A DNA stretch of 64,000 bases from an uncultured Gammaproteobacteria bacterium (lineage in GTDB: Bacteria > Patescibacteriota > Patescibacteriia > Patescibacteriales > UBA12465): the NCBI GenBank assembly GCA_964470695.1, contig CAYYDR010000001.1, positions 401,997 through 465,996 of the forward strand. Reading direction: 5' to 3'. Shown here piece after piece: positions 1 to 64,000 of the stretch; within the stretch, counting starts at the first letter, position 1, and every line of letters starts with the position of its first letter. The notes beneath the pieces were generated by a model, which worked only from the letters and a program-made list of their open reading frames with translations, was not told the DNA's origin and ran no database searches. The position numbers were made by a program, and so were the translations under genes.

Positions 1-54
1 AGCAGATGCGGCGATTGTAACGAATAGCATGATAAGCAACATTGTCTTTTTCAT
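1..54 (-). CDS. N-terminus of a secreted or membrane protein; partial, continues off the left edge
   Basis: The reverse strand reads GAGGAccacATG then MKKTMLLIMLFVTIAASA, i.e. an SD-like GAGGA followed by a signal-peptide-like start. Only 18 codons are visible. Confidence 0.45.
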   Translation of the reverse strand, partial: MKKTMLLIMLFVTIAASA

Positions 55-219
55 GTGGTCCTCTTATGGGTTGATGGTTGATTTATTTTTTATTTTAAAA
101 AAGAACTTAGTTTAATAGATTATATTGCCATATATAATAAATTTTGTAAACAGTTGAAATTCTAGCCTTTAGGGCTAGAATATATCCATATTATAAGCTA
201 ACTATGTTATAATTTTATC

Positions 220-690
220 ATGCTAGATATTACCATCATCGCGGTCGGAAAATTAAAAGAAAAATATTTTCAAACTGCTTTTGCGGAATACGAAAAACGT
301 CTGCGTCCTTACGCTCGCCTTAAAGTAGTAGGGCTGCCGTCCGCGCCTTTTTCTAAATCTACTAAAGCTCAGGCTAAAAGATTTGAAGGCGAGACTATAG
401 AAAAATATTTAGTCAAGGCGGAAAAGGAAAATAATCCGGCCGTGGTTTATCTGCTGGCGGAGCGGGGCAAGATTTTTTCTTCACCGGATTTTGCGTCCTG
501 GCTGGTTAAGAAGCAGCCGCTTATATTAATAGTCGGCGGGGCTCTCGGATTCAGCGATGAGCTTTATGAAAAATATCCGCAAATTTCTTTATCGCCCCTT
601 ACTTTTCCGCACGAATTAGCGCGCGTTGTCCTTATTGAGCAGATTTATCGCGCCGCTACTATTCTTAGTAATAAAGAATATAATTATTAA
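220..690 (+). CDS. rlmH: 23S rRNA (pseudouridine1915-N3)-methyltransferase RlmH (SPOUT family)
   Basis: 156-aa ORF. 'IIAVGKLKEKY..YEKRL' and 'LILIVGGALGFS...LSPLTFPHELARVVLIEQIYRA' fit the RlmH pattern and size. Confidence 0.85.
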   Translation: MLDITIIAVGKLKEKYFQTAFAEYEKRLRPYARLKVVGLPSAPFSKSTKAQAKRFEGETIEKYLVKAEKENNPAVVYLLAERGKIFSSPDFASWLVKKQPLILIVGGALGFSDELYEKYPQISLSPLTFPHELARVVLIEQIYRAATILSNKEYNY

Positions 691-707
691 AAATATTTAT
701 TAAAAGT

Positions 708-1595
708 ATGTCCGTCGCTAAAGATAAGCCCAAGATTAAATTTAAGACTAAATCCGGGGCTAAGTCCAAGACTAGGTCTGAGACTAAATCCGAGACTAAG
801 TCAGGACCCGGGATTAATCAGTTAACTAGGGAATTATCCTCGTACGCCAATAAGCCTCAGGCCGCTATTTTACAGCGTTTTTTTAAGACTGGACCGGGCC
901 AGTATGGGGCCGGAGACCGGTTTTTAGGCCTAAAAGTGCCTCTCCAGCGTCAAATAGCTCAGAAATATAGGGAATTAGACCTAAAGGGGATTAAAACGCT
1001 TCTGGCTAGTAAAATTCACGAATTTCGTTTGGTTGGTTTGCTAATTTTAGTTGAACAATATGAAAAGGCTAAAAATTGGCCGGAAAAGAAAAAAATTGTT
1101 GATTTTTATCTAAAAAATACCAAGGGAATAAATAATTGGGACTTGGTTGATTTATCTGTTTATAAAATCTTGGGAGATTTTCTCTTGGGACAGGAAAAAG
1201 CAATAATTAAGGGGGCTAGGGCTTTATCTAAGGGGGCGGTACATATTATTAGAGAGGCTGGCGCCATATCTTTAGAGTCAAAAAAAATATTGACTAAGCT
1301 GTCTGAATCTAAAAACCTTTGGGAAAGGCGTATGGCTATGGTCGCTACTTATGCTTTTATTAAAGCTGGATATTATAAAGAAACTTTCTCTTTAGCTAAA
1401 AAACTCCTAAAAGATGAGCACGATCTTATTCATAAAGCAGTCGGCTGGATGCTAAGAGAGGCTGGTAAGAGAGTTAGCCGAGATAAGCTGCGGGAATTTT
1501 TAAATGAACACCATCGTTTGATGCCTCGGACGGCCCTGCGTTACGCCATAGAACATTTACCGGCTCCGGAGCGGGAGCACTATCTGGCTAAATAA
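708..1595 (+). CDS. DNA alkylation repair protein (AlkC/AlkD-like HEAT-repeat family) with a K/S/T-rich N-terminal tail
   Basis: 'LQRFFKTGPGQYGAGDRFLGLKVP' and 'HDLIHKAVGWMLREAGK' are typical of the DNA alkylation repair enzyme family. The N-terminus has low-complexity KSxTKS repeats. Confidence 0.7.
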   Translation: MSVAKDKPKIKFKTKSGAKSKTRSETKSETKSGPGINQLTRELSSYANKPQAAILQRFFKTGPGQYGAGDRFLGLKVPLQRQIAQKYRELDLKGIKTLLASKIHEFRLVGLLILVEQYEKAKNWPEKKKIVDFYLKNTKGINNWDLVDLSVYKILGDFLLGQEKAIIKGARALSKGAVHIIREAGAISLESKKILTKLSESKNLWERRMAMVATYAFIKAGYYKETFSLAKKLLKDEHDLIHKAVGWMLREAGKRVSRDKLREFLNEHHRLMPRTALRYAIEHLPAPEREHYLAK

Positions 1596-1675
1596 GTCTC
1601 GGGCAGGCCGATTTTTATTGTGGTTTTTTAAGGAAGTGCTATAATATCAATTACGAATTATTAATTATTAATTTT

Positions 1676-2536
1676 ATGTCTGAAGAAAATATGAAAAAAT
1701 GTTGCGGTGGTAAATCCGGAGCTTGTTGCGAAGACAAGTCTGGAAATTGTTGTGATGATAAAACGGGCGCTTGCTGCGACCATGGTCATGGCCATAAGTT
1801 GTTTCGCTCCATCACGGTTATGCTCGGTTTAGTTCTTTTAGCGGCCATTATTATTACCGCTATTTTACGCGATCGCATTGTTAATCAGCAGTTTAAAAGT
1901 GTTACTGTCACGGGTCAGGGGAAGGTGGCTTATACACCTGATTTAGCTATTGTGACTTTAGGCGTTCAAATTGATAAAGTTTCTAAACCGGAGGATGCCT
2001 TGAATCAGCTTAATACTAAGGTAGCTAGTATAATGGAGGCTGTTAAAAAAGCGGGTATTGCTCCTGAAAATATCCAGACTCAGAATTATTCCTTGTACCC
2101 CCAGTATGATTATAAGGATAATGTTTCAACCGTCTCCGGCTATAATGCTAATGAGCAGTTAGTAATTAAAGTGGTCGGCTACGATAAAGATCAAAATAAA
2201 TTATCTCAGGTAATCGCCGCTGCCTCTAAGGCGGGCGCTAATCAGGTTAATAATTTAGCTTTTGACGCCTCTAACCTAAATGATTTAAAGCAACAGGCCC
2301 GCGTTAAAGCGATTGAAGATGCTAAGGCAAAAAGCTCGGTTTTAGCGACCACGGCTGGCGTGGAACTAAAAGATATTACTGGCTGGTACGAAAATTTTGT
2401 TAATCCGGTGCCGATGTATTCAACTGATTACGCGAGCGGTAAAGGTGGCATGGGCGCAGGAGCCGCTTCTCCCTTAACTCCTTCTGGCGACCGAGAAGTA
2501 GTAATTGAAATTGGGGTAACTTATAATATTAAATAA
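1676..2536 (+). CDS. SIMPL-domain (DUF541) single-pass membrane protein with a Cys-rich cytoplasmic N-terminus
   Basis: One TM helix (LFRSITVMLGLVLLAAIIITAIL). The C-terminal 'LAIVTLGVQ...QNYSLYPQY...NANEQLVIKV...ARVKAIEDAKAKS' is SIMPL-like. The N-terminus carries four CC pairs followed by HGHGH. Confidence 0.7.
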   Translation: MSEENMKKCCGGKSGACCEDKSGNCCDDKTGACCDHGHGHKLFRSITVMLGLVLLAAIIITAILRDRIVNQQFKSVTVTGQGKVAYTPDLAIVTLGVQIDKVSKPEDALNQLNTKVASIMEAVKKAGIAPENIQTQNYSLYPQYDYKDNVSTVSGYNANEQLVIKVVGYDKDQNKLSQVIAAASKAGANQVNNLAFDASNLNDLKQQARVKAIEDAKAKSSVLATTAGVELKDITGWYENFVNPVPMYSTDYASGKGGMGAGAASPLTPSGDREVVIEIGVTYNIK

Positions 2537-2599
2537 AATTTTAATTAAAATATAAACCAGCCGGAAATATATTTCCGGATAATATTTCAATAACTAATT

Positions 2600-5068
2600 A
2601 TGAACGGAAATGGCAATTCGGACTCTAACCGTAACCCCTTAGCAGGTAAAACGGTCTTGATAGTTAACACGTCAGGGGCTAACGACCCGCTCCATTCTAA
2701 AAAGCTTTTCGTCAAGAAAGTAAAAAATTTAGGACTAAAAATATTAATCCTTAGCAAAGAAGCTAATACTTTTCAGCCTTATGTTGATTATTGTGTTTCT
2801 GCTGACACCCTGAATTATGCTGAAGCGATGCTTACTTTGGATAATTGGCTTAAAAATAACCCCGCTATTAAGTTAGATGGGGTTGTTACTTTTTTAGAGG
2901 ACGATGTTTTGTTGACCGCCAAGATCGCTGATAAGTATAAGCTTATTAACACGCCGTATAAGGTTGCCAATCATGTTCGTAATAAATATGCTTTTCGGGA
3001 ATTCTGTGTTAATAATGGCTTGCCTACCGTCAAATTTAGAGAGTTAAAGAATAATAAGGACTTAGAAGAAGTTGCTAAGCTATTTAGTTTTCCACTCGTT
3101 GTTAAGCCGGCCTATGGCGCGGCTAGTGCTTTCGTAGTAAAGGTTAATAATGAGGAGGAACTCAGGGAGAGCTATAATTATATTAAGAAAGATATTTCGC
3201 CCAAGGTAGAATCAGCCCTTAATGATGGTCTAGATGTTTTTGTGGAAGAATATATTGACGGCGATGAGGTGGACTTAGATATATTGATTCAGAACGGAAA
3301 AATAAAATTTTGCGCGATTAGTGATAATGGCAAGACTAAAGAGCCATTTTTTATTGAAACAACCCGCATCACCCCGTCTAATTTGCCAGCTAAGAATCAG
3401 GCCGAACTTCTCGCCATGGCTGATGAAACTCTGGAGAAATTAGGGGTTTTAAACGGCTGCATTCATTTTGAGGCTAAGTCAACTCCGCGCGGTCCAGTTC
3501 CTTTAGAAATAAATTTACGCCTGGGCGGTGATGAAATATTTCCTAGCATTAAAGGCGCCTGGCATGTTGATTTAGTGGAGAATCTGCTTAAGATTGCCTG
3601 CGGTATTTATATCCCTAAATTTGATTTTCCGGACGGCCCTTATGAATATTTAATTGCCCAGACTTTTTCTTCTGATTATTCTGGTATTATTGTTAACTTA
3701 GAAATTAACGAAGATTTACGGCGTCGTCCTTATGTTAAGGAATTCCAGTTTGAAAAGAAAATAGGCGACTCAGTTTTATCGCCGCCAGATGGTTATGAAT
3801 ATCTGGGTTGGATTTTAGTATCCGGCTCTAATCCTCTTGATGCTCAAGATAATTTGCATGAAGCGGAAAAAGCGGTTAACTATGAAATTGCCAAGTTTCA
3901 TCCCGCCTCTTCTATCGGTAAAACGACTCGCCGTTCGCCCTTTTCCGTCTCGGCGATTAACCTGGATATTCTAAAGCGCGGCTCTAAGATTGAAAAAATC
4001 CGCCGCATGGCGATTTCTAATCAACGCAATCTACATGTGGGAATTGCTTGTAATTTATATGAAGAGAATGCCGCTGATCAGGAAGTCGTAGTGGAAAATG
4101 ATTTAACGGTTATTGGCAAGGATATTGAGAAGACTTTAAAAGAGCGCGGTTATAAGATTAGTTTTTTTGATTTTAATGACCTGCCTAAGGCTTTTAATGA
4201 TTTACGAAATAGCGACGTTGATTTAGTATTTAATGTCTGCGAGCGCATTAATAATTCAAGCTTGTTAGAACCGCACGTCGCCTCAATTTTAGATACGCTG
4301 CAAATTCCTTATACCGGCTCTAATCCTTTTACCCTCGGTCTTTGTATTGATAAAATTAGAGTCAAAAAATTACTCAGTTATCATAAAATTCCTACCCCAG
4401 AATGGGATTATGTCTATTCTATGGACGATGACATCCGTGATGATTTACGTTACCCGCTTATTGTTAAGCCGGCTAATACGGATAATTCTATTGGCATTAC
4501 TAATGACTCCGTCGTTCGCAATAAAGAGGAGTTAAATCGCCAGCTAGAAAAAGTCTTAAAAGAAATCGGCCGGCCAGCTCTAATTGAAGAATATATTGAT
4601 GGCGATGAATATGATGTACCGATTATCGGTTCGGAAGACGATGACTTGCGTATTCTGCCTTTAGCGCGGTCTATCTTTGATAATTTACCTGAAAACCTTT
4701 GGCATATTTATCCCTTTGAGTCTAAATATACTGATGGTGGAGAGTATAATAAAATTGTGGTCCAGCGTCCGCCTAAGAATATTAATAAAAAATTAGAAGC
4801 TCTTTTAGGCGAAATCGCGCTAGATACTTATAATATTTTAGATTGCCATGACTACGGCCGCATTGAAATCAGGGTTGATAAGAATAATAACCCCTATGTT
4901 TTGGAGCTTAACCCCAATCCGTCTTTAGACGCGGAGGGAACTTTTTCGGCTTCGGCCGAGGTTATCGGCTTGGATTACGGCGATTTTTTGGAAGAAATAA
5001 TCCGTTTAGCCATTAAGCGCTATAAGGATAATCCGCCCTATTATCATCTGCAGCCGAACGTGATGTAA
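2600..5068 (+). CDS. Fusion of two ATP-grasp ligase modules: an N-terminal L-amino-acid-ligase-like half and a C-terminal D-Ala-D-Ala-ligase-like half
   Basis: The 822-aa ORF has two separate ATP-grasp signatures: 'FPLVVKPAYGAASAFVVKV...EEYIDGDEVDLDIL...LEINLRLGGDEI' and 'YPLIVKPANTDNSIGI...EEYIDGDEYDVPIIG...YVLELNPNPSL'. Confidence 0.7.
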   Translation: MNGNGNSDSNRNPLAGKTVLIVNTSGANDPLHSKKLFVKKVKNLGLKILILSKEANTFQPYVDYCVSADTLNYAEAMLTLDNWLKNNPAIKLDGVVTFLEDDVLLTAKIADKYKLINTPYKVANHVRNKYAFREFCVNNGLPTVKFRELKNNKDLEEVAKLFSFPLVVKPAYGAASAFVVKVNNEEELRESYNYIKKDISPKVESALNDGLDVFVEEYIDGDEVDLDILIQNGKIKFCAISDNGKTKEPFFIETTRITPSNLPAKNQAELLAMADETLEKLGVLNGCIHFEAKSTPRGPVPLEINLRLGGDEIFPSIKGAWHVDLVENLLKIACGIYIPKFDFPDGPYEYLIAQTFSSDYSGIIVNLEINEDLRRRPYVKEFQFEKKIGDSVLSPPDGYEYLGWILVSGSNPLDAQDNLHEAEKAVNYEIAKFHPASSIGKTTRRSPFSVSAINLDILKRGSKIEKIRRMAISNQRNLHVGIACNLYEENAADQEVVVENDLTVIGKDIEKTLKERGYKISFFDFNDLPKAFNDLRNSDVDLVFNVCERINNSSLLEPHVASILDTLQIPYTGSNPFTLGLCIDKIRVKKLLSYHKIPTPEWDYVYSMDDDIRDDLRYPLIVKPANTDNSIGITNDSVVRNKEELNRQLEKVLKEIGRPALIEEYIDGDEYDVPIIGSEDDDLRILPLARSIFDNLPENLWHIYPFESKYTDGGEYNKIVVQRPPKNINKKLEALLGEIALDTYNILDCHDYGRIEIRVDKNNNPYVLELNPNPSLDAEGTFSASAEVIGLDYGDFLEEIIRLAIKRYKDNPPYYHLQPNVM

Positions 5069-5071
5069 TTT

Positions 5072-6001
5072 ATGATAGAGATTAGAGAAACAACCGACTT
5101 AAAAGAGGCGGAAAAGTTATGGCGTTCTTTATCGCCTCATAAGACTATTTTTGACGAATGGGACTGGCGTTATTGTTTTTATAAATACAATCCTCATCCT
5201 TTAAGATTTATGGCTGCCTATGAGACGGGTGGCGGTAAGGGGGCGGGTGGAGATAAAGCAGAATTGGTTGGTCTTTTGCCTTTAGCGCGCCATCCTAAAT
5301 ATGGCTTAGAGTTTTTGGCCGAAGATCCTTGTGAAGAGAACCGTTTATTTATCAAACCAGGGCGAGAGGATGTTATTCCTATTTTATACGAAGCAGTTGA
5401 TGAGCCGGCCAAATGTTATGATATAACCGGTGACGATGAGTTTACTAGAAACTTACCGTTAGAAGACTATAAATATATTCTTCCTTTGCAGGGGATAAAT
5501 TCTTTTTCAGATTTTTTAAATAGCCGTTTATCATCTAAGCGCCGCCGTTCGCTAGCTAAAGAATTAGAGGAATTAGAGAAGATTTCTCCAGAATCTTTAC
5601 TGGTAGATAAGGGGCAGTGGCCGGAGTATTTAGAATTATTGTTTCGTTTCAATACGGATAACTTCGCCGGCGAGTCTTATTTAATTGAGAATGAACAGGC
5701 CGCTTGGCGAGATTTACTCAAGCTGTCTTTTAATTGGCGCTTTATAGCCGTCAAAATAAAAAGCGAAGTTCAGGCGGTATCATTAAGTGTTTTTTATAAA
5801 GGAGAGTGGCATTATTTAATTACGGGGGTGAATTTTAAGGATTGGCCGGGGCTAGGGAAATATTTAGTTAAAGTAAATATAGAAGCGGCTATTTTGGCTC
5901 AGGCAGAAATATTTGATGCTGGCTTGGGTGACTGCGGCTGGAAGCATCTTTGGCATTTTGATAGAATTCCGCAGCATGAGTTTAGAAAATTAGTTGATTA
6001 A
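5072..6001 (+). CDS. FemAB/CelD-like GNAT acyltransferase (Acetyltransf_6-like)
   Basis: The start lies 3 nt after the ATP-grasp stop. 'SKRRRSLAKELEELEK' and the C-terminal 'FDAGLGDCGWKHLW' resemble the CelD/BioF2-like GNAT family. Confidence 0.55.
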   Translation: MIEIRETTDLKEAEKLWRSLSPHKTIFDEWDWRYCFYKYNPHPLRFMAAYETGGGKGAGGDKAELVGLLPLARHPKYGLEFLAEDPCEENRLFIKPGREDVIPILYEAVDEPAKCYDITGDDEFTRNLPLEDYKYILPLQGINSFSDFLNSRLSSKRRRSLAKELEELEKISPESLLVDKGQWPEYLELLFRFNTDNFAGESYLIENEQAAWRDLLKLSFNWRFIAVKIKSEVQAVSLSVFYKGEWHYLITGVNFKDWPGLGKYLVKVNIEAAILAQAEIFDAGLGDCGWKHLWHFDRIPQHEFRKLVD

Positions 6002-6761
6002 TAATTTTAAAACTATGTTTCTGATATCGGATGAATATTATCAAATTAAAACTACTAATAAAAAGGGCCGGGGAGTTTTTGCTAGGCGGGAAATTTCGGC
6101 CGGCACTATCATCGGCGATTATTTAGGATTGGTAATTAAAGATGAAGAAATAGACGGTAAAGAGAAAAAACATGGCAACTCTTGCTATGCTATGGATTAT
6201 AATGATAATGGTTTGTCTATTTTTCCGGCTGATGTGAAAGCGGTTGGTATCCATCTCATTAACCATTCTTGTTCGCCTAACTGTGACGCCTATTTTTATT
6301 ATGGCCATACCTTATATTTTGCTTTGCGTCGTATTTGGCCGGGTGAAGAAATAACAGTTGATTACGGATTTGATGCGGAGGGAAGTCAGGACAAAGAATT
6401 GCTTCATCCTTGTTTTTGCGGCAGTCCATTTTGTCGCGGCACTATGTATACTAATGAGGCGAGACTTAAGCTTTACGGTCGGTTCTGTCGTCAGGAAACT
6501 AAGGGTCAAAAGTTTAAAGCATTATCCGCTGGTCAGATACTGCCTCCTTTAAGTAAATATCCGAGAGTCATAAAAGATAATAATATTTTTAATTTATTCG
6601 CGAATTTAGAAAAAAAATCAGTAAGCTATAACGATAGTAGAATGCCCTCGTTATCAGAATTAAGAAAGCGTTTACGTTCTAGCGGTCGCCCCTTAAGTTT
6701 TAAGAGGTTAGGGGTAAGTATTTTAGCTATAATAGACGGCCGTTTTGTCGCTGGAAAGTAA
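5994..6761 (+). CDS. SET-domain protein-lysine methyltransferase with a post-SET Cys cluster
   Basis: 'GRGVFARREISAGTIIGDY', 'INHSCSPNC', 'GEEITVDYGF' and 'CFCGSPFCRG' are present. It overlaps the upstream gene by 8 nt, so translational coupling is likely. Confidence 0.8.
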   Translation: MINNFKTMFLISDEYYQIKTTNKKGRGVFARREISAGTIIGDYLGLVIKDEEIDGKEKKHGNSCYAMDYNDNGLSIFPADVKAVGIHLINHSCSPNCDAYFYYGHTLYFALRRIWPGEEITVDYGFDAEGSQDKELLHPCFCGSPFCRGTMYTNEARLKLYGRFCRQETKGQKFKALSAGQILPPLSKYPRVIKDNNIFNLFANLEKKSVSYNDSRMPSLSELRKRLRSSGRPLSFKRLGVSILAIIDGRFVAGK

Positions 6762-6775
6762 AAAAGGCCGGTATA

Positions 6776-6805
6776 TTGGCATGTTTTTATTAGGTGTGCT
6801 ATAAT
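6776..6805 (+). promoter_or_regulatory. Sigma-70-type promoter: TTGGCA, 18-nt spacer, TGcTATAAT
   Basis: TTGGCA at 6776-6781 and an extended -10 TGCTATAAT at 6797-6805. It sits ~165 nt upstream of the hup ATG. Confidence 0.45.
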
Positions 6806-6969
6806 ATACTTATAAACATTGAGTAATTTAAAAAGGGCTGTGTAAAAAGCCCGCCAATATTGAATAAAAGCTTATTAATTAATTTTAATTATAAAATTAT
6901 TTTTTAAAATTGGCTTTGTTATTAAAGGATTTAATTATTCTTTATTAATAATTCCCATGCAAAAAAATT

Positions 6970-7251
6970 ATGTCAAAAATGACCAAATCACAGATGATCG
7001 CTGGCTTAGCAGAAGCAACCGGCTTAAGCAAAAAAGAGACTGGCGCTTTCATGGATCAGTTAGCGGAATTAGTTTACAAAGAAGTTAAGAAGAACGGCGA
7101 ATGCATCGTTCCTGGCTTCGGTAAATTAGTAAAGGCTAAGAGAAAGGCTCGTGAAGGCCGCAATCCAGCGACTGGCGAAACCATTAAGATACCGGCTAAG
7201 ACAGTTGTAAAATTCCGCTTAGCTAAGGCTGTTAAGGACACTGTTCTATAG
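6970..7251 (+). CDS. hup: DNA-binding protein HU
   Basis: 93 aa. 'GFGKLVKAKRKAREGRNPATGETIKIPAKTVVKFRLAKAVKD' is the canonical HU/IHF arm. Confidence 0.9.
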   Translation: MSKMTKSQMIAGLAEATGLSKKETGAFMDQLAELVYKEVKKNGECIVPGFGKLVKAKRKAREGRNPATGETIKIPAKTVVKFRLAKAVKDTVL

Positions 7252-7336
7252 TATTAGTTTGTTAGTAGTTTGTTCCATAGGCCTCGCTTCGGCTTAGTCT
7301 ATGGTATAGATTTAGGAAACAATTTCGTTTCTCAAT

Positions 7337-7371
7337 AAAAAAAACATCCTGTCGGAATCCAGGGTGTTTTT
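7337..7371. terminator. Bidirectional intrinsic terminator between hup (+) and the HTH gene (-)
   Basis: A 9-bp stem AACATCCTG/CAGGGTGTT is flanked by an A-run and a T-run. Confidence 0.6.
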
Positions 7372-7665
7372 TTATTTCCATTCTTTGACATATTGGCCGA
7401 GGCCGAAGTCCTTAAGCTTATTATAAAGTTTAGTATTCTTATTTAGGAAGGATAGAAGGGAGCCTAGTTCTATTTGGTAGCGATTCTTGACTATTTTATA
7501 TTTAAGGTTAGGGTCGGATTTTATAGCCCGGCGTATAGTCTTCCCGGTAATTCCGCCTAAGCCAGCCGCCTCAGAAACAGAAAGCCAGATAGGGGACTTA
7601 ACCTCAATAGTGGTTTTTAAGTTAAAGTCTAGCGGTTTGATTATTTGGGTATCTTTTTCTTGCAT
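7372..7665 (-). CDS. Small helix-turn-helix DNA-binding protein (excisionase/MerR-like HTH)
   Basis: 'WLSVSEAAGLGGITGKTIRRAIKS' is an HTH. A minus-strand TATAAT (7679-7674) lies only 8 nt before the ATG, so the mRNA is near-leaderless. Confidence 0.6.
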   Translation of the reverse strand: MQEKDTQIIKPLDFNLKTTIEVKSPIWLSVSEAAGLGGITGKTIRRAIKSDPNLKYKIVKNRYQIELGSLLSFLNKNTKLYNKLKDFGLGQYVKEWK

Positions 7666-7685
7666 TTAGGTAAATTATAGTATTT

Positions 7686-7874
7686 AAGTCTAATATATTG
7701 TAGACTTATATAATAAAATTAGCTAATAAAAAAGTAAAATTATACTTAAGTCTAATTTAATATAGACTTAAATCTATATAATAAAAGTAAAAATGTCAAA
7801 TAATCTATGTTTAAAGATTAGGTCAGCCCTAACTAAAAATAATTTTTTAGTTAAGTCCAAATATGGATAGACTT
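7686..7874. promoter_or_regulatory. Array of three palindromic operator-like sites, AAGTCYA-N8-TAGACTT
   Basis: AAGTCTA-N8-TAGACTT occurs at 7686-7707 and 7748-7769, and AAGTCCA-N8-TAGACTT at 7853-7874. The last site abuts an extra half-site (AAGTCTT, 7875-7881). Confidence 0.6.
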
Positions 7875-8202
7875 AAGTCTTAATATATTAGTCCTTTCTA
7901 TTTAAAAGTCAAGGATTTATAAAATATTTATTAGGGTTCGTTTAGAAGAAAAATAGATCTGAATTAATAAGAAATAGGGGCCGGGTTTAAAGATAAATAA
8001 GGCAAGAAATAATGCTGGTTGGCGTACTATATTATGTTGCTTTTCAATATTTATTGTGTTAATATATTTATAATAATTGAAAGATAATTTTGGGGTGGCG
8101 GGCCGATGATTTCCCGTTATTTTTTGTTAAGATGAGTTAACGCTTTTTTAGTGTATAGAAATTGGTTGTTTAGCAAATTAATGTAATTGATTATTCAAGA
8201 AA

Positions 8203-8793
8203 ATGCCTAGTTTAGTCCAAAAATTTAAAGATAAGCAAGCTCTTAGCCGCCTTAAAAGCCGCGATAAAGAGGCTTTTATTGCTGTTTATGATGCCCATGT
8301 TAAGGATATTCATCGTTTTGTTTATTTTAAAATAGGGAACAAGGAGGAGGCTAATGATCTAACCTCAATGATATTTTTAAAGGCCTGGAATCATATTCAA
8401 AATAAGACTTTAGAGGATGCTAAAACTTTGCGCGCTTTACTTTATAAAATTGCCAGAACATCCATTATTGACTATTATCGCGAGACCGGAAATAAGTTAG
8501 TTGCGTCTTTAGATGATGAGGAGAATAAGATAGAGGTTGTGGATAACACTATTAATCCCCAGGAGCGCTTAGATCAGGAGTCCGATTTAGATCTGATTAA
8601 GAGTAAGCTGCCACTATTAAAAGAAGAGTATAGGGAAGTTATAGTGATGAAGTTTATCAATGATTTGACCCTTGAAGAAATAGCTGAAATTAGCGGAAAA
8701 ACCAAGGGAAATGTCAGAGTTTTGTTGCATCGCGCCCTGAACGCTTTAAGAGAGCTAGTGGAAAAAGGTGAAGGAAAGAATCAGGAACTGTAA
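8203..8793 (+). CDS. ECF-type sigma-70 family RNA polymerase sigma factor
   Basis: Region 2 ('FIAVYDAHVKDIHRFVYFKIG..EEANDLTSMIFLKAW') and region 4 ('REVIVMKFINDLTLEEIAEISGKTKGNVRVLLHRALNALR'). Confidence 0.8.
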   Translation: MPSLVQKFKDKQALSRLKSRDKEAFIAVYDAHVKDIHRFVYFKIGNKEEANDLTSMIFLKAWNHIQNKTLEDAKTLRALLYKIARTSIIDYYRETGNKLVASLDDEENKIEVVDNTINPQERLDQESDLDLIKSKLPLLKEEYREVIVMKFINDLTLEEIAEISGKTKGNVRVLLHRALNALRELVEKGEGKNQEL

Positions 8794-8825
8794 CAATTTA
8801 GCGGATACTACGTATATTAAGGTGT

Positions 8826-9674
8826 ATGAACAATAAGGACCTTATCGGAAAATTAAATAATTTGAAAAAGATAAGCCCCGATCAAAATTGGCTTGATAGC
8901 AATCGGGAGCTTTTGTTATCCCAAATTTCTAATTCCGGAGCTGAGAATCTATCGGTTTGGAGAGCGAGCTTTATTAACTTTACTAGCGCCATGAAATCCT
9001 TATCTCAGCCGGCTTTCGCGCTGGGAGTTTTTGTTGTAATGCTGTTTTCCGGGGCCTTGTTTAGCCAGGGGCTACTCGCTTCTAGCAAGCCGAATACTTC
9101 TTTATATATTGCCCGCATCATTTCCGAGAAAGTTAAATTAAATACGACTTTTAATACCGAAGAGAGAAATAAACTAGCCGTTCAATATGCCTCTGAACAC
9201 GCCCAGGATATTAGCACTGTTTTAGCTGATCCGGCTTTTAATACTGAAGCTAACCGTGATCAGGTGGCCGCTTTAACAGATAGTTTTGAAAAAGAAGTTG
9301 ATACTGTTAAGACTCATATTAGCCGCATGCCCGTCGTCGTCAGAAAACCGGCCGTAAGCGATATTAATAATAACGATGTTGTTATCGCTGATAGTTCTAA
9401 AGATGGCCAGGGAATCCAGTTGGCCGAAAAAACCAATGTTAATATTCAGACTACTTTAGAAAATAAGGACTTCTTAGCTACTGGCGCCGCCTTAAATGAT
9501 AATGCGTCTTTAACAGCAACCTCTGCCGCTAGCTCAACTCCGAAATTAAATATTCCTGTTAAAGAAACTTCGGATGCGGAGAAGATAGTTGATGAAGCCA
9601 TAAAGTTATTTGATTCTAAAGATTATAGTAAAGCGTCTGATAAGTTAAAAGAAGTAAAAGATATAATTAAATAA
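8826..9674 (+). CDS. Putative anti-sigma factor: single-pass membrane protein downstream of the ECF sigma gene
   Basis: The call rests on position, one TM helix (AFALGVFVVMLFSGALF) and a low-complexity extracytoplasmic tail. No diagnostic motif was found. Confidence 0.4.
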   Translation: MNNKDLIGKLNNLKKISPDQNWLDSNRELLLSQISNSGAENLSVWRASFINFTSAMKSLSQPAFALGVFVVMLFSGALFSQGLLASSKPNTSLYIARIISEKVKLNTTFNTEERNKLAVQYASEHAQDISTVLADPAFNTEANRDQVAALTDSFEKEVDTVKTHISRMPVVVRKPAVSDINNNDVVIADSSKDGQGIQLAEKTNVNIQTTLENKDFLATGAALNDNASLTATSAASSTPKLNIPVKETSDAEKIVDEAIKLFDSKDYSKASDKLKEVKDIIK

Positions 9675-10151
9675 TAAAGCGCTAGCTTGTTAGTTTATCT
9701 CTGAACTCCGGTTAATCCGAGCCAAGAAGATTCGTCCTCTACTCCGGACAGCTGAGTGAGATAAATTAACAAGTTCGCGTTTTGGACTTAGTCCTAAAAC
9801 GTGGATTGGCAAACCCGTTCAATGGTCGAGCCCTGTCAAAAGGGTGGTTTGTCCCTTATAAACTTTATTCCTCTGATTCAAAGCTCTGACGGTTTATTTC
9901 TGGTAAGAAGTAAATCGGTTAAGCTTTTCTCCAGCCTTCGTGCAACACGCGCTAGGTTGGCAGAACTTATGATTTAAGGTCAGTCAGCCTTCGCCTTAAG
10001 CCTAAAAAGGGCTGGTGGAGCGGGATTCCGACTGATTTACGGCTAACCCCTAGAATATAAATCAATCAGGGCAGAGGATTAGACAACATGTCATTTTGAT
10101 CAGTTCCGACTACTATTGTCGGGACAATCAAAAATGACTTAACTATTACTT
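9675..10151 (+). other. ORF-free, GC-enriched, hairpin-rich region: a long structured 5' leader or an independent ncRNA upstream of the surface-protein gene
   Basis: No ORF >=60 aa on either strand. Stems at 9686-9701/9758-9773 (16 bp), 9778-9801 (10 bp plus a bulge) and 9808-9815/9846-9853 (8 bp). Composition is clearly richer in G+C than other spacers. Confidence 0.45.
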
Positions 10152-13100
10152 ATGAAAAAATTACGCAAGTTCTTAACTATCGGCGTAATGGTATTATCGG
10201 TAATTGCCATGAGCGGCATCGTAGTCGCTCCAGTTAATGCGGCCGCCTCTACTGGCGACTTAATTAAAATGGCTGGCAATGCTTCCGTTTACTATTTAAG
10301 TGCTGATGGTAAGAGATACGTCTTCCCTAACTCTACTACCTATTTCTCTTGGTATTCCGATTTCAGCGGCGTGGTAACCATCCCAGCTTCTGAATTACAG
10401 AGCTACCCATTGGGCGGCAATGTTACTATGAGACCAGGTACGAAGTTAGTGAAGGTTACTACTGATCCTTCTGTTTATGCCGTTGAACCTAATGGCACTC
10501 TCAGAAAGATCCAGAGTGAAGCCCAGGCGGCTGCCTTATACGGCACCAACTGGAACAAGAGAGTTGTTGATGTTCCTGATGCTTTCTTCACCAACTACAC
10601 TGTTGGCGCAGCTTTAGCTAATGGCGCTACTCCAGTTGGTTCTTTAGTAAAGACCGCTGGTTCTTCCAGTGTTTATTACTATGATGGTACTAATTACAGA
10701 ATGTTCGCTTCGGAAGCAGCTTTAACTGCTAACCGCTATGCGATGAGCGATGTTTTGACTGTTGCTTCTGTTACTGCTGGTGGTTCTTCCATCACTGGTG
10801 CGGAAACTGCTTTAGTTAAGACTTCACAGGGTGGTGTTTCTACCGGTACTGTTGTAACCGGTTCTGGTTTAATGGTTTCATTAAGCTCTAACACTGCTTC
10901 TGGCAGCACTTTAATCTACGGTCAAGCTAATGCAAATTTAGCTACCTTTAACTTCACTGCCGCTAATGACGGTGCTGTTACTGTTAAGACCTTAAAGGTT
11001 AAGAGAACTGGTGTCTCTTCAGACGCTTTGTTAACTGCCGCTTATCTGTATGAAGGTGCTAATCGTTTAACCGATAACGCCACTGTTAGTGCTAACTATA
11101 TTACCTTTAACAATGCTGCTGGTTTATTCACCGTAGCTGCTGGTCAGACCAAGAGCATTACTGTTAAATCTAACATTTCTAGTACTACTACTGATGGTGC
11201 TAACGTTGCTGTGTCTATCAATGCCGCTTCTGACGTTACCTCCACCGGCGCCGCTGTTACTGGGGCTTTCCCATTAACCGGCAACACCATGAGTGTTTCT
11301 AGCGCTACTTTAGCGACTTTCGCTTTTAACGCTACTACTAATCCGTCTGCTGCTGGCAACGTTGATGCTGGTCAGTCTGATTACACTTTATGGAAGAACG
11401 CAGTTACTATTGGTAACCGCGATATCGTTCTGTCAAGCATCCGCTTACGTCAGATCGGTTCTGTCGCTACTACTGATTTGAAAGATTTATCTTTCTATGT
11501 AGATGGCGTTAAGAAGGGCACTACCCAACAGTTGGGTACTGACGGTTATGTTACTTTTGATTTCTCTTCAAGCCCAGTTACCTTATTATCAGGTGGCCGC
11601 ACTTTAGAGTTACGTGGTAGCATCGTCGGTGGTTCTTCTAAGACCTATTCTTTCTCCTTACAGCAAGCAACTGATTTAGTCGCTGCTGATTCACAATACA
11701 ATGCTTACGTTACTGCCACTGCAGTTCCGGCTACTACCGGCACTCAGACTGTTAACGCTGGCACTTTGACTGTTACTAAGCTTTCTGACTCTCCATCTGG
11801 AAACATCACTAAAGATGCTTCTGGTGTTACCTTAGGTAAATATGAGTTCAAGGCTTATGGTGAAAGCATGAAGGTTGAATATTTAACTGCTGGTTATACA
11901 TCTAATGATGCTACTATCGGTAAGTTAAGAAATGGTGCTTTGTATGCTAACGGCGTCCAGATCGGCTCTACTGCTGATTTAGTTAAGGATGCTGGCGGCA
12001 CTACTTACAGCTTAGGTTCATCTTTAATCATTACTCCAGGTACTCCAGTTACCGTAGAAATCAGAGCTGATATCTATGATAACGATGGTACTAACAATGT
12101 AACTGCTGGTGATACCTTTGTTGCTGACTTAATCACCTATACCAATGGTGCTCAGAGACAGTCTTCTCTTGGCTATGTTAATGTCCCATCCGCTCAGGTT
12201 ACTGGCGGTACTTTAACTGTCCAGACTGGCACTATTTCTTTAGCAGCTCAAACCACTTATGGTAATCAGAACGTTGTTGTTCCGAAGACCAATACTAAGT
12301 TGGCTGCTTTCACCTTAACTGGTAACAACATTGAAGACACTACTATCAATTCTTTTGAAGTAGCCTTCACTAGCGTTACTGGTGCTACCTTCAGCAAAGA
12401 TGACTTAAATGATGTTTATTTGAAGTATGGTTCAAAGAATTCAACTGTAAAATCTACAGTTAACGCGACTGGCAATGTCTGGTCCATTTCTGAGACCTTG
12501 GCTAAGAATGGCAACATGGTCATTGAAGTTTGGGGCAATATCGGTTCAACCGTTACTGCTACTCACTCTATGAAGACTAGCTTATTAGTATCTGGTACTA
12601 CTGTTGGCTCTTCTCAGACCGTTACTACCAATGGTAATGCGGTTTTAGATGGTCAGACTTTAACTGCTCAAACTGGCAGTATTGCTTCTTCTTTGGACGC
12701 GACTACCCCAGTTAGCAAGGTTGTAGTTGGTAATGGCGCTCAGGACTTAGGTGCTTTCCGCTTTACTACTACTAACGACAATTACACTTTGACTGAAGCT
12801 GTAGTTAAGGTTGCCGATGCTGCCGCTGCTTCTAACATCACTTCTCTTTCTTTGAAAGATGGAGCTAATGTTGTTGCAACTGCTCCAATTTCTGGCACCT
12901 CCGCTACTTTCAGCGGTTTGAGCTTACCGGTTGCTGCTAATAGCTACAAGGTATTGACTGTTGTCGGTAACTTGGGTGTTGTTGGCTTCGGTGCTGGTAA
13001 TACTGGCGCTGCTGTTACTGTTACTCTTGATTCTTTCAAGGCTAACAATTCACAGGGCACTGAGACTGCTGATGCTACTGATAGAGCTGGTAATGCCATT

Positions 13101-13682
13101 TATGTTTACAAGGCTACTCCAACTATCGCTACTCAGACTTTACCATCAACCTTACTAAGTGCTAGCACTATGACTATCGCCAAGTTATCTATCACTGGCA
13201 ATACTGATACTATTGCTTGGAAGAAGTTAACTGTTGGCGTTACTAAGACTGCTAACCCAACCATCGCTGCTTTAGCTGGCGCTAATGGTACTGGTTCTGT
13301 CACTTTATATGACGAAACCGATACTGCTATCCCAGGTACTATTGCCTTCGCTGGTTTAGTAGGTGGTGCAGCTAGTGCTAACGTTGTCTTCACTGCTACT
13401 AACGAACAGTTAGTAAGCGGCAGCAAGACCTATACCTTGAAAGCTACTATCGGTGGCGCTCCAGTTGCTGGCGACAGTGTCAGCACCACTTTAACTCGTG
13501 GTGCAGTCGCTTATGCCGCTTCTGCTGCTTACACTGGTACTGCTGATGGATATAACGGCTTCGTATGGTCTGATCAATCTGGTGATACCACCACTCCTAC
13601 TCACAGCTTAACCTCTGCTGATTGGAGCAACGATTGGTTAATCAAGAACTTACCAACCGATTCTCAGACTTTATCTAAATAA
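10152..13682 (+). CDS. Large secreted cell-surface (S-layer-like) protein with repeated beta-sandwich-like modules
   Basis: Signal peptide (MKKLRKFLTIGVMVLSVIAMSGIVVAPVNAAAS). 1176 aa, T/S/A/G/V-rich with no Cys. Recurrent module starts (LATFNFTAAN.., LGKYEFKAYG.., LAAFTLTGNN.., LGAFRFTTTN.., IAKLSITGNT..). Strongly biased T-ending codons, and a strong terminator follows. Confidence 0.65.
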   Translation: MKKLRKFLTIGVMVLSVIAMSGIVVAPVNAAASTGDLIKMAGNASVYYLSADGKRYVFPNSTTYFSWYSDFSGVVTIPASELQSYPLGGNVTMRPGTKLVKVTTDPSVYAVEPNGTLRKIQSEAQAAALYGTNWNKRVVDVPDAFFTNYTVGAALANGATPVGSLVKTAGSSSVYYYDGTNYRMFASEAALTANRYAMSDVLTVASVTAGGSSITGAETALVKTSQGGVSTGTVVTGSGLMVSLSSNTASGSTLIYGQANANLATFNFTAANDGAVTVKTLKVKRTGVSSDALLTAAYLYEGANRLTDNATVSANYITFNNAAGLFTVAAGQTKSITVKSNISSTTTDGANVAVSINAASDVTSTGAAVTGAFPLTGNTMSVSSATLATFAFNATTNPSAAGNVDAGQSDYTLWKNAVTIGNRDIVLSSIRLRQIGSVATTDLKDLSFYVDGVKKGTTQQLGTDGYVTFDFSSSPVTLLSGGRTLELRGSIVGGSSKTYSFSLQQATDLVAADSQYNAYVTATAVPATTGTQTVNAGTLTVTKLSDSPSGNITKDASGVTLGKYEFKAYGESMKVEYLTAGYTSNDATIGKLRNGALYANGVQIGSTADLVKDAGGTTYSLGSSLIITPGTPVTVEIRADIYDNDGTNNVTAGDTFVADLITYTNGAQRQSSLGYVNVPSAQVTGGTLTVQTGTISLAAQTTYGNQNVVVPKTNTKLAAFTLTGNNIEDTTINSFEVAFTSVTGATFSKDDLNDVYLKYGSKNSTVKSTVNATGNVWSISETLAKNGNMVIEVWGNIGSTVTATHSMKTSLLVSGTTVGSSQTVTTNGNAVLDGQTLTAQTGSIASSLDATTPVSKVVVGNGAQDLGAFRFTTTNDNYTLTEAVVKVADAAAASNITSLSLKDGANVVATAPISGTSATFSGLSLPVAANSYKVLTVVGNLGVVGFGAGNTGAAVTVTLDSFKANNSQGTETADATDRAGNAIYVYKATPTIATQTLPSTLLSASTMTIAKLSITGNTDTIAWKKLTVGVTKTANPTIAALAGANGTGSVTLYDETDTAIPGTIAFAGLVGGAASANVVFTATNEQLVSGSKTYTLKATIGGAPVAGDSVSTTLTRGAVAYAASAAYTGTADGYNGFVWSDQSGDTTTPTHSLTSADWSNDWLIKNLPTDSQTLSK

Positions 13683-13715
13683 TATTTAGTTAAGGAAGAG
13701 TAACGTTGGTTTAAA

Positions 13716-13750
13716 AACGCCCCTCCGGTTTTCGGAGGGGCGTTTTGTTT
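13716..13750 (+). terminator. Intrinsic terminator
   Basis: A 12-bp GC-rich stem AACGCCCCTCCG/CGGAGGGGCGTT followed by a T-run. Confidence 0.85.
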
Positions 13751-13803
13751 ATAATCGCCTATTTTTATGGTATACTGGGGGATATTAATAAACATCTAAA
13801 AAT

Positions 13804-14952
13804 ATGATTAAAAAATCCAGTATTTTTTTAAGCCTAGCTCTAATGTTGGGAATTTTACTCTTAAGCTTCTCATCTGTTTTTGCTGCGAGCGATCTTAAAG
13901 GCCGTTTGCTTCTCCAAGTAGAGGATAAGGGGAAGGCCTGGTATGTTGATCCGGCGACCGGTTCACGCGCTTACTTAGGCTCTCAGGAAAATGCTTTAAA
14001 AGTAGTGCGGAGTTTTGGCATGGGGATAAGTAATGCTAATTTAGATAAGATTGATAAAGATTCTAAACTGGCTAAGAAGTTAGCCGGAAAAATTTTGTTG
14101 CAGGTTGAATCACGCGGGGAAGCCTGGTATGTCAGTCCGGTTGATTTGAAAAAATATTATCTAGGTAAAGCGGCTGATATGTATGGCGTTATGAAAAAAT
14201 TAAGTCTGGGAATAACTAACATAAATTTAGCTAAAATTTCTGTTTTGTCTAAATATAATGAAAGTTCCAGTGGAGAAGTGGTTGTTCCAGTTACTCCGCC
14301 GGTCGTGCCAGTAGCCACAACGACTCTCCCAGTAGCCACTAGCACGCCCCCAACTCCGCCTACTGTCCCCGTAACTCCAACTTGTTCTTCTTGGACTTAT
14401 AGCGACTGGTCGGTTTGTGATGCCTCTAAATTACAGACCAGGACGGCTCTTAGCGCTTCTCCGGCCGGTTGCGTCGGCGGTACACCTGTTTTGAGCCAGG
14501 CCTGTGAGTTAAGTTTTAATGTTAATGTTTCAGCGGGGAATACGCCATCATTTATTATTACTGATAAGGCGACAGTTGAGGTTGTATATAATATTGAAAA
14601 CGCTTCTAAAGTTTATCCGATTAGTATTACTGGTATCGTCTTTGAAAATAATTTAGATACTAGCGGTACTACTTATTATTATGACAAAACATTTTTAAAT
14701 GTTTATGACGCTCAGAATAAAGTTTTAGCGACTAAAAATTTAGTTAATAATGCGACTAATGATTTAGTATTTAGCAGCCCGTTGATTGTTAACGCTCAGA
14801 GCTCATCTACTCTAAGAGTAGTAATGGATGGTTTTGCGGGAGATTTTGGTACTCCTCATATGATAGTCAAATTACTGAATATGAGCGTAAGCCCGGCTAA
14901 GGCTGTATTAAAGGGTTTGTCTATTGATTCTAATATCTATCGCCGACAATAA
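13804..14952 (+). CDS. Secreted repeat protein of unknown function
   Basis: Signal peptide. Two ~60-aa repeats (LLLQVEDKGKAWYVDPATGSRAYLG / ILLQVESRGEAWYVSPVDLKKYYLG), a P/T/V-rich linker, and a Cys-containing C-terminal domain. Confidence 0.5.
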   Translation: MIKKSSIFLSLALMLGILLLSFSSVFAASDLKGRLLLQVEDKGKAWYVDPATGSRAYLGSQENALKVVRSFGMGISNANLDKIDKDSKLAKKLAGKILLQVESRGEAWYVSPVDLKKYYLGKAADMYGVMKKLSLGITNINLAKISVLSKYNESSSGEVVVPVTPPVVPVATTTLPVATSTPPTPPTVPVTPTCSSWTYSDWSVCDASKLQTRTALSASPAGCVGGTPVLSQACELSFNVNVSAGNTPSFIITDKATVEVVYNIENASKVYPISITGIVFENNLDTSGTTYYYDKTFLNVYDAQNKVLATKNLVNNATNDLVFSSPLIVNAQSSSTLRVVMDGFAGDFGTPHMIVKLLNMSVSPAKAVLKGLSIDSNIYRRQ

Positions 14953-14963
14953 GTAAAACTATA

Positions 14964-14996
14964 AAAAAGAGCCCCTTTGGGGGCTCTTTTTGTTTT
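14964..14996 (+). terminator. Intrinsic terminator
   Basis: Stem AAGAGCCCC/GGGGCTCTT followed by a T-run. Confidence 0.8.
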
Positions 14997-15033
14997 TATA
15001 AAAGCCTTTTAAAATAAGGCTTTTTTAAAACTC

Positions 15034-15062
15034 TTGCGCTTCGGTTTTGTTTCGGGTATAAT
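15034..15062 (+). promoter_or_regulatory. lexA promoter: TTGCGC, 17-nt spacer, TATAAT, with a TTCGG direct repeat in the spacer
   Basis: TTGCGC at 15034-15039 and TATAAT at 15057-15062. TTCGG occurs at 15040-15044 and 15051-15055 (period 11). Confidence 0.45.
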
Positions 15063-15141
15063 ATATAGGTAAGGCTTAATATGAGCCCTTAAGATATCCA
15101 CAGCTTTATTATTATAAATAATAATACGGCCTAAAAAATAT

Positions 15142-15753
15142 ATGACAACTTTAACCAAAAAACAAAAAGAGATTTACGACTATGTCGCCTCTCAAATTGA
15201 AAAAAATGGCTACGCGCCCTCCTTAACAGAAATTAAGGATAAGTTTAAAATTGCTACTATTTCAACCATCCATGAACATATTTCTAACTTAATCGGTAAG
15301 GGGCTCTTAAAGAAGGCTAAGGGCGTAGCACGCAGTTTGGAGCTCGTGAAACTTAAAAGCGTCGCTATGATGGCTATACCGGTCGCCGGCGTTATTACGG
15401 CCGGAAAGCCGATTGAAGCGATTGAAGTCTCCGACCAGGTTATTGAGATTGCCCGTGACCGTCGTTTCGTGGCTGGCGAATTATACGCTTTGAAGGTAAG
15501 AGGGAACTCCATGATAGGCGATGGAATTTTTGATGGCGATTTCGCGATTATTAAAAAACAGTCCTGGGCTGATAATGGTGATACGGTTGTGGCGGTTATT
15601 GATGATAATGAGGCGACTTTAAAGAGATATTATAAAGAAAAGAAACAGATTCGTTTGCAGCCAGCTAATCCGACTTTTGATCCGATTTTCCGCAAGGACG
15701 TAGAAGTTAGAGGCATAGTTGTTAAGATTATTAGAGATTTTCAAAGGGCGTAG
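15142..15753 (+). CDS. lexA: LexA repressor (S24 peptidase)
   Basis: N-terminal winged HTH ('LTKKQKEIYDYV...GYAPSLTEI'), Ala-Gly cleavage region ('VAGVITAGKPIEA'), and catalytic 'GNSMIGDGIFDGD...LKRY'. Confidence 0.9.
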   Translation: MTTLTKKQKEIYDYVASQIEKNGYAPSLTEIKDKFKIATISTIHEHISNLIGKGLLKKAKGVARSLELVKLKSVAMMAIPVAGVITAGKPIEAIEVSDQVIEIARDRRFVAGELYALKVRGNSMIGDGIFDGDFAIIKKQSWADNGDTVVAVIDDNEATLKRYYKEKKQIRLQPANPTFDPIFRKDVEVRGIVVKIIRDFQRA

Positions 15754-15778
15754 TTTTGATTATTTGTATTATTATTTT

Positions 15779-15811
15779 AAAAAACCTCCTGATCGTCAGG
15801 AGGTTTTTTTG
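15779..15811 (+). terminator. Intrinsic terminator
   Basis: Stem CCTCCTGA/TCAGGAGG followed by T7. Confidence 0.8.
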
Positions 15812-16010
15812 TTAGACTTATGACATAAATTCACCCGGTTTTTGCTGATTGATTGGGGAGTGGATTAATGCTATAATTATTTTTACCTCTCTATCATTAG
15901 ACTGGGTAATAAACAAGACACAAGAGGCAATTATTAATCTGAGCCTGGTTAGGCTCCTATAATTGCCAGAGCTCTAAAATTAATCAGATTTTAGGGTGGG
16001 CTAAGAGTTT

Positions 16011-16523
16011 ATGAGTACGACTCATGTAATGTTGACGGCTGAACAGTTCAGTCAATTAGCGACGAAAGACGACCTTAAGAACTTTGCAACGAAAGACGAC
16101 CTTAAGAACTTTGCAACGAAAGACGACCTTAAGAACTTTGCAACGAAAGACGACTTAAAGGTTTTAGAAGGGAAGCTAGAGAATTTTGCGACGAAAGACG
16201 ACTTTAGGAGCTTAGATAAGAAGATTAGTGATTTAGACAAAACTTTCGGTGATAAATTTGGTTATTTAGACAAAAGGGTTAATGATTTAGACAAGAGATT
16301 TAATATTAAGCTTGATTGTTTGAATAAGAAGTTTAATAATTTAGACCAGAAGCTTGATCTCAAATTCAACCAGCTTGACTATAAAATTGAATCATCATTT
16401 GATGATGTACATAGCCGGCTGGGACAAGGTATTAATAATCATGAGAAAAATATTAGCGAACTTAACCTTATCACGGCCGACCATGCTTCGCGGATAAAGA
16501 AATTAGAGTTTAGGGCTTACTGA
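16011..16523 (+). CDS. Coiled-coil repeat protein of unknown function
   Basis: Four ATKDDLKNF repeats followed by LDK/FN heptad-like repeats. No TM helix or signal peptide. Confidence 0.5.
   Translation: MSTTHVMLTAEQFSQLATKDDLKNFATKDDLKNFATKDDLKNFATKDDLKVLEGKLENFATKDDFRSLDKKISDLDKTFGDKFGYLDKRVNDLDKRFNIKLDCLNKKFNNLDQKLDLKFNQLDYKIESSFDDVHSRLGQGINNHEKNISELNLITADHASRIKKLEFRAY
16059..16166 (+). repeat. In-frame 27-bp tandem repeat: three near-identical copies plus one variant
   Basis: GC(R)ACGAAAGACGACCTTAAGAACTTT at 16059, 16086 and 16113, with a variant copy at 16140. Confidence 0.9.
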
Positions 16524-16560
16524 CTTTTAAGGGATATTTATAATATTAGGAGATTACCAA

Positions 16561-16589
16561 ATAGCCGTCGACACGATGTCGACGGCTAT
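16561..16589 (+). terminator. Perfect 12-bp hairpin: a possible terminator or operator abutting the next promoter
   Basis: ATAGCCGTCGAC-acgat-GTCGACGGCTAT, followed directly by TGTTATAAT with no T-run. Confidence 0.35.
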
Positions 16590-16630
16590 GTTATAATTAT
16601 ACCAGTAATTTAGACTAATCATTAAATAAT

Positions 16631-18922
16631 ATGCCAGTCAAAGCTTATTTGCGTATTCTTCAGGGAGGACTTATTGCCTCTCTCCTAATAGTATTTCTTG
16701 TTTTTCCGGATTTGCTTTTTCCTTACATTACCTCAAAGCAACTGCCATTTAATATTTTAATGGAGTTTTTATTTGCTTTTTGGCTAATATTTATTTGGCG
16801 TTATCCGGCTTATAGGCCTAAAAAAAGTTATATTACCTGGGGCTTGTTAGCTTATTTTTTAGCTATTTTAGCTTCTTGCGCCGTTAGTGTTGATATAAGC
16901 CTTAGTTTCTGGGGCGATGCGGAGCGTATGTTAGGCCTTTTTCATCTCTTGCATTTCCTAATCTTTTATTTGGTTGCTATTACGGTTTTTCGCTCTTGGA
17001 GCGACTGGCGAATTTTCTTTTTTTCTTCCGTTATAATAGCGACTGTCGTTAGTATTATTGGCTTAAATGGGAAATCGGCTGGTGAAGTTTATGCTACGAT
17101 TGGCAACACTGCCTATGTTTCTGGTTATTTGATTTTTAACATTTTTTTCAGTCTATTGTTATTTTTCCGGAGCAAGCCGGGTTTCTGGCGTTGGCTTTAT
17201 ACTGTGCCGGTCTTAATAATGCTGGTTGAATTTTGGAATTGCCATACTTCCGGCGCTATCATTGGTCTGATATCTGGGCTGCTTTTAATATTTTTATTGT
17301 TAGGCTTGTTCCATAAAAATAAGGGCTTACGTCGTTTTTCTTTAGTCTTATTCGGACTGGCCATAGTTTTAATTTTATTTGTATTTTCCCAGTCTCAGAG
17401 CAGCTGGTTCCAGAATAGTTTTTTAAGGAATCTTAGTTCACAAAAAGCGACTTTTCAGACAAGGCTTATTTCTTGGCAGGGAGCGGCGGCTGATTTTAAG
17501 AATCATCCCATGTTAGGGACGGGCTTTGGGAATTACGCGATAATATTTGATAAGCATTTTGATTCTAAGTTTTTCAATTATTCTAAGACAGAAACCTACT
17601 TTGACAGGGCCCATAATAATTTAATTGATATCGTTTCAACGACCGGGCTAATCGGTCTCTTAACTTATTTAAGTATTTTTGTGGCTGCCCTGTATTATCT
17701 GAGACAAAATTTTAAGAATAACGGCCCCTATGCTGGCACTAAAGAGGAGTCTAGCCGCCGTAATCTAGAAATAATAGTTATTTTAGGACTGATGGCCGCT
17801 TATTTCATCCAAAATTTAGCCGTTTTTGATTCCTATGTCACTTATATAGGCTTAATGGCGACTCTTGGGTTTATTTATTGGCTCCATGAGGGTAATGACG
17901 ATGAAAAAAATCTTGAAGAATTAAACGAAGCCGGACGCTGGCGCTTGTCTCGCGATTTAGAATTTTTGGTAATAGTGGTATTTTTAGTTGCTACCTTTAT
18001 TTTTACTAACCAATATAATCTTAAGCCTTGGCGGATGTTTATCGGAGTCATTGGCGGTTATGATAAAATTTTGACCGGTAATTTTCCAGAAGGCCTAGCC
18101 GCTTATCAGAAAGCTTTAGTCGGTACGCCTTTAGATCATGACGGACGAGTTACTCTTATTAATATCATAACTTCTAGCCCCACTCTTTTAGGCACCATGT
18201 TCACGGAACAGGCTAATGCCGCCCTTGATTATGCTATTTCTCTGGCGGAAAAAAATGTGGCGGAAAATCCCAGAGATAGTTTAACTCAGATGCAGTTGGC
18301 GCAACTTTTAGATTCAGCTGCTCGTTATAATTATGAAGACATGACTCGCTTTGTTAATTATTCCGATCGGGCTATGGCGGCTATTAATAAATCTATTGAA
18401 GCGAGTCCGGGCCGGGCGCCAGTTTACTTTACTAAGGCGCAAATGCAGTTAGTCAGAGGTGATAAGGACGCGTCTATTAAGACTATTGAGTATGGTATTA
18501 ACCTTAACCCTACTTATCCTGAAGGGTACTGCCGTTTGGCCCAGTTCTATTTATTCCTTAAAGATAGTAGTAAAATCGCGGCCGCGTTAAATGAGTGCGT
18601 GGATAGGGGCGGAGTTGATAATATAAATTCTGATGCCTTAATGTTGAATGCTCTTAAGTATTATTCGGAAACCCGCGACTATCCGAGGGCAATAAAGATT
18701 TCCGAGCGCTTAGCGGCTTTAAATAGCCGAGAACCGCAGATTTGGTTTAATTTAGCTAAGTTGTATTTAGTTTCCGGGGAAGCGGCTAAGGCTCAGGAGG
18801 CAGCCGATAGGGCCGCTAAGCTGGATGTTAAGCTTAAGGAGGAATGGACTAGCTTTATGGACTCCCTGAAAAATCTGTCCGCTTCTAGCACTAAAGCGAC
18901 TAGTACGGGAGGGGAGAAGTAG
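16631..18922 (+). CDS. O-antigen ligase/polymerase-like polytopic membrane protein with a C-terminal TPR domain
   Basis: About 12 TM helices. A Wzy_C-like loop ('HPMLGTGFGNY...AHNNLIDIVSTTG') and TPR-like repeats at the C-terminus. Confidence 0.65.
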   Translation: MPVKAYLRILQGGLIASLLIVFLVFPDLLFPYITSKQLPFNILMEFLFAFWLIFIWRYPAYRPKKSYITWGLLAYFLAILASCAVSVDISLSFWGDAERMLGLFHLLHFLIFYLVAITVFRSWSDWRIFFFSSVIIATVVSIIGLNGKSAGEVYATIGNTAYVSGYLIFNIFFSLLLFFRSKPGFWRWLYTVPVLIMLVEFWNCHTSGAIIGLISGLLLIFLLLGLFHKNKGLRRFSLVLFGLAIVLILFVFSQSQSSWFQNSFLRNLSSQKATFQTRLISWQGAAADFKNHPMLGTGFGNYAIIFDKHFDSKFFNYSKTETYFDRAHNNLIDIVSTTGLIGLLTYLSIFVAALYYLRQNFKNNGPYAGTKEESSRRNLEIIVILGLMAAYFIQNLAVFDSYVTYIGLMATLGFIYWLHEGNDDEKNLEELNEAGRWRLSRDLEFLVIVVFLVATFIFTNQYNLKPWRMFIGVIGGYDKILTGNFPEGLAAYQKALVGTPLDHDGRVTLINIITSSPTLLGTMFTEQANAALDYAISLAEKNVAENPRDSLTQMQLAQLLDSAARYNYEDMTRFVNYSDRAMAAINKSIEASPGRAPVYFTKAQMQLVRGDKDASIKTIEYGINLNPTYPEGYCRLAQFYLFLKDSSKIAAALNECVDRGGVDNINSDALMLNALKYYSETRDYPRAIKISERLAALNSREPQIWFNLAKLYLVSGEAAKAQEAADRAAKLDVKLKEEWTSFMDSLKNLSASSTKATSTGGEK

Positions 18923-18981
18923 AATTTTATATTGAGTATTCAATTTCGAGTAACTCTAATTACAGGAAATAAAAAATTATT

Positions 18982-20010
18982 ATGTCTAATTTTTCAAATA
19001 TAAAAATTGAAAGAAAAAATATATTAGATTTGTTAATATTGGTTACTGCGATTACTATGCTCGCAAATTTTTTTACAAATTTTGCGAGCTGGGGGATTAA
19101 CAGCGATATTATCAAGAATCAACATTTTTTAAATATACAGGCGAACGTATGGTTATGGTTTTGGTTAATATTTTTTTTCATAATAATAGGACTTTGGAGA
19201 GCCTTAAAGTCTCCATTATTCTCTTTCAAATTAAGAAAACGATTACCTTTAATATTTATCTATGACAAAAAAAATAAAAATCTTTTAGGGATAAATGACT
19301 ACCGTACTCCATACTATAATGCTTATTATGGTTTTCAGGAATTATTAAAAGTAGACAAGAACTTTAAAGACTCGTTACCATCCATGGATGATAAAGGAAT
19401 AGGGAGTGATGGATTTAGAGATACATTGCAGGGAATATTTGAATACGGGATGTTGGCAACGATAGGTTACCTTTTTTGGGGCGGTTACAAAATTGAAAAT
19501 GAGCAAAGTGCTTTCGGAATTACAACATATGACTCAGCAAGGGATGGCGTTAAAATTACATTTAACGATTTACCAGCTAAATTAAGGGATGGAAATATTA
19601 TATTAGAGACTTTTAAAGATAATTTTCAAAATAAAAAAAATGGGGGAGGTTTGACATGGCTTGACTTTTCGTTGCCACCAAAGATAAGTTTAACATACGA
19701 AAACAAAAAATTGTTCTATAAAAATAATTATATCGAATTCATTATAGATTTTTCGGGACGAGGGGGTATGACGGGAGTTCCTATTAATTTATTAAGTAAT
19801 GCCTCTGAAGAAAATGATAGGTTTATAACGTTGATATTCGACCCAATAATTTCTGTAAAAATTATCCCTTATTTAGCGTTGTCACCAAAATCAGAATTTT
19901 ATGCTGATTGGTCGGCGCAGTATATAGAAAGATTGGAAAACCTCATGATTACAGATGAACGAGAATACTCTGATAAAATAAAAAAAGATAACCCCGATGT
20001 AATTTTTTAA
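18982..20010 (+). CDS. Hypothetical 2-TM membrane protein (orphan, AT-rich gene)
   Basis: Long ORF with an N-terminal TM pair. I recognise no motif. Composition is visibly AT-richer than its neighbours. Confidence 0.4.
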   Translation: MSNFSNIKIERKNILDLLILVTAITMLANFFTNFASWGINSDIIKNQHFLNIQANVWLWFWLIFFFIIIGLWRALKSPLFSFKLRKRLPLIFIYDKKNKNLLGINDYRTPYYNAYYGFQELLKVDKNFKDSLPSMDDKGIGSDGFRDTLQGIFEYGMLATIGYLFWGGYKIENEQSAFGITTYDSARDGVKITFNDLPAKLRDGNIILETFKDNFQNKKNGGGLTWLDFSLPPKISLTYENKKLFYKNNYIEFIIDFSGRGGMTGVPINLLSNASEENDRFITLIFDPIISVKIIPYLALSPKSEFYADWSAQYIERLENLMITDEREYSDKIKKDNPDVIF

Positions 20011-20134
20011 AAAATTGCTTTTATTCCCCATAATCCTAATTACGAGCACTAGTTTAGTGCGTGTATATAGAATAATGTATAAAGGCGCCCTATCTCCGGC
20101 GCAAATAAAGAATATTTACTCTAATACTAGATAA

Positions 20135-20162
20135 AATTAGCCACCTACGGGTGGCTTTTTTC
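20135..20162 (+). terminator. Intrinsic terminator
   Basis: Stem AGCCACC/GGTGGCT followed by a T-run. Confidence 0.7.
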
Positions 20163-20197
20163 TTGCTTTTTTTTATCTTTTATTGTATTATAAAGTC

Positions 20198-20606
20198 GTT
20201 ATTAGGGTAAGCGGGCGATCGCTTTATTTTTTATTCTTAGCCTCGGTTAAGCTTAAAAATGAAGAGGAAAGTCCGGACTTCGCAATTCGCCCGGGGAAAC
20301 CTGGGTGACACGATAGTGGGTAACGCCCACCGGCTCGTTTTTCGGGTCAGGGAAAGTGCCACAGAGACAATACTAATCCTGGAATATTTAACAGGATAAA
20401 AGGTGAAAAGTAACTGGATGTCCTTCGGGGCTACCGGTTTCGGCCTCCGGCGACGGAGAGCCCGTGGTAAACCCTATCGGAAGCAAGAGCAAACTGGCGT
20501 CCTTCAAAAGGCGCCAAGACAAGTGGCTCGCTTGAGCCTATTAGTAATAATAGGCCTAGATAAATGATCGCTAGAACAGAATCCGGCTTACGGCTGCCCT
20601 AATAAC
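20198..20606 (+). ncRNA. rnpB: RNase P RNA, bacterial type A
   Basis: Conserved blocks GAGGAAAGTCCGG, GGGTAACGCCC, AGGGAAAGTGCCACAGAGA, GGTAAACCC and ACAGAATCCGGCTTA. P1 pairs GTTATTAGGG (20198-) with CCCTAATAAC (-20606), and P2 pairs GCGATCGC with GATCGCT. Confidence 0.93.
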
Positions 20607-20626
20607 ATAGCTTATCATTATTACAT

Positions 20627-22042
20627 ATGAAGAAAATTGAATCATTCTTTTCCGTCCTCTTTGTGCCGGTTGATTTCCTGTTGGTAATTTTAGCCGGCAT
20701 CTCTGCCTATTACTTAAGATTCTCTAGTTGGTCAGTCACGGTTAGGCCGGCTATTTTTAGTCTGCCTTTTGCTGATTATTTCCGTTCCGTTGTTTTTATC
20801 GCTATTTTTTGGACGCTTATTTTTGTTATCGCTGGACTTTATCAGATTAAGGCTGCTAATCAATTAGCTCAGGAAATCAGAAAAATATTTTTGGCTTGTT
20901 CTACGGGGCTAGCTTTAATAGCGATTATGATATTTTTTCAACGTGAATTATTTGATTCACGTTTTATTGTTTTAGCCGGCTGGTTATTTGCGGTTATTTA
21001 TTTGATTTTGGCCCACGTTTTCATTCGTTGGCTGCAGCGCTTTTTATTTCGCTATGGCTTAGGCGTTCATAAAGTAATCTTAGTCGGAAATTCTAAGACT
21101 ACTGATAAATTAATTACCGAATTTTCTAGCAATAAAAAGGCCGGGTTTGAGGTCGTGAAAAGGGTGCGTGATTTTTCTTTAGAGACGGTCCAGGAGCTAG
21201 CGGAGTTTATTAAAGATAGAGAAGTAGATGAAATTATTCAGAGTGACCCGAATTTAAGCAAGGCGGAAACTTTACGCCTTTATGATTTTACCAATGAAAA
21301 TCATATTACTTTTAAATATGTCGCTGATTTATTAGAGGTCAAGGTTTTGCGGACTGAGGTCGCGGAAATTATCGGCATCCCAGTCGTAGAAGTAAAGCGG
21401 ACGACCTTAGAAGGCTGGGGCCGGATTTTTAAGCGTATTTTTGATATCGTTGTTTCGGGCTTATTAATTATTATTTTTTCGCCTGTAATATTAATTACCA
21501 TTATTGCCATTAAGCTTGACTCGCGCGGGCCGATTTTCTTTTCTTTCCGTGACGACGGCCAACCAGTAACTCGGGTCGGCGAAGGCGGAACTTTATTTAG
21601 ATATTTTAAATTTAGGTCCATGACCCCTAATTCTGATAGCATGCGCTATAACGAATTAGCCGATCGTAATCTGCGAGCGGACGGGCCAATGGTTAAAATT
21701 AAAGATGACCCGCGCGTTACTCGCGTCGGCAAGATTATCCGCCGCTGGTCTATTGATGAGCTGCCAGAATTATTTTTAGTTTTTATCGGCCGCATGAGCC
21801 TTGTCGGTCCGCGCCCCCATTTGCCGGAAGAAGTCGCTAAATATGAAAATTATCATAAGAAGACTTTAACGATTAAGCCGGGTATCACTGGCTTAGCCCA
21901 GGTTTCCGGCCGCAGCGACTTGCTCTTTGAAGAAGAGGCTAAGTTAGATATTTATTATATTGAGAATTGGACCATGTTATTAGATTTATCTATTTTATTT
22001 AGGACGCCATTTGCGGTGCTGAAGCATCGTGAGGCCGAATAA
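20627..22042 (+). CDS. Polyprenyl-phosphate glycosyl-1-phosphate transferase (WbaP/EpsB-like large sugar transferase)
   Basis: N-terminal TM bundle and a C-terminal bacterial sugar transferase domain ('RVGKIIRRWSIDELPELFLVFIGRMSLVGPRP...KPGITGLAQVSGRSDL'). Confidence 0.8.
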   Translation: MKKIESFFSVLFVPVDFLLVILAGISAYYLRFSSWSVTVRPAIFSLPFADYFRSVVFIAIFWTLIFVIAGLYQIKAANQLAQEIRKIFLACSTGLALIAIMIFFQRELFDSRFIVLAGWLFAVIYLILAHVFIRWLQRFLFRYGLGVHKVILVGNSKTTDKLITEFSSNKKAGFEVVKRVRDFSLETVQELAEFIKDREVDEIIQSDPNLSKAETLRLYDFTNENHITFKYVADLLEVKVLRTEVAEIIGIPVVEVKRTTLEGWGRIFKRIFDIVVSGLLIIIFSPVILITIIAIKLDSRGPIFFSFRDDGQPVTRVGEGGTLFRYFKFRSMTPNSDSMRYNELADRNLRADGPMVKIKDDPRVTRVGKIIRRWSIDELPELFLVFIGRMSLVGPRPHLPEEVAKYENYHKKTLTIKPGITGLAQVSGRSDLLFEEEAKLDIYYIENWTMLLDLSILFRTPFAVLKHREAE

Positions 22043-22046
22043 AACC

Positions 22047-23159
22047 ATGCGAGTCGCTTTAATCCATGACCACCTAGCCCAGGACGGCGGGGCTGAAAAA
22101 GTTTTAAAAGTGCTAGCGGAAATGTTTCCGGAAGCGCCTATTTATACTTTGTTGTCGGAAAAGAATAATGTTGATAAGTATTTCAAGAATAGGCATATAG
22201 AAACTTCTATTATCCAGAAGCTGCCCGGCGGCATTAGCCATTATCAGTGGTATTTGCCTTTCATGCCGATGGCGGTGGAATTTTTTGATTTGCGTGAATA
22301 TGATTTAGTAATTTCTGATACTAGCTCTTTCGCTAAAGGGGTTATTACCACGCCTGATTGCCTGCATATTTGCTATTGCCATACTCCGACCCGTTATCTT
22401 TGGAGCGATACGCATCAATACATTAATGAGCTCAAATATAATAAATGGTTTAAGAAGGTAATCTCCATGGTTTTAAATAGTATTCGTCTCTGGGATAGAG
22501 CGGCGGCTGATCGGGTTGATTTATTTATTGCCAATTCTAAAACTGTTCAGAAACGAATTACTAAATATTATCGTCGCGATTCCGAGGTTATTTATCCCCC
22601 GGTTGAAACTGAGAAATTTAAGATTAGCGATTTAAGCGAGCAGAAAGATGAGGACAAATATTTTTTGGCCGGCTGCCGCTTAGCGCCCTATAAACGCATT
22701 GATATGGTCGTGTCGGCTTTTAAAAAGCTGGGCCATGGTTATAAATTAAAAATATTTGGCGATGGAGTTGATTTGGAGCGCCTAAAAGAATTAGCGGCTG
22801 AAGCGGCTAATATAGAATTTTTGGGTCGGGTGACCGAAGAAGAGAAGGCTAGATTATTTAGTGAGGCACAAGCTTTTATTAATCCCCAGGAAGAGGATTT
22901 TGGCATTACCGTTGTAGAATCCTTAGCCAGCGGACGTCCCGTAATTGCCTATCGCAAGGGCGGAGCCACGGAAACCATTATTGAAGGGAAGACTGGTTTA
23001 TTTTTTGATGAGCAGACCGATGAATCTTTATTAGAGGCGGTTAAGAGTTTTAAGGCGGAAGATTTTAGTTCTGAGGAAATTAGAGATCAGGCCCTTAAAT
23101 TTTCGGTAGCTAATTTTGAAGATAAAATTAGGAAATTTATTGCGGAGAATAAAAAATAG
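22047..23159 (+). CDS. Glycosyltransferase, GT-B fold (GT4-like)
   Basis: 'EDFGITVVESLASGRPVIAYRKGGATETI' is an E-x7-E motif. I prefer the ATG at 22047, just after the upstream stop, over the GTG at 22029. Confidence 0.75.
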   Translation: MRVALIHDHLAQDGGAEKVLKVLAEMFPEAPIYTLLSEKNNVDKYFKNRHIETSIIQKLPGGISHYQWYLPFMPMAVEFFDLREYDLVISDTSSFAKGVITTPDCLHICYCHTPTRYLWSDTHQYINELKYNKWFKKVISMVLNSIRLWDRAAADRVDLFIANSKTVQKRITKYYRRDSEVIYPPVETEKFKISDLSEQKDEDKYFLAGCRLAPYKRIDMVVSAFKKLGHGYKLKIFGDGVDLERLKELAAEAANIEFLGRVTEEEKARLFSEAQAFINPQEEDFGITVVESLASGRPVIAYRKGGATETIIEGKTGLFFDEQTDESLLEAVKSFKAEDFSSEEIRDQALKFSVANFEDKIRKFIAENKK

Positions 23160-23404
23160 GGAAGAAAGCGCGTTAGCCCTGTCTTCCCATATAACATAGC
23201 TTTTTCAGAACCCGTCGGTTACAGTTGGCTTATTTATTTAGCCGCCCTCTGTTAAGACAGTACAAAATTAAGTTGAATCGTTTAATAGATAATTTTGACT
23301 GCTAACTCGGCGTCAAGCGCAATGCGGTATAACCCGGTCATCTAGCCTGCTATGCTTACCCTCATCTTAGTCCAATATATATAATTGTCAAGACCCAGCA
23401 AACT

Positions 23405-24607
23405 ATGAAAATCGGCGTAGATATTAGAGTATTAATGGATGAATATTATAGCGGCGTTTCCGAATATGCCGCTAATTTGTTAGCGGCTATTTTAAGGCGG
23501 GATAAGAATAATGAGTACAAATTATTTTATAATTCTTGGCATGATTTAAGCGGGCGTCTAGGGTCTTGGAATGGTCCTAATTCTAAGATTATTTCTACGG
23601 CCTGGCCTAATAAATTATTTAATTATCTTCTTCAGAAAACCTTGCATTATCCTAAAATTGACCGCGTTTTAGGCGGCGTCAATGTTTTTTGGTCGCCCCA
23701 TTTTAATTTTTCTAGTTTGAGCCGTTCATCCTCTGGTTTAAAAAAAATAGTGACTGTCCATGATTTATCCTTCTTGCGATATCCTGAGTTTTTTAGTTTG
23801 CGGAAGAATTGTTGGCATAAGGCTCTGGGTGTCAAAAAAATTCTCCGCTGTGCCGATCATATAGTAGCCGTTTCTAGAAATACCAAAAATGATATTGTAG
23901 AGTTAACTGGCGTTAATCCGGATAAAGTATCAGTCATATATTCTGGCAATAATATTGTTAAGCGCGAAGTCGCTCAATCGGAAAAAACCAATTTTTTAAA
24001 ACCACTTGGATTATGGGATGAAGATGGCGGAGCGAAGCCAGCCCCTTTTATTTTGTATCTCGGTAATATTGAGCCGCGTAAAAATATCTGTGGCCTTATC
24101 GCCGCTTTTAACCAGTTAAAAAATGATAAATTAGTAGTCGCCAGGTTTCCTAATTTAAAATTAGTTTTAGCGGGAGCCGGGGGCTGGAAAAATGAGCAGA
24201 TATATTCTGATTATGAAAATTCGCCCTATAAAAATGATATTAAATTCTTAGGTTATATTAGTAGGCAGGATAAAGATATTTTATATAGCACTGCCCAGGC
24301 CTTTGCCTACCCCTCTTATTATGAGGGCTTTGGCTTTCCGCCTTTAGAAGCTTTGACTTATGGGCTTCCCGTTGTTTGCTCCAATGTTTCTAGTTTGCCG
24401 GAAGTCGTCGGCGATGCGGCTTTACTAATTAATCCCTTCAAAATTGGCGAGATTACCACTGGGCTTAAATTAATTTTAACTGATGAAAATATCCGCGCCC
24501 GTTTAATTAAAAAAAGTAATGAGCGAGTCAATTTATTCTCTTGGGAAAAAGCGGCCGAGGAATATTTAGAATTATTTAAGGATGTTTATGAAATTAAGGC
24601 CAAATAA
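23405..24607 (+). CDS. Glycosyltransferase, GT-B fold (GT4-like)
   Basis: 'EGFGFPPLEALTYGLPVVCSNVSSLPEVVGDAA'. Confidence 0.75.
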   Translation: MKIGVDIRVLMDEYYSGVSEYAANLLAAILRRDKNNEYKLFYNSWHDLSGRLGSWNGPNSKIISTAWPNKLFNYLLQKTLHYPKIDRVLGGVNVFWSPHFNFSSLSRSSSGLKKIVTVHDLSFLRYPEFFSLRKNCWHKALGVKKILRCADHIVAVSRNTKNDIVELTGVNPDKVSVIYSGNNIVKREVAQSEKTNFLKPLGLWDEDGGAKPAPFILYLGNIEPRKNICGLIAAFNQLKNDKLVVARFPNLKLVLAGAGGWKNEQIYSDYENSPYKNDIKFLGYISRQDKDILYSTAQAFAYPSYYEGFGFPPLEALTYGLPVVCSNVSSLPEVVGDAALLINPFKIGEITTGLKLILTDENIRARLIKKSNERVNLFSWEKAAEEYLELFKDVYEIKAK

Positions 24608-25679
24608 AAATAAAAAACCCCGCGTCTTGGTCGCCATGTCCGGCGGCGTTGATTCTTCGGTGGCGGCGCAATTATTAAAGAATCAGGGCTATGAGGTGGC
24701 CGGCGTCTTTTTGCATTTTTGGAAAGATGAATCTGCTGGCGCCGCTAAAGAAAACCGTTGTTGTTCACTGGAATCACAGCTTGACGCTAAAGCGGTAGCT
24801 GATAAAATTGGCATTCCTTTATATACCTTTAATTTTTCCGAACCCTTTAAAAAAGCAGTAGTTGATAATTTTTTAAACGAATATGAGGCCGGCCGGACCC
24901 CAAATCCCTGCGTAGTTTGCAATAAGCAGATAAAAATTGGCTTACTTCTTAAACATGCTCGCGCTCTCGGTTATGATTATGTCGCGACCGGGCATTATTT
25001 ACGAGCTAAGAAAGCCGGTCGGGAATACCAGCTTTTTAAAGCTAAAGATAAAAATAAAGATCAGTCATATTTTCTGTATACTTTTAGCCCTGAAGAAGTA
25101 AAACATCTGTTATTTCCGCTAGGTAATTATACTAAGCCGCAAGTCCGCCAGCTAGCCGAGAAATTTAATTTAAAAGTTGCCGCTAAGCCCGAGAGTCAGG
25201 ATATTTGTTTTTTGTCCGGCGATCATAATAATTTTTTAAAGAGGCATTTAAGCTTAAAGCCAGGCGATATTAGAATTCTAGAAACTGAAGAAAAAATTGG
25301 TGAACATCAAGGACTATTTTTGTATACTATAGGTCAGCGCCGCGGACTAGTCGGCGGTACCGGGCCGTATTATGTCGCTAAATTTGATTATAAGAATAAT
25401 ATTCTTTACGTAGTTAAGAATTGGAATGAAGTAATCTTATATCAGCCTGGTTTAATCGCTAAGAAGGTTAACTGGTTAAGCGGTAAGGCACCGAAGCAGA
25501 CACTAAAATGCGGCGCAGTTATCCGTTACGGCCATCCGGCTATTCCTTGCACGGTTGAATTAAAAAATAAGTCTGAATATCTAGTTAGATTTAATAAGCC
25601 GCAAAGAGCGGTTACTCCGGGGCAAAGTGTCGTTTTCTATGATAAGGAGAAGATTTTAGGTGGGGGGATTATAAAATAA
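24582..25679 (+). CDS. mnmA: tRNA 2-thiouridine(34) synthase MnmA
   Basis: PP-loop 'VLVAMSGGVDSSVAA', plus 'RTPNPCVVCNKQIKIG' and 'KDQSYFL'. Confidence 0.9.
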   Translation: MFMKLRPNKNKKPRVLVAMSGGVDSSVAAQLLKNQGYEVAGVFLHFWKDESAGAAKENRCCSLESQLDAKAVADKIGIPLYTFNFSEPFKKAVVDNFLNEYEAGRTPNPCVVCNKQIKIGLLLKHARALGYDYVATGHYLRAKKAGREYQLFKAKDKNKDQSYFLYTFSPEEVKHLLFPLGNYTKPQVRQLAEKFNLKVAAKPESQDICFLSGDHNNFLKRHLSLKPGDIRILETEEKIGEHQGLFLYTIGQRRGLVGGTGPYYVAKFDYKNNILYVVKNWNEVILYQPGLIAKKVNWLSGKAPKQTLKCGAVIRYGHPAIPCTVELKNKSEYLVRFNKPQRAVTPGQSVVFYDKEKILGGGIIK

Positions 25680-25722
25680 GCGGAATTATAAAGCGAATTG
25701 TTAAATAAAAAATTCCCGTCAT

Positions 25723-26289
25723 TTAATGAGGGAATTTTTGCAATTGTTTGATGATTGCTAGAGGGGTTAGTAATAGTATTATTAAATCTTTGGTAATAGT
25801 CCAATCTTTTATATAATTAAGATTGGTTCTGGTCGTCTCTTCGGGGGAGAATAATCTTGCTCCGCTGATTTGTGATGCCCCGGTAACGCCAGGCCTAACT
25901 ACTAAAAAATTACGATAGCTGGCGGGGTATTCACGAGCCTTAGTTCTAGTTAGTGGACGGGGTCCGACTAAGCTCATGTGTCCAGAAAGGACTATAAATA
26001 ACTCCGGGAGCTCATCTAGATGATAGCGCCTTAGGACGCGGCCCACTTTAGTAACTTCGCTTGATTCGAACCTTTTTTCATCATGAACCATGCTTCGGAA
26101 TTTGTAATATCTGAAAGGCTTACCGTTTAATCCGATTCTATAAATCAGGAAGCGGCATTTAGTTCCGTATAAAATAGGGCCGGGCGAATCTAGTTTTATA
26201 GCAATGGCCACTAGAATCATAATTGGCAACGAAATGATAATAGTGAGGCCAGCTATTATTATATCCAGCAGTCTTTTTGTTTTTTTCAC
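25723..26289 (-). CDS. Small monotopic phosphoglycosyl transferase (PglC/WecA-like bacterial sugar transferase)
   Basis: 'VGRVLRRYHLDELPELFIVLSGHMSLVGPRP...RPGVTGASQISG'. Confidence 0.8.
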   Translation of the reverse strand: MKKTKRLLDIIIAGLTIIISLPIMILVAIAIKLDSPGPILYGTKCRFLIYRIGLNGKPFRYYKFRSMVHDEKRFESSEVTKVGRVLRRYHLDELPELFIVLSGHMSLVGPRPLTRTKAREYPASYRNFLVVRPGVTGASQISGARLFSPEETTRTNLNYIKDWTITKDLIILLLTPLAIIKQLQKFPH

Positions 26290-26459
26290 GTTTTCTCCTT
26301 TTTAAAGAATTATTAATTTTAAGATGAATATGTATTTTTGTCAATAGATAAAAAAATTGAAAAAAGATCAGAAAATGTAATCATAATTCCGGGATTATTT
26401 TTTATTTTTATTATGCTATAATAGCTCACGTATTTAAAAATTAATTTACGATAACTATT

Positions 26460-26816
26460 ATGTCCCAACAGCTCCCCGATGTCTTTAAAAGAATCCAAGA
26501 TAAGAAAAAAGAACAGCGCGAATTAAAAGCCATGTATCGCGACGCCTTATCGGTTAATGGCGAGTATGTCCAGGTTAAAGAAGAGTTAGAGGCATTAAAA
26601 TTAAAAAAGAAAAAGATTGAGGCTAATGTTCAGGCTGACTTTAAGTCGGAGTTTGATAAATTAGAAGGCTTAAAATTAAATATCGCCGGCGATAACCAAT
26701 TATTGAGCGATTTAGCCGTTACTCAGCTAACAAGCGGAGAGCCAGTTAAAATAGTTGATGAAAATAAGGTGGAATACGAGCCAGTATTTACGGTTAGATT
26801 TAAGAAGGTGTCTTAG
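26460..26816 (+). CDS. Hypothetical coiled-coil protein
   Basis: ORF preceded by TGCTATAAT (26414-26422). No recognisable motif. Confidence 0.4.
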   Translation: MSQQLPDVFKRIQDKKKEQRELKAMYRDALSVNGEYVQVKEELEALKLKKKKIEANVQADFKSEFDKLEGLKLNIAGDNQLLSDLAVTQLTSGEPVKIVDENKVEYEPVFTVRFKKVS

Positions 26817-26844
26817 AATTTCGCGCCAGATGCAATAAATCAAA

Positions 26845-26878
26845 TAAAAAAAATAGGCTTGAATGGCCTATTTTTTAT
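26845..26878. terminator. Bidirectional intrinsic terminator
   Basis: Stem ATAGGC/GCCTAT flanked by an A-run and a T-run, between convergent genes. Confidence 0.6.
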
Positions 26879-26887
26879 ATTTAATGA

Positions 26888-27457
26888 TTAATTTTTAACG
26901 AAATTTATTATTTGTATGAAGTTATTTACATCTTTTGCTAATCTTATATTATATCTTGTTGAATGGCGCGAATTTATTTTATAAATATTCGCATTAAATC
27001 CTAGATTTTTTATCATTTTTATAACATTTTCAGCTAACCCCGGTATGATTGTTACAAAATTAACCATTTTGTAACCACGGTCTTGATAGATTGAGCCATC
27101 AGTTTCCAATAATCCACGGAGACAGGAAATTGAATATTTTTTATTTCTCCTAATCCAACCAGGGACCGTGATATTCTGTTTATATTTTGGTCCGCCTTTA
27201 GCCTTCCACCCGAGCCAATTTTCCCACCTATTTGAATAGCAGCTGATATCACAAAATGTTTTAGCTCTTTTTATTATTGATACCTTATTCGTAGGCAATA
27301 ATTCTTGAATAGCTGAGAAAATTTTCTTTATGAGATTTTTATATTTTGTGTCGCAAGTTATCCGGAGTCTAGTTGCTCTACCATTGGGGTTAGAAAGATT
27401 ACCATCACCCAAGGCGACGCCGATTACATAAGCCAGGTTTTTCTTATCTTGAGACAT
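26888..27457 (-). CDS. LAGLIDADG-family homing endonuclease (two-motif, monomeric type)
   Basis: Motif 1 is 'LAYVIGVALGDGNLS' and motif 2 is 'LRGLLETDGSIY'. The start codon lies 10 nt downstream of the tRNA-Leu 3' end on the same strand. Confidence 0.75.
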   Translation of the reverse strand: MSQDKKNLAYVIGVALGDGNLSNPNGRATRLRITCDTKYKNLIKKIFSAIQELLPTNKVSIIKRAKTFCDISCYSNRWENWLGWKAKGGPKYKQNITVPGWIRRNKKYSISCLRGLLETDGSIYQDRGYKMVNFVTIIPGLAENVIKMIKNLGFNANIYKINSRHSTRYNIRLAKDVNNFIQIINFVKN

Positions 27458-27467
27458 ATGTATAGTG

Positions 27468-27551
27468 TGCCCGAGGTGGGATTCGAACCCACACGGCCGT
27501 TAAGCCGCACGATTTTGAGTCGTGTTCGTCTACCAGTTTCGACACTCGGGC
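27468..27551 (-). tRNA. tRNA-Leu(CAA), type II with a long variable arm
   Basis: The reverse complement GCCCGAG..CACGA-CTCAAAA-TCGTG..CGGCTTAACGGCCGT..GTGGG-TTCGAAT-CCCAC-CTCGGGC-A folds as a cloverleaf. CCA is not encoded. Confidence 0.92.
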
Positions 27552-27679
27552 GATAAAATAGTTGAAAAAGCGCCAGTAAATTACAAAAGTTAGTATAATA
27601 AATATATTCTTAATTGTCAAAGAATTTACTTTAATATATAATAAGAATATTGCTGTTTAGTTTTTCTCTATCTATACTT

Positions 27680-28450
27680 ATGGGCAAAATTATTGCCATT
27701 GTTAATCAGAAGGGTGGCGTTGGCAAAACAACGACGGCCGTTAATTTAGGTGCTTACCTAGCTTACTTGGGCAAGCAGGTGCTTTTAGTTGATATTGACC
27801 CTCAGGCTAATGGAACGTCTGGCCTGGGTTTAGACCATCGTAATTTAGAGGCTGGTATTTATGAAGCCTTAATCGGCCAGAAACCGATTAGAGAAATAAT
27901 AAAAAGAACGGTTCAATCCGGTCTCCAGGTTGCGCCGGCCACCATTTCTCTAGCCGGGGCAGGCGTAGAAATGGTTAGCCTTGATAATAGAGAATTTCGT
28001 TTAGCCAGTATCTTAGAGGAAGTTAAAAAAGATTTTGATTATATAATAATTGATGGTCCGCCTTCGCTCGGTCTTTTAACGGTTAATTCTTTAGTAGCGG
28101 CTGATGAGGTTCTCATTCCTATTCAGAGCGAATACTATGCCTTAGAGGGGCTGAGCCAGTTACTAGAAACCATCAGTCTAGTCCAGAATAATTTAAAACC
28201 GACTTTAGGAATAATGGGCGCCGTTATTACGATGTTTGACCGCCGCAATAAATTATCAGAGTCAGTCATGGGCGAATTATATCAGTATTTCCCCAATCGT
28301 ATTTTTCGCTCCGTTATACCGCGCAGCGTCCGCTTAGCGGAAGCGCCTAGTTATGGCCGGTCTATTTTGCATTATGATCCAAAGTCCAAGGGCGGCAAGG
28401 CTTATGAGGGTTTGGCTAAAGAAGTTTTGAGTTTAGAACATAAATATTAA
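27680..28450 (+). CDS. parA: Chromosome partitioning ATPase ParA/Soj
   Basis: Deviant Walker A 'NQKGGVGKTTT'. I prefer the ATG at 27680 (MGKIIAIVN) over the upstream TTG. Confidence 0.9.
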   Translation: MGKIIAIVNQKGGVGKTTTAVNLGAYLAYLGKQVLLVDIDPQANGTSGLGLDHRNLEAGIYEALIGQKPIREIIKRTVQSGLQVAPATISLAGAGVEMVSLDNREFRLASILEEVKKDFDYIIIDGPPSLGLLTVNSLVAADEVLIPIQSEYYALEGLSQLLETISLVQNNLKPTLGIMGAVITMFDRRNKLSESVMGELYQYFPNRIFRSVIPRSVRLAEAPSYGRSILHYDPKSKGGKAYEGLAKEVLSLEHKY

Positions 28451-28454
28451 ATAT

Positions 28455-29333
28455 ATGGCACAAGGCTTAGGCCGCGGACTCGGTTCGCTAATTCCTAAAA
28501 AAACCATGACTTACGGCCAGAATCCGTTTAAGGCGGAAGTGGCGGAAGAGGAAACGGTTATTCTTCATGATGGCGATAGGATACTGCGGATAAGTCCGGA
28601 TAAGATTAGTATTAATCCGCAGCAGCCACGGACCCATTTTTCCGAAACGGCTTTAAATGATCTAGCTGAGTCTATTCGTCAGCATGGTATTATCAGTCCG
28701 CTGATTGTTACTAAAAAAGACGATCATTTTGAGCTTATTGCCGGCGAACGTCGTCTGCGTAGCGCCAAGCTAGTCGGGCTTAAAGAAGTGCCGGTTATAG
28801 TGAGAGCGGAGCAAGAACAAAAGAAATTAGAAATTGCTTTAATTGAGAATCTACAGCGGGAAGATTTAAATCCTTTAGAAACGGCCGTCGCCTATAAGCG
28901 TTTAATGGATGAATTTAATATTACTCAGGAAGAGGCGGCCAAGAAAGTTGGCAAGGCCCGCTCCAGTGTCGCCAATGCTTTGCGCTTATTAACTTTGCCA
29001 GAAGAAATTCAAATTGCTTTAGCCGAGGGAAAAATTAGCGAAGCGCATGCTAAATATTTATTGGGTTTGGAGGGAAAAGAAAAGCAGTTGAACATGCTTA
29101 AGAAGATATTGCGCCAGAATTTAACCGTCGCTGAGACTGATAAGGAAATAAAACGTTTAGGAGGGACCAAGGCTGCTAAGCCGAAAGATTATTTTGATAG
29201 AGCCAAGGAAGAAGAGCTAGGAGAATTCTTTAGTACTAAAGTAGAATTAAAGCGGCAAGGGAAGGGCGGTAAGATTATTATTGATTTTTATAGCGAGGAA
29301 GAACTGAATGATATAATTAAGAAGATGAAGTAA
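28455..29333 (+). CDS. parB: Chromosome partitioning protein ParB/Spo0J
   Basis: 'NPQQPRTHF', 'LIAGERRLRSAK' and an HTH 'TQEEAAKKVGKARSSVANALRLL'. Confidence 0.9.
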   Translation: MAQGLGRGLGSLIPKKTMTYGQNPFKAEVAEEETVILHDGDRILRISPDKISINPQQPRTHFSETALNDLAESIRQHGIISPLIVTKKDDHFELIAGERRLRSAKLVGLKEVPVIVRAEQEQKKLEIALIENLQREDLNPLETAVAYKRLMDEFNITQEEAAKKVGKARSSVANALRLLTLPEEIQIALAEGKISEAHAKYLLGLEGKEKQLNMLKKILRQNLTVAETDKEIKRLGGTKAAKPKDYFDRAKEEELGEFFSTKVELKRQGKGGKIIIDFYSEEELNDIIKKMK

Positions 29334-29358
29334 TAGTGAACAATTATTATGAAATATA

Positions 29359-29386
29359 AACGGCTTACTAATATAAGCCGTTTTTT
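29359..29386 (+). terminator. Intrinsic terminator
   Basis: Stem AACGGCTTA/TAAGCCGTT followed by T6. Confidence 0.7.
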
Positions 29387-29432
29387 ATAAAAAAGGCTGG
29401 CGATTAAGCCAACCTTACGGAATTAATTTTTG

Positions 29433-29849
29433 TCATGGTTTATTACCATTTTCATCAGCAAAAAAATCTTCGCCAATTTCATTTAATATGCATCTGGCAA
29501 TACCCTTAATTTTATAGCCTTTGTATGAACCGACGTATAATCTACCTACTTTTTTAAAATTATATTTTATTATTTTTTCGGAATTATCGTATTTTTTGTC
29601 AAATGATAATTTTTGGTCCGATATCCGAATATTGCTAATAGTAGATGGTCCAAAATAGTCAGATAGGCTTCCCCCGTATTGTGTTTCATTGCCAATAACA
29701 GGAGCTATTACTCCACTAAAAAGGGAATAATATTTACCATCTCTCATTACCACAACCGCTCCTTCTGCCGGTTTGTATGCTATGTCAGGGGCAGTAGATT
29801 CATAAAAAAATATTCCTTGGATTAAAAAAAGTTTTTTGTTAATGTTCAT
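29433..29849 (-). CDS. Hypothetical protein
   Basis: I prefer the ATG at 29849, which is preceded by AAGGTGGAG. No motif recognised. Confidence 0.4.
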   Translation of the reverse strand: MNINKKLFLIQGIFFYESTAPDIAYKPAEGAVVVMRDGKYYSLFSGVIAPVIGNETQYGGSLSDYFGPSTISNIRISDQKLSFDKKYDNSEKIIKYNFKKVGRLYVGSYKGYKIKGIARCILNEIGEDFFADENGNKP

Positions 29850-30007
29850 GTCTCCACCTTTTATAATTGTTGCTAATATATTAGTGATTAATTGCAAGAT
29901 AGTCAAGTTTGCTTTCCTCAACTTCTTATACTAAAATGATAAAGTAAAATATAAATTTACCCCTTATTTTGATAAGAAAGATTTAAGCTAATATAAGACC
30001 ATAACTC

Positions 30008-33000
30008 ATGTCTTTTGTCCATCTCCATAACCATAGCCATTATTCTTTGCTTGACGGCCTAACTAAGCTGGATGAGATGGTTAATTTTGCCAAAGAGCAG
30101 GGATCACCAGCCGTGGCCTTAACTGACCATGGGACTATGTATGGCGTGATTGAGTTCTATCAGAAGGCTAAAAAAGCCGGTGTTAAGCCTATTATTGGGG
30201 TTGAGACATATTTAGCCCCTAATTCTCGTTTTGATAAAAATACGCGCGAAGACGGCCGCAGTTATCATCTCTTGCTACTAGCTAAGAATAATACTGGCTA
30301 TCGCAACCTAATTAAACTAGTTTCTTCTGCCCATTTAGAGGGTTTTTATTATAAACCAAGAATTGATTGGGAGCTTTTAAAAAAACATCACGAGGGCGTT
30401 ATTGCGTGTAGCGCCTGCTTAGGGGGTGAAATACCGCGTCTAATTTCCGCTGACAAACTTATTGAGGCCGAGAAAAGGATCAAAGAATATAGCGAGTTAT
30501 TCGGGCCTGATAATTTTTACTTAGAGATACAAGACCATCCCGAGCTCCCTGGTCAGGAAAAGGTTAACGCCCAGCTTATTAAATTTTCTAAAGAATTAAA
30601 TATTCCTTTAGTCGCCACTAATGATTCTCATTATTTAAAGAAAGAAGACGCTGAAGCTCAGGATATTTTACTCTGTCTGCAAAATAAGAAAAAAATTAGC
30701 GACCAAGACCGGATGAAAATGATTGGCTTCGGTGACTATTCCATGCGGCCTAATTTTGAAATGATTGCCGCTTTTAAAGAGACGCCTGAAGCGATTGCTA
30801 ATACCCTGAAAATTGCCGAGATGTGTAATGTAGAAATTGAGCTCGGTAATACGCAGTTGCCGCATTTTGAAGTGCCAGCTGGTTATGATGGAAATTCTTA
30901 TCTTAAAGAGTGGTGTGAAAAAGGTATTGCTAAGCGTTTCCCAGATATTACTCCTGATGATGAGGTAAAGATTAAAGAGCGTTTAGATTATGAGTTGGCA
31001 GTTATCGCTAAGATGGGCTGGCCTTCTTATTTCTTAATCGTCGCTGATTTTATCAATTGGGCCAAGGATAACAAGATTGTAGTCGGGCCGGGCCGCGGTA
31101 GCGCCGCCGGCTCCTTAGTTTGTTATTTAACCGGCATTACTAATTTAGATCCGCTTAAATATGAATTACTATTTGAGCGTTTTTTGAACCCAGAGCGCAT
31201 CTCTATGCCTGATATTGATATGGACTTTGCCGATGTCCGCCGAGGCGAGGTGCTTAACTATGTCGGCGACAAATACGGCCATGACCATGTCGCGCAGATT
31301 ATTACTTTCGGGACTATGGCGGCGCGGGCGGCAGTGCGTGATGTCGGCCGGGTGCTGGATGAGCCTTATGATTATTGTGATAAAATTTCCAAGAGCATCC
31401 CGATGTTTATGAAATTAGATGAGGCTCTTAAGACTGTTCCGGAAATAAAAGAGATGTATAATAACGAGCCAGCCGCTAAGCGGATTCTGGACTATGCTAA
31501 GCGTTTAGAGGGCGTTGCCCGCCATGCCTCAACCCATGCCTGCGGCGTTCTTATTACTAAAGATCCTCTGACTGAATACGTGCCAATTCAATATGCTTCG
31601 TCTTCTGACCGCAGCATCATCTCTCAATATTCTTTGCACCCGATTGAAGATTTGGGCTTATTAAAGATGGACTTTTTAGGCCTTAAAAACCTGACTATTA
31701 TTGAGTCGGCTCTTAAGATTATTAAAAATACCCGCGGCCTAGAAATTGATATTGATGAAATTCCCTTAGACGATGCTAAGGCCTATAAGTTGTTCCAAGA
31801 CGGTGAAACAACTGGCGTTTTTCAGTTTGAATCCTCGGGCATGAAACGCTATTTACGCGAACTCAAGCCGACCGTCTTTGAGGATATTATCGCCATGGTC
31901 GCCTTGTATCGTCCCGGACCGATGGAGTGGATTCCTGATTATATTGCCGGCAAGCATCAAAAGAAAAAAGTTGTTTATCTCCATCCTAAGCTTGCGCCAA
32001 TCCTGGAAAAAACTTACGGCGTGGCTATTTATCAGGAACAGGTTATGCAGATTGCTCGTGACCTAGCTGGTTTTACTATGGGCCAGGCCGATGTTTTGCG
32101 CAAAGCCATGGGTAAGAAAATAGCTTCGCTTTTAGCTGAACAGAAAGAGAAGTTTGTGGAAGGGTGCGTTAAGAATGGTGTTTATAAAGAATTGGGCGAG
32201 AAGGTCTTTTCTTTCATTGAGCCTTTTGCGGGGTATGGTTTTAATCGCAGTCATGCTGCCTGTTACGCTATGATTGGCTATCAGACTGCTTATTTAAAAG
32301 CACATTGGCCGGTAGAATTTATGGCCGCTCTTTTAACATCTGACCAGGGTGATACCGATCGCGTCGCAATTGAGATTGAAGAATGCCGGAATATGGGCAT
32401 TAAAATTATGGCGCCGGATGTTAATGAGTCTTTTGGGACTTTTACGGTAGTGACGGCCGGGACTAAGACTAATACCGTTGTTGATAAGAATGCGGTGATT
32501 GATACTATCCGGTTTGGATTAAAAGCCATTAAAAATGTCGGCGAGCATATTGTTGAAGAAATTATCAGAGAGAGAAAAGAGAATGGTCCTTACCAGGATA
32601 TTTTTGATTTATTGGAGAGAATTACGGATAAGGACTTAAATAAAAAGTCATTAGAGAGTCTAATAAAGAGCGGAGCCTTGGATAATTACGGGGAACGCGG
32701 TGAGCTGCTGTCTAATATGGATAGGCTTTTGAGTTTTAATAAGGAACTGGCGAAAAATAAAGATAATAAACAAGATAGTCTTTTTTCGGATTTGCCTTCC
32801 GCCGGTCTTAGCCGTTTAAGCCTTATCCCATCCGCGCCAGCGGAGCAGAATGAGAAATTAATTTGGGAGAAAGAACTCTTAGGTCTCTATGTTAGCGAAC
32901 ATCCTTATAACGCCTTCCGGCCTTATTTAGTTAATTATGCTATACCGCTCATAGAACTTAATCGGCATAAAGGAGATGACCGCGTGATTGTTGCCGGAGT

Positions 33001-33613
33001 AATATCAACTATTAAAAAGATTATTACTCGTAAAGGAGAATCAATGTTATTTGTTAAGCTAGAGGACGCTACTAATACCGTAGAATTATTGATTTTTCCG
33101 CGCCTCTTAAAAGAAACAGTTAATCTCTGGGTGCCGGGACAGGCGGTAATTACCGATGCTAAAGTTTCCGAAAAAGATCAGGAAGTAAAAATTTTAGTGA
33201 ACCGCGCTATGCCGCTAGATCCGTTAGCCGCCCAGAAGTCAGTTGATGCTTTTAAGAAAGTTTTATTAGAAGCGGGGCCGGTTAAGCCTAGCTATCGCAA
33301 TAACTCTTGGTCTAATGGTGTTAATAAAAGCTCTAATTCGGCCTCAGTTAAAAAAGAAGCTAACTCCTTGCCAATACCATCAAGCATTAAAAGGCCGCTT
33401 CGCTTAATATTTTTAGATGGTTTTCCGGCCACCGGTCTAGAACAGCTGCAACAGGCCTTTTCTTCATACCCTGGGAGCGATGAAGTATATTTCCGTTTGC
33501 AAGAAAGTGGCCAGGACAAAGTTATTAAAACTGGTTTTAGAATTAATAATAATCAAAATTTACAGAGTGAACTGAAGCGGGTGTTTAAGACAACGATTAA
33601 GATAGCAGAGTGA
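30008..33613 (+). CDS. dnaE: DNA polymerase III alpha subunit DnaE
   Basis: PHP domain 'FVHLHNHSHYSLLDG', palm 'PDIDMDF', plus 'GLLKMDFLGL' and the OB region. 1201 aa. Confidence 0.95.
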   Translation: MSFVHLHNHSHYSLLDGLTKLDEMVNFAKEQGSPAVALTDHGTMYGVIEFYQKAKKAGVKPIIGVETYLAPNSRFDKNTREDGRSYHLLLLAKNNTGYRNLIKLVSSAHLEGFYYKPRIDWELLKKHHEGVIACSACLGGEIPRLISADKLIEAEKRIKEYSELFGPDNFYLEIQDHPELPGQEKVNAQLIKFSKELNIPLVATNDSHYLKKEDAEAQDILLCLQNKKKISDQDRMKMIGFGDYSMRPNFEMIAAFKETPEAIANTLKIAEMCNVEIELGNTQLPHFEVPAGYDGNSYLKEWCEKGIAKRFPDITPDDEVKIKERLDYELAVIAKMGWPSYFLIVADFINWAKDNKIVVGPGRGSAAGSLVCYLTGITNLDPLKYELLFERFLNPERISMPDIDMDFADVRRGEVLNYVGDKYGHDHVAQIITFGTMAARAAVRDVGRVLDEPYDYCDKISKSIPMFMKLDEALKTVPEIKEMYNNEPAAKRILDYAKRLEGVARHASTHACGVLITKDPLTEYVPIQYASSSDRSIISQYSLHPIEDLGLLKMDFLGLKNLTIIESALKIIKNTRGLEIDIDEIPLDDAKAYKLFQDGETTGVFQFESSGMKRYLRELKPTVFEDIIAMVALYRPGPMEWIPDYIAGKHQKKKVVYLHPKLAPILEKTYGVAIYQEQVMQIARDLAGFTMGQADVLRKAMGKKIASLLAEQKEKFVEGCVKNGVYKELGEKVFSFIEPFAGYGFNRSHAACYAMIGYQTAYLKAHWPVEFMAALLTSDQGDTDRVAIEIEECRNMGIKIMAPDVNESFGTFTVVTAGTKTNTVVDKNAVIDTIRFGLKAIKNVGEHIVEEIIRERKENGPYQDIFDLLERITDKDLNKKSLESLIKSGALDNYGERGELLSNMDRLLSFNKELAKNKDNKQDSLFSDLPSAGLSRLSLIPSAPAEQNEKLIWEKELLGLYVSEHPYNAFRPYLVNYAIPLIELNRHKGDDRVIVAGVISTIKKIITRKGESMLFVKLEDATNTVELLIFPRLLKETVNLWVPGQAVITDAKVSEKDQEVKILVNRAMPLDPLAAQKSVDAFKKVLLEAGPVKPSYRNNSWSNGVNKSSNSASVKKEANSLPIPSSIKRPLRLIFLDGFPATGLEQLQQAFSSYPGSDEVYFRLQESGQDKVIKTGFRINNNQNLQSELKRVFKTTIKIAE

Positions 33614-33728
33614 GTTTAAGAGCTGGTTAATAAATTGTCGGGATTTTAAAATTCTGTTATAATAAAGTCAGCTTAATAAGCGACTTTATTTTTTTTATTT
33701 CTATCTTTGATTAAAATTTTTGTGTCCT

Positions 33729-35228
33729 ATGCCTAGAACTAAATCGGCCACTTCGGTTAGCGCGGTAAAACGCCCGCGAAGTGAAAAAAAGACAGCGATT
33801 AGAACCCTTCATCCTAAAAAGAAAGTTAAATCTGTTTTGGTTGACGTTATTGAGGATGAAGATATTGATTCTTCGGCTGTTTGGCCTGAAGCGGTTGCAA
33901 ACGAATCAGAACCGCTAGAAGAAACTATTTCAGCGCCAAAATTTGACCGTTCTGAGATTATTGAAGATATTGATAAGCAGAAAAAGTTTTTTTCGGACAT
34001 GGTAACTGAGATAAAATCTCGTAGCGGTAGCAGTGAAATAAAGAAAGACGTTAAAGATAATAGCGAATCATCTAAGAGAAGCGTAATTTTATATCGCCGT
34101 TTAGTAATTAAATTTTTAGTTTTAGTCGGACTCCTAGCTTTAGTGGTAGCCTATTTCTCGTTTTCTAAATTGACGGTTACAATTAGCCTGAAAGGCGAAC
34201 CTTTAAATGATAATGTTCTCTTAAAAGTATCGGATAATTCTTGGCCGTCAAATGCGGCGACTTCAACCGATTTATCTAGCCAGACTGATCCGCGCCAAGA
34301 TATTGCCGGCCAGATTAAGGAAATAAATTCTAATGTTGAAAAAATCTATCAGGCTAGCGGAGAAACTTATTTAGGAGAGGACGTTAGCGGGCAGGTTAGG
34401 ATTATTAATAACTATAACAAGAGTCAGGCTTTAGTCGCAACGACCAGAATACTTAGTCCTGATAATAAATTATTTCGTCTAAAAAATGCCGTAACTGTGC
34501 CGGCGGGCGGAGAAGTACTAGTTGATATCTATACGGAAAAACCCTCTGAAGAAATGGCGGTCGGCCCAACTAAGTTTACTATTCCCGGCCTTTGGCTTGG
34601 TTTACAGGACAAGATATACGCTCAGAACGATAAAGCCTTTACCTTTAATAAAAAAGTTAAGCGTTACGTAAACTCTAACGACTTAGAAAGAGCTACTCAG
34701 GATATCAGCGATACCTTGGCTAAAGCCGCTAAAGCGGACGCCGGAGCGGGGTTAACGGCTAATAATTGGCTGTATTATACGCCAGAAGCGCCCGTGATTA
34801 CGATTAGTGCTAAGGTCGGTGATCAGGTGGGAGAATTTACGGCTAAGGCTACCGGCAAGCTGGTAGCAGTTTCTTTCTCTAAAGATCAAGCCGCCCAAAT
34901 AGCAATGGCTAAACTTAATTTAATTATTCCCGATGATAAAGAGCTAGCGGAATTTAAGCCTGATAATATCGCCTATACTCTAGAAAGCTATGATTCATCT
35001 TCTCATACAGCGACCGTTAAATCTTCTTTTAGTGGTACCATGGTTTTAAAGAGCGACGCTACGGTTGTTAATCCGGCCCAGCTAGTTAATTTGACTGATA
35101 TCCAGATTGGCGCCTATTTAAAGGATCAGCCGGAAATAAAGGATTATAAATTATCGTTCTCGCCTAGTTTTATTAAAAAAGCCCCGAGCTTAGTAGATAG
35201 AATAAAAATTAAAATCAGTAAGGATTAA
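33729..35228 (+). CDS. Hypothetical membrane-anchored protein
   Basis: One TM helix (FLVLVGLLALVVAYFSF) and a large extracytoplasmic domain. I prefer the ATG at 33729. Confidence 0.4.
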   Translation: MPRTKSATSVSAVKRPRSEKKTAIRTLHPKKKVKSVLVDVIEDEDIDSSAVWPEAVANESEPLEETISAPKFDRSEIIEDIDKQKKFFSDMVTEIKSRSGSSEIKKDVKDNSESSKRSVILYRRLVIKFLVLVGLLALVVAYFSFSKLTVTISLKGEPLNDNVLLKVSDNSWPSNAATSTDLSSQTDPRQDIAGQIKEINSNVEKIYQASGETYLGEDVSGQVRIINNYNKSQALVATTRILSPDNKLFRLKNAVTVPAGGEVLVDIYTEKPSEEMAVGPTKFTIPGLWLGLQDKIYAQNDKAFTFNKKVKRYVNSNDLERATQDISDTLAKAAKADAGAGLTANNWLYYTPEAPVITISAKVGDQVGEFTAKATGKLVAVSFSKDQAAQIAMAKLNLIIPDDKELAEFKPDNIAYTLESYDSSSHTATVKSSFSGTMVLKSDATVVNPAQLVNLTDIQIGAYLKDQPEIKDYKLSFSPSFIKKAPSLVDRIKIKISKD

Positions 35229-35261
35229 AAATAAAAAATAGTAAAATAGTTAAATAGTTAA

Positions 35262-35289
35262 AATAAGACCCGATTAGTCGGGTCTTATT
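35262..35289. terminator. Bidirectional intrinsic terminator
   Basis: A 12-bp stem AATAAGACCCGA/TCGGGTCTTATT between convergent genes. Confidence 0.7.
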
Positions 35290-35338
35290 ATTTTAATAAT
35301 TTATTTTGTGATACCAATCTTTAACTTCAGGCCTTAGG

Positions 35339-36289
35339 TTAAAATATCCCTAAGAAACGACTATTCTTAGTTGGGGTTGTTTTTGTTTTATTATAAATCA
35401 GGTTTGCCTCTTTAGCCGTTGCTCCTTTCCAAATCATAGCGCCTAAGGCAGATGCTAAGCGGCTAGCCTCCTCTAATGATCGCTGATGTAAATTGCGGCC
35501 AATAGCCATTCCGCTAGTACCGGAAATTTTTATTTGCCGGCCTAGCTGTTCCAGTAATTCTCTTGCGGGCATTTTTCCGCTCCCTACGCAAATAACTTTT
35601 GTGAGTCCGGCGGCGCCAGTTACTTCGCGGAAATTTTCTGCTGCTAACTTTTTATCTTTTAATTTATAAGGATATTTAACTTTGACAAAGTCTGCTCCGA
35701 GCGAGGCCGCTACTCCTGACCCGCCGGCAATGGTATGGATATCTTCTTCTTTGATATTTTTACCGCGCGGATAAACCCAGAGGATAGCCACTAAACCGGC
35801 CTGATGGGCCTGGAAGATGGCTTGAGCGACAGTGGCTAGCATTTCTGCCTCATAAGCGCCACCTAAATATAAAGTATAGCCGATGCCGCCAATTTTTAGG
35901 CCGCTTTGTTTTTTGAACTTAATAATATCATCAACTGTCCACCAAAGACGGCTAGAGTTTTTGTCATCATTTAAGCCGAGATTAGTTTTTCCGTTAAGCT
36001 TAACAATATAGGGAATTTGGCGATATTTATGGCCATAGCTGGAAATAAGGCCTAAGTGAGTAGCAAGAGCCCCGCCTTGAGAAGCGGCGGCTATTTTAAA
36101 TAAATGTTCGGGATTATTGTCTTCCGGACTTATGCCTGATCCAAAAAAATCAGTATTAAGATGTTCAATTTTTTGATCGCCAGCAATCAGCAAAAGCCGG
36201 CCGCTATTATTAGTTAGGTTTGAGTAATTACGATGATATTCACTGCGCTTAGCCGCTGGCACGCTTGCCGGTATCTTGATGTTAGTCAT
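35339..36289 (-). CDS. Class I aldolase of the DhnA/FbaB family (fructose-bisphosphate aldolase-like)
   Basis: 'GADFVKVKYP' carries the Schiff-base Lys context. TIM-barrel-like pattern and typical size. Confidence 0.6.
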   Translation of the reverse strand: MTNIKIPASVPAAKRSEYHRNYSNLTNNSGRLLLIAGDQKIEHLNTDFFGSGISPEDNNPEHLFKIAAASQGGALATHLGLISSYGHKYRQIPYIVKLNGKTNLGLNDDKNSSRLWWTVDDIIKFKKQSGLKIGGIGYTLYLGGAYEAEMLATVAQAIFQAHQAGLVAILWVYPRGKNIKEEDIHTIAGGSGVAASLGADFVKVKYPYKLKDKKLAAENFREVTGAAGLTKVICVGSGKMPARELLEQLGRQIKISGTSGMAIGRNLHQRSLEEASRLASALGAMIWKGATAKEANLIYNKTKTTPTKNSRFLGIF

Positions 36290-36354
36290 ATGTCTTAAAA
36301 AATTTATTGATTCATGCTAATATATAAAGCATATAGAGCTATTATATCATAAAT

Positions 36355-37257
36355 ATGCCAAAAGATGAAAATCTAAATCAAGATATTGATTTAAAAAAGT
36401 ATGATGACCCGACCGGTGTCAGCTTACGGGAAATGAACATCGGCTTGTGGCTGTCCGAAAATCACCAGAAATTAATGAAAATTCTGACGATTTTTTTAAT
36501 TAGCATTTCCGCTTTTTTCTTTATATTTTCTTCTTATAATTATGTTATATATTTTTTATCCAGCGATCCTGGCGCTCAGTTAGTTGATGATAATTTGCCG
36601 ACCTCGCCCCGCCAAATCGCCGAGAATATAGAAATATCGCCGGTTCAGACTTTAGCTAGCGGCGAGCGCTATGATTTAGCGGTTAAATTAAAGAATCCTA
36701 ATGATAAATTTATTACTACTTTCCGTTATTGTTTTTCCCGAGCGGGCCAGGATATTTCTTGCGGCTCCTCTTTCTTGTTACCTAGCGACGAGAAATATAT
36801 TTTAGCTTTAGGACAGGATTTATCCTCCGGCTCGGAAGGAATAACGTTTAGTGCCTCTGATATATTTTGGCAGCGAATTGACGCGCATAAAGTGCCTAAT
36901 TGGGCGGATTATTCTGCCTTAAGGCTTAATCTGCCGGTCTCTGATTTAGACTTCGCCTCAGGGGATAATAGCGGCTTATCTGATAAGCTTAGTTTAAGCA
37001 GCTTAGGATTCTCAATTAAAAATAAGACTCCTTATGGCTACTATGAGGCGCCTTTAAATATTTTGCTTTTTAGCGGTTCAGAGTTAGTCGGAGTCAATCG
37101 TTATATTGTCCAAGATTTTTTGCCTGGCGATAGCCGGGAAGTTAAGATAAGCTGGGCGGCTAATTTACCTTCAGTTAATAGAACTGAGGTCAAGCCGGAT
37201 ATTAATATTTTAGAAGACGCGGTCTATCTGAAATATCGCGGCGAAGCGTCTAATTAG
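36355..37257 (+). CDS. Hypothetical single-pass membrane protein
   Basis: ORF with one TM helix. No motif recognised. Confidence 0.4.
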   Translation: MPKDENLNQDIDLKKYDDPTGVSLREMNIGLWLSENHQKLMKILTIFLISISAFFFIFSSYNYVIYFLSSDPGAQLVDDNLPTSPRQIAENIEISPVQTLASGERYDLAVKLKNPNDKFITTFRYCFSRAGQDISCGSSFLLPSDEKYILALGQDLSSGSEGITFSASDIFWQRIDAHKVPNWADYSALRLNLPVSDLDFASGDNSGLSDKLSLSSLGFSIKNKTPYGYYEAPLNILLFSGSELVGVNRYIVQDFLPGDSREVKISWAANLPSVNRTEVKPDINILEDAVYLKYRGEASN

Positions 37258-37260
37258 CCT

Positions 37261-38367
37261 ATGCTAAATCATCTCAAGGTTTATTTAAAGAATTTTGATT
37301 GGATATTATTTTCCGCCGTTTTGCTTTTGGTGGTTTTTGGCTTAGTGGAAATATATAGTGTAGCCTTGGGGCAAGGGAACTTAAATTTACTAAATTTCCA
37401 GAAGCAGATAGTGATGGCGGGGGCGGGTTTTTTTCTTTTGTTTGTCTTTGCTTTAATTGATTCTTATTTTTTGAAAAGCTTAAGCCGTTATTTTTATTTT
37501 TTAGCTATTTTAATATTATCGCTAGTTCTTATTTTCGGCTCAACTATTAGAGGGACTAAGGGCTGGTTTTCGGTGTTCGGTTTTGGCTTGCAGCCGGTAG
37601 AATTTGTTAAGATAGTTTTAATTTTGTTTTTAGCTAATTTTTTTTCTAATCTCGCCACCAAAATAAAAACGGTTCGCCATTTTATTACTTCCGCTTTAAG
37701 TGTCTTTCTCTTAGTAGCACTCGTCCTCTTCCAGCCGGACTTTGGCTCAGCTTTAATTCTAAGCGCCATTTGGTTGGTAATGATTATGGCGGCCGGATTT
37801 GATAAAAAATATTTTTTACTCATAGGCCTGACTACCATTATTTTATTTATTATCGCCTGGTTTTTTCTATTTAAGGATTATCAGAAGGAAAGAATAATGA
37901 ACTTTTCTAATCCCGGCGCCAATGCCCAGGAGTCCGGCTATAATATATCTCAGGCGATAATTGCGGTCGGCTCAGGCGGTCTAATCGGCAAGGGGGTCGG
38001 TTTCGGTTCCCAATCTCAGTTAAAATTTCTGCCCGAAGCGCAAACTGACTTTATTTTTGCAGTGGTAGCTGAGGAATTAGGGTTTTTGGGCGTTAGTCTA
38101 ATTTTAGGCTTTTATTTGATATTTTTTATCCGCTGTTTTAAAGTTTTGCCTAAAATTAACAATGATTTCGGGATATATTTCCTGATTGGCGCTGGAGGCT
38201 TGATTTTTATTCAAATGTTTATTAATATTGGTATGAACCTGGGAATAATGCCGGTAGTCGGCTTGCCCCTGCCTTTTATCAGTTATGGCGGCAGTTCCTT
38301 GGTTTCTCTGTTAATTCTGGTCGGAATAATAGAGAATATTATTATTAAGTCAAAAATCAGTTATTAA
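37261..38367 (+). CDS. SEDS-family peptidoglycan glycosyltransferase (FtsW/RodA/SpoVE)
   Basis: Ten TM helices. 'QPVEFVKI', 'QPDFGSALI', 'LPEAQTDFIFAVVAEELGF' and 'PLPFISYGGSS'. Confidence 0.85.
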   Translation: MLNHLKVYLKNFDWILFSAVLLLVVFGLVEIYSVALGQGNLNLLNFQKQIVMAGAGFFLLFVFALIDSYFLKSLSRYFYFLAILILSLVLIFGSTIRGTKGWFSVFGFGLQPVEFVKIVLILFLANFFSNLATKIKTVRHFITSALSVFLLVALVLFQPDFGSALILSAIWLVMIMAAGFDKKYFLLIGLTTIILFIIAWFFLFKDYQKERIMNFSNPGANAQESGYNISQAIIAVGSGGLIGKGVGFGSQSQLKFLPEAQTDFIFAVVAEELGFLGVSLILGFYLIFFIRCFKVLPKINNDFGIYFLIGAGGLIFIQMFINIGMNLGIMPVVGLPLPFISYGGSSLVSLLILVGIIENIIIKSKISY

Positions 38368-38385
38368 GCTAAAATTAAAAAAGAT

Positions 38386-39027
38386 ATGGAAATTAAATTA
38401 GCGGCTCAACTACGCGAGAAAAATGAAAAAATCAGTGTAGATTTGATCCCGGCCGTTCTATACGGCAAGGGTTTAGAAAATAAGAATTTAAAGCTCAAGA
38501 AGGTAGAATTTGAAAAAGCTTTCAAGGCGGCTGGCGAATCTAATCTAATTGATTTGGATTTTGGTTCTGGCCCAGTAAAAGTTCTTGTCAAAGATGTCCA
38601 GCATGATGTCATGAAGAATTTTTATACCCACGCCGATTTTTATCAGGTTAACATGAAAGAAAAAATTACAACTGAAGTGCCTTTGCATTTTGTCGGCGAG
38701 TCTAAAGCGATTAAGGAATTGGGCGGCACTTTAATTAAAGATATGGACTCTTTGGAGGTAGAATGTTTGCCAAGCGATTTAGTTGATCATATTGATGTTG
38801 ATATTTCTGTTTTGAATACTTATGATGATGCTATCCGCGTTAATGATTTGACCCTGCCTAAGGGCATCGTTTTAGTCCACCATACTAATGATATGGTTGC
38901 GGCTGTTAAGGAGCCTAGAGTGGAAGTAGAAGAGCCAGTTAAGACCGAGGCTGCTCCAGTAGCTGGCGCCCCAGCGGCTGGCGCCCCAGCGGCTGCCGAT
39001 GCTAAGAAGCCGGAAGCTAAAAAGTAA
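38386..39027 (+). CDS. rplY: 50S ribosomal protein L25/Ctc
   Basis: 'IPAVLYGKG...' and 'VQHDVMKNFYTHADF'. The C-terminal tail is A/P/K-rich. Confidence 0.85.
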   Translation: MEIKLAAQLREKNEKISVDLIPAVLYGKGLENKNLKLKKVEFEKAFKAAGESNLIDLDFGSGPVKVLVKDVQHDVMKNFYTHADFYQVNMKEKITTEVPLHFVGESKAIKELGGTLIKDMDSLEVECLPSDLVDHIDVDISVLNTYDDAIRVNDLTLPKGIVLVHHTNDMVAAVKEPRVEVEEPVKTEAAPVAGAPAAGAPAAADAKKPEAKK

Positions 39028-39042
39028 TTTTTAAATAGTTAT

Positions 39043-39073
39043 AAAAAGCCCCGATTTATTCGGGGCTTTTTTG
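39043..39073. terminator. Bidirectional intrinsic terminator
   Basis: Stem AGCCCCG/CGGGGCT flanked by an A-run and a T-run. Confidence 0.75.
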
Positions 39074-39095
39074 TTTATTGCGATTGGTTAATATT

Positions 39096-40013
39096 TCAGT
39101 TAATACTGTTAATGATTACCAGCCGATTTTTTTTAGCTAAATCTTTTTTTATAACCGCCTGTGCTTGTGGTAGTATTTTTTTTGCTAGCATAATAATCGG
39201 TCGTGATTGGCCAGGATCTATTTCGCATAATATCCTAAAAGAGAAATTTTGTTTTTTGAGGACGCTGGATAATTCTTGAAATAACTGACGGTAATATTTT
39301 AGGCCGTCCCGGCCGCCGTCTAGCGCCAAGCGTGGTTCGCGGCTGATGCTCGGTGATTTTTTAATTTGCGCCGGAGTTAAGTAGGGAAGATTGGCTGCAA
39401 TTATCAGGGTTTGTCTGGTTAGTTTTTTCGTTTCTAATTTTAAGGGAGCTAATAGACTGCCATGATAAAACTTTATTTTAGAATTTAATTCATGGGTTTT
39501 GGCATTCTGCTTGGCAATTTTAAGAGCGGTGGCGGAAATATCAACAGCCGATAGTTTTATATTTTTAAACTGAATAGGGAAGAGGCGTCTTATTTCGCTG
39601 CCAGTCGCGCTTATAATGGCGCCGGAGCCGGTACCGAGATCAATGATATGGGGAATGGCGCGTTGCTCGCTAACGTTATTAGTGCGCCCTTTAACCATTT
39701 CAATAATCTCATCAACAATCATTTCCGTTTCTGGTCTGGGCATAAGGACGGCGGGAGTAACTTTAAAGTTTAAGCCATAAAATTCTTTGCTTCCTATTAA
39801 ATAGGCAATCGGCCAGTTTTTTAGACGTTTTTTCTCTAGTTCCTTAAATTTTTTATAAATCGCTAGGCTGATTGAAGTCTCGGGATGAGTCATTAAAAAT
39901 TCCCGTCTTTTTCCTAATAGAAAAGAAATTAGAATTTCGGTCTCTAATCTAGGCAGGGAAGATTCTTTAAAAATTAGGCTAATGTTATGAATATTTTTAG
40001 CTAATTTAGACAT
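39096..40013 (-). CDS. prmC: Release-factor glutamine N5-methyltransferase PrmC/HemK
   Basis: AdoMet motif 'IIDLGTGSGAI'. The catalytic tetrad reads NLPY rather than the usual NPPY. It lies downstream of prfA. Confidence 0.75.
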   Translation of the reverse strand: MSKLAKNIHNISLIFKESSLPRLETEILISFLLGKRREFLMTHPETSISLAIYKKFKELEKKRLKNWPIAYLIGSKEFYGLNFKVTPAVLMPRPETEMIVDEIIEMVKGRTNNVSEQRAIPHIIDLGTGSGAIISATGSEIRRLFPIQFKNIKLSAVDISATALKIAKQNAKTHELNSKIKFYHGSLLAPLKLETKKLTRQTLIIAANLPYLTPAQIKKSPSISREPRLALDGGRDGLKYYRQLFQELSSVLKKQNFSFRILCEIDPGQSRPIIMLAKKILPQAQAVIKKDLAKKNRLVIINSIN

Positions 40014-40028
40014 CTTAATATAGTAGTT

Positions 40029-41078
40029 TTATTTTCCAGTCACTTCCGCTCGGGCGGCTTTCTTTAAAGATAAAACCATCTCGTCTATTTCTCCATCCAT
40101 AATTCTCGGAATGCTATGCCAAGACATATTGATTCTATGGTCAGTGACTCTATCCTGGGGGAAATTATAGGTGCGGACTTTATCGGCTCTATCGCCAGCG
40201 CCAACTTGGGTTGCATGGGCAGTAGAACTAGCTAAGCGTCTTTCGTCTTCTTGACGGGCCAAGAGACGTGAGCGCAAGACCTGGAAAGCTCTTTCTTTAT
40301 TCTGATGCTGCGACCGTTCGGTCTGCGAGCTGACCATAATTCCGGTTGGGATATGGACTAAGCGGACAGCGGAATAAGTCGTGTTAACGCTCTGGCCGCC
40401 CGGACCGCTGGAGCAGAAAGTATCAATTCTAACATCGCCAGCCTTAATTTCAATATCCACCTCCTCGGCCTCAGCTAAGACGACGACAGTGGCGGTTGAA
40501 GTATGAACGCGGCCTTGCTTTTCGGTCTCTGGTACCCTTTGGACGCGGTGCGTGCCCGCCTCAAATTTTAATAAGCCATAGGCGCCATCGCCCTTAACTT
40601 CAAAAATTATTTCTTTGTAGCCGCCTATACCGATAACGTTGGAGTCTATTAGGGCTAATTTCCAGCCGCGGCGCTCGCAGTAGCGCGAATACGTCCGGAA
40701 TAAGTCACCAGCGAAAAGAGCCGCTTCGTCTCCGCCCGTACCGGCTCTGATTTCTAAAATAGCATTCTTTTTATCATTAGGGCTGGAGGGATGGATTTCC
40801 TCGTCTATTTCTTCTTTAAGTTTTTCTTCGCGTTCAGTTAGTCCAGCCATCTCTAGTTGCGCCATTTCTTTAAGCTCGCCGTCCTCATTAGAAATTATTT
40901 CACTGTTTTGTTTAATATTATCAGTAACTTTTTCCAATTCTAAAATCAGCGCCATGGCTTTTTTGAGGCCGGCGTGTTCTTGGGAAATTTTAATTAATTC
41001 TTTTTGGTCGCTGATTACGGCTGAGTCCATCAGTTTTTTCTCTAAGTCAGCGAATTTTGTCTTAATATCGTCGTACAT
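40029..41078 (-). CDS. prfA: Peptide chain release factor 1
   Basis: 'HRVQRVPETEKQGRVHTS' is the RF1 PxT region, and 'SGPGGQSVNTT' carries the GGQ motif. Confidence 0.92.
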   Translation of the reverse strand: MYDDIKTKFADLEKKLMDSAVISDQKELIKISQEHAGLKKAMALILELEKVTDNIKQNSEIISNEDGELKEMAQLEMAGLTEREEKLKEEIDEEIHPSSPNDKKNAILEIRAGTGGDEAALFAGDLFRTYSRYCERRGWKLALIDSNVIGIGGYKEIIFEVKGDGAYGLLKFEAGTHRVQRVPETEKQGRVHTSTATVVVLAEAEEVDIEIKAGDVRIDTFCSSGPGGQSVNTTYSAVRLVHIPTGIMVSSQTERSQHQNKERAFQVLRSRLLARQEDERRLASSTAHATQVGAGDRADKVRTYNFPQDRVTDHRINMSWHSIPRIMDGEIDEMVLSLKKAARAEVTGK

Positions 41079-41200
41079 ATGGGGGCGCGCTTTATAAGGC
41101 GCTTTTAGCTTAAATAAGATTTATATAATAAAAAACAACTGGCCTTAGAACAATTTTAGCATAAAAATGCCAAAATTAAAGCCAGCTGTTTTTATAAAAG

Positions 41201-41536
41201 CTATTTTTTGTTCAATTTGACTTGGGCGATCTTCTTCAGATCTTTAGTCTTAACGACCACTTCTTTCTTAGCGCGAACTTCAGCGCGGGCGGCTCGCTTA
41301 ACTTTCTTACCTTTCTTAGTCGGAGCAACTTTGTCCTTAGCTGTAACTTTAGCTGTATATTTCTCAACGCGGCGGGCAGTATCAACTAACTTCTGCTTAC
41401 CAGTATAGAAAGGATGACAGGCGGAACATAGTTCAACCTTAATCTCCGGTTCTGTTGAGCCAGTTAAAAAGCTATTGCCACAAACGCAGGAAACCTTGCA
41501 TTCTGGGTAATACTTAGGATGGGTGTCTTTTTTCAT
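41201..41536 (-). CDS. rpmE: 50S ribosomal protein L31 (Zn-ribbon type) with a basic C-terminal extension
   Basis: '[10 protein letters not shown]...CVCGNS...[13 protein letters not shown]', followed by a ~45-aa K/A/V-rich tail. Confidence 0.85.
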
Positions 41537-41675
41537 ACCTTAGAGTTAAAAAAAATTTTATTGATTTTAAATAAAATTTCCTCTATTATTATTTAAGTTT
41601 ATTTTATGGTAAGATATTATCATAACTTTTAAATTTAATCAAGGGTTGGTATAATTCTCTTGGGCCCTTTAGTCT

Positions 41676-43145
41676 ATGAATAAAATCGGAAATATCGCGA
41701 AAAATACCTCATATTTGACCTTAGCTCTGATCTTGCAAAAGGTCATTTCTTTTACCTATTTTACCCTTTTGGCCCGTTATGTCGGTCCTGCCAGCCTTGG
41801 CAAGTACTATTTAGCCATCTCGCTCACTACTATTTTTGCTATTTTTATTGATTTAGGCTTCGCTAATGTCTTAACTAGGGAGATCGCTAAAGACGCTAGT
41901 AAGGCCGGACGCTGGCTAGGAAATATCCTAACCCTTAAACTTCCTTTATCGCTACTGGCTTTGCTAGTAGTTTTTTTGTTAATTAATATTTTGGATTACG
42001 ACCCTCTAACCCGTTCTTTAGTATATATCTCGGCCATTTCCATGGTTCTAGATTCATTCACATCAACTTTCTTCTCTTTAGTAAGGGGTTTTCATAATTT
42101 AAAATATGAGAGTATTTCTTCTGTCGTATTCCAGCTGATAGTGCTTGTCGCCGGTTATAGTGCCTTGCTCTTGGGCGGAGGCTTAATTCCGGCCATGGCA
42201 GCCCTAGCTTTAGCCAGTCTTTATAATTTTATATATTCTTGGGCCATTGTTAAATATCGTTTAAAAATTGCCGTCCGCTTGCTGTATGACAAACTGCTTA
42301 TTAAAGAGATTCTAATTATCAGCTGGCCTTTTGCCGCCTATGCTATTTTGCAGAGGCTATATACTTATTTAGACTCGGTTTTGTTGTCAGTTTTGGCCGG
42401 CGATGTTTATGTCGGCCTTTATCAGGTGGCGTTTAAGATTATTTTTGCCTTGCAGTTTTTGCCCATGGCTTTTACCGCTTCATTATATCCGGCCCTTAGT
42501 TCTTATTGGCATAATAATAGGGAGCAGCTGGTTATTTCTTTTGAAAGAGCTATGAATTATTTAATTATCATTTCTTTGCCGATTATTGTAGGAGCGATTG
42601 TTTTGGCTGACAAGATTATTCTTATCTTTAAATCTGGCTATGACGGCGCCGCCTGGCCGCTTAGAATTTCTATTATTTCTTTATTTTTTATTTTTGTTAA
42701 TTTTCCCATCGGTTCACTGCTTAACGCTTGCGATGCCCAGCGTAAAAACACTAAGAATATGGGTGTTGTAGCTATAGTTAGCATACTATTGAATTTTATC
42801 TTAATCCCCCAGTGGCAGGCGGCGGGAGCCAGTGTCACTGTTTTAGTTACTAATTTTTTGATGTTTATTCTAGGCTTATATCAAGTTAGAAAAATTATTG
42901 TTTACAAGGCGAGGAAAAATATTTTAACTTTCATGAAGGTCGCTCTGGCTTCTTTAATTATGGGGATCATAATTGGCCTTGGTAAAGCTTATTTAAATAT
43001 TTTTGTGACTACTATTTTAGGGGGAATCGTTTACTTTATCTTTTTATTTATTTTAGGCGGCTTTAGCCGCGCTGATATCTTAAGCGTTTATCAATCATTC
43101 CGGCGGGTAGATGCTTCTCCGGAAAAAATCAGCTCTGATATATGA
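41676..43145 (+). CDS. MOP/Wzx-type polysaccharide flippase
   Basis: About 14 TM helices with the 'polysaccharide biosynthesis protein' pattern at the N-terminus. Confidence 0.7.
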   Translation: MNKIGNIAKNTSYLTLALILQKVISFTYFTLLARYVGPASLGKYYLAISLTTIFAIFIDLGFANVLTREIAKDASKAGRWLGNILTLKLPLSLLALLVVFLLINILDYDPLTRSLVYISAISMVLDSFTSTFFSLVRGFHNLKYESISSVVFQLIVLVAGYSALLLGGGLIPAMAALALASLYNFIYSWAIVKYRLKIAVRLLYDKLLIKEILIISWPFAAYAILQRLYTYLDSVLLSVLAGDVYVGLYQVAFKIIFALQFLPMAFTASLYPALSSYWHNNREQLVISFERAMNYLIIISLPIIVGAIVLADKIILIFKSGYDGAAWPLRISIISLFFIFVNFPIGSLLNACDAQRKNTKNMGVVAIVSILLNFILIPQWQAAGASVTVLVTNFLMFILGLYQVRKIIVYKARKNILTFMKVALASLIMGIIIGLGKAYLNIFVTTILGGIVYFIFLFILGGFSRADILSVYQSFRRVDASPEKISSDI

Positions 43146-44239
43146 AAACCTTATTATTTACCTTAGAATTTCCGCCTTTTAATGGCGGCGTCGCTAACTA
43201 TTATGGCCATTTAGCTAGCTACTGGCCGATTGAAGAGCAACTGGTGGTCTTGAATAATAACCAGGGCGAATTGCTGTATAGCCAGGGCATGTTTGCCTGG
43301 CGTAAAGCATTTTGGGCTTTAGATAGGAGGGTGAAGAAAGGACAGATTGATTATGTCTTAGTCGGCCAAATATTGCCGCTCGGTACAGTCGCCTGGTTTT
43401 TATCGTTTTTCCGTCCTTTGCCATACGCAGTATTTTTACACGGTTTGGATTTTAGCTCCGCCCTCGCTTCTTGGCGCAAGAAGTTATTAGCCAGGTTAAT
43501 TTTAAGTCGGGCGGACAAGATTATCTGCGCTAATAGCTATGTGGCCTCCAAGGTTAATGAATTTTATGAAGCGGGAAAAGGAAAATTATCCATAGTTAAC
43601 CCAGGCATATTAAGCGGCGTGCCGCACGTTAGTCCGGGCGAGTTAGCGAATTTAGATCAAGAATATGGTATTGCTAATAAAACTATTATTTTCAGTTTAG
43701 GGCGCCTAGTGCGCCGTAAGGGCGTTGATCAGGCCATTAAGGCTATAACCACGATACCTGAGCCTTTAATCAATAATATACGTTATTTTATCGCTGGTAT
43801 TGGTCCGGAAGAAGAATATTTGCGTCGTTTAATCCCTCCGAAGTATAAGCAAAATATTATTTTTCTGGGGTCGCTGACAGAAATAGAAAAATGGCTATGG
43901 TTGAATCGGACTGATATTTTTTTAATGCCGGCCCGTGATATTGCCGGAGATTTTGAAGGTTTCGGTATTGTTTATTTAGAAGCGAATCTTTGCGGTAAGC
44001 CAGTCATTGCCGGACGAGCCGGCGGAGTCAGCGACGCCGTCGTTGATGGCCAAACCGGACTAATGGTTGATCCGGAAAATATTGAAGATATTAAGCGGGC
44101 TGTTTTGGAGCTGGTTAATGATCCGGAGCGCCGTAATCAATTAGGGAAACAGGGGCAGACCAGAGCCTTGGTAGAATTTAATTGGGAAAAACAAGTAGCT
44201 AAAGTAGCTTCCATTTTATTTTTTGATAATGAATCTTAA
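43142..44239 (+). CDS. Glycosyltransferase, GT-B fold (GT4-like)
   Basis: 'EGFGIVYLEANLCGKPVIAGRAGGVSDAV'. A 4-nt ATGA overlap with the upstream gene. Confidence 0.75.
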   Translation: MKTLLFTLEFPPFNGGVANYYGHLASYWPIEEQLVVLNNNQGELLYSQGMFAWRKAFWALDRRVKKGQIDYVLVGQILPLGTVAWFLSFFRPLPYAVFLHGLDFSSALASWRKKLLARLILSRADKIICANSYVASKVNEFYEAGKGKLSIVNPGILSGVPHVSPGELANLDQEYGIANKTIIFSLGRLVRRKGVDQAIKAITTIPEPLINNIRYFIAGIGPEEEYLRRLIPPKYKQNIIFLGSLTEIEKWLWLNRTDIFLMPARDIAGDFEGFGIVYLEANLCGKPVIAGRAGGVSDAVVDGQTGLMVDPENIEDIKRAVLELVNDPERRNQLGKQGQTRALVEFNWEKQVAKVASILFFDNES

Positions 44240-44248
44240 TTTATTTTT

Positions 44249-44950
44249 ATGATCTCTATAATTATTCCTGTTTATAACCAGGCGAAAAAATTAGCCCGGA
44301 CTTTAACTAGCATTTCCGGGCAGACTTATACTGATTATGAAGTTATTATTGTTAATGATGGTTCTCATGATGGACCGGAATTAGTTTTTTCTAATTTTTT
44401 TAAAAAATTAAAGGCTGATAACCGTTATTTATTTATTAATCAGTCTAATCAGGGTGCTCCCGCGGCGCGTAACCGCGGTGCTCAGGAGGCTCAGGGAGAA
44501 TTTTTATTTTTTTGCGACGCTGATTCTGATTTGAAGCCGGAAGCCCTGGCTGTAATGGTTGAGCAATTATCTAGCAATCCGACGATTAGCTATGTCTACC
44601 CGTCTTTTTATTGGGGGAAAAAATTATTTAAGGTAGGCGACTTTGATCCGGATAAATTAAAGCAGATGCCCTACATTCATACCATGGCCCTTATTAGAAA
44701 AGCGGATTTTCCCGCTTCTGGCTGGGATGAAAATATCAAAAAGTTTCAGGATTGGGATCTTTGGCTGACGATGCTGGAAAAAGGGAAGACTGGCCTCTGG
44801 ATACCGCAGGTATTATTTAGCATAGTGCCCGGCGGCCTTATCAGTTCCTGGCTTCCGTCTTTCGCCTATAAATTAATGCCCTGGCTTCCTAGCGTTAAAA
44901 AATACCAGACAGCGCTTAAGATAATTAAAACCAAACATGGCTTGGCCTAA
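44249..44950 (+). CDS. Glycosyltransferase family 2
   Basis: 'ISIIIPVYNQ', 'VIIVNDGSHDG' and 'FCDADS' (a DxD motif). Confidence 0.8.
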   Translation: MISIIIPVYNQAKKLARTLTSISGQTYTDYEVIIVNDGSHDGPELVFSNFFKKLKADNRYLFINQSNQGAPAARNRGAQEAQGEFLFFCDADSDLKPEALAVMVEQLSSNPTISYVYPSFYWGKKLFKVGDFDPDKLKQMPYIHTMALIRKADFPASGWDENIKKFQDWDLWLTMLEKGKTGLWIPQVLFSIVPGGLISSWLPSFAYKLMPWLPSVKKYQTALKIIKTKHGLA

Positions 44951-45440
44951 AAATAATCAAAGCGGCAGTTATCGGTCAATCTTTATTTTAGGAGGAATTT
45001 TTATTGCTTTTTTTGCCTTGTGGCCGTTAGTATATTTTAAATTATTTATTACCAGCCCTAAGCCAGCCGTACCGCTACCTCTGATTCAAAATATTAAGCT
45101 AGCGGGTTATAATATTAGAGCCGAGGTGGCTGTGACGGCCTCGGAAAGATATCAAGGGCTAAGTGACAGAGATTCTCTCTGCGCTGATTGCGGCATGCTT
45201 TTTAATTTTACCGATGACTCGGAAAAAAGTTTTGTAATGCGTAATATGAAGTTCCCCTTAGATATTATTTTTATAAATCAGGGGGAAATAAAAAAAATTG
45301 CCGCGAACTTATCCCCGGAAGGTGCGCGTCCGACCAAGTCTTATGATAGCGATGACCCGGCCACCCAGGTTTTAGAAGTAAACGCCGGTTACTGCGCTTC
45401 CCATAACATAAAGGTGGGCGATAGATTAGAATTAAATTAA
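44937..45440 (+). CDS. DUF192-family protein
   Basis: N-terminal TM helix. 'RYQGLSDRDSL...GMLF...FVMRNMKFPLDIIFI' fits DUF192. Confidence 0.65.
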   Translation: MAWPKNNQSGSYRSIFILGGIFIAFFALWPLVYFKLFITSPKPAVPLPLIQNIKLAGYNIRAEVAVTASERYQGLSDRDSLCADCGMLFNFTDDSEKSFVMRNMKFPLDIIFINQGEIKKIAANLSPEGARPTKSYDSDDPATQVLEVNAGYCASHNIKVGDRLELN

Positions 45441-45445
45441 TTATT

Positions 45446-46942
45446 ATGCCTCAATTTTCCCATAAGAAAATTATTTCCATTATCGCCTGTTTTTTAGCGA
45501 TTGAAATTTTGTCTTTCTTTAGTTTCAGCCAGCCTTTTTTAAATCAGTCTATTTTATTTATTATCGCTTTAGGAGTACTCGTCGCCTCAGTTTACCGTTT
45601 AGAATATGGCTTACTAGCGGTTTTAGGGGAGCTTTTCATTGGTTCCATGGGCCATCTTTTTTATTTTAATTGGTCGGGCCATATTATTGGCTTAAGAATT
45701 GTTATTTGGCTAGTGTTAATGCTGGTTTTCCTGGCCATAATTATTTATCAGGCTTTTAAACGGACGGGAAATGATTCTTATTGGTTAAGCTTTAAAAATT
45801 TTTCTGGCCGAAATTATTTTTTGATTCTGGCCACCTTTATCTGCCTAGCGGTGCTAAATGGCTTAATTCGTGGCCATAGCCTGGGCCTTGTTTTTTCTGA
45901 CTTTAACGCCTGGATTTATTTTTCACTTTTAGGACCGGTTATTGCGGTTTACGGCGGACGGGAAGAGGGCCGTCTAGGACGTTTATATAATTTATTTTTA
46001 GCAGCGGCCATTTGGCTGAGCCTTAAAACTTTAATTTTACTTTTTATTTTCACTCATGATTCGGCTTTGTCACCGGATATTTACTTATGGCTGCGTAAGA
46101 CCTTAGTCGGGGAAATGACGCCGACTAAGACCGGCTGGCCGCGCATATTTATCCAAGGGCAGATTTTTTCGGCCATCGCTTTTCTTCTGGTTTTCTGGCT
46201 TAACTCCGCTAAGTTGAAGTTGGACGGATTTTTTCAGCGCTCTAACATAACCGCGCTGACTCTGGCCGCCTTATTTCTAAGTTCAGTCTTAATTAGTTTT
46301 TCTCGTAGCTTCTGGTTAGCCTTAGTTAGTTCTTTAGCGCTTAGTTGTCTGCTTATTTGGCGCTTGTCATCTTTTAAAAAAGCGCTCGGTGCGGCCCTCT
46401 GGCTGATTGCTACTGGCGTAGTCAGTTTTTTAATGATGTATCTGGTCGTCGCCTGGCCCTATTTCCAATCGCAATCCGGAAATTTTAGCGCTGATTTTTT
46501 AGATAGAGTAAGTAATGGTAACGAAGCGGCCTTAGCTTCCCGCTGGTCTTTGCTGCCAGTATTAGCCGGCGAGATAAAGAAAGAGCCATTGCTAGGACAG
46601 GGCTATGGCGCGACTGTTACCTATTTTTCCCGTGATCCGCGCATTTTGCAGAATAATCCTAGCGGTGAATATACTACCTATGCTTTTGAATGGGGGTATT
46701 TAGATCTTTGGTTAAAGCTGGGTCTGCTGGGCTTGTTAGCCTATTTGCTATTGTTATTTAAACTTCTATTTACCGGCCTTAAGAGGGGGTTTAAAGAGAA
46801 AGATTATTTATTATTCGGCTTGACGTCAGGGCTATTATTCCTTATGATAACTAACGCTTTTACGCCTTATTTGAATCATCCCCTGGGAATAGGTTTTTTG
46901 CTCCTCGCCTCTTGTTTAATTTGGCTAAATAAAGTATATTAA
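45446..46942 (+). CDS. O-antigen ligase-like polytopic membrane protein
   Basis: More than 10 TM helices and a 'SFSRSFWLAL' Wzy_C-like segment. Confidence 0.6.
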   Translation: MPQFSHKKIISIIACFLAIEILSFFSFSQPFLNQSILFIIALGVLVASVYRLEYGLLAVLGELFIGSMGHLFYFNWSGHIIGLRIVIWLVLMLVFLAIIIYQAFKRTGNDSYWLSFKNFSGRNYFLILATFICLAVLNGLIRGHSLGLVFSDFNAWIYFSLLGPVIAVYGGREEGRLGRLYNLFLAAAIWLSLKTLILLFIFTHDSALSPDIYLWLRKTLVGEMTPTKTGWPRIFIQGQIFSAIAFLLVFWLNSAKLKLDGFFQRSNITALTLAALFLSSVLISFSRSFWLALVSSLALSCLLIWRLSSFKKALGAALWLIATGVVSFLMMYLVVAWPYFQSQSGNFSADFLDRVSNGNEAALASRWSLLPVLAGEIKKEPLLGQGYGATVTYFSRDPRILQNNPSGEYTTYAFEWGYLDLWLKLGLLGLLAYLLLLFKLLFTGLKRGFKEKDYLLFGLTSGLLFLMITNAFTPYLNHPLGIGFLLLASCLIWLNKVY

Positions 46943-46982
46943 TCATTATCAATCCTTAATTAATCCTTATAAAAATAAATTT

Positions 46983-47441
46983 ATGAACGAGCAAATCATT
47001 TCCCAAGAAGGCTATGATAAATTGAGAGATGAACTTAATTTGCTGTCAGTCGTTCGGCGCAAGGAGATTGCCGAAAGAATTGAGAGAGCTAAAGAGTTAG
47101 GTGATTTAAGCGAGAATGCCGAATATAGCGAAGCTAAAGACGCCCAGGCCCTGAATGAAGGAAGGGTCTTGGAGCTGACTAACACTTTAAAAAACGTCAC
47201 AGTGGTTGAAAACGGCCATTCCCATGATGAAGTATCAATGGGCTCTAAAGTAACGGTTAAGTCTGATAAAGGCGAAAAACAATATACTATAGTTAGTTTT
47301 AATGAAGCGGACCCGGTTAATGGAAAAATTTCTAATGAATCACCGCTCGGAGTGGCTTTTTTGCATAAGCATAAGGGGGATTCGGTTGAAGTGGAAACAC
47401 CGAAGGGAACCATGCATTATAAAATTACCAAGATAGACTAA
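46983..47441 (+). CDS. greA: Transcription elongation factor GreA
   Basis: 'RRKEIAERIERAKELGDLSENAEYSEAKDAQ' and a C-terminal FKBP-like domain. Confidence 0.9.
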   Translation: MNEQIISQEGYDKLRDELNLLSVVRRKEIAERIERAKELGDLSENAEYSEAKDAQALNEGRVLELTNTLKNVTVVENGHSHDEVSMGSKVTVKSDKGEKQYTIVSFNEADPVNGKISNESPLGVAFLHKHKGDSVEVETPKGTMHYKITKID

Positions 47442-47450
47442 TATAAACAT

Positions 47451-48935
47451 ATGTCCGCGACTCATCAAGAAAAATTACCGGTTAGTGAGAGAAGCGATCG
47501 TTTAAAAAAATTAAACGAACTAATTGCCGCTGGCTTTAACCCTTATCCGGCTAAAGTGGAGCGTGATTTTCCAGTCGCTTCAGTTTTGACTAATTTTGAG
47601 GAGCTTAACACTAACCAGAAAGTTTTTAATATTGCCGGGCGCTTAAGATCCAAGAGGGAACACGGTAATTTAGCCTTTGCTAATTTAGAAGACGCCTCGG
47701 GCAATATTCAGATTGCTTTTTCTAAGAAAGATCTCGGCCCAGAGAGCTATAAGAATTTTTTGAAATTTATAGATGTCGCCGACTTTATTCAGATTAAGGG
47801 CCAGGCCTTTTTAACTCATAAAGGCGAAAAAAGCGTCATGGCTCAGGAGTGGAAGCTTTTAACCAAAGCTTTGCGCCCTATCCCCGATTCTTGGTATGGC
47901 TTAAAGGATGAGGAAGAGCGTTTGCGCAAGCGTTATTTAGATATTTTACTTAACCCCGAGTTAAGAGATTTATTTTATAAGAAAGCGATGTTCTGGGAGG
48001 TGACGCGCGATTTTATGAAGCGCCAAGGGTTTTTTGAAGTAGAGACCCCGACGATTGAAGTAACAACGGGTGGCGCTGAGGCTAATCCGTTTAGAACCCA
48101 TCATGATGATTTTGATTTAGATGTTTTTATGCGCATTTCCGTTGGAGAATTATGGCAGAAAAGACTAATGGCGGCGGGCTATGAAAAAGTTTTTGAAATC
48201 GGTCGCGTTTATCGTAATGAAGGATCTAGCCCTGATCATTTACAGGAATTTACTAACCTAGAATTTTATTGGGCTTACGCTGATTATGAAATGGGCATGA
48301 AGCTGGCCCAGGAGCTATACCAAGAAATCGCCCAGAAAGTTTTTGGTAAAACTAAGTTTACAACCAAGGGGTTTGAATATGATTTAGCCGGTGAGTGGCC
48401 GCGCCTAGATTACCGCTCAGAAGTTTTAAAACAGACGGGTATAGATATTTTAAAAGCGACAGAGAAAGAAATGAAGGCTAAGCTGGAAGAACTGAAGGTT
48501 AAATATGAAGGCGATAATCGGGAGCGCTTAACCGATACTCTATGGAAATATTGCCGCCGTAATATTGCTGGGCCAGCCTTTTTAATTAATCATCCAAAAC
48601 TAGTTTCTCCTTTAGCTAAGGCCAAGACTGATAATCCAGAGCTGACGGAACGCTTCCAGATTATTATTGCCGGCAGCGAAATTGGTAATGGCTTTTCCGA
48701 ATTAAATGATCCAGTGGATCAGGATAAGCGTTTTAGCGAACAGCAGAAATTAATAGATAGGGGAGATAAGGAGGCGATGATGCCAGATTGGGAGTTTGTG
48801 GAAATGCTAGAGCATGGTATACCGCCGACCTGCGGTTTCGGTTTCGGCGAGCGTTTATTTGCTTTTTTGGTTGATAAACCGGTTAGAGAAATAACTTTAT
48901 TTCCGCTTCTAAAGCCAAAATTAGAAGATAAATAA
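47451..48935 (+). CDS. lysS: Lysine--tRNA ligase, class II
   Basis: OB-fold N-terminus, with 'FEVETPT', 'YRNEG' and 'GFGFGERL' class II motifs. Confidence 0.9.
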   Translation: MSATHQEKLPVSERSDRLKKLNELIAAGFNPYPAKVERDFPVASVLTNFEELNTNQKVFNIAGRLRSKREHGNLAFANLEDASGNIQIAFSKKDLGPESYKNFLKFIDVADFIQIKGQAFLTHKGEKSVMAQEWKLLTKALRPIPDSWYGLKDEEERLRKRYLDILLNPELRDLFYKKAMFWEVTRDFMKRQGFFEVETPTIEVTTGGAEANPFRTHHDDFDLDVFMRISVGELWQKRLMAAGYEKVFEIGRVYRNEGSSPDHLQEFTNLEFYWAYADYEMGMKLAQELYQEIAQKVFGKTKFTTKGFEYDLAGEWPRLDYRSEVLKQTGIDILKATEKEMKAKLEELKVKYEGDNRERLTDTLWKYCRRNIAGPAFLINHPKLVSPLAKAKTDNPELTERFQIIIAGSEIGNGFSELNDPVDQDKRFSEQQKLIDRGDKEAMMPDWEFVEMLEHGIPPTCGFGFGERLFAFLVDKPVREITLFPLLKPKLEDK

Positions 48936-48941
48936 GATTAT

Positions 48942-49376
48942 ATGAGGCTATGGAGCTTATCGCCTAAGTATCTTGATAGGCAGGGGCTGCTAGCTGTTTG
49001 GCGCGAAGGCCTGCTTGCTAAAAAAGTTTTGGAGGGGAAGACTAAGGGTTATAAAAATCATCCGCAGCTAGATCGCTTTAAGGCAAGTGAAGATAAAATA
49101 TCCTATATTAAAGCCTATTTACTGGCGATTGTTTATGAGGCAGAGAGCCGCGGTTATAATTTTCAGGCGGCTAAAGTCGGCCTCTTGAAAAAAAAATTAA
49201 AAACCATTAAAGTAAATAGCGGTCAGGTGGCCTATGAATTTTCTCATCTTTTAAAAAAGCTTAAAATAAGAGATGAAAAGTTATATAAACAGTTAAAGAA
49301 AATTAGTAAACCGCTCTTGCACCCTTTATTCAAGATAGTTAAAGGAGAAATAGAAAAATGGGAAAAGATAAAATAA
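48942..49376 (+). CDS. Pyrimidine-dimer DNA glycosylase (T4 endonuclease V/DenV-like)
   Basis: 'MRLWSLSPKYLDRQGLLAVWREGLLA...GYKNHPQLDRF' is typical of the Pyr_excise family. Confidence 0.75.
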   Translation: MRLWSLSPKYLDRQGLLAVWREGLLAKKVLEGKTKGYKNHPQLDRFKASEDKISYIKAYLLAIVYEAESRGYNFQAAKVGLLKKKLKTIKVNSGQVAYEFSHLLKKLKIRDEKLYKQLKKISKPLLHPLFKIVKGEIEKWEKIK

Positions 49377-49381
49377 TATAT

Positions 49382-49452
49382 TCGGGGATCGTCTAACGGT
49401 AGGACAGCAGGTTCTGGTCCTGCTTATTGGGGTTCGAATCCCTATCCCCGAG
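49382..49452 (+). tRNA. tRNA-Gln(CUG)
   Basis: Cloverleaf TCGGGGA-TC-GTCT..GGAC-A-GCAGG-TTCTGGT-CCTGC-TTAT-TGGGG-TTCGAAT-CCCTA-TCCCCGA-G. It has the U1-A72 pair typical of tRNA-Gln. Confidence 0.9.
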
Positions 49453-49454
49453 CA

Positions 49455-49495
49455 CTAAAATAAAACAACAGCTGTTAGCTGTTGTTTTATTTTAG
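49455..49495. terminator. 18-bp perfect A/T-rich hairpin (bidirectional terminator-like) after tRNA-Gln
   Basis: CTAAAATAAAACAACAGC-tgtta-GCTGTTGTTTTATTTTAG. Confidence 0.65.
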
Positions 49496-49499
49496 CATT

Positions 49500-49670
49500 C
49501 TAGGAGTTGGGGATTCGAACAGGTCAGGAGCGAAACAAGCTTGAGCCGCTATTTTGAGCGGCGAAAGCGCAGTTGAGTGTCGCTAAAGCTCTGGGGGAGC
49601 TTTAGCGCTGACCCAGGACAAGTGAGCGACGCGGAAGCGGAGCGAGCGCGATAATCCCTATCCCCGAGCA
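49500..49670. ncRNA. Unit 1 of an unclassified GC-rich structured element flanked by tRNA-Gln T-arm/3'-end fragments
   Basis: 5' box TAGGAGTTGGGGATTCGAACAGG (49501-49523). Hairpins at 49545-49562 and 49581-49607. The 3' box AATCCCTATCCCCGAGCA (49653-49670) is identical to tRNA positions 49437-49454. Strand is unknown. Confidence 0.5.
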
Positions 49671-49709
49671 AAATAAAAATACTAGCATAAAATGCTAGTA
49701 TTTTTATTT
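49671..49709. terminator. 18-bp perfect A/T-rich hairpin between unit 1 and unit 2
   Basis: AAATAAAAATACTAGCAT-aaa-ATGCTAGTATTTTTATTT. Confidence 0.6.
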
Positions 49710-49713
49710 CATC

Positions 49714-49878
49714 TTAGGAGTTTGGGATTCGAACAGGTTGGAAGCGAGCTAGTCGGCGTTCAGCGGAACGACGACGCAGCGAGCGATCGTTAAGCATCCG
49801 GGGGATGCTTAACGCAACCCGCGACAACGAAGGCGCGAACTGGTGAGCGCCTGAGGCGGAAATTCCTATCCTCGAGCC
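49714..49878. ncRNA. Unit 2 of the same element (a diverged copy)
   Basis: 5' box TTAGGAGTTTGGGATTCGAACAGG (49714-49737). Hairpins at 49753-49774, 49788-49814 and 49831-49852. The 3' box AATTCCTATCCTCGAGCC matches the tRNA end at 15 of 18 positions. Confidence 0.45.
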
Positions 49879-50342
49879 AACGTAGATTAAGCGAGGTTAA
49901 AGCATCACTTTTTCTATAATCATCGTCAAGTTTTGGCGGTTCTAACCCGGCTAATTCGGCGTTAAATTTTCCAACATTATTTCTTATTGGTAAAATTCAG
50001 TTATAATAAGAAATGTTAAGCTTTTTATCAATTATCATTCGGTTCGAACCTAAAAAATATATAGATTCTTTATCCGCAATAGCAAAACGACCTTTGGTAA
50101 AGTTTGGTCAAAGATTTAGTCAAAGGTTTTAGCGGTATTTTGGCTAATATTAATTATTAAGATTTTGTTAAAATATAAACAATAATACTTTCCCGATATT
50201 TAATCGGTTGATATTATATTTAGTATTATTTTTAACTATAATTTTTATTTAAAATTAAATAAAATTATATTATTTTATTACAAAAGTAATTTAAATAAGC
50301 TTATATTTATTATATTTTTATTGTTATCGGTATTTTAATTAT

Positions 50343-50371
50343 TTGACAGCGGTTCCGCTATTTGATAAAAT
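50343..50371 (+). promoter_or_regulatory. Promoter of the mini-HTH operon: TTGACA, 17-nt spacer, TAAAAT
   Basis: TTGACA at 50343-50348 and TAAAAT at 50366-50371, 32 nt before the ATG at 50403. The spacer contains GCGGTTCCGC. Confidence 0.55.
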
Positions 50372-50402
50372 ATCACCATAAATTATTAATTGGATAAAAA
50401 AT

Positions 50403-50630
50403 ATGGCGAAACAATTAATCGAAAACGAAGAAATATTAAAAAGGCTTAATATTCTCATTGCATTAAATCTCCAGTCATTTTCTAAAAAAAAGGAAGAATT
50501 AGACACAAGGGGACAGATCGCTTTTCTTTCTGGCTTAAAATTGAAAACCAATGAGATTGCCGAAATCCTTGGAAAAACAAGCAACTATATTAATAAAGAA
50601 TTATTTTATATACGAAAAGATAATAGATAA
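50403..50630 (+). CDS. Mini HTH protein, paralog 1
   Basis: N-terminal Leu-rich helix (ILKRLNILIALNL) and a C-terminal HTH (TNEIAEILGKTSNYINKEL). Confidence 0.55.
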   Translation: MAKQLIENEEILKRLNILIALNLQSFSKKKEELDTRGQIAFLSGLKLKTNEIAEILGKTSNYINKELFYIRKDNR

Positions 50631-50635
50631 ATTAT

Positions 50636-50839
50636 ATGGAGAAACAAGATATCTTATTTTCGAAGCTTGATTTAATAACGTATTTACTAATGCTAAATTT
50701 AAAAAATACTGGTACTATGGATGATAAAATTTTAAAAAATTTAGTAAGCATGTTAGTAAAAAGCGGCTATCCATGGCGAGATATTAGTAGTTTTTTAAAT
50801 GTTAGCCCAAACACAATTAGCAAGTTAACTAAAAAATAA
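50636..50839 (+). CDS. Mini HTH protein, paralog 2
   Basis: LFSKLDLITYLLMLNL, then WRDISSFLNVSPNTISKL. 5-nt gap to paralog 1. Confidence 0.55.
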   Translation: MEKQDILFSKLDLITYLLMLNLKNTGTMDDKILKNLVSMLVKSGYPWRDISSFLNVSPNTISKLTKK

Positions 50840-50844
50840 ATCAT

Positions 50845-51057
50845 ATGGAAAAAGAAAATTTAGATGGTATTTCAAAAAAGTTGTCGGTTTTAGTTTCACT
50901 CTTGATAAGCAGTAACGATAACTATAAGACTACTAAGGAGAGAATTGAATATTTGAAAAAATTTAGCTTATCAAATGTTGAAATTGCTGAAATACTAAAT
51001 ACTTCAAAAAATACTGTAGAAGTAAATTTAACTAATTTAAAAAAGAAAAATAAATAA
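50845..51057 (+). CDS. Mini HTH protein, paralog 3
   Basis: ISKKLSVLVSLLIS, then NVEIAEILNTSKNTVEVNL. 5-nt gap to paralog 2. Confidence 0.55.
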   Translation: MEKENLDGISKKLSVLVSLLISSNDNYKTTKERIEYLKKFSLSNVEIAEILNTSKNTVEVNLTNLKKKNK

Positions 51058-51058
51058 T

Positions 51059-51232
51059 ATGCCTAGAACAAAAAAAGAAGAACAAATAGATAACCAAGAG
51101 GCGATCAAAAGACTGTTAGTTTTAATGTTAATTAATGCTGGCGTCGGCTTGCAAGCCATAGCCGATGCATTAGGAGTGGGAATCGCTACCATAAGCAGAA
51201 TGGTTCCACAAAAAAATCTTAATAAAAAATAA
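51059..51232 (+). CDS. Mini HTH protein, paralog 4 (57 aa, below the ORF-track cutoff)
   Basis: My translation is MPRTKKEEQIDNQEAIKRLLVLMLINAGVGLQAIADALGVGIATISRMVPQKNLNKK. It has the same helix-plus-HTH layout, and its ATG lies 1 nt after the paralog 3 stop. Confidence 0.5.
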   Translation: MPRTKKEEQIDNQEAIKRLLVLMLINAGVGLQAIADALGVGIATISRMVPQKNLNKK

Positions 51233-51242
51233 TTAAAATAAG

Positions 51243-51929
51243 ATGACCGGATTAAATCCAGAACTTTTAGATTATTTATCTAAGAAGCTCAGGCTATCCA
51301 AAAATTCTGTTAGGCAATATGTTTCCAGGAAGCGTATACAGTATAAAGAAAGCACTTTAAATGCAGCGGCTCATCTTTTTGCTGTTGAGAAGGGTGAAAG
51401 CGCAAGAAGATTTTTGGACAAAGAAGACAAGAAATCATTGCCTAGTTATGAGACCGAAGCGCCCACCAGAATTAAAATAAAGCAATTAAAAAATCATAAA
51501 AAAGGAATAATTAATTTTTTTAAATATGAAACCCCTGATCCATTTATTAAAGGCCATATAGACGAGGTTAATAAGGCATATACTCATGGCTGTTATACAT
51601 GTGTATTTATTTTTTGCAGAAAAATAATAGAAAATTTAATAATAAATATTTTGAAAAATGAATTAAAAGACAGAACGCTTTATTGGGATTCGTCAAAATC
51701 CCGACATTTAGATTTTAGTTTAGTCCTCAAGAACTTATATGATAACAGATCAAAATTTAATCCAACAAAATTGAAGGCTATTGAACGGCTATATCAATTA
51801 GCGCAGCCATTCAAAAATGATTGTAATAATAAAACGCATTCCTTATTTCACTTAGTCGAAAAGAAAAAGGAAATTGATGATATTAATGTTAGTCAAATTA
51901 TCAACCTAATAAAAGTTTTAGAAAAATAG
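51243..51929 (+). CDS. Hypothetical protein with a DUF4145-like (HEPN-clan-like) C-terminal domain
   Basis: 'HGCYTCVFIFCRKIIENLIINIL' and 'LKAIERLYQLAQPFKNDCNNKTHS' resemble the DUF4145 pattern. It is the last gene of the HTH operon. Confidence 0.4.
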   Translation: MTGLNPELLDYLSKKLRLSKNSVRQYVSRKRIQYKESTLNAAAHLFAVEKGESARRFLDKEDKKSLPSYETEAPTRIKIKQLKNHKKGIINFFKYETPDPFIKGHIDEVNKAYTHGCYTCVFIFCRKIIENLIINILKNELKDRTLYWDSSKSRHLDFSLVLKNLYDNRSKFNPTKLKAIERLYQLAQPFKNDCNNKTHSLFHLVEKKKEIDDINVSQIINLIKVLEK

Positions 51930-52017
51930 AAATTTTTTTGACTTTTAGCCCTAAAAATCGTAAAATTAGGCCAGAGAATAAGACTTTATCTTTTCTTCAT
52001 ATTCAATTTGCTATAAT

Positions 52018-52878
52018 ATGACTACCTCAAAAAAGGCCGTAAAAACTAAGAAAAAAAGCAAAAAAATGTTAGATCCATTTTTTAAGAATAAGGACTTTAA
52101 ATTATATCAAGCCAATAGCTTGGAATTTTTAGCCACTCTGCTAGAGAACTCGGTTGATATGATATTTGCCGATCCGCCCTATATGCTCTCTAACGGCGGT
52201 TTCTCAGTCCATGCCGGCCGTATGGTTAGTGTTAATAAGGGCGAATGGGATGTTAGTAATGGTTTAAAGAAAGACTTTGAGTTTCAATTAGCCTGGATTA
52301 AGGCTTGTCATAGAGTTTTAAAGCCGGGAGGTACGATTTGGATTTCCGGTACCTATCACTCTATTTATCAATGTGGCTTTGCTCTTCAAGTAAGCAAATT
52401 TCACATCCTAAACGATATTGCTTGGTTTAAGCCAAATGCTTCGCCAAATCTAAGCTGTCGCTTTTTTACGGCCAGTCATGAAACCTTAATCTGGGCAAGA
52501 AAAGAATTAGTTCATCCTAAAACTGGCAAGCCGATAACTACCAAACATAAATTTAATTACGACTTAATGAAGAATGGCAATTGGCCGGAAGACTTTTTAA
52601 AAAAGCCTAACCTACAAATGCGAAGCGTCTGGTCTATGGGAACGCCGAAACCATCTGAAAAGAAATTTGGTAAACATCCAACCCAAAAACCAATAGATCT
52701 ATTAGTTCGTATCGTTATGGCTAGCACGGAAAAAGGAGATGTAGTTATTGACCCCTTTACCGGCTCCTCAACGACTGGTTTAGCTTGTGCTCTTAACGGA
52801 CGCAAGTTTATTGGTATTGATTTAGAGAAGAAATATCTAGACTTATCGGTTAAGAGATATAAGGATTTAATAAAATAA
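52018..52878 (+). CDS. Beta-class DNA amino-methyltransferase (N6-adenine or N4-cytosine)
   Basis: 'IFADPPYML' (motif IV) precedes 'VIDPFTGSSTTG' (motif I). TGCTATAAT abuts the ATG at 52018, so Met17 (52066, MLDPFFKNK) may be the true start. Confidence 0.85.
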   Translation: MTTSKKAVKTKKKSKKMLDPFFKNKDFKLYQANSLEFLATLLENSVDMIFADPPYMLSNGGFSVHAGRMVSVNKGEWDVSNGLKKDFEFQLAWIKACHRVLKPGGTIWISGTYHSIYQCGFALQVSKFHILNDIAWFKPNASPNLSCRFFTASHETLIWARKELVHPKTGKPITTKHKFNYDLMKNGNWPEDFLKKPNLQMRSVWSMGTPKPSEKKFGKHPTQKPIDLLVRIVMASTEKGDVVIDPFTGSSTTGLACALNGRKFIGIDLEKKYLDLSVKRYKDLIK

Positions 52879-52890
52879 TCTATTAAATTT

Positions 52891-53418
52891 ATGATAAAAG
52901 GCGGCTTTGGCGGAGCTAATACAAAAACCGGTCTTCACTTTGAAGAAGAATCGGATTTTTTGACTTTAATTGGCAAACAAAAAGGCTATAAGGTGGAAGA
53001 AAATGTTATTTTTTATAATAGTAAAAAAGTTGCCTTAACTTTTAAGAAACACGACCTTTATAGATATTTAGAAAAGAATGGAATTGATTATAAAAAATTT
53101 ATTTCTAAAAAGATTTTGCCAGACGATGCAATTTTTGTAATTTTTAACAACACCTTTTTTATAATTGAGATAAAATTTCAGCATATTGCCGGATCGACAG
53201 ATGAGAAATTACAAACCTGCGACTTTAAAATAAAGCAATATCGTAAATTATTATCCCAATTAAATGTCGAAGTCCAGTATATTTATGTTTTAAATAGATG
53301 GTTTGAAAAACCTGAATATAAAGACGTTTTAGATTACATCATTTCTATTAATGGTTGTTCTTATTATTTTGAGTATTTACCATTACAAAAATTAGGGTTA
53401 CCGGTGCCTAAAAAATAA
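52891..53418 (+). CDS. Putative Type II restriction endonuclease (PD-(D/E)xK fold)
   Basis: 'LPDDAIFVIFNNTFFIIEIKFQ' fits PD..(D/E)xK. It lies 12 nt downstream of the methyltransferase gene. Confidence 0.55.
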   Translation: MIKGGFGGANTKTGLHFEEESDFLTLIGKQKGYKVEENVIFYNSKKVALTFKKHDLYRYLEKNGIDYKKFISKKILPDDAIFVIFNNTFFIIEIKFQHIAGSTDEKLQTCDFKIKQYRKLLSQLNVEVQYIYVLNRWFEKPEYKDVLDYIISINGCSYYFEYLPLQKLGLPVPKK

Positions 53419-53423
53419 AATAT

Positions 53424-54512
53424 ATGCAGAAAATTCAAGCTTTAAGGTATAACCAAAAAGATAAAGAAATATATATTTTTTCCGCAGATCCAAACTTTAT
53501 AAAAAAATTAGTAAAAATTTCTGATATTTCAAAGAATGACAAAAATTTTCAGAGGCCATATGACATTAAGAGGATAGAAGAAATAAAAACATATTTGTTG
53601 GGCAAGGATAAATTGTATAAAAAGGGCAAAAATATATACGCCAAGGGCTATATACCAAATTCAATAGTTATTAATTTATCTAATAAATATAAAATCACTG
53701 AAGAGAACAAAAATATTTATATTAATTTCCCTAGCGCAGAAGAGGCAAAAAAGTTTGAGAATTCCATTGAAATTATAGACGGCCAACACAGGTTACTAGC
53801 CTTTGACGATGAATGTAAATCAAAGTTGAAGAATTATAAGATGTGCTTCGTTGCCTTTACTGGTTTAACGGGCGATGAGAAAAAGGAGGTTTTTATGGTT
53901 TTAAACGAAAGGCAAAAAACAGTTGATAAAAATATACTATTAAGGCAGAAAAAACTTTTGAATTTACTCTTGGACGATGAAGAAATTAGGTATGATATCA
54001 TTGTAAAACTAAACAACGATAATGATTCGCCACTTAAATCAAGAATAGTATTGGCCGGCGAAAAAATTAAATACGGCCTAAAGGCTAAACAGATAGACGA
54101 AATATTTGAAAAATCTAAAATAATCAGTACTTTAACTGATTCTAATGGACAACTTTCTGATAAAAAATATAAATTATTGTTAAATTATTTTAATGCATGG
54201 AAAAATGAATATTCAAATATTTGGTTCAGCGGGAACAATACATTGACAAAAATTTCTGGTTTTAGGTTTATTGTTTTTTTATTTTCCGGGATATATACAA
54301 TTCTAAACTCCAAAAGAAATTTTCAAATATCAGAATTTGAAAAAATAGTTAATGAGATAAAAAAAATTTATTTTAATGATAATTTTGATATAAAAAAAGC
54401 TGATAAATTTCAGTATTTTCAAGAGAAGAGCGGGACTATTAGACTGGCCGAAAATATTAGTAAGGAGATGTGTGAAAAATATGAAGATAAGGATGAGGAT
54501 ATTTTGGTTTAA
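53424..54512 (+). CDS. DGQHR-domain protein (DndB-like, ParB-fold superfamily)
   Basis: The literal motif 'IEIIDGQHRLLAF'. 362 aa, with a 5-nt gap to the nuclease gene. Confidence 0.7.
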   Translation: MQKIQALRYNQKDKEIYIFSADPNFIKKLVKISDISKNDKNFQRPYDIKRIEEIKTYLLGKDKLYKKGKNIYAKGYIPNSIVINLSNKYKITEENKNIYINFPSAEEAKKFENSIEIIDGQHRLLAFDDECKSKLKNYKMCFVAFTGLTGDEKKEVFMVLNERQKTVDKNILLRQKKLLNLLLDDEEIRYDIIVKLNNDNDSPLKSRIVLAGEKIKYGLKAKQIDEIFEKSKIISTLTDSNGQLSDKKYKLLLNYFNAWKNEYSNIWFSGNNTLTKISGFRFIVFLFSGIYTILNSKRNFQISEFEKIVNEIKKIYFNDNFDIKKADKFQYFQEKSGTIRLAENISKEMCEKYEDKDEDILV

Positions 54513-54518
54513 ATTAAT

Positions 54519-55289
54519 ATGAATAATGAAATTGCATCAAAGTTGGACGCTAATATTGTTAAATTTCAGGTAAAAATTAGAAAGAATCTTCAACTTTATC
54601 TTTTTTCTAAAGATGCCATTGTAAATTTTACAAAGAGCAGTAAAGAACAATTTAAAGATTATGAATTTAAAGATTTTTTAGGGAAATTTAAAAAATTAAA
54701 TTTTAAAAAAGATTCTGAAATTAAGAAAATAAGCTATTCTAAAATATCGGTATACGGAGAAAATTTAGTAAAGAATGAGTTGTCAGATCTAATATTTATA
54801 TTAAATATATCTGATTTTGAGGCATGGTTATCAGAATTTTTTAATCTATTATTTATTTATAACCACGATTTACTCTTGAAATTTATAGATCCAAGTAAAA
54901 ATCCAGTAGAATTATCTATTATTATTAGATCCGACAACCTGGAAGATGTCTGGAAAAAAATTATTAATCGCCATCTTTCAAATAAATTCTATAAAGGGAT
55001 GTCTAATATACTGAAAGACTTACTAAAAACTCTTAATGTAAAACTTGATAAAGATTTAGAAACGATTGTTGGGCAAATAAATGAACACAGTCTCTCTAGA
55101 AATTTAATTATACATAATAAAAGTAAAGTAAATTCGGAATATATACAAAAATCAGGACAATATAGCAGATTTGATAAAGCGGGTGCAAATATTGAGATAT
55201 CTGAAGACTATTTATTTCAACAGGTTGATAATGTTTTATTTTTTATGCAAGAGATTAGAAAGAAATTATCGAAAATTAAATCTTTATGA
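54519..55289 (+). CDS. Helical protein with an Rx4H HEPN-type motif
   Basis: 'INEHSLSRNLIIHNKSKV' has R-N-x3-H, as in many HEPN RNases. The call rests on a single motif only. 6-nt gap to the DGQHR gene. Confidence 0.4.
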   Translation: MNNEIASKLDANIVKFQVKIRKNLQLYLFSKDAIVNFTKSSKEQFKDYEFKDFLGKFKKLNFKKDSEIKKISYSKISVYGENLVKNELSDLIFILNISDFEAWLSEFFNLLFIYNHDLLLKFIDPSKNPVELSIIIRSDNLEDVWKKIINRHLSNKFYKGMSNILKDLLKTLNVKLDKDLETIVGQINEHSLSRNLIIHNKSKVNSEYIQKSGQYSRFDKAGANIEISEDYLFQQVDNVLFFMQEIRKKLSKIKSL

Positions 55290-55345
55290 ATTGGCTTATT
55301 TATTCATTTAATTGTCTAATGAATAATTTAGCACTTCCTCCACGA

Positions 55346-55358
55346 CCCCGAGCAAAAT
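55346..55358 (+). repeat. Right-hand copy of the tRNA-Gln 3'-end repeat (candidate attR)
   Basis: CCCCGAGCAAAAT is identical to 49662-49674 and close to the tRNA end plus flank at 49446-49461. Confidence 0.5.
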
Positions 55359-55396
55359 TTACAAAATAGCACTAAATGTGCTATTTTTGGTATATA
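55358..55396 (+). promoter_or_regulatory. Palindromic promoter/operator module, copy 1
   Basis: TTTACA, 18-nt spacer, TGcTATTTT. Contains AAAATAGCAC-taaat-GTGCTATTTT (55363-55387). A 29-nt block is identical to copy 3. Confidence 0.6.
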
Positions 55397-55407
55397 ACAA
55401 TATAAAT

Positions 55408-56040
55408 ATGACTGTCTGGGACAAAATCTACCAAGATTATAAAAATGGCGGAGAAGAATATGCAACTTTAAAGAAGGGTTTAATCCCAGAGTTTTTGGAA
55501 TTTATTAATAATAATAATTTTACAATCAAAAAAGCTTTAGACGTTGGTTGTGGAAACGGTAAATATTTAGTATTTCTTAAAACTCTAGGATTTGAAGTCG
55601 GCGGTATTGACTCTAGTCCGACTGCCGTTGAGATGACCAAAGAAGCCCTAGGAAATAGTTTCGGTATTATCTGTGCTAATATGTATGATTATGATATACC
55701 CCATTCCCATTATGATTTAGTTATTTCTATTGCCGCCATCCACCATGGCTTAAAAAGCGAGGTTAATAAGGCTATAAAACATATTTACGATGCTCTTTTG
55801 CCGGGTGGACATTTTTTTATTACTTTACCAGATAACGAGGGAAGCTCGCATTGGACTATGATGGCCAGCCATGAAGAGATAGCTCCTGGGACTAGGGTCC
55901 CGCTGTCAGGGCCAGAGAAAGGTTTACCTCATAGCGCATTTACAAAAGATGAAATAGAAGAAATGTTTTCCGATTTCAAGAATATTAATTTACAATTATT
56001 AGCAGATAGGGGGCGGTGGATAGTTATTGGAGAAAAATAG
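55408..56040 (+). CDS. Class I SAM-dependent methyltransferase
   Basis: 'ALDVGCGNGKY' is motif I. I prefer the ATG at 55408 because the upstream GTG extension only reads through the conserved module. Confidence 0.7.
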   Translation: MTVWDKIYQDYKNGGEEYATLKKGLIPEFLEFINNNNFTIKKALDVGCGNGKYLVFLKTLGFEVGGIDSSPTAVEMTKEALGNSFGIICANMYDYDIPHSHYDLVISIAAIHHGLKSEVNKAIKHIYDALLPGGHFFITLPDNEGSSHWTMMASHEEIAPGTRVPLSGPEKGLPHSAFTKDEIEEMFSDFKNINLQLLADRGRWIVIGEK

Positions 56041-56094
56041 TTATTATAATCGCGGTTTGTTTTCATATAAAATTTTTAAGACCTAACCGTTTAT

Positions 56095-56697
56095 ATGATA
56101 GAAAAAATTGTTATTGCCACGCATAATCCTGCAAAAAAAGAGCGCTATGGACGCTTATTATCTTCTTTAGCAGAAACTGTTTTAAATTTAGATGATTTGG
56201 GGATTATTGATAAACCAATAGAATCTGGGTCAACTGCCGAAGAAAATGCGGAAATTAAGGCTAGGTTTTACGCCCAAAAATCAGGATTACCGGTCTTTTC
56301 CGAAGATGAGGCATTGTATGTGGATTTTCTCCCGTTAGATAGACAACCAGGAGTTCATGTGCGCAGAATTGATGGGAAAGATGAGGTTGATGACGAGGCA
56401 TTAATTAATTATTGGGAAGGAACAATAAAAGATGCGCCGTCTGATAAGCGATCCGGAAAATGGCATTTCGCGTATTGTTTATATTTCCCAGGCGGGGAAA
56501 TCAAAATTTTTACTATAGATCGTCCGATATTATTTTTTTCTCCGTCATCAGAAAAAAGAATACCAGGCTGGCCAATGAGTAGCCTGCAGGGGCCATTAAA
56601 ATTTAACAAACCTCATACGGAATTAACTAATGAGGAAAAAAATATAAATAATCAAACTGTTAACGATTTAATATCTAAAGAATTAAAGAATCTGTAA
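56095..56697 (+). CDS. Divergent Ham1/RdgB-like non-canonical NTP pyrophosphatase (tentative)
   Basis: 'KIVIATHNPAKKERY' resembles the ITPase N-terminal motif. The rest is weakly similar. Confidence 0.35.
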   Translation: MIEKIVIATHNPAKKERYGRLLSSLAETVLNLDDLGIIDKPIESGSTAEENAEIKARFYAQKSGLPVFSEDEALYVDFLPLDRQPGVHVRRIDGKDEVDDEALINYWEGTIKDAPSDKRSGKWHFAYCLYFPGGEIKIFTIDRPILFFSPSSEKRIPGWPMSSLQGPLKFNKPHTELTNEEKNINNQTVNDLISKELKNL

Positions 56698-56707
56698 GTT
56701 AATTGGT

Positions 56708-57271
56708 ATGTTAGGTATGGTAAATTTTAAGAATAACGATAAAATTTTATTTATTCCAGGATGGCTAGACACCGGCGGGAGAAATGGTTATCAGAATAGC
56801 CTGGATGTTTGGGATAAAAATATTGATATTAATAAAGATTTTAAGGTTGATTACGTCATAGCCCATAGCGTTGGATCCTTGGTGGCTTTGTATAACTGGA
56901 AATTATATAAAAATTTTAAAATTATTTTAGTAAATCCAGTAATTTTAAGAAGAGGTATATTTAGAAGATGGTATAAATTTAGCATTTCAGAGGGGCTACC
57001 AGATTCCTTCAAAAAATCAATAAAGATACTTCACATTATTACGTCTTTGATTAAAATTGTTAGGTTATTTAAAGTTCCAGTCCTTGATATTATTAATACT
57101 GTTCCTAAAGAAAATCTTGCTATTATTTATGGCGAGAATGATATATATCTTTTTGACAGAGAGGCTATACAGAAATTTAGAGAAAAAGGCTTTAGGATTG
57201 AAGAAGTAAAAGGATCCGGCCATAATTATGAAGAAAATATAGAGAAAGCTCTTTTGAATATCATTCCATAA
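56708..57271 (+). CDS. Small alpha/beta serine hydrolase (YdeN/RBBP9-like)
   Basis: 'ILFIPGW', a nucleophile elbow 'AHSVGS', a C-terminal 'GSGHN', and a size of ~190 aa. Confidence 0.55.
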   Translation: MLGMVNFKNNDKILFIPGWLDTGGRNGYQNSLDVWDKNIDINKDFKVDYVIAHSVGSLVALYNWKLYKNFKIILVNPVILRRGIFRRWYKFSISEGLPDSFKKSIKILHIITSLIKIVRLFKVPVLDIINTVPKENLAIIYGENDIYLFDREAIQKFREKGFRIEEVKGSGHNYEENIEKALLNIIP

Positions 57272-57318
57272 AATACTTAGCTCAAAATTATTCCAATTGC
57301 GTCTTATCTAACAATAAA

Positions 57319-57360
57319 TAGACAAAATACCACTTTTTGTGCTATTTTTGTTGTATATAA
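57319..57360 (+). promoter_or_regulatory. Palindromic promoter/operator module, copy 2
   Basis: TAGACA, 18-nt spacer, TGcTATTTT. Contains AAAATACCAC-ttttt-GTGCTATTTT (57324-57348). It is out of frame with the downstream ORF. Confidence 0.6.
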
Positions 57361-57375
57361 AGAATAAGTATTTAT

Positions 57376-58392
57376 ATGAAAACTACTATAATACCTTTCA
57401 CGTATACTAGAGAATTCTCTTTAATATTGTGTGAAGCTTGGGGCGGAGCATATAATAATTTTTTGGGCGTTCAACTAAAAACCCATCCCCGTTATATTTC
57501 ATTTATTAATAGGGGCATGGTATCTACGTACCGTAATCATGAGCTTGATAAAGAAGTTAATCTTCTGTTTTTGAGCCATATTAAGGAAAACCCGTCTTAT
57601 TTCAAAGATTTTTTTGATGAATATATTGATAGGTTTAATGGATTAAAAAATTTTTGGGAAAAGGAATATTTAAGCAGAGAAGAACTCATCTATTTTATTA
57701 ATCAGTTGATCTTATTCTGGCCAGCAATATATTCCAGTACCTATATACCTAACGATAATAATTTTTCCGAATTTGATTGCCAATTAAATTTAAAATTACG
57801 CGAAAAAATTGATATTGCCGCGCATGAGGCTAGTAATATAATAGTTAAGACTCTCCAAGCGATTTATCCTAATTTAGGGGAGCTGGTATATTCTATTAGC
57901 ATTGATGATTTCAAAAATGATCAAGTTGATGCAGAGAAAGTAGAAAAAATGTACAATAGTACTTTGATTTTGGTAGAAGACACTTTGGTTAGCAAGACTG
58001 ATCTTGAAGATTTAAAGAAAAAATATAACTTTGAATTAGAAAATGTGGACGCTTTATCAAGTCAGATGCACATAAAAGGACAAATTGCACATGTTGGCAA
58101 TGTGCGTGGAGTAGCTCGATTGATTTTTAAAAGAAATGAAATGGATAAGATTAAAAAGGGGGAGATATTAGTTACTGGTATGACGACTCCCGAGTTCCTG
58201 CCGGCCATGAGAAAATCGGCCGCTTTTATTACGGACGAAGGCGGTATTACTTGCCATGCGGCCATAATAGCCAGAGAGCTTAAAAAACCTTGCATTATTG
58301 GCACCAAGAATGCCACAAAAGTTATAAAAGACGGTGACTTAGTAGAAGTAGATGCAAATAATGGGATAGTTAAAATTCTAAAAAGAGTATAA
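57376..58392 (+). CDS. Protein with a C-terminal PEP-utilising-enzyme mobile (swivelling phosphohistidine) domain
   Basis: 'ILVTGMTTPEFLPAMRKSAAFITDEGGITCHAAIIARELKKPCIIG'. The N-terminal ~230 aa are unrecognised. Confidence 0.6.
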   Translation: MKTTIIPFTYTREFSLILCEAWGGAYNNFLGVQLKTHPRYISFINRGMVSTYRNHELDKEVNLLFLSHIKENPSYFKDFFDEYIDRFNGLKNFWEKEYLSREELIYFINQLILFWPAIYSSTYIPNDNNFSEFDCQLNLKLREKIDIAAHEASNIIVKTLQAIYPNLGELVYSISIDDFKNDQVDAEKVEKMYNSTLILVEDTLVSKTDLEDLKKKYNFELENVDALSSQMHIKGQIAHVGNVRGVARLIFKRNEMDKIKKGEILVTGMTTPEFLPAMRKSAAFITDEGGITCHAAIIARELKKPCIIGTKNATKVIKDGDLVEVDANNGIVKILKRV

Positions 58393-58564
58393 AGTTTTAT
58401 ATAATTAAAATATAAATTTATGAATAAAGTTACACGTTTTAAATTCCCCTGGGACAAAAAGAATAAGTAGACAGAGAAATTATAATGTGTTAGAGTAATT
58501 TATTATTTAAACAGTTATTTAAAAATTAAAGCAACTATTTCTAAACAAAAAGAGGTGAATCTCT

Positions 58565-59353
58565 ATGTGGTATTTAATGTATAAGCTTTTTAGACCAATC
58601 CAGCCTATTTCGGGCGGCCTAGCGGCTTGGATAGTTTCCAGGGCTTGCGGGGCAGATTTCCACTCATCTTTAGCCGCCGCAATGACTATGGCATTCGGTA
58701 TTATAGGGGCTAGTTTTTATCACTACGGCGGAGCTAATTGGATGTACGCTCGGAAATCCGAGCGGCTAAAGTTTAAAGACCCTCAGGTAATTATGCTCAT
58801 CGGTCTCGTTATATTTAGTCTTTCTATTGCTATCGCGGTTCAGTGGTTACCGAAACAGTGCGTCTATATCGCTCTGTTTAACACTATTTCCGTGGCAGCC
58901 TATTCGGCCAAGCTTTCGTCGCATTGGATGACCAAAAATCTGACCATGAGTTTAGTCTGCGCTACGCCGGTGGCCATGGGTTGGCAAGCGGGGAATTTTA
59001 CTCATCCGATAGTGCCATGGGCCATTGCTATAGCTATATTAGCCCATCTTTCTAGGGAGATGATTAAGGATGTCAAGGATATTATAGCCAACAATGGCCG
59101 TAGAGTAACCTTGCCTATGGTACTAGGAACCGGCACAGTCCTTCAAATTGCTGGCAGCCTATTATTTATCGTCGGAGTCATCATGATTTTTCTGTTATGG
59201 TTTACCGGGAGTGTATTCCAACAGGCCATGGTGGTTATGTCCATATCCCTATTTTTTCTAACGGCCTGGCAGCTTACTATTCATAAGCAGGCGATGCGGA
59301 GTGAAACAGTAATTACTATGGGGATGTTCTGCATTTTACTGGCTTTAGTTTAG
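58565..59353 (+). CDS. UbiA-superfamily-like polytopic membrane protein (atypical)
   Basis: About 8 TM helices. 'REMIKDVKDIIANNGRRVTLPMVLG' resembles the second Asp-rich motif region of UbiA prenyltransferases. I do not see the first Asp-rich motif. Confidence 0.4.
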   Translation: MWYLMYKLFRPIQPISGGLAAWIVSRACGADFHSSLAAAMTMAFGIIGASFYHYGGANWMYARKSERLKFKDPQVIMLIGLVIFSLSIAIAVQWLPKQCVYIALFNTISVAAYSAKLSSHWMTKNLTMSLVCATPVAMGWQAGNFTHPIVPWAIAIAILAHLSREMIKDVKDIIANNGRRVTLPMVLGTGTVLQIAGSLLFIVGVIMIFLLWFTGSVFQQAMVVMSISLFFLTAWQLTIHKQAMRSETVITMGMFCILLALV

Positions 59354-59374
59354 ATTTATTTTAGCTTGGATTCT

Positions 59375-59406
59375 ATGGCTGTCTATTTAAGGCAGCCATT
59401 TTTTTA
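59375..59406 (+). terminator. Intrinsic terminator
   Basis: Stem ATGGCTGTC/GGCAGCCAT followed by T8. Confidence 0.75.
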
Positions 59407-59487
59407 TTCATAATTAATTAAATTTAAATAGAGGGACTGTTTAATATGGTTAAATATGATATAATTTTCATATAATATATAAAAAAT

Positions 59488-60183
59488 ATGAAAAAAACGC
59501 CCGAACAAGCTTTAATGGAAATATTTAACGAATATAAAGACAGAGGACTTATTTCTTTGTATTTATATGGTTCAATTTTAACGCAAGACTATAATGAGGG
59601 AGAGAGCGATATAGATTCAATTGGATTTGCGTCTGAGGATATGCCGTTGTCTCTTGAAAATGAAATAAAAAATAAATTATGTGAAAAATCGGATTTTGAT
59701 AAATTTGGTTTTAGGCTTTTGTATAAATCCGAATTAGATTCCGGGATTATTAAAGGTAATTTAGCTAGTTTTATTCATCCTCAGTTATTGCTTCTGGATT
59801 TCCCTTACTGGAAACATGTAGCGGGGCAAGTTTTTTCCAGATCAGATTTTTCATTAGTTGATGTTGATGCGGCTGGGGCTGTAAAAATTAGATTAAATCA
59901 TTTGGTAAGAATTGAGGATGGCTCATTTAAGACTGCGCCGGGCGATAAGCATATTTTATTTTTGAAAGTATTAGCTCGGATTATGTTCCATTTACAAAAA
60001 GAGCGGGGTTATAGTGAGCCTTTTTCATATAGTTCGGTATTTCTCCATTCCAACGAAGAAGAAAAACTAGTTGCCGAGGCCATACTTAACTGTAAAAAAA
60101 ATAAATGGAGTGAATTGGCGTTTAAAGAGAATGAAGCTATATATAAAAATTTTATTAATGTTTTAAGAAGTCGTTTTATTTGA
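59488..60183 (+). CDS. Nucleotidyltransferase (AadA/ANT-like minimal NTase fold)
   Basis: 'LYLYGSILTQDYNEGESDIDSIGF' is a GS..DxD motif. Confidence 0.5.
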   Translation: MKKTPEQALMEIFNEYKDRGLISLYLYGSILTQDYNEGESDIDSIGFASEDMPLSLENEIKNKLCEKSDFDKFGFRLLYKSELDSGIIKGNLASFIHPQLLLLDFPYWKHVAGQVFSRSDFSLVDVDAAGAVKIRLNHLVRIEDGSFKTAPGDKHILFLKVLARIMFHLQKERGYSEPFSYSSVFLHSNEEEKLVAEAILNCKKNKWSELAFKENEAIYKNFINVLRSRFI

Positions 60184-60269
60184 GTGACATGGCGGTCTAT
60201 GGTTTTTCTATAAGAAATAGAAATATTTAGGATAAATTCGTCCCAACTATATCTAAACCTTGGAGTAAA

Positions 60270-60310
60270 TAGACAAAATAGCACTAAATGTGCTATTTTT
60301 GTTGTATAAA
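60270..60310 (+). promoter_or_regulatory. Palindromic promoter/operator module, copy 3
   Basis: TAGACA, 18-nt spacer, TGcTATTTT. Contains AAAATAGCAC-taaat-GTGCTATTTT (60275-60299). The ATG at 60314 follows closely. Confidence 0.6.
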
Positions 60311-60313
60311 TAT

Positions 60314-61426
60314 ATGGACAAAATACATAAACTATACATATTTTTGGGGTTAATGGTTTTTTTATTCCCCCTATCGCTAAAAGCCGAACAAGATGCTAGG
60401 CAATCAGAAATATTTGAGGCTCGAGTAGTAGAAGTACTTCGGGTTGAAGAAAAGAATAGGGAAAATGGCTCTAAGTTTGAGCAGCAAAATTTAAAACTCC
60501 AGGGATTAGAGGGGGATTGGCTAAATAAAGAAGTCGTGTATAATGGCATCTCTGAAATTGAGGTCGCTAATGCCAATTATTATCAGGTTGGCGATAAAGT
60601 TTTAGTTGATAGACAGACCGATGAGCTCGGCCAAGACACTTTTTATGTGACGGATTTTGTTAGAAGCGGTTATCTTTATTTTCTTTTTGCAATTTTTATT
60701 ATTATTGTTTTGGCCGTCGGTAGAGCTAAGGGATTTAAAGCTCTGCTTAGTCTATTATTGAGTTTCGTGGTTATAATTGAATTTATTTTACCGCAAATAT
60801 TGAACGGGGGAGATCCTTTTTTAGTCAGTCTGATTGGCGGTCTAATAATTTTGGGAATAATAATCTATCTCACTGAGGGTTTTAAGCTTAAGTCTCATAT
60901 AGCCGTATTATCAGTTTTAGTCTCGTTATCAATAACTCTGTTATTGTCAATAATTTTTACGACCCTGGCTAAATTATCAGGACTAGCGCAAGAAGAAGCC
61001 GCTTTTTTAATTGGGATAGGCGGCGTGGATATTAATTTTAGAGGTCTGCTATTAGCTGGTTTCATTATCGGAGCAATCGGCGTGCTGGATGATATTATTG
61101 TCGGTCAAGTAGAGGCCGTTGAACAAATTAGGCTGGCTAATCCCGCTCTTTCAGTAAAAAAAGTATTTACCATGGCTTATGAAGTCGGCAATACCCATAT
61201 TGGCGCAATTGTTAACACTCTTTTTCTTACTTATGCTGGAGCGGCTTTACCGCTGCTTTTATTGTTTATTCTGAATCAAGATTCGGGCGTAACATTCGGC
61301 CGACTGATAAATACCGAGATAGTCAGCACCGAAATAGTCAGGGCTTTGGTCGGCAGTATCGGAGTGATATTATCCATGCCAATCGCTACTTGGTTAGCGG
61401 CCGTTAAATTGAAGGTTAAAAATTAG
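60314..61426 (+). CDS. YibE/F-like polytopic membrane protein
   Basis: Signal/TM start at MDKIHKLYIFLGLMVFLF, an extracytoplasmic N-domain, then ~7 TM helices with a YibE/F-like pattern. I prefer the start at 60314. Confidence 0.5.
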   Translation: MDKIHKLYIFLGLMVFLFPLSLKAEQDARQSEIFEARVVEVLRVEEKNRENGSKFEQQNLKLQGLEGDWLNKEVVYNGISEIEVANANYYQVGDKVLVDRQTDELGQDTFYVTDFVRSGYLYFLFAIFIIIVLAVGRAKGFKALLSLLLSFVVIIEFILPQILNGGDPFLVSLIGGLIILGIIIYLTEGFKLKSHIAVLSVLVSLSITLLLSIIFTTLAKLSGLAQEEAAFLIGIGGVDINFRGLLLAGFIIGAIGVLDDIIVGQVEAVEQIRLANPALSVKKVFTMAYEVGNTHIGAIVNTLFLTYAGAALPLLLLFILNQDSGVTFGRLINTEIVSTEIVRALVGSIGVILSMPIATWLAAVKLKVKN

Positions 61427-61478
61427 TTAGCTTCGGTTGTTTAGATCTTAACATAATTAATATATAAAAAATAAAATT

Positions 61479-61652
61479 ATGAAAAAATATTATAGAATAA
61501 TATTATATTCTATTTTTGCAATATTATTCGGCATATTTATGTTTATATATGGCGGATATGACGATAGCCCTGGCGCGCAGCTTTTGGGGTTAATATTATT
61601 TATTATTGGTGTTGTTAGCTTAATAAAAAATAAAAGAAACAATTGTCTTTAG
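61479..61652 (+). CDS. Small two-TM membrane protein (57 aa, below the ORF-track cutoff)
   Basis: My translation is MKKYYRIILYSIFAILFGIFMFIYGGYDDSPGAQLLGLILFIIGVVSLIKNKRNNCL. Confidence 0.35.
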   Translation: MKKYYRIILYSIFAILFGIFMFIYGGYDDSPGAQLLGLILFIIGVVSLIKNKRNNCL

Positions 61653-61789
61653 TTTAGGCCGCATCTAAAGTTAATTAAAAGGATTTGACCGCGCCTTGAG
61701 TTTATACTTAGAAGCGGTCTTTTTTATTATTTTTAATAATAAGTCCGCGCGAGGTATTTTATATTTTCTTAATATTAAGAAACTTTATA

Positions 61790-61830
61790 TTGGCAAAATA
61801 GTTAAAAATATGCTATTTTTGTTATATTAC
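61790..61830 (+). promoter_or_regulatory. Palindromic promoter/operator module, copy 4 (degenerate)
   Basis: TTGGCA, 18-nt spacer, TGcTATTTT. The outer half-sites AAAATAG..CTATTTT are retained. 23 of 29 positions match copies 1 and 3. Confidence 0.5.
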
Positions 61831-61854
61831 CTCATAATTAAATTGTTTAATCAG

Positions 61855-63393
61855 GTGAAGAAAAAAATACAAATATTATTATTGCTAATCCGTTTGTCTT
61901 TTTTGGGTTTGTTTTTGTATTCGGGTGTTAGATTCTATATTTTTTTATCAAATAACCATGGTCCTCTAAATTTAGCTATCTCCTTTTTTCTGCTTTTAGC
62001 TGAAGCGCATTCAATCCTTCATTCATTAGGATTTATAATTAGTGTCGTTCGTCTGAGAGTGCCGGGGGTAAATTATCATCGTCACGCTGAGTTAGATATA
62101 AATAATTTGCCATCGGTAACAATTTTAGTCCCGGCTAGGAATGAGCCGGTTGATATTCTAGAGTTAACTTTTATTTCTTTAGTTTCTTTGGATTATAAAA
62201 ATAAGGAAATATTCTTTCTAGATGGTTCAGATGAAAAATACTTTAAGCAAAACCAGGCTTTAGCTGAAAAATATAATATTGGTTATTTTCACCCTACAGA
62301 GAGACCCCGGAGTAAGGCGGAAATAATTAATCGGTATTTACCTAATCTTACTAGTAAATATTTGGCGGTCTTTGACGCTGATCAAAACCCTTTGCCAGAA
62401 TTTTTATTAGAAACTGTTGGGCTATTGGAATATTCTAAAAGAATAGGCTTTGTTCAGACGCCTCAATTATATTCTAATCTTCATGTTAGCCCAATCGCGC
62501 GCGGCGCAGCTTTGCAACAGTCAATTTTTTATGAAAATGTTTGTGAATCAAAGGGTAAATCTGGGGCCATGTTTTGCTGTGGCACCAATTTTTTAATGCA
62601 AACTGAAGTTTTGAGGCAAGTAGGTGGGTTTGACGAGAGTTCGGTTACGGAAGATTTTGCCACTTCCGTTAAAATACACTCCCTGGGTTATCGTTCAATC
62701 TATTATAACCATGTTAGAGTTTTTGGCATGGCTCCGGAAACTCTGCCAGCCTATCTTAAACAGCAATTTCGTTGGTCGGCTGGATCAGTTGGGGTTCTGC
62801 GGCGCTTGTTTTTAGATTCTTTGAGCGGAAAATTGCATTTAAATTTTGCGCAAAAATGGGAGTATTTTTTATCCGCTACTTATTATTTTGTTGGCTGGTC
62901 ATTTTTTATCTTAATGCTGTGCCCAATTCTTTATTTATTGTTTGGCGTCCCTTCTTATTTTGCTAGCCCTTATTTATATCTAGGGACTTTTGTCCCTTAT
63001 TATACGCTAATGTTAGTAACCTTCTACGCGACTATGACTAAAAGACACTATAAGATAAGGGATATTTTTATGGGCATTATTATGGGATCCTTGAGTTATC
63101 CTGTTTTAATAAAATCTACCACGGCAGCCATCTTCGGCCGAAAAGTTAGTTTTGAAATAACCGACAAGGGAAGAACTGGCAGATTAAGTTTTTGGAGATT
63201 ATGGCCTTGGACTATTATGATAACTATAAATATATTGGCGATTGTAAATGGACTTTTTCATATTTCGGAAGATTATTATGCTATCGGGATAAATATTTTT
63301 TGGTGCGCTTATCATGCTATTTTGCTTTCTTATATATTTAAACTTAACGAAAGCCCCAAGATAGAAAAAGACAATATTTTAAATTACGCTTAA
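61855..63393 (+). CDS. Processive family-2 beta-glycan synthase (cellulose-synthase-like)
   Basis: 'VFDADQNP', 'VTEDFATS' and 'LKQQFRWSAGS' (QxxRW), flanked by TM helices. The start is uncertain: GTG 61855 or TTG 61843 if the module is a promoter, versus the ORF-track TTG 61696 or ATG 61810. Confidence 0.75.
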   Translation: MKKKIQILLLLIRLSFLGLFLYSGVRFYIFLSNNHGPLNLAISFFLLLAEAHSILHSLGFIISVVRLRVPGVNYHRHAELDINNLPSVTILVPARNEPVDILELTFISLVSLDYKNKEIFFLDGSDEKYFKQNQALAEKYNIGYFHPTERPRSKAEIINRYLPNLTSKYLAVFDADQNPLPEFLLETVGLLEYSKRIGFVQTPQLYSNLHVSPIARGAALQQSIFYENVCESKGKSGAMFCCGTNFLMQTEVLRQVGGFDESSVTEDFATSVKIHSLGYRSIYYNHVRVFGMAPETLPAYLKQQFRWSAGSVGVLRRLFLDSLSGKLHLNFAQKWEYFLSATYYFVGWSFFILMLCPILYLLFGVPSYFASPYLYLGTFVPYYTLMLVTFYATMTKRHYKIRDIFMGIIMGSLSYPVLIKSTTAAIFGRKVSFEITDKGRTGRLSFWRLWPWTIMITINILAIVNGLFHISEDYYAIGINIFWCAYHAILLSYIFKLNESPKIEKDNILNYA

Positions 63394-63394
63394 T

Positions 63395-63643
63395 ATGAAA
63401 AAGAAAAATCAAAAAATAATCTCAGATTTTATTTTGCAAAGCATTAATGAGGCTAGAATTAAAGAAGAATTAGCAATTCCTCTCTATTCCGGTCATATTA
63501 AGCAGACTTTGTTCTGGTCTGGATTGCCAAAGGTTAGTCGCGATAAAATTATGTCTGGTTTAACAACTTTAAAGACGGATTCAATAAAACATTGTAAAAT
63601 ATTGAAAAGGGTGGCTGATAATTATATAAAAAATAACAAATAA
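63395..63643 (+). CDS. Small hypothetical protein, translationally coupled to the glycan synthase gene
   Basis: The ATG lies 1 nt after the upstream stop. A helical 'DSIKHCKILKRV' segment is an ExxH/DxxxH-like, ferritin-like hint only. Confidence 0.35.
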   Translation: MKKKNQKIISDFILQSINEARIKEELAIPLYSGHIKQTLFWSGLPKVSRDKIMSGLTTLKTDSIKHCKILKRVADNYIKNNK

Positions 63644-63644
63644 T

Positions 63645-63833
63645 ATGTTTAATAAAAGGGATTACCGATCTTATTTTAAGCAGCTCTATCAAGTTGAGCT
63701 AATGATGAAAAAAGAGGGCCGGGCATTATTAAAATTAGTTCCGGATAAAGATTCTAAAGAGCTTCTTAACATTTTAATTGCTGATGAAATTAAGCACGCT
63801 AAAATAGTTAAAGAAATGATGAATTTGATTTAA
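63645..63833 (+). CDS. Small hypothetical protein
   Basis: The ATG lies 1 nt after the upstream stop. '[14 protein letters not shown]' parallels the motif in the preceding ORF. Confidence 0.35.
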
Positions 63834-63843
63834 TTATAATTTT

Positions 63844-64000
63844 ATGAAAAAAATTAGAACGGCAGTTATTCCGGTCGGCGGTTGGGGAACACGCTTTTTG
63901 CCCATTACCAAGAGTATTCCTAAGGAGATGCTCCCCTTGGGTAATAAACCAATAATCCTACATGTTGTAGAGGAGGTTGTCGCCTCAGGAATTAAAAATA
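63844..64000 (+). CDS. galU: UTP--glucose-1-phosphate uridylyltransferase GalU; N-terminal part, runs off the window
   Basis: My translation is [44 protein letters not shown].., the canonical GalU N-terminus. Confidence 0.85.

Follow-up and report, generated by a model that had tools for sequence, protein, structure and literature searches.

Two classes of enzyme are known for peptidoglycan cross-bridge synthesis, ATP-grasp ligases, such as the D-aspartate ligase Aslfm of Enterococcus faecium, and GNATs of the Fem type; both target the epsilon-amine of a lysine within a peptide (PMC2922099). The Xanthomonas MurD2-MurL route ligates L-Glu first and epimerises it afterwards in an ATP-dependent step, MurL acting as epimerase of the C-terminal Glu in a muramyl dipeptide (PMC5808125). 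For two prokaryotic SET enzymes, methylation of a native substrate has been reported in vitro: cpnSET of Chlamydia acts on Hc1 and Go1-SET of Methanosarcina on MC1-alpha, both substrates being nucleoid proteins (PMC3980110). Here we describe a tiny-genome Patescibacteria bacterium that carries a three-gene operon encoding a double ATP-grasp ligase, a FemX-like transferase and a SET methyltransferase; no published description of such an operon was found in the literature.

Within the 64-kb stretch of DNA analysed (the window), the operon lies on the forward strand and comprises open reading frames for the ligase (2600-5068, 822 aa), the GNAT (5072-6001, 309 aa) and the SET protein (5994 or 6015 to 6761, 255 or 248 aa according to the start chosen), followed on the same strand by the HU gene, hup (6970-7251, 93 aa; Pfam Bac_DNA_binding, E 9e-28). 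The domain matches of these four proteins are real and above chance, and they agree with the domain calls and operon structure of the first-pass annotation. That annotation had also proposed translational coupling through a 3-nt gap and an 8-nt overlap. Direct reading of the sequence (taa ttt atg) gives the 3-nt spacing between ligase and GNAT, but the overlap of GNAT and SET does not hold, as it requires a TTG start at 5994. The SET homologues all start MFL(I/L) in the family alignment and the deposited database protein of the same genome is the 248-aa form beginning at ATG 6015, so that the GNAT gene, which ends with a double stop (gat taa taa ...), is separated from SET by 13 nt, a spacing that remains operon-like. 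A possible candidate for the operon start is a weak promoter-like site (TTAAAA, 17-nt spacer, TATATT; 2545-2578, forward strand) that overlaps a 7-bp hairpin inside the 63-nt gap 5' of the ligase gene, a consensus-scan match rather than functional evidence.

The 822-aa protein is, as had been proposed, composed of two distinct ATP-grasp modules, one resembling L-amino acid ligases and one resembling Ddl, with Pfam and PDB matches in agreement. The N-terminal module (aa 1-430; 2600-3889, forward strand) has the same ATP-grasp_4 (aa 163-311, E 2e-30) and LAL_C2 (aa 356-430, E 1.5e-12) architecture as the L-amino acid ligases BacD/YwfE, BL00235 and RizA, and in a PDB sequence search is closest to BL00235 (3vot, E 4e-29), with BacD and 4wd3 also matched. 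It differs from these enzymes in that it shares only about 25-30% identity with them and is fused to a second ligase module, and the fusion is conserved in a housekeeping-like manner outside any antibiotic cluster. Residues K169 and E217 and the motif E303-x-N-x-R307-x-GG are kept throughout the fusion family. A conserved linker (aa 431-505; 3890-4114, forward strand), with the pattern SSIGKT.R...KIEKIRR in an alignment (A2) of seven fusions of 51-79% identity, leads into the C-terminal Ddl-like module (aa 506-822; 4115-5068, forward strand), which matches Pfam Dala_Dala_lig_C (aa 609-801, E 6e-38) and is closest in the PDB sequence search to Ddl (3r23, E 1e-25).

This second module has the fold of the Ddl and VanA family and retains the residues of E. 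coli DdlB for ATP, Mg and catalysis (K97, K144, E180, K215, R255, E270 and N272); the N-terminal module likewise keeps its catalytic residues. However, the Ddl substrate residues are replaced: four positions of the D-Ala site are altered relative to DdlB (H63E, S150N, S281G and L282T), the N-terminal GGxSxExEVS motif is absent in the residue comparison, and the module scores 195.8 bits against the NCBIfam Ddl subfamily, under the cutoff of 243. One fusion locus (L153) has a canonical Ddl alongside the fusion. The module is predicted to be a Ddl-like ligase other than a D-Ala-D-Ala ligase. GshF likewise carries two consecutive ligase modules in one chain, the C-terminal one a Ddl-like ATP-grasp, and serves as a model for tripeptide synthesis by a fusion, although the N-terminal module of GshF is a gamma-glutamylcysteine ligase and that of the fusion an ATP-grasp L-amino-acid ligase. 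The fusion family has at least 705 clusters, and all the taxon-named ones are from Patescibacteria; the protein is nearly ubiquitous in the clade and is the conserved core of the system.

The second gene (5072-6001, forward strand) codes for a tandem GNAT of the Acetyltransf_6 / FemX-like type, in keeping with its earlier description as CelD/FemAB-like. It matches Pfam Acetyltransf_6 (E 2e-7) and gives no match to Pfam FemAB. Its AlphaFold model (pLDDT 93) best matches Weissella FemX in the PDB (1xf8, E 9e-12, TM 0.60), with further fold matches to the aminoacyl-tRNA-dependent peptide synthases Sbb17/Sba18, S. aureus FemX and the C-terminal domain of MprF, and on the strength of this modelled fold we predict an aminoacyl-tRNA-dependent aminoacyl transferase. 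The family is small, with 121 clusters, all from Patescibacteria where named. The operon thus resembles the Fem cross-bridge machinery of Weissella (FemX) and S. aureus (FemXAB), together with Aslfm, in having an ATP-grasp amide ligase and a tandem-GNAT aminoacyl-tRNA-dependent transferase, with FemX the best structural match of the GNAT. It differs in the Pfam class of the transferase, in the two-module ligase, in the lack of linkage between the fusion and mur, fem or lipid II genes, and in the inclusion of a SET methyltransferase, for which we know of no parallel in cell-wall biosynthesis.

Two ATP-grasp ligases and a GNAT are also the content of microviridin clusters, a superficial likeness that could suggest a graspetide/microviridin-type RiPP cluster, with two ATP-grasp macrocyclases and a GNAT acting on a ribosomal precursor. 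We regard this as extremely improbable. There is no conserved small ORF beside the fusion in distant loci and none in the window, and the absence of a precursor is strong evidence against a RiPP. Moreover, the ATP-grasp modules are of LAL and Ddl type, unlike graspetide ligases, the GNAT has a FemX-type tandem fold and is no small N-acetyltransferase, and the core enzyme is extremely conserved as well as nearly ubiquitous in its clade.

The third protein is a bona fide SET enzyme with an intact post-SET Cys (Zn) cluster, as the first-pass annotation had recognised. The SET and post-SET domains (aa 1-146 of 248; 6015-6452, forward strand) match Pfam SET at E 1e-19 (71 bits against a cutoff of 22), and the motifs GRG, NHSCSPNC, EITVDY and CFCGSPFC are invariant family-wide, including G18/G20, N83-H84-S85-C86, N89, Y117 and the Zn ligands C86, C133, C135 and C140. 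The model (pLDDT 92) matches the SET domains of MLL1, SETD2 and ASH1L in Foldseek (E 2e-11, 30-35% identity). The remainder (aa 147-248 and the stop codon; 6453-6761, forward strand) is a family-specific alpha/beta domain that is modelled confidently (pLDDT 88-98), has no PDB match in Foldseek, and is confined to this SET family or to free-standing proteins about 105 aa long (70 representatives). Like cpnSET and Go1-SET this is a small, stand-alone prokaryotic SET protein; however, its family combines the post-SET Zn cluster with a unique C-terminal domain of 100 aa, and is genomically tied to peptide ligases, not to nucleoid proteins.

That tie, like its limits, is directly visible in gene neighbourhoods. 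Of 23 SET lineages, 10 have an ATP-grasp gene within three genes of SET and 9 have an Acetyltransf_6 gene there, compared with 3/825 and 0/825 among background genes at least five positions away. The ATP-grasps concerned are of three non-orthologous types (the LAL-Ddl fusion, a PurD-like enzyme and single Ddl-like enzymes), and the gene order around them is rearranged between lineages. These observations support the earlier suggestion that SET, ATP-grasp and FemAB-like GNAT form a functional module. An opposing view is that SET works independently on a protein of its own and has merely been inserted into a peptide operon or shares its transcript; compact CPR genomes commonly carry hitch-hiking accessory genes, about half of the SET-A loci have no nearby ligase, and most fusion loci, including nine of the close clade, have no SET. 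This distribution means that SET may have an independent protein substrate. However, adjacency to ATP-grasp and FemX-like genes occurs in at least five independent arrangements involving non-orthologous ligases, about 20-fold or more over background, and up to three SET families (A, B and C) cluster with these ligases, which is hard to explain without a shared function, and full independence is quite unlikely. Peptidoglycan-related neighbours of SET are few (MreC-PBP2 at L022 and L030, a lytic transglycosylase at L020, L055 and L080, and MltG at L053, L056 and L061) and could be there by chance.

Loci centred on the fusion, dereplicated at 75% identity to 40 lineages and scored within three genes, most often contain a MurL-like protein, X456 (11 lineages), an Acetyltransf_6 GNAT (10) and SET (6), followed by an extra ATP-grasp and a DAP/Orn decarboxylase (4 each), an L-Ala-D/L-Glu-epimerase-like protein (3) and a KamA-like protein (2). 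HU was counted in only two, both from one synteny block. A Pfam census covering 42 distant lineages and the two genes that flank the fusion on each side is likewise headed by Acetyltransf_6, SET and Orn/DAP decarboxylase, with no Mur ligase, transporter or lipid-carrier gene consistently linked. The MurL-like, epimerase-like, decarboxylase, KamA-like and extra ATP-grasp partners all have free amino acids or short peptides as substrates, in small-peptide, peptidoglycan-type chemistry. The commonest of them recalls the MurD2-MurL route, in which L-amino acids are ligated first and the peptide epimerised after (PMC5808125), but X456 is only remotely homologous to MurL (it scores 39 bits where the family cutoff is 700), is missing from the window, and accompanies ATP-grasp rather than Mur-type ligases. 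Genes for the epimerase, decarboxylase and aminomutase partners do not adjoin the operon in the clade to which the window belongs, and the 64 kb contain none of them. Within the synteny block shared by the close clade the C module of the fusion is 93-95% identical, HU 83-91%, SET 56-70% and GNAT 40-63%; the fusion is more conserved than HU, and GNAT and SET come and go between loci, a pattern of constrained core and replaceable tailoring genes.

We therefore favour, at somewhat better than even confidence, a pathway that assembles and tailors, independently of the ribosome, either a short peptide or the peptide part of a cell-envelope precursor. Small-peptide or cell-wall-bridge synthesis had been the first-pass annotation's secondary suggestion, and it fits the FemX-type GNAT fold and the amino-acid- and peptide-acting partners better than its preferred target, HU. 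In the scheme that we infer, in its catalytic steps and their order as in its substrate and product, the 822-aa core enzyme would perform two ATP-dependent amide-bond formations, its LAL-type module joining two amino acids and its Ddl-like module adding another residue or an amine by way of an acyl-phosphate intermediate. The FemX-fold GNAT would move an amino acid from aminoacyl-tRNA onto a free amine of the product, and SET, a dispensable accessory, might N-methylate a lysine-type amine in the same peptide context. The epimerases, decarboxylases, aminomutase and ATP-grasps found with the fusion elsewhere suggest that the products probably contain D- or non-proteinogenic residues, like peptidoglycan stem peptides and cross-bridges or glutathione-like peptides. 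The product is possibly cell-wall-related.

Protein-modifying members exist in all three superfamilies, and the operon could act on a protein other than HU, such as a ribosomal protein, translation factor or envelope protein, through RimK/LysX/TTL-like addition of residues to a carboxylate, L/F-transferase-like aminoacylation of an amine by the GNAT, and lysine methylation by SET. To our knowledge SET enzymes are exclusively protein methyltransferases, with no known non-protein substrate; the C module gives weak Pfam matches to RimK (30 bits) and TTL; SET-A is widespread without ligases, as expected for a universal protein substrate; and the KamA/EpmB-like gene adjoining the fusion in L145 and L146 recalls EF-P beta-lysylation. 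However, both ligase modules best match free-amino-acid ligases (LAL and Ddl) over RimK, LysX or TTL, and the recurrent partners work on free amino acids and short peptides. The fusion is not accompanied across lineages by any conserved small ORF, carrier protein or candidate target gene, and SET-only loci have miscellaneous small genes as neighbours, with no ribosomal or nucleoid protein genes among them. The known set of RimK, RimI, RimJ, RimL and PrmA combines the same three chemistries, ATP-grasp ligation, GNAT transfer and methylation, but each enzyme here comes from a different subfamily, with LAL/Ddl in place of RimK, a FemX-type GNAT in place of a RimI-type one and SET in place of a class I methyltransferase, and no ribosomal protein genes are linked. 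We consider a non-HU protein target unlikely.

The proposal that the operon modifies the neighbouring HU by ligation, aminoacylation or acylation, and lysine methylation has in its favour the position of hup, the full protein-lysine-methyltransferase architecture of SET, and the nucleoid-protein precedents of cpnSET and Go1-SET (PMC3980110). A survey of gene neighbourhoods confines the linkage of hup with SET, ATP-grasp and GNAT to one closely related clade in which the whole RlmH-AlkD-SIMPL-AG-GNAT-SET-HU-HTH-sigma block is syntenic, and within that clade HU still adjoins AG-GNAT in nine loci without any SET (L086, L088, L089, L094, L097, L099, L100, L104 and L152). HU was near SET in none of about 55 distant SET loci and near the fusion in none of about 33 distant lineages selected on the fusion, and is not among the 25 commonest neighbour families of the 42-lineage Pfam census. 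The HU of the window has no acidic or unusual tail of the kind that would suggest tailing by an ATP-grasp enzyme. HU as the target is thus unsupported, and we judge it very unlikely. As had been noted, hup lies 208 nt downstream of SET with its own predicted promoter, a strong sigma-70-like one by consensus scan (TTGGCA, 18-nt spacer, TG-extended TATAAT; 6776-6805, forward strand), and most likely it is a separately transcribed neighbour, its position reflecting only local gene order. This promoter is near-consensus, matching 11 of 12 positions with a TG-extended -10, and lies directly 3' of a weak terminator-like hairpin.

The operon lies between window positions 2600 and 7251, where four ORFs are read from the same strand: the double ATP-grasp ligase fusion (2600–5068, 822 aa, two ATP-grasp modules), an Acetyltransf_6 GNAT (5072–6001) that follows after a gap of 3 nt, the SET-domain methyltransferase, and hup (6970–7251), which encodes HU and is the fourth ORF. 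Comparison of the ORFs with Pfam and the PDB bears out the gene content and operon described in the first-pass annotation, apart from the start codon of the SET gene. The 8-nt overlap proposed there between the GNAT and SET genes needs a TTG start at 5994, yet every homologue starts at the equivalent of ATG 6015 (MFLI...), and the SET protein deposited for the window's genome is the 248-aa form that begins at the same ATG; this leaves a true gap of 13 nt between GNAT and SET, following a double stop. A near-consensus hup promoter with an extended −10 is present at 6776–6805, and a search for riboswitches and non-coding RNAs around the operon (positions 1–10,200) gave no Rfam match at E ≤ 0.1. 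The interval separating hup from the convergent HTH_17 gene (7372–7665, minus strand) holds a hairpin of 14 bp with A- and T-runs on its flanks (7338–7373), and this hairpin looks like a bidirectional terminator.

The position of hup 208 nt downstream of the SET gene had suggested that HU is the target of modification. We compared the surroundings of SET homologues at 80 genome loci and of fusion homologues at 80 metagenome loci (locus numbers prefixed L), and HU adjoins the operon solely in a clade sharing the syntenic block RlmH-AlkD-SIMPL-fusion-GNAT-(SET)-HU-HTH-sigma. Within this clade, tblastn showed that the fusion-GNAT-HU arrangement persists without any SET gene at nine loci (L086, L088, L089, L094, L097, L099, L100, L104, and L152), and the GNAT gene is missing from two (L004 and L012). 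Outside the close clade no HU gene was found near SET or fusion genes in the loci compared. Linkage of the SET, ligase, and GNAT genes to hup is thus not conserved in related genomes, being limited to one synteny group and independent of SET even there, and HU as the modification target is rejected on comparative gene-neighbourhood grounds; an attractive yet unsupported idea is thereby removed. Loci containing SET but neither partner offer no ribosomal or nucleoid protein as a substrate clue, and the neighbours there are miscellaneous (glyoxalase, DUF2277, DUF1801, YGGT, LapA, NUDIX, and transglycosylase).

Linkage of the SET gene to ATP-grasp and GNAT genes fared better, recurring beyond the close clade with SET as an accessory. 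The 248-aa family to which the window's SET protein belongs (SET-A) is found beside the fusion in rearranged gene orders (L022, L025/L036, L026, L040, and L057), beside an Acetyltransf_6 GNAT (GNAT6) alone (L033 and L054), beside single Ddl-like ATP-grasps (L073 and L041), and beside a PurD-like ATP-grasp together with another Acetyltransf_6 protein and, in some cases, a class I methyltransferase (L042, L043, L045, L046, L052, L053, L056, and L061). When SET-A loci are grouped at 55% identity, an ATP-grasp gene lies within three genes of SET-A in ten of 23 groups and GNAT6 in nine, with both present in six; among background genes at least five positions away, the corresponding counts are 3/825 for ATP-grasp and 0/825 for GNAT6. 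SET is missing from most fusion loci. The PurD/GARS-like ATP-grasp is about 450 aa long, its Acetyltransf_6 companion is a second family, and the class I methyltransferase is often alongside; three of these loci continue with MltG and MnmA. Lineages carrying the PurD-type clusters are commonly regarded as lacking purine synthesis. In two Gribaldobacteria loci (L022:4826–9113 and L030:3742–7916), mreC, an mreD-like gene, and a PBP2-type transpeptidase gene are followed directly by SET-A, and a lytic transglycosylase gene adjoins SET in L020/L055/L080. These wall connections (MreC-PBP2, lytic transglycosylase, and MltG) are weak hints that could be due to chance.

Several lines of evidence predict that the SET protein is a member of the SET-domain lysine methyltransferase family (PF00856). 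It matches the complete profile (71.4 bits against a cutoff of 22.4, E = 1e-19, positions 1–105 of 105), and contains the GxG, NHSxxPN (here NHSCxPN), and ELxxDY motifs, the last including the catalytic tyrosine. Across 28 diverse homologues G18, G20, N83, H84, S85, N89, E111, and Y117 are invariant or nearly so, as well as the four cysteines of the post-SET zinc cluster (CxCxxxxC together with the Cys of NHSC; C86, C133, C135, and C140), which are invariant. The AlphaFold model (pLDDT 92) superposes through residues 1–146 on the SET/post-SET domains of MLL1, SETD2, and ASH1L, and Foldseek retrieves MLL1, MLL2, SETD2, and ASH1L at E values of about 1e-11 over about 146 residues. Residues 147–248 form an extra, confidently modelled domain with no match in a PDB fold search; it is found in no other architecture, and outside this family it is seen solely as stand-alone proteins about 105 aa long. 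Related loci contain up to three SET families, A (248 aa), B (about 180 aa, with post-SET), and C (about 140 aa, without post-SET), and certain loci hold two or three SET genes. SET-B and SET-C cluster with the same ligases, both in the GNAT-SET interval (L001–L005, L009, L010, and L013) and at L022, L033, L042, L046, and L054.

The two halves of the fusion have distinct affinities. The N half matches ATP-grasp_4 and LAL_C2, a Pfam domain typical of L-amino acid ligases, and its nearest solved structures are BL00235 (3vot, E = 4e-29) and BacD (E = 1e-13); judged by family membership only, it may ligate free L-amino acids to dipeptides. The C half matches Dala_Dala_lig_C and its nearest structures are Ddl enzymes (3r23, E = 1e-25), and a housekeeping D-Ala-D-Ala ligase was considered as its identity. 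The ATP, magnesium, and catalytic residues of DdlB are retained. However, the best NCBIfam Ddl models score below their cutoffs (195.8 against 243, and 162.3 against 245.65), Pfam Dala_Dala_lig_N is undetected in the fusion, the N-terminal GGxSxExEVS motif of Ddl is missing from the C half, and the D-Ala-site residues are altered (H63E, S150N, S281G, and L282T, with approximate residue numbering). Moreover, locus L153 encodes, beside a fusion gene, a canonical Ddl with 39% full-length identity to DdlB. A housekeeping role is unlikely given the changed substrate residues, the scores below family cutoffs, and this coexistence, and by its sequence the C half is a ligase but not a Ddl. RimK is not the best family match either, scoring 30 bits over the same region against 131 bits for Dala_Dala_lig_C; no single domain of the RimK match passes alone, and no rimK model is among the best 25 of 65 NCBIfam matches to the fusion.

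Within the close clade, identity to the window's copy is 93–95% for the fusion C half, about 83% for its N half, 83–91% for HU, 73–82% for the sigma factor, 56–70% for SET, and 40–63% for the GNAT, and the fusion ranks as the most conserved gene of the block and among the most conserved proteins of its neighbourhood. Clustering the fusion family at 90% identity gives 705 clusters or more, all of those with a taxon name being from the Patescibacteria, and its members are annotated just as ATP-grasp protein or D-Ala-D-Ala ligase. The fusion is widespread in a phylum of minimal genomes and probably makes something important.

The GNAT was recognized through its fold. A sequence-profile search of the PDB returned spurious geminin matches alone, and an NCBIfam search gave zero matches; Acetyltransf_6 (PF13480) is its sole Pfam match, FemAB (PF02388) is not matched, and some homologues additionally match FemAB_like (PF04339). 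The model (pLDDT 93) has a tandem-GNAT fold, and all ten of its best PDB fold matches are aminoacyl-tRNA-dependent transferases, including Weissella FemX (E = 9e-12, TM 0.60), Sbb17/Sba18, and Staphylococcus aureus FemX, with the MprF C-terminal domain ranking just below these ten. The protein is FemX-like by modelled fold, yet Acetyltransf_6 by sequence. W290-K291 near the C-terminus is invariant and may correspond to the catalytic Phe-Lys of FemX.

To gain insight into the fusion's partners elsewhere, its loci were dereplicated at 75% identity to 40 lineages and neighbours within three genes were counted. The commonest is a family of about 456 aa with no Pfam domain, X456 (11/40 lineages), followed by GNAT6 (10), SET (6), an extra ATP-grasp (4), a DAP/Orn-type PLP decarboxylase (4), an L-Ala-D/L-Glu-epimerase-like enolase (3), a KamA-like aminomutase (2), and a DegT-like protein (2); HU is found in two, both from one synteny block. 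X456 (L132:10436–11812 and 13 other loci) contains FGKES (PP-loop-like) and WCxxCxKC motifs, and nine of 12 members match NF041275 (best E = 3e-10, profile positions 133–443 of 447); with a score far under the family cutoff, it is a putative remote homologue of MurL, a peptide epimerase (PMC5808125). In 42 distant lineages, Pfam families were also counted for the two flanking genes in each direction, and Acetyltransf_6, SET, and the Orn/DAP decarboxylase again lead. An aminoacyl-tRNA synthetase gene adjoins the fusion in six of the 42, which a rough, uncomputed estimate puts at about double the expectation, a difference that is not significant. We also considered a graspetide/microviridin RiPP cluster, but no conserved small ORF (25–75 aa), carrier or precursor, was found within 3 kb of the fusion across the distant loci, where the recurring small clusters are GIY-YIG, toxin-like, and similar genes, and the ligases are LAL- and Ddl-type; this candidate was therefore rejected.

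All recurrent partners of the fusion have free amino acids or short peptides as substrates, and for several of them the characterised relatives (Ddl, FemX, MurL, L-Ala-D/L-Glu epimerase, and LysA-type decarboxylases) belong to peptidoglycan-peptide chemistry. ATP-grasp ligases and Fem-type GNATs are the two known routes to cell-wall cross-bridges (PMC2922099). With this precedent and these partners, the operon is therefore best read as a system for ribosome-independent peptide assembly, and it would belong with the ATP-grasp/Fem-type peptide-ligase systems. The fusion would perform two ATP-grasp ligations, the GNAT would make one aminoacyl-tRNA-dependent addition, and SET would optionally N-methylate, giving a product that is a cell-envelope peptide or, alternatively, a soluble one akin to glutathione. 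Against peptide assembly, the epimerase and decarboxylase partners are missing from the window's own clade, neither Mur nor transport genes are linked within two genes on each side of the fusion in the 42 distant lineages, none of the SET enzymes is known to have a non-protein substrate, and SET and fusion are often found apart. It is a tentative and rather unlikely proposal that the SET enzymes of Patescibacteria tailor a ribosome-independent, ligase/FemX-made peptide or peptidoglycan-like precursor, methylating a lysine-type amine there and not in protein. If true, this would be the first non-protein role of a SET enzyme, and would link the origin of SET lysine methylation in bacteria to the chemistry of peptides or the cell wall.

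All parts of the operon are known superfamilies. What appears undescribed is the LAL-Ddl-like fusion, its MurL-like partner, and the way in which SET has repeatedly been recruited to ATP-grasp/FemX-like clusters in Patescibacteria; the full-text literature yielded no paper joining SET with ATP-grasp and GNAT, nor SET with Patescibacteria. The native functions of bacterial SET proteins are largely unknown beyond secreted effectors and two nucleoid-protein cases assayed in vitro, and many Patescibacteria, in which between one and three SET genes accompany ATP-grasp ligases and FemX-like transferases, provide a concrete context. A product that proved to be a cell-wall peptide or a metabolite resembling glutathione would close a gap in CPR physiology.

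Several other features of the window were observed. The SIMPL/DUF541 protein encoded directly upstream of the fusion (1676–2536) has a Cys-rich N-terminus (KKCCGGKSGACCEDKSGNCCDDKTGACCDHGHGH) followed by a hydrophobic, membrane-helix-like stretch, and SIMPL genes adjoin the fusion again at distant loci (L100, L138, and L140). A 1176-aa Ser/Thr/Ala/Gly-rich protein (10152–13682) with a signal-like N-terminus and no Pfam match is probably a surface protein, and is kept downstream of a sigma/anti-sigma-like pair in close relatives. Surface-polysaccharide genes at 16631–24607 and 41676–43145 encode a Wzy_C/TPR protein, a Bac_transf priming transferase, two GT4 glycosyltransferases, and a Polysacc_synt flippase. 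The segment 50000–58400, with a GC content of 27–32% compared to about 40% elsewhere, is probably a defence or mobile island, and contains genes for an N6_N4 DNA methylase (52018–52878), a DndB-like protein (53424–54512), a class I methyltransferase (55378–56040), and Ham1 (56095–56697). Lastly, many MAG records titled 'uncultured Gammaproteobacteria bacterium' (L002, L007, L014, L020, and others) are syntenic with and 60–95% identical to Patescibacteria/Falkowbacteria loci, and their titles look like taxonomic mislabels.

Follow-up and report, generated by a model that had tools for sequence, protein, structure and literature searches.

A probable decayed serine-recombinase element inserted at a tRNA-Gln 3′-end copy and followed by a cassette array

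The window (the whole 64-kb stretch of DNA analysed) carries a tRNA-Gln(CTG) gene preceded by genes for a Wzy-like ligase, GreA, LysS and a pyrimidine-dimer glycosylase. This agrees with the initial annotation, which had placed core genes (greA, lysS and a denV-like glycosylase) before the tRNA. Downstream of the tRNA lie a hairpin, two structured units, an accessory segment first described as an integrase-less AT-rich island, two older cassettes and a glycosyltransferase block (Table 1). The hairpin flank is one native flank type and is also found to the right of the attR of an intact element in L239. The last 18 nt of unit 1 reproduce the 3′ end of tRNA-Gln exactly, and both units belong to a family with compensatory changes.

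Table 1. Features of the tRNA-Gln locus, with the evidence for each (LSR, large serine recombinase)
Feature	Coordinates	Strand	Evidence or remark
tRNA-Gln(CTG)	49382..49453	+	ARAGORN; Rfam tRNA 55.3 bits
Hairpin and T-run (ACTAAAATAAAACAACAGC...TTTTAGCATT) 3′ of tRNA-Gln	49454..49499	+	Sequence
Structured unit 1	49500..49670	+	G+C-rich multi-hairpin core; fold z = -3.0
Structured unit 2	49714..49877	+	tRNA-like 3′ end AATTCCTATCCTCGAGC
LSR pseudogene fragment	49874..50104	-	231 nt; BLASTP, tblastn
Promoter-like site TTGACA-17-TAAAAT with TG	50343..50371	+	11/12 matches; consensus match only
Four small ORFs (75, 67, 70, 57 aa)	50403..51232	+	Sub-threshold HTH in 3/4
228-aa protein, family unassigned by Pfam	51243..51929	+	None below E 0.01
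Type II N6/N4 DNA methyltransferase	52018..52878	+	PF01555 1.6e-54; PADLOC MTase_II 1.2e-89
175-aa protein, possible PD-(D/E)xK nuclease	52891..53418	+	PF20472 E 0.0076, below cut-off
DndB/DpdB-like (DGQHR) protein	53424..54512	+	PF14072 1e-13; PADLOC DpdB 1.5e-22
256-aa protein, no named family	54519..55289	+	One RNLIIH (Rx4H) motif
attR left arm, type-B site	55308..55353	-	nhmmer E 3.7e-12; large profile 0.0063
Common core CCCCGAGCA	55346..55354	.	Common to tRNA, unit 1 and attR
Native-flank module (AAAATTTACAAAATAGCACTAAATGTGCTATTTTTGGTATATAA)	55354..55397	+	Bidirectional terminator-like hairpin, promoter-like element
Older cassette 2: SAM methyltransferase, Ham1/ITPase-like protein, 187-aa protein	55408..57271	+	
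Decayed B-like site	57291-57315	+	nhmmer E 6.6, weak
Native-flank module, second copy	57316-57359	+	
Older cassette 3: PEP-utiliser-domain protein, UbiA prenyltransferase, nucleotidyltransferase	57376..60183	+	
Decayed B2-type site ttcgtcccaactatatctaaaccttggagt	60237-60266	+	E 1.4
Native-flank module, third copy, after the B2-type site	to 60300	+	Hairpin identical to 55363-55387 hairpin
Ancestral downstream anchor: GT2 glycosyltransferase and 82-aa ORF	61696..63643	+	Pfam; clusters 57, 58

The promoter-like site is the best of the region and is located 5′ of the cargo operon, divergent from the recombinase remnant. The initial reading of the cargo was partly upheld. The methyltransferase, which has an 85% identical copy in the array contig L274, and the DGQHR protein were both recovered by profile searches. 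The four genes called mini-HTH genes gave HTH matches in three cases, but none above threshold; they are possibly regulators or directionality factors. The proposed PD-(D/E)xK nuclease has a matching profile, but the match is weak and misses the cut-off; judged partly from its position, this protein is likely the restriction partner of the methylase. The single RNLIIH motif is the whole basis of the HEPN assignment, and the 228-aa protein, taken to be DUF4145-like, had no Pfam match.

The G+C content of 49878-55353 was 0.286, compared to 0.394 for positions 1-49381, and the lowest value among upstream windows of the same size (n=176) was 0.366. The AT-richness described from the tRNA to 55358 is thus found between 49878 and 55353, but the two units (49500-49877) are rich in G+C (0.537), and G+C stays low beyond 55353 (0.346 as far as 61690).

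The 13-mer CCCCGAGCAAAAT at the right edge was found exactly at 49662 and 55346 and nowhere else in the window. When up to one mismatch was allowed, three matches were observed where 0.13 would be expected, and none of 100 shuffles gave as many, in line with the earlier claim that the repeat exceeds chance. The repeat had been read as a tRNA 3′ end; the part common to the tRNA is CCCCGAGC(A), but this is only 8-9 nt long. Across 50 related loci, the 8-mer occurred 15 times forward and once reverse in the 238 kb downstream of tRNA-Gln, compared to 2 forward and 4 reverse in the 561 kb upstream. This bias in strand and position indicates that the repeat belongs to a family-wide pattern and is not a chance match.

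The pseudogene fragment next to unit 2 was compared with the LSR of L223, which has Resolvase, Recombinase and Zn_ribbon_recom domains. The tblastn alignment covered residues 453-533 of that enzyme (51% over 81 aa, E 6.7e-15), and the BLASTP alignment covered residues 475-533 (35/59 identical, 59%, E 1e-19). The fragment has one in-frame stop, reads toward unit 2 and ends in ...LNLRW|L at the crossover, and the match ends exactly at the tRNA-like end of unit 2. Because the fragment abuts this 3′ end, the junction is read as attL, of which the tRNA-like end would form the left half. Over 190 nt, the stub shares 83% nucleotide identity with L048:11621-11810, directly 3′ of the L048 tRNA-Gln. The description of the window as integrase-less therefore holds for intact recombinase ORFs, none of which was found in the 64 kb, but not for this 231-nt fragment. 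The palindrome GGTTCGAACC at 50041-50050, noted as T-loop-like, is present, but it codes for GSNR on the minus strand inside the pseudogene and does not derive from a T-loop.

At the right end, the minus strand of 55308..55353 is the detached coding sequence of the LSR C-terminal tail, LGVVEEVLNYSLDN*, with a 26-nt core site at 55328-55353. This type-B site (TTCSAACTWTRTCCMMGWCYCCGAGC, 26 nt) encodes on its minus strand an LSR tail, LGVWDIVGT or LGVVDEVRTS, and is carried in frame by the intact LSRs of L284, L294 and L252. The CCACGACCCCGAGC of the attR left arm is common to L008 and L043, and identity with homologous scars in other genomes reaches 14 nt plus TTGTCTAAT. When the attR left arm and the attL right arm were joined, one continuous frame was obtained, ...DALTSLNLRW-LGVVEEVLNYSLDN*, which places attP within the 3′-terminal part of that gene, the integrase. 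To the right of 55353, the sequence matches the native tRNA-Gln flank of relatives, that is, the empty-site arrangement. The module at 55354..55397 is 83% identical to L018:11576-11633 and 81% identical to L010:11570-11620, and the matching stretches of both run from the last 8-14 nt of tRNA-Gln into the native flank, suggesting that the module is the pre-integration right half of attB. The right-edge repeat, with tail-coding sequence on one side and native tRNA flank on the other, can accordingly be regarded as an integration scar, as first supposed.

The four att types are related in the expected hybrid manner. The attP of L294 and L252 and the attL of L239 and L213 have the same right arm, ATTGAAGAAAAATCGC..., and the attB of L018, L010 and L037 and the attR of the window share AAATAGACAAAATAGCAC...; the left arms are of the tRNA type in attB and attL and of the B type in attP and attR. 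The attL core of the window is mutated (CCTCGAGCC vs CCCCGAGCA), so that two positions differ from attR. The common core measures 6-9 bp, and the crossover would lie within CCGAGC(A), the exact dinucleotide being deduced; B2-type scars retain CTCCGAGC, putting the exchange 3′ of that T. For serine integrases, short cores of 5-8 bp are reported, whereas tyrosine integrases that use tRNA genes have cores of 25-76 bp (PMC8092301). The repeat is 8-9 nt and not a tRNA segment of 20-70 nt because the enzyme is a serine recombinase.

Insertion at tRNA-Gln, as originally proposed, was thus site-specific and used a tRNA-Gln 3′-end copy, but the inserted DNA begins on the left where unit 2 ends (49877/49878). 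The true element appears to be 49878-55353, with the tRNA, the hairpin and both units being host sequence. In relatives, the tRNA-hairpin-unit arrangement was seen as a pre-integration state. The units do not mobilise the island, as had been suggested, but are host-side mimics of the tRNA end that would serve as extra attB sites. The tRNA-Gln 3′ end, ...AATCCCTATCCCCGAGC, would be the primary attB left half-site, unoccupied in this genome, and unit 1 a putative secondary attB, also unoccupied.

The island is the newest of three cassettes, and the variable array runs to approximately 60266. Homologues of the cassette 2 SAM methyltransferase (60-83% identity) adjoin B sites in L277, L313, L303 and L223. 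Homologues of cassette 3 were found directly 5′ of B sites in L265, L043 and L303, and also in L285 and L019. The GT2/82-aa anchor is the sole downstream block common to relatives, at +2.8 kb in L002 and +5.1 kb in L004.

Comparison with about 50 Falkowbacteria genomes bore out the change of gene content at the tRNA: synteny was perfect over the 10 kb upstream and was gone immediately after tRNA-Gln. B sites were on the plus strand throughout, with 1-5 per locus. The 26-nt scar pattern was present in at least 120 metagenome contigs, always in one orientation, and tRNA-Gln was the upstream plus-strand tRNA in 20 of the 23 metagenome contigs that showed one. Two Falkowbacteria genomes, L003 and L012, have a full-length LSR gene directly 3′ of tRNA-Gln, and the L213 LSR abuts a unit. 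Complete elements delimited by attL and attR were found in L239 (8.4 kb) and L278 (7.3 kb); their integrated LSRs overlap tRNA-Gln and take the tail GDRDSNPN from the tRNA complement. An integrated LSR with such a tRNA-encoded tail is predicted probably to stay functional. Where the sequence around an LSR was long enough, a rolling-circle Rep gene (PF23343) was also present nearby, namely in L239, L278, L294, L220, L223 and L003. Identity of this LSR family to phage LSRs was below 35%.

These results suggest that 49878-55353 is very probably a decayed integrative element inserted by an LSR into the copy of the tRNA-Gln 3′ end that closes unit 2. Since the window contains no intact LSR or Rep gene, this assignment is based on the 81-residue pseudogene match and the att architecture. 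In the history we infer, a free circular element would have carried attP inside the 3′ end of its LSR gene. Exchange with attB (...TCCCCGAGC|A-rich flank) in the core CCGAGC(A) would have split the gene, placing its body on the minus strand directly after the tRNA-like end (attL) and its last ~14 codons at the opposite extremity of the element (attR, 55308-55353). A later deletion may have removed nearly the whole LSR gene and any replication genes, leaving the 231-nt stub, the promoter region and the plus-strand cargo operon. Repeated rounds would have built the cassette array downstream of tRNA-Gln, with three cassettes in the window ending near 60266. Junctions of attP type (a B arm beside an LSR gene) inside the chromosomal arrays of L284, L294, L252 and L043 require the extra assumption that an older element's attL served as the target. 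The Logan contigs L001, L325 and L326 are identical to the window; no empty-site variant of exactly this strain was encountered, and searches for a free circular form or a viral contig with the site found none.

Among the options named initially (immobilised and decayed, mobilised in trans, or moved by an unrecognised mechanism), the first fits best, as the LSR is reduced to its last ~80 codons. The island is probably immobile at present, and we consider it unlikely that it is a non-autonomous but still mobile cassette that an LSR encoded elsewhere in the genome, or a co-resident element, can excise and re-integrate in trans. Both att junctions are still there, and the LSR stub retains the right half-site of attP. 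The resemblance of this stub to that of L048, whose cargo is wholly different, would fit selection on a cis-acting site; many arrays hold one-gene cassettes without a recombinase (e.g., L002 and L277), and unrelated arrays have cargo genes in common, at 60-87% identity. However, the amino acid identity of the stub (~66%) is, by our estimate, what neutral drift would give at 83% nucleotide identity. The mismatched attL and attR cores, the lack of an LSR gene within the 64-kb window and the absence of an excised-circle junction from the available contigs also argue against mobility in trans.

An integron-like platform, in which a resident recombinase captures promoter-less cassettes at tRNA-Gln that each end in an attC-like B site and a hairpin, is very improbable. 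Arrays do hold up to five co-oriented cassettes (~0.5-7 kb by B-site spacing), each ending in a conserved site and then a variable hairpin. However, the B site is accounted for as LSR tail-coding sequence, the hairpins lie in host or older-element flank outside the cassette, and the recombinase moves together with the element and its Rep gene and has no constant position beside the array; neither an IntI-type tyrosine recombinase nor attI was found. Still less probable is a classical tyrosine-integrase island whose integrase was lost or acts in trans and whose repeat is a duplicated tRNA 3′ end. The tRNA 3′-end location, direct repeat and low G+C are its textbook signature, but the core has no more than 8-9 nt in common, and the remnant beside the junction is a serine recombinase. 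Single-sequence phmmer searches of limited sensitivity with the lambda, P4 and SSV1 integrases gave nothing at E <= 10 in the window, 80 genome loci and 120 metagenome loci. Least credible is the absence of any site-specific event, with a chance or terminator-context 13-mer and low G+C from homologous-recombination gene flux in a plastic region: the tRNA-derived part is short (the 8-mer is expected ~0.07 times in 14.5 kb at family background by our calculation) and low G+C persists beyond the proposed edge, but the cross-genome scar identity, the native tRNA flank on the right, the LSR stub at the opposite end and the 15:1 bias of the 8-mer family-wide all oppose it.

The LSR elements of this family resemble serine-integrase prophages and integrative elements such as Bxb1, phiC31 and A118 in their Resolvase, Recombinase and Zn ribbon domains, their very short core, the unidirectional attP x attB reaction giving hybrid attL and attR, and a recombinase gene at one end. 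Known serine-integrase elements mostly integrate inside protein-coding genes, which they disrupt (PMC8092301). Here, in contrast, the target is the extreme 3′ end of tRNA-Gln (tRNA-Asn in L223), leaving the tRNA intact, and attP is part of the coding sequence at the 3′ end of the integrase gene itself, so that integration swaps the C-terminal tail. In mycobacteriophages with integration-dependent immunity, which use a tyrosine integrase, attP is inside the repressor gene (PMC8092301). There too, with attP in a 3′ coding end, integration gives a phage regulatory protein a different C-terminus, encoded by sequence at a tRNA 3′ end, but the gene affected is the repressor; by analogy, the tail swap might have a regulatory role here. 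The attP of SSV1, a Sulfolobus fusellovirus, is annotated within int (NC_001338). SSV1 is similar in that a tRNA-matching att site lies in the integrase gene, which integration partitions between the provirus ends; however, its Int is a tyrosine recombinase, the site is N-terminal and the host is archaeal, whereas only the last ~14-27 codons are exchanged here.

The pSAM2-type AICEs are integrative rolling-circle plasmids at tRNA genes, with a tyrosine integrase and a long tRNA-identical core. The present elements are likewise small integrative replicons with a rolling-circle Rep (here PF23343, with a weaker RepSA match) at a tRNA 3′ end, but they have an LSR, a 6-9 bp core and a Patescibacteria host, and no transfer genes were seen. 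In tandem island accretion at tRNA and tmRNA genes, successive integrations push older, decaying islands outward. The array studied here similarly shows one tRNA 3′ end and a series of direct att repeats left behind; in contrast, its scars are 26-nt remnants of a recombinase tail with a 6-9 nt tRNA match, and host-encoded mimics of the tRNA end multiply the targets.

The AT-rich island beside tRNA-Gln was proposed in the initial annotation to be a site-specific insertion at a repeat of the tRNA end that had later decayed. This was borne out by the hybrid ends attL and attR, a stub of a large serine recombinase (LSR) gene, and empty sites in relatives. Judged from its sequence, the segment is a decayed integrative element, ordinary in kind, and the order of its parts was the same as the layout of intact elements. 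The left boundary had been set at the tRNA and needs to be moved; the element proper starts after the tRNA-like end of unit 2, the second of two structured stretches (units 1 and 2) following the tRNA gene. The LysS relatives place the window in a Candidatus Falkowbacteria (Patescibacteria) genome. The genes preceding tRNA-Gln encoded a Wzy-like ligase, GreA, LysS, and a pyrimidine-dimer glycosylase. The G+C content of the element was 28.6%, compared with 39.4% for the 49 kb upstream, where the minimum among 176 equal-size windows was 36.6% and none was lower. The reported compositional step therefore held for the element, but the two units were G+C-rich (53.7%), and the sequence past the right edge was still lowish (34.6% over 55354 to 61690), so that this edge is not marked by composition alone. 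The 13-mer CCCCGAGCAAAAT was as rare as had been supposed, with two exact copies in the 64-kb window and three matches vs 0.13 expected when one mismatch was allowed.

Features of the window and of the compared loci (L-numbers denote related genome loci and metagenome contigs; coordinates without an L-number are window positions)
Feature	Position or loci	Strand	Remark
RNase P RNA, bacterial class A	20203-20605		182 bits; ordinary housekeeping RNA gene
tRNA-Leu(CAA)	27467-27551		ordinary housekeeping RNA gene
tRNA-Gln(CTG)	49382-49453	plus	
Unit 1	49500-49670	plus	
Unit 2	49714-49877	plus	end ...TATCCTCGAGC stops at 49877
13-mer CCCCGAGCAAAAT, exact copies	49662; 55346		
Element proper	49878-55353		LSR stub (minus), then divergent AT-rich promoter region, then plus-strand cargo operon
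Left end of element	from 49878		begins CAACGTAGATTAAGCG
LSR pseudogene	50104-49874	minus	aligns with L223 LSR residues 453-533; one in-frame stop
Best promoter-like site of divergent region	50343-50371		
Right end of element	to 55353		ends ...CCACGACCCCGAGC; flank AAAATTTACAAAATAGC begins at 55354
Module, first copy	55354-55397		
Decayed B-like site	57291-57315		weak, nhmmer E 6.6; precedes second module copy
Module, second copy	57316-57359		
Decayed B-like site	60237-60266		gtcccaactatatctaaaccttggagt, nhmmer E 1.4; precedes third module copy
Module, third copy	60267-60300		hairpin identical to the first
GT2 gene	61696		first block common to relatives
tRNA-Asn(GTT) and LSR, whole region	L223 55-1731		
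tRNA-Asn(GTT)	L223 55-129		
LSR ORF	L223 91-1731	minus	
Intact-element gene region	L239 5497-12361		re-oriented copy
Intact-element gene region	L278 1621-7444		re-oriented copy
attP-like junction	L284 3695-5458		re-oriented copy
attP-like junction	L294 1569-3122		re-oriented copy
attP-like junction	L252 5670-6383		re-oriented copy
attP-like junction	L043 16923-17075		
Other unit-bearing loci	L008, L037, L213, L219, L222, L225, L243, L246, L257, L284, L285, L308, L310, L315, L320, L321		
Contigs ending within 200 nt after tRNA-Gln	L009, L011, L014, L025-L027, L029, L034-L036, L041, L044, L046, L049, L052, L066		at about 11.5-12 kb of the locus in most

The island had been described as integrase-less. 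No intact recombinase ORF was present in the 64-kb window, but an LSR pseudogene was found at the left end, an 81-residue C-terminal fragment without the catalytic domain. It matched the LSR of locus L223 with 59% identity over 59 residues by BLASTP (E 1e-19) and 51% over 81 residues by tblastn (E 6.7e-15), and the match stopped exactly at the start of the tRNA-like end of unit 2. Positions 49882-50071 were 83% identical to the sequence directly 3' of tRNA-Gln in L048. The neutral-looking substitutions between the two would fit a non-coding minus strand, a reading rejected in favor of a decaying LSR pseudogene. The palindrome GGTTCGAACC, formerly taken as T-loop-like, is a GSNR codon run of this pseudogene. 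What appeared as an island without an integrase thus has a readable history.

Comparison of about 50 Falkowbacteria genomes revealed that the 10 kb upstream of tRNA-Gln was perfectly syntenic and that almost all ORFs in the 10 kb downstream were genome-specific. Sixteen of the 50 contigs stopped no more than 200 nt past the tRNA-Gln 3' end, several at its last base, which is the expected assembly effect of a repeated or polymorphic junction; the hotspot accounts for many metagenome assemblies breaking exactly at tRNA-Gln, short-read assemblies being broken systematically. Many metagenome contigs also began or stopped at the B sites described below. In 238 kb of sequence following the tRNA, the 8-mer CCCCGAGC occurred 15 times forward and once in reverse, and in 561 kb upstream it occurred twice forward and four times in reverse. 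The downstream copies fell into two classes: type A, the G+C-rich structured units ending in an exact copy of the host tRNA-Gln 3' end, and type B, AT-rich gene ends with a conserved site of 26 nt, TTCSAACTWTRTCCMMGWCYCCGAGC, which was present one to five times per locus and invariably on the plus strand. The right edge of the island is a type B site, and its CCACGACCCCGAGC with the upstream TTGTCTAAT was common to sites in L008 and L043, where the neighboring genes were unrelated. A metagenome scan with the site pattern matched at least 120 contigs; among the matches listed, the upstream plus-strand tRNA was tRNA-Gln (CTG or TTG) in 20 of the 23 contigs showing one.

Clustering of ORFs across the arrays revealed one protein shared by 11 loci; it had the N-terminal motif YxRxSxxxQ and was encoded on the minus strand in nearly every case. 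In Pfam searches of three members (L239, L223, and L284), Resolvase and Recombinase were detected in all three and Zn_ribbon_recom in L239 and L223, which identifies the protein as a predicted LSR. Its identity to phage serine integrases in GenBank was below 35%. The best database matches of the L239 recombinase (29-34% identity) were MT837677.1 (6.4 kb) and MT836653.1 (9.3 kb), small unannotated phage-like contigs from human faeces that are labeled 'Bacteriophage sp.' and have about the size of the LSR elements. On its minus strand, the type B site encoded the LSR C-terminal tail, as in ...PIW-LGVWDTIGT... of L284 and ...SSML-GVVDEVRTS... of L294 and L252. In L239 and L278, the LSR gene overlapped tRNA-Gln, and the tail GDRDSNPN was encoded by the tRNA complement; the LSR gene of L213 adjoined a type A unit, and two Falkowbacteria genomes, L003 and L012, had full-length LSR genes directly 3' of tRNA-Gln. 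The L223 LSR, the closest relative of the window pseudogene, had a tail, LRGWDSNPRPID, encoded by the complement of tRNA-Asn, and its integration there indicates that the family retargets between tRNAs.

In the window, the left arm of attR and the right arm of attL formed one open frame when joined (...DALTSLNLRW-LGVVEEVLNYSLDN*), indicating that both ends came from a single gene once spanning attP, the element site. An in-frame attP could be rebuilt in this way from the two ends, and attL and attR were hybrids with a short common core. The right arm ATTGAAGAAAAATCGC... was common to attP (L294 and L252) and attL (L239 and L213), and the right arm AAATAGACAAAATAGCAC... to attB, the target site (L018, L010, and L037), and the attR of the window; attB and attL had left arms of the tRNA type, and attP and attR had left arms of the B type. 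The arms read as the classical four-way relationship. The common core comprised only CCGAGC(A) to CCCCGAGCA, 6-9 bp. Many scars of the B2 form kept CTCC in place of the CCCC of the tRNA, which puts the predicted exchange 3' of this position. Junctions resembling attP, with the B arm directly on the LSR 3' end, were also seen within chromosomal arrays; they may have arisen when a newer element inserted into the attL of an older element. The P' arm ATTGAAGAAAAATCGC resembled the native B' arm AAATAGACAAAATAGC.

The module to the right of the island directly followed tRNA-Gln in L018, L010, L037, and others, and this arrangement is, on its layout, the putative empty site. Empty tRNA-Gln sites expected in related genomes were thus present, all in species other than that of the window; exact-protein look-ups for a same-strain variant yielded no empty site, and the short Logan contigs retrieved were identical to the window. 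L051 and L002 formed a near empty/occupied pair, with the same hairpin and mini-unit after the tRNA in L051 and after a B2 scar in L002. The module consisted of a terminator-like hairpin and a promoter-like sequence (AAATAGACAAAATAGCACnnnnnGTGCTATTTTTGTTATATAA). In relatives, it was the commonest sequence directly 3' of tRNA-Gln, and it may form the favored right half of attB.

Complete elements bounded by attL and attR were found in L239 (8.4 kb) and L278 (7.3 kb). Beside the LSR, both carried a rolling-circle initiator (PF23343 REP_ORF2-G2P, with a weaker RepSA match), a conserved uncharacterized protein of about 315 aa, and variable cargo that included a HEPN/Toprim protein and secreted trypsin-like proteases. 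A Rep gene near the LSR was also found in L294, L220, L223, and L003, the other LSR loci with enough sequence. By gene content, the intact elements seem akin to small integrative rolling-circle plasmids or ssDNA-phage-like replicons, whose HUH-type Rep they share; in the window, tblastn with the element Rep protein detected no Rep remnant, and the window element either lost this gene or never had one. In viral contigs, the B1, B2, and unit patterns had no match and the 15-mer TCCACGACCCCGAGC only chance matches in G+C-rich phage contigs, so no free viral form was found. Most of the cargo listed for the island was confirmed. The type II N6/N4 methylase was a clear, strong match and the DndB/DpdB-like (DGQHR) protein a clear, significant one, but the PD-(D/E)xK nuclease (E 0.0076) and the HTH assignments were weak, the 'DUF4145-like' protein was without support, and the 'HEPN' protein was based on a single RNLIIH motif. 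No complete Dnd or Dpd system was present among the cargo. The four small HTH ORFs are only candidates for a recombination directionality factor.

The 'classical' footprint of tRNA integration had implied another enzyme class. In a classical tyrosine-integrase island, the direct repeat is a tRNA segment of about 20-70 bp, whereas only 8-9 nt were common with the tRNA here. Short cores of 5-8 bp have been reported for serine integrases, and cores of 25-76 bp for tyrosine integrases that target tRNA genes (PMC8092301). Single-sequence phmmer with the lambda, P4, and SSV1 integrases (E <= 10) detected no tyrosine recombinase in any locus, and the most frequent Pfam families of 150 downstream ORFs included no integrase family. 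Short att repeats beside a tRNA can mark a serine rather than a tyrosine recombinase. An integron comprises IntI, attI, Pc, and attC cassettes, whereas no tyrosine recombinase was found here by phmmer and the B sites are recombinase-tail remnants rather than attC hairpins.

At least 25 full-length relatives of units 1 and 2 were found, all on the plus strand, i.e., the tRNA strand. They were about 160-190 nt long, G+C-rich, and multi-hairpin, and their 3' end tracked the host tRNA-Gln (CCCTAT, CCCTGT, or CCTAGT). Of the 19 pairs that RNAalifold predicted on a MAFFT alignment, 13 showed compensatory double changes. Rfam searches of the whole window at gathering thresholds and of 49300-50450 at E <= 10 gave only spurious miRNA-type hairpins and no match for the units, which are candidates for a new structured RNA family on this modeled fold. 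In L239 and L278, attR had the units on its host side, and intact elements lacked them, indicating that they are part of the target locus and not of the mobile element; the link drawn between them and mobilization of the island is contradicted by this placement. LSR elements appear to have used units as attB in the window, L213, and L008. It is possible, though in our view unlikely, that the units are a new host-encoded structured RNA class whose terminus copies the 3' end of tRNA-Gln and form, with the tRNA, a dedicated multi-site landing pad or decoy for Patescibacteria-wide serine-integrase rolling-circle elements. These would carry attP in their own integrase gene, and integration would swap its C-terminal tail and might switch its activity, yielding an integron-like, serine-recombinase-driven cassette bank. 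Single-strand origins of a rolling-circle replicon were rejected, as intact elements lack such a G+C-rich segment and the units are host-side. Miniature inverted-repeat elements, bridge- or guide-type RNAs, and tmRNA-like genes were without support.

These comparisons suggest that Falkowbacteria and other Patescibacteria have a lineage-wide hotspot, at which small elements with a serine integrase and a rolling-circle Rep stack cassettes after tRNA-Gln. In a literature search of incomplete coverage, we found neither this hotspot nor Patescibacteria serine integrases acting at tRNA-Gln described. The cassettes include defense genes, methyltransferases, and metabolic genes, and their pile-up is probably one of the main ways in which these reduced genomes acquire genes. 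Targeting of the extreme 3' end of a tRNA by a serine integrase, an attP within the integrase's own 3' end, accretion arrays across a CPR lineage, and tRNA-end mimics as extra landing sites all appear unusual. Integrases that act on a short conserved tRNA end and have well-defined attP and attB sites could be of interest for genome engineering.

The variable region, previously ended at 55358, extends further, with the module and decayed B-like sites recurring as far as 60300. Genes of the two older cassettes had homologs at 54-87% identity in the arrays of other organisms, several of them directly adjoining a B site, and the full-length PEP-utiliser match in L213 had 40% identity. The distance from the tRNA to the GT2 gene was 12.2 kb here, 2.8 kb in L002, and 5.1 kb in L004.

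Follow-up and report, generated by a model that had tools for sequence, protein, structure and literature searches.

What are the two units of about 210 bp that stand inserted behind the tRNA-Gln(CUG) gene in a genome of the Falkowbacteria, a group of the candidate phyla radiation: genes of a structured RNA, sites that act as DNA, or leftovers of past integrations? The window analyzed here is a stretch of 64,000 nucleotides, in which a preliminary description had kept three readings of the units open: a tRNA-derived or T-loop-inserted noncoding RNA, a small non-autonomous element that targets the tRNA 3′ end and duplicates it, and stacked att-proximal remnants of related integrative elements.

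Organization of the units

The tRNA-Gln(CUG) gene occupies positions 49382-49453 on the plus strand (ARAGORN; Rfam tRNA, 55.3 bits), and its last 18 nt, including 1-2 nt beyond the discriminator, were found by pattern search to form the first copy of the 3′ box, AATCCCTATCCCCGAGCA (49437-49454). As the preliminary description had stated, this box recurs exactly at 49653-49670 and with three mismatches at 49861-49878. The 64 kb contain no further copy (chance expectation 0.06). The conserved 5′ box occurs exactly at 49501-49523 and with one mismatch at 49715-49737 (chance expectation 0). The bodies of ~130-140 nt had also rightly been called G+C-rich against AT-rich flanks (55%–62% versus 9%–43% G+C), and the longest reading frame within the units, on the minus strand, has 40 aa, in agreement with the claimed lack of any ORF of at least 60 aa. 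Between unit 1 and unit 2 the bodies are ~60% identical and the boxes nearly identical.

A perfect palindrome, listed on neither strand in particular, precedes each unit. Hairpin 1 (49455-49495) has 19-bp arms, a 3-nt loop and an A-tract/T-tract at its base, and hairpin 2 (49671-49709) has 18-bp arms and a 3-nt loop. They had been described as 18-bp perfect A/T hairpins, and the arms are indeed perfect, but they are not purely A/T, as seen in the upper stems CAACAGCT and ACTAGCA. Hairpins homologous to hairpin 1 lie upstream of units at the loci L004, L001, and L028 of related genomes. In style, hairpin 1 resembles a bidirectional terminator, and other genes in the window have similar A-tract/stem/T-tract hairpins at their 3′ side. 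The 3′ box, the hairpin, and the 5′ box jointly form an imperfect palindrome of ~89 bp.

The structured element of unit 1 (type A) extends over 49501-49670 on the plus strand, as delimited by its fold, by hand segmentation and by a covariance-model match; the segments of the units were assigned by hand on their sequences, guided by computed folds. On that strand it comprises the 5′ box (49501-49523), the closing strand UUGGGGAUU (49507-49515), the junction CGAACA (49516-49521), helix P1 (49522-49527 with 49608-49613), the long hairpin Hb (49530-49578), which contains tandem G-A loops, hairpin Hd (49581-49607), the junction CAGGACAA (49614-49621), hairpin He (49622-49647), which has two tandem G-A loops besides a GGAA loop, and the 3′ box (49653-49670), which is an exact copy of the tRNA end. 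Unit 2 (type B; 49715-49878, plus strand), delimited by its fold, by type B covariation and by a covariance-model match, is built likewise from a 5′ box (49715-49737), P1 (49736-49740 with 49815-49819), Hb (49744-49784), Hd (49788-49814), He (49828-49855), and a degenerate 3′ box (49861-49878), all on the plus strand. The perfect internal hairpins noticed earlier at 49581-49607 and 49788-49814 are present, and the minimum-energy folds also contain those at 49545-49562 and 49753-49774.

Conservation of the fold and of the folded strand

Homologues of the units exist beyond the window, in related Patescibacteria assemblies, where five more were found. Altogether seven distinct units could be compared, namely the two of the window and those at L001 (identical to L005), L003, L004, L018, and L028, and all seven copies come from related MAGs; L003, L004, L018, and L028 derive from samples of groundwater and lakes. 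The L001 copy is 86% identical to unit 1, with compensatory changes. The type B helices comprise 41 pairs and are 90.6% paired, and 17 of the 41 pairs have changed on both sides, a number matched by none of 500 shuffles and set against 0-6 such pairs in slid controls, though these changes are not independent events because there are only seven copies, all from related MAGs. The computed fold of unit 1 has −70.1 kcal/mol (z = −3.8) and that of unit 2 a z of −2.5. A covariance model built from type B units only (R1) gives unit 2 163.7 bits and also recognizes units of type A, with 77 and 69 bits (77.4 for unit 1), and matched nothing else in the window and 16 loci. The two subtypes are ~60% identical in sequence but have their fold in common. 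Some pairs are not kept throughout: L001 breaks two at the base of Hb, and the ends of L028 are remodeled.

The earlier argument that compensatory change reflects selection for secondary structure is therefore borne out with the five further copies. It weighs against the view that the units are functionless debris, made of partial tRNA-Gln duplications and integration leftovers. The three 3′-box mismatches and one 5′-box mismatch of unit 2 would agree with decay, as would locus L008, which retains only a 49-nt remnant, and the lack of units in most sister genomes. However, helices that stay paired through compensatory double changes, subtypes that diverge in sequence while folding alike, and bodies that remain G+C-rich within an A+T-rich genome are hard to reconcile with it; the covariation strongly disfavors neutral debris, which we find hardly credible.

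G-U cells outnumber A-C cells by 17 to 4 in the paired positions, and symmetric tandem G-A loops and GNRA loops appear on the plus strand in the folds; therefore the plus strand is the folded strand, and the folded form is most likely RNA. On the same grounds a minus-strand gene with the hairpin as its terminator was ruled out. We also considered and rejected a pseudoknot in which the G-rich loop of Hd would pair with CCCUA in the 3′ box, as this loop is too short and L018 lacks the arrangement.

The preliminary description had each unit begin at the hairpin, and in this it needs correction, since the entity that co-evolves begins with the 5′ box and ends with the 3′ box of the same unit. The two boxes change together, from G-C to A-U in L018 and from U-A to C-G in L028. 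The 5′ box thus goes beyond mere resemblance to the 5′ half of a T-arm: it is complementary to the 3′ box, in two candidate registers of the closing helix, acceptor-like and T-like, that come out almost alike, 49 of 56 cells being paired in one and 52 of 56 in the other.

The acceptor-like register bears on whether the unit could be a tRNA mimic, that is, a tmRNA-like or decoy RNA with an acceptor stem, seen by RNase P, the CCA-adding enzyme, a synthetase, GatCAB, or a tRNA-targeting toxin. It yields an acceptor stem of 8 bp like that of tRNA-Gln (UUGGGGAU/AUCCCCGA) with a discriminator G behind it, it is the choice of RNAalifold on five units, and it contains the G-C to A-U compensation of L018; moreover, we take the 5′ box to resemble tmRNA 5′ ends. 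A large structured insert within a possible acceptor-like closing helix with a discriminator base is a likeness to tmRNA and other tRNA-like RNAs. Yet the units have neither T-arm nor D-arm, and they hold no tag reading frame. ARAGORN reports no tmRNA, permuted forms included, and no extra tRNA in the window and loci, and no Rfam tmRNA or tRNA model matches the units, as expected from the earlier remark that they do not look like tmRNA. L028, finally, has lost the acceptor pairing but keeps the body and the T-like register. We consider a tRNA mimic very improbable.

Insertion history of the locus

The units are an insertion, because in the sister genome at L027 the same flank that starts at 49879 in the window directly follows tRNA-Gln, GAGCC and flank being identical; L027 is thus an empty site. 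In the window this ancestral tRNA-Gln flank (CAACGTAGATTAAGCGAGGTTAAAGC...), with a decayed native terminator, covers 49879-49960 on the plus strand. By this comparison, the third, degenerate box is the original tRNA end, displaced, and the end now adjacent to the tRNA is element-derived, reading GAGCA versus the ancestral GAGCC. The comparison of sister genomes for empty and occupied sites that had been suggested thus found both, with occupied sites at L003, L018, and L028. Sites without a unit were also seen at L009, L011, L013, L017, and L019-L021. Direct repeats of the target flank the inserted DNA, which together with the empty sites of relatives is what att remnants are expected to show.

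Units stand directly behind tRNA-Gln in the window and at L003, L018, and L028, and behind a degenerate pseudo-3′ end at L001 and L004; two copies are present in the window and one at each of the other loci. The 3′ box matches the upstream tRNA at 18 of 18 positions in unit 1, 15 of 18 in unit 2, 17 of 17 in L003 (which has its own CCCTG variant), and 16 of 18 in L018, and it is remodeled in L028, so that the boxes of L018 and L028 no longer match their own tRNA. The CAT(T)CT spacer and a spacing of 5-11 nt between hairpin and 5′ box are kept in six of the seven units, L028 being the one that deviates. Two further candidates, L002 and L025, were chance matches. Searches of viral contigs (with three patterns), phage records, and plasmid records gave no real match to the units.

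Insertion took place exactly after TTCGA and without target duplication, which would suit a guide-type RNA whose boxes pair with both DNA strands of the tRNA-Gln T-arm/3′ end and guide a recombinase or nuclease to this site, as IS110 bridge RNAs or TnpB omega RNAs do. In the tRNA gene, GTTCGAATCCC is the complement of the 5′ box, and AATCCC...GAGCA equals the 3′ box, so that the boxes address opposite strands of the insertion site, and the layout is that of a ~140-nt scaffold with a 17-18-nt terminal segment equal to the target. However, the two boxes pair together and co-evolve as a helix, the 3′ boxes of L018 and L028 mismatch their own tRNA, the flanks of the seven units contain no IS110, TnpB, IscB, or Cas gene, and no Rfam guide-RNA family matches. 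A guide function is, in our opinion, quite unlikely.

The surroundings of the units are an integration hotspot, with serine-recombinase elements and repeated borders made of a pseudo-3′ end and a hairpin. At L019, a large serine recombinase (Pfam) runs with its C-terminus into the tRNA in antisense, and at L020 and L021 a related ORF, whose likeness to it was seen by tblastn alone (25%–36% identity), takes the same position. A Rep gene of the RepSA/G2P type is also present at the hotspot, and older tRNA flanks have been pushed downstream behind pseudo-3′ ends. Within the window, a plus-strand cassette border module at 55334-55389, composed of the pseudo tRNA 3′ end CTTCCTCCACGACCCCGAGCA and the hairpin ACAAAATAGCAC..GTGCTATTTTTG, shows serial insertion behind tRNA-Gln. 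A second plus-strand hairpin of the border-module type (AATAG followed by ACAAAATACCAC..GTGCTATTTTTG) lies at 57317-57350, and the stretch before it, TTGCGTCTTATCTAACAAT, contains no recognizable pseudo tRNA 3′ end. The third module (60240-60301, plus strand) consists of GTCCCAACTATATCTAAACCTTGGAGTA, AATAG, and a hairpin, and belongs to the recurrent variant GTTCCAACTATATCCCAAACTCCGAGCA, present in L011, L013, and L008. The neighboring genes include a restriction-modification pair and genes for methyltransferases, small HTH proteins, a DndB-like protein, and a Phd/YefM-like antitoxin, the last by a weak Pfam match under the curated cutoff. Pfam searches for an integrase, transposase, or guide-RNA nuclease beside the units were negative in the window island and beside the L001, L003, L018, and L028 units.

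It is conceivable in such a neighborhood that the units act, or once acted, as DNA, for example as an attP-like site or a rolling-circle single-strand origin whose folding is selected in single-stranded DNA, and we regard this as somewhat unlikely. The large serine recombinases and the Rep gene of the hotspot agree with it, and so do the recurrence of pseudo-3′-end and hairpin modules as cassette borders and the ~89-bp imperfect palindrome. In DNA, too, GCGAAAGC/GCGAAGC motifs give mini-hairpins of great stability, and single strands of DNA likewise hold tandem G-A pairs stably. In contrast, neither a recombinase nor a Rep gene adjoins any of the seven units, and model R1 finds no unit body in the serine-recombinase loci L019, L020, and L021. 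The preserved spacing and CAT(T)CT spacer are at odds with independent deletion remnants, the 5′ box compensates with its own 3′ box across the body, and the E. coli counterpart gives a stable RNA (PMC8144298). The reading as stacked att remnants is accordingly right for the neighborhood and wrong for the bodies, which are not decaying arms of the recombinase elements seen at this locus, the model having no match in those elements.

Proposed explanation

On balance, with modest confidence, we think that each unit is probably a small protein-free cassette behind tRNA-Gln that encodes one structured RNA of ~165-170 nt on the tRNA strand, the Patescibacterial counterpart of RtT, the tRNA-linked repeats (TLRs) of E. 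coli. Both the tRNA-derived structured RNA and the protein-free unit that duplicates the tRNA 3′ end, as first envisaged, fit these data, and sister genomes have occupied as well as empty sites. In the putative RNA, the 5′ box would pair with the unit's own 3′ box, which copies the tRNA 3′ end from A58 of the T-loop onward, and thereby close a three-part body in which P1 surrounds a variable hairpin as well as the long hairpin rich in G-A, and a second G-A-rich hairpin comes after them. We infer that transcription of the tRNA may read through the A/T hairpin into the unit, and that the unit may be released by the tRNA's end-processing enzymes because it ends like a tRNA. A simple scan for consensus promoters found none for tRNA-Gln or the units, and the long perfect hairpins might terminate transcription ahead of them. 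Copies would be gained, lost, and stacked through recombination in the 17-18-nt box that they have in common, and site-specific recombinases probably act at this locus as well. What the data show is the conserved structure, the strand that folds, the insertion polymorphism, the hotspot, and an architecture identical to that of RtT; transcription, processing, the route of recombination, and any cellular role are inferred.

Comparison with known systems

Rfam contains no family other than tRNA that matches here, at gathering as well as permissive thresholds, and matches to plant miRNA precursors are spurious because the 3′ box, hairpin, and 5′ box form a long palindrome. The statement that the units could be matched to no known RNA family holds to this extent, but not for their architecture, which is already known from RtT. 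An intron-containing or split tRNA was rejected, as the units have neither a D arm nor an anticodon arm and no intron of Rfam matches. The known introns of Patescibacterial tRNAs belong to group I and interrupt the anticodon loop of a complete tRNA at position 35/36 (PMC13011429), where the units do not sit.

Tandem accretion of integrative elements at tRNA genes, including cis-mobilizable elements lacking an integrase, resembles the locus in its direct repeats of the tRNA 3′ end, in the element-derived proximal tRNA end, in the displaced old flanks, and in the recombinase elements at the same tRNA in sister genomes. Unlike accreted elements, the units measure only ~215 bp, contain no protein gene, and carry a covarying structured element as cargo; moreover, their right arm is an exact tRNA copy, whereas the larger cassettes have a recurrent pseudo-3′-end variant. 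Integron attC cassettes are, like this array, small, in one orientation, and parted by imperfect palindromic modules, and their palindromes are likewise conserved in structure and not in sequence. However, no IntI-type tyrosine recombinase was seen, the recombinases at the site are serine recombinases, and the R′/R″ core (GTTRRRY) is absent by inspection.

The closest likeness is to the TLRs (Egan and Landy 1978; Rudd 1999, as cited in PMC8144298), of which E. coli has 22 at 10 loci, with 1-5 per locus and a 3′ end of 18-19 nt identical to the upstream tRNA or rRNA (PMC8144298); they include RtT of the tyrT operon, annotated as rttR, and rrA/B/F, behind 5S rRNA, which have a terminator on either side and are transcribed by read-through (PMC8144298). 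RtT and the units alike stand directly 3′ of a stable-RNA gene, on its strand and in tandem copies, and end in the 3′ end of the upstream gene. Both the tyrV-rttR sequence and the consensus of Rfam RtT show a repeat that begins at A58 (AATCC...), a left copy with the end ...GGTTCGA, and a 5′ box, GGGGAAGGAT, that pairs with the repeat and closes a G+C-rich body rich in GAA/GCA loops, an arrangement that the units share. The earlier wording of a T-arm interrupted in the T-loop is therefore accurate and has its exact precedent in RtT, where the closing helix also joins a 5′ box to a tRNA-derived 3′ repeat that begins in the T-loop. The motif GGATGAGAA is common to RtT, L018, and the L008 remnant, at the same place, and the units of L004 and L018 lie, like rrA/B/F, between two terminators, as does the L008 remnant.

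The units also differ from RtT. At 130-140 nt, their body has roughly double the ~75 nt of RtT, and another helix layout; an A/T-rich perfect hairpin stands ahead of every unit; the repeat ends in GAGCA, the tRNA-Gln gene encoding no CCA; and the host is a Patescibacterium, of a distant phylum, and not an enterobacterium. RF00391 (RtT; gathering score 45 bits), which gives 133-137 bits on the E. coli repeats, has no match at E values up to 10 on the window units, L018, and L008, and model R1 scores those repeats at only 4.7-6.1 bits, so that any common descent with RtT would be hypothetical. A broader proposal, that both belong to one widespread class of protein-free mobile RNA cassettes whose end boxes mimic and pair with the T-loop-to-3′-end segment of a tRNA, and which insert themselves behind it by match-driven (RNA-guided or recombinase-assisted) means and ride its transcription and processing, appears unlikely to us.

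To our knowledge, TLRs had been known only from enterobacteria, and few noncoding RNAs have been described in the candidate phyla radiation, for which the units are a candidate new structured RNA family. These findings suggest that TLRs are a general route by which small RNAs join tRNA genes, and not an enterobacterial oddity. The locus adds what was not found for the TLRs of E. coli, namely clear covariation of a larger fold, sites seen both occupied and empty, and a surrounding recombination hotspot, and offers a comparative handle on the origin and possible mobility of TLRs. We conclude that the units are a structurally distinct new form of the known TLR architecture, and that the detailed design of RtT, with its repeat start at A58, closing 5′ box, G+C-rich body, and tandem copies, now extends to a reduced-genome Patescibacterium.

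Results

The tRNA-Gln(CUG) gene (49382-49453, + strand) is followed by two structured units on the same strand, unit 1 (49501-49670) and unit 2 (49715-49878). A pattern search of the 64-kb window found the 18-mer AATCCCTATCCCCGAGCA in two exact copies, one within the tRNA (49437-49454) and one as the 3' box of unit 1 (49653-49670), with 0.06 expected by chance. A third copy, with 3 mismatches, ends unit 2 (49861-49878), and there were no further copies in the window beyond those at the tRNA-Gln locus. The 23-nt 5' box is exact at 49501-49523 and has 1 mismatch at 49715-49737 (0 expected by chance). Each unit is preceded by a perfectly palindromic hairpin, with 19-bp arms at 49455-49495 and 18-bp arms at 49671-49709. 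The G+C content rises to 55-62% in the unit bodies and drops to 9-14% in the flanks, and the sole ORF in the units is one of 40 aa on the minus strand. The preliminary description of boxes, hairpins, G+C and ORF content holds, except that the hairpins are A/T-rich and not purely A/T. Units 1 and 2 can be aligned end to end, their boxes being nearly identical and their bodies about 60% identical. Elsewhere, the window encodes a bacterial class A RNase P RNA (20203-20605, + strand; 182 bits) and a tRNA-Leu(CAA) (27467-27551, - strand) that adjoins neither a unit nor a 3'-end repeat.

The LysRS encoded beside the tRNA-Gln locus shares 77-90% identity with the best 120 matches listed, the few named sources among these being Candidatus Falkowbacteria or Patescibacteria. 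Exact-pattern scans for the 5' box returned a single match in species-representative genomes, a Patescibacteria MAG (L001), and three real loci in metagenomes (L003, L004, and L005, the last with the sequence of L001). Walking out from LysRS homologues reached 20 more loci, two of which (L018 and L028) contain new units. The seven distinct units found fall into two subtypes, type A (unit 1 and L001) and type B (unit 2, L003, L004, L018, and L028). The same small gene pair (71 and 81 aa) is located downstream of the units in L001 (1805-2270) and L003 (7224-7689), two contexts that otherwise differ; in Pfam, the product of 71 aa matches the Phd/YefM antitoxin family weakly (E 5e-4; 20 bits against a cutoff of 29.8 bits). 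L001 (and so L005) also carries about 200 nt of non-coding sequence (326-520), flanked by a cupin gene and by the hairpin ahead of the L001 unit. This stretch terminates in the pseudo-3' end GTTCGGAAGCCGTCCCTCCAAGCGAGC, part of which is directly repeated at its start (GCTCCAAGC), and has no Rfam or ARAGORN match; it may represent a further cassette that follows the same design but is unrelated.

For the five type B units, RNAalifold predicted 41 pairs, with 90.6% of cells paired. Seventeen of these pairs are altered on both sides among the copies, a count equalled by 0 of 500 column shuffles, and control alignments in which partners were slid by 1-3 columns gave just 0-6 doubly changed pairs. 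Moreover, the covariance model built from type B units only (R1) scores 77.4 and 69.3 bits on the two type A units; in the window and 16 loci it otherwise matched only L005, a truncated duplicate, and, at 16 bits, the T-arm of the L018 tRNA. Given this pattern of double changes, the explanation that the units are neutral debris is hardly credible. The closing helix is followed by the junction CGAACA and by helix P1 (GGUCAG/CUGACC, GGCCAG/CUGGCC, GGUUG/CAACC, or GGUCG/CGACC), which encloses two hairpins: the long Hb, with symmetric tandem G-A loops and covarying outer pairs, and Hd, whose stem sequence differs wholly from copy to copy. A GACAA-containing junction then leads to the hairpin He, which has two tandem G-A loops and, in unit 1, a GGAA loop. 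Since G-U cells outnumber A-C cells inside the model helices by 17 to 4, the tRNA strand is the folding strand, and the conserved fold of the units belongs to the + strand. These features are of a kind typical for structured RNA. Folded single-stranded DNA is formally still compatible with them, and an att or origin structure acting at the DNA level is an unlikely alternative that deserves to be kept in view.

Two registers are available for pairing between the 5' and 3' boxes, one acceptor-like (UUGGGGAU with AUCCCCGA; 49 of 56 cells paired) and one T-stem-like (UGGGGAUU with AAUCCCUA; 52 of 56). There is one compensatory double change per register, from G-C to A-U in L018 and from U-A to C-G in L028, and in both cases the base that compensates belongs to the 3' box downstream in the same unit, as opposed to the tRNA copy upstream. 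What evolves as one entity is therefore the 5' box, body and 3' box; the hairpin ahead of the unit is a separate piece. With regard to this helix, it seems very unlikely that the units are guide-type RNAs with boxes directed at the two strands of the tRNA gene, and even less likely that they are mimics of the tRNA acceptor stem, the first register notwithstanding.

The tRNA-Gln of L027 ends in ...CCCCGAGC and is followed directly by CAACGTAGATTAAGCGAGGTTAAAGC, which in the window stands 3' of unit 2. This comparison indicates that the insertion of both units separated the tRNA from its old flank, that the degenerate third box, which retains GAGCC, was originally the tRNA end and has been displaced, and that the present tRNA end, GAGCA, arrived with the insert. 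No unit was found at the tRNA-Gln sites of nine other loci (L009, L011, L013-L015, L017, and L019-L021). In L008, two exact 3' boxes flank a short insert (7025-7127) composed of a hairpin and a 49-nt remnant (AAGGGATGAGAAGTTTATACCCGAAGCGAAGCGAAGGGTG) with the 5' motif GGATGAGAAG and GAAGCG repeats.

The sequence downstream of tRNA-Gln differs throughout among relatives. L019 carries a gene for a large serine recombinase (5962-7500, - strand; Resolvase, Recombinase, and Zn-ribbon domains in Pfam) that abuts the tRNA and ends inside it, so that its last ~20 codons are tRNA antisense (...MLGDRDSNPNSQDQNLESYR); a RepSA/G2P-type replication gene (7975-8919) lies beside it. An ORF in the same position right after the tRNA in L020/L021 has 25-36% tblastn identity to the C-terminal part of this recombinase. 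From their sequences, these loci look like integrative elements with tRNA-Gln as attachment site. No recombinase was found adjoining any unit, and the covariance model matched no unit body in the recombinase-bearing loci.

In L008 and L011, flanks that are directly 3' of the tRNA in other genomes are found 1.1-3.5 kb downstream, each with the same pseudo-3' end ahead of it (GTTCCAACTATATCCCAAACTCCGAGCA). Border modules between gene groups of the window (55334-55389 and 60240-60301) consist of a pseudo tRNA 3' end of this type, AATAG, the hairpin ACAAAATAGCAC..GTGCTATTTTTGTT, and TATAAA; at ~57300-57350 the hairpin part alone is recognisable. The full module is also present in L011, L013, and L008, and the hairpin in L003, L004, and L018, some hairpin copies in other loci standing behind a degenerate remnant. 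Taken together, the displaced flanks and recurrent borders place the units at the head of an array formed by repeated insertions behind tRNA-Gln, a locus that is a recombination hotspot. The ~10 kb behind the tRNA (49879-60301) hold gene groups separated by border modules, with four small HTH paralogues, an N6/N4 methylase with an ORF weakly resembling PD-(D/E)XK, a DndB-like protein, and more ORF groups, an arrangement reminiscent of integrons or of tandem accretion. The stretch 50150-50350, after the old tRNA flank and before the first small HTH gene, is extremely A+T-rich (9-14% G+C). In several close relatives (L006, L007, L010, L012, and L026), the assembly breaks off inside tRNA-Gln or just after it, as expected if hotspot repeats or strain variation disrupt assembly.

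Discussion

On balance, and with modest confidence, we favour the reading that a structured + strand RNA unit, similar to the tRNA-linked repeats (TLRs, or RtT) of E. coli, is inserted behind tRNA-Gln and is transcribed and processed with the tRNA, its copies recombining. The observed part of this reading comprises the covarying + strand structure, the insertion polymorphism, the 3' end shared with the tRNA, the hotspot context, and the architectural identity with RtT. The tRNA promoter would drive transcription of the unit through the A/T hairpin, and the tRNA end-processing machinery may trim the unit because its end mimics that of the tRNA. Copies might be gained and lost by recombination within the shared box, either homologous or by serine recombinases using the site. 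If one pictures the unit as circular, with an RNA gene and then its own terminator, recombination in the 3' box would give the tRNA the unit's box and terminator, and the unit the old end of the tRNA, leaving both genes intact; this conjecture would fit the GAGCA/GAGCC pattern.

In E. coli there are 22 TLRs at ten loci, with 1-5 per locus; three copies behind 5S rRNA (rrA/B/F) lie between two terminators and are produced by read-through, and it has been proposed that the repeat directs 3' processing (PMC8144298). Comparison of the units with the Rfam RtT consensus and with E. coli K-12 at tyrV-rttR shows that they correspond in detail. T-loop A58 is the starting point both of the RtT repeat AATCCTTCCCCCACCACCA and of AATCCCTATCCCCGAGCA in the window. 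Upstream of the RtT repeat lies a body of ~75 nt, rich in G+C and containing GAA and GCA loops. Ahead of this body is a partial tRNA copy ending in ...AAGGTTCGA, the units having TTGGGGATTCGA at the equivalent place, and pairing between the RtT 5' box GGGGAAGGAT and the repeat closes the structure. Furthermore, GGATGAGAA is common to RtT, L018, and the L008 remnant at the same position, and this remnant is closer to RtT in its 5' motif and GAAGCG repeats than the full units are. However, tRNA was the sole Rfam family that gave a match. The RtT model (RF00391), which scores 133-137 bits on E. coli, did not match them, and model R1 ranks the three E. coli repeats top, yet at just 4.7-6.1 bits; both results count against common descent with RtT. 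The units are built like TLRs and probably work like them, though membership in the RtT family is not demonstrable. The finding is real but not categorically new: the units represent the tRNA-linked-repeat design in a Patescibacterial variant of distinct structure, and provide a second, distant example of a design unexplained for 45 years, now with covariation and with both occupied and empty sites.
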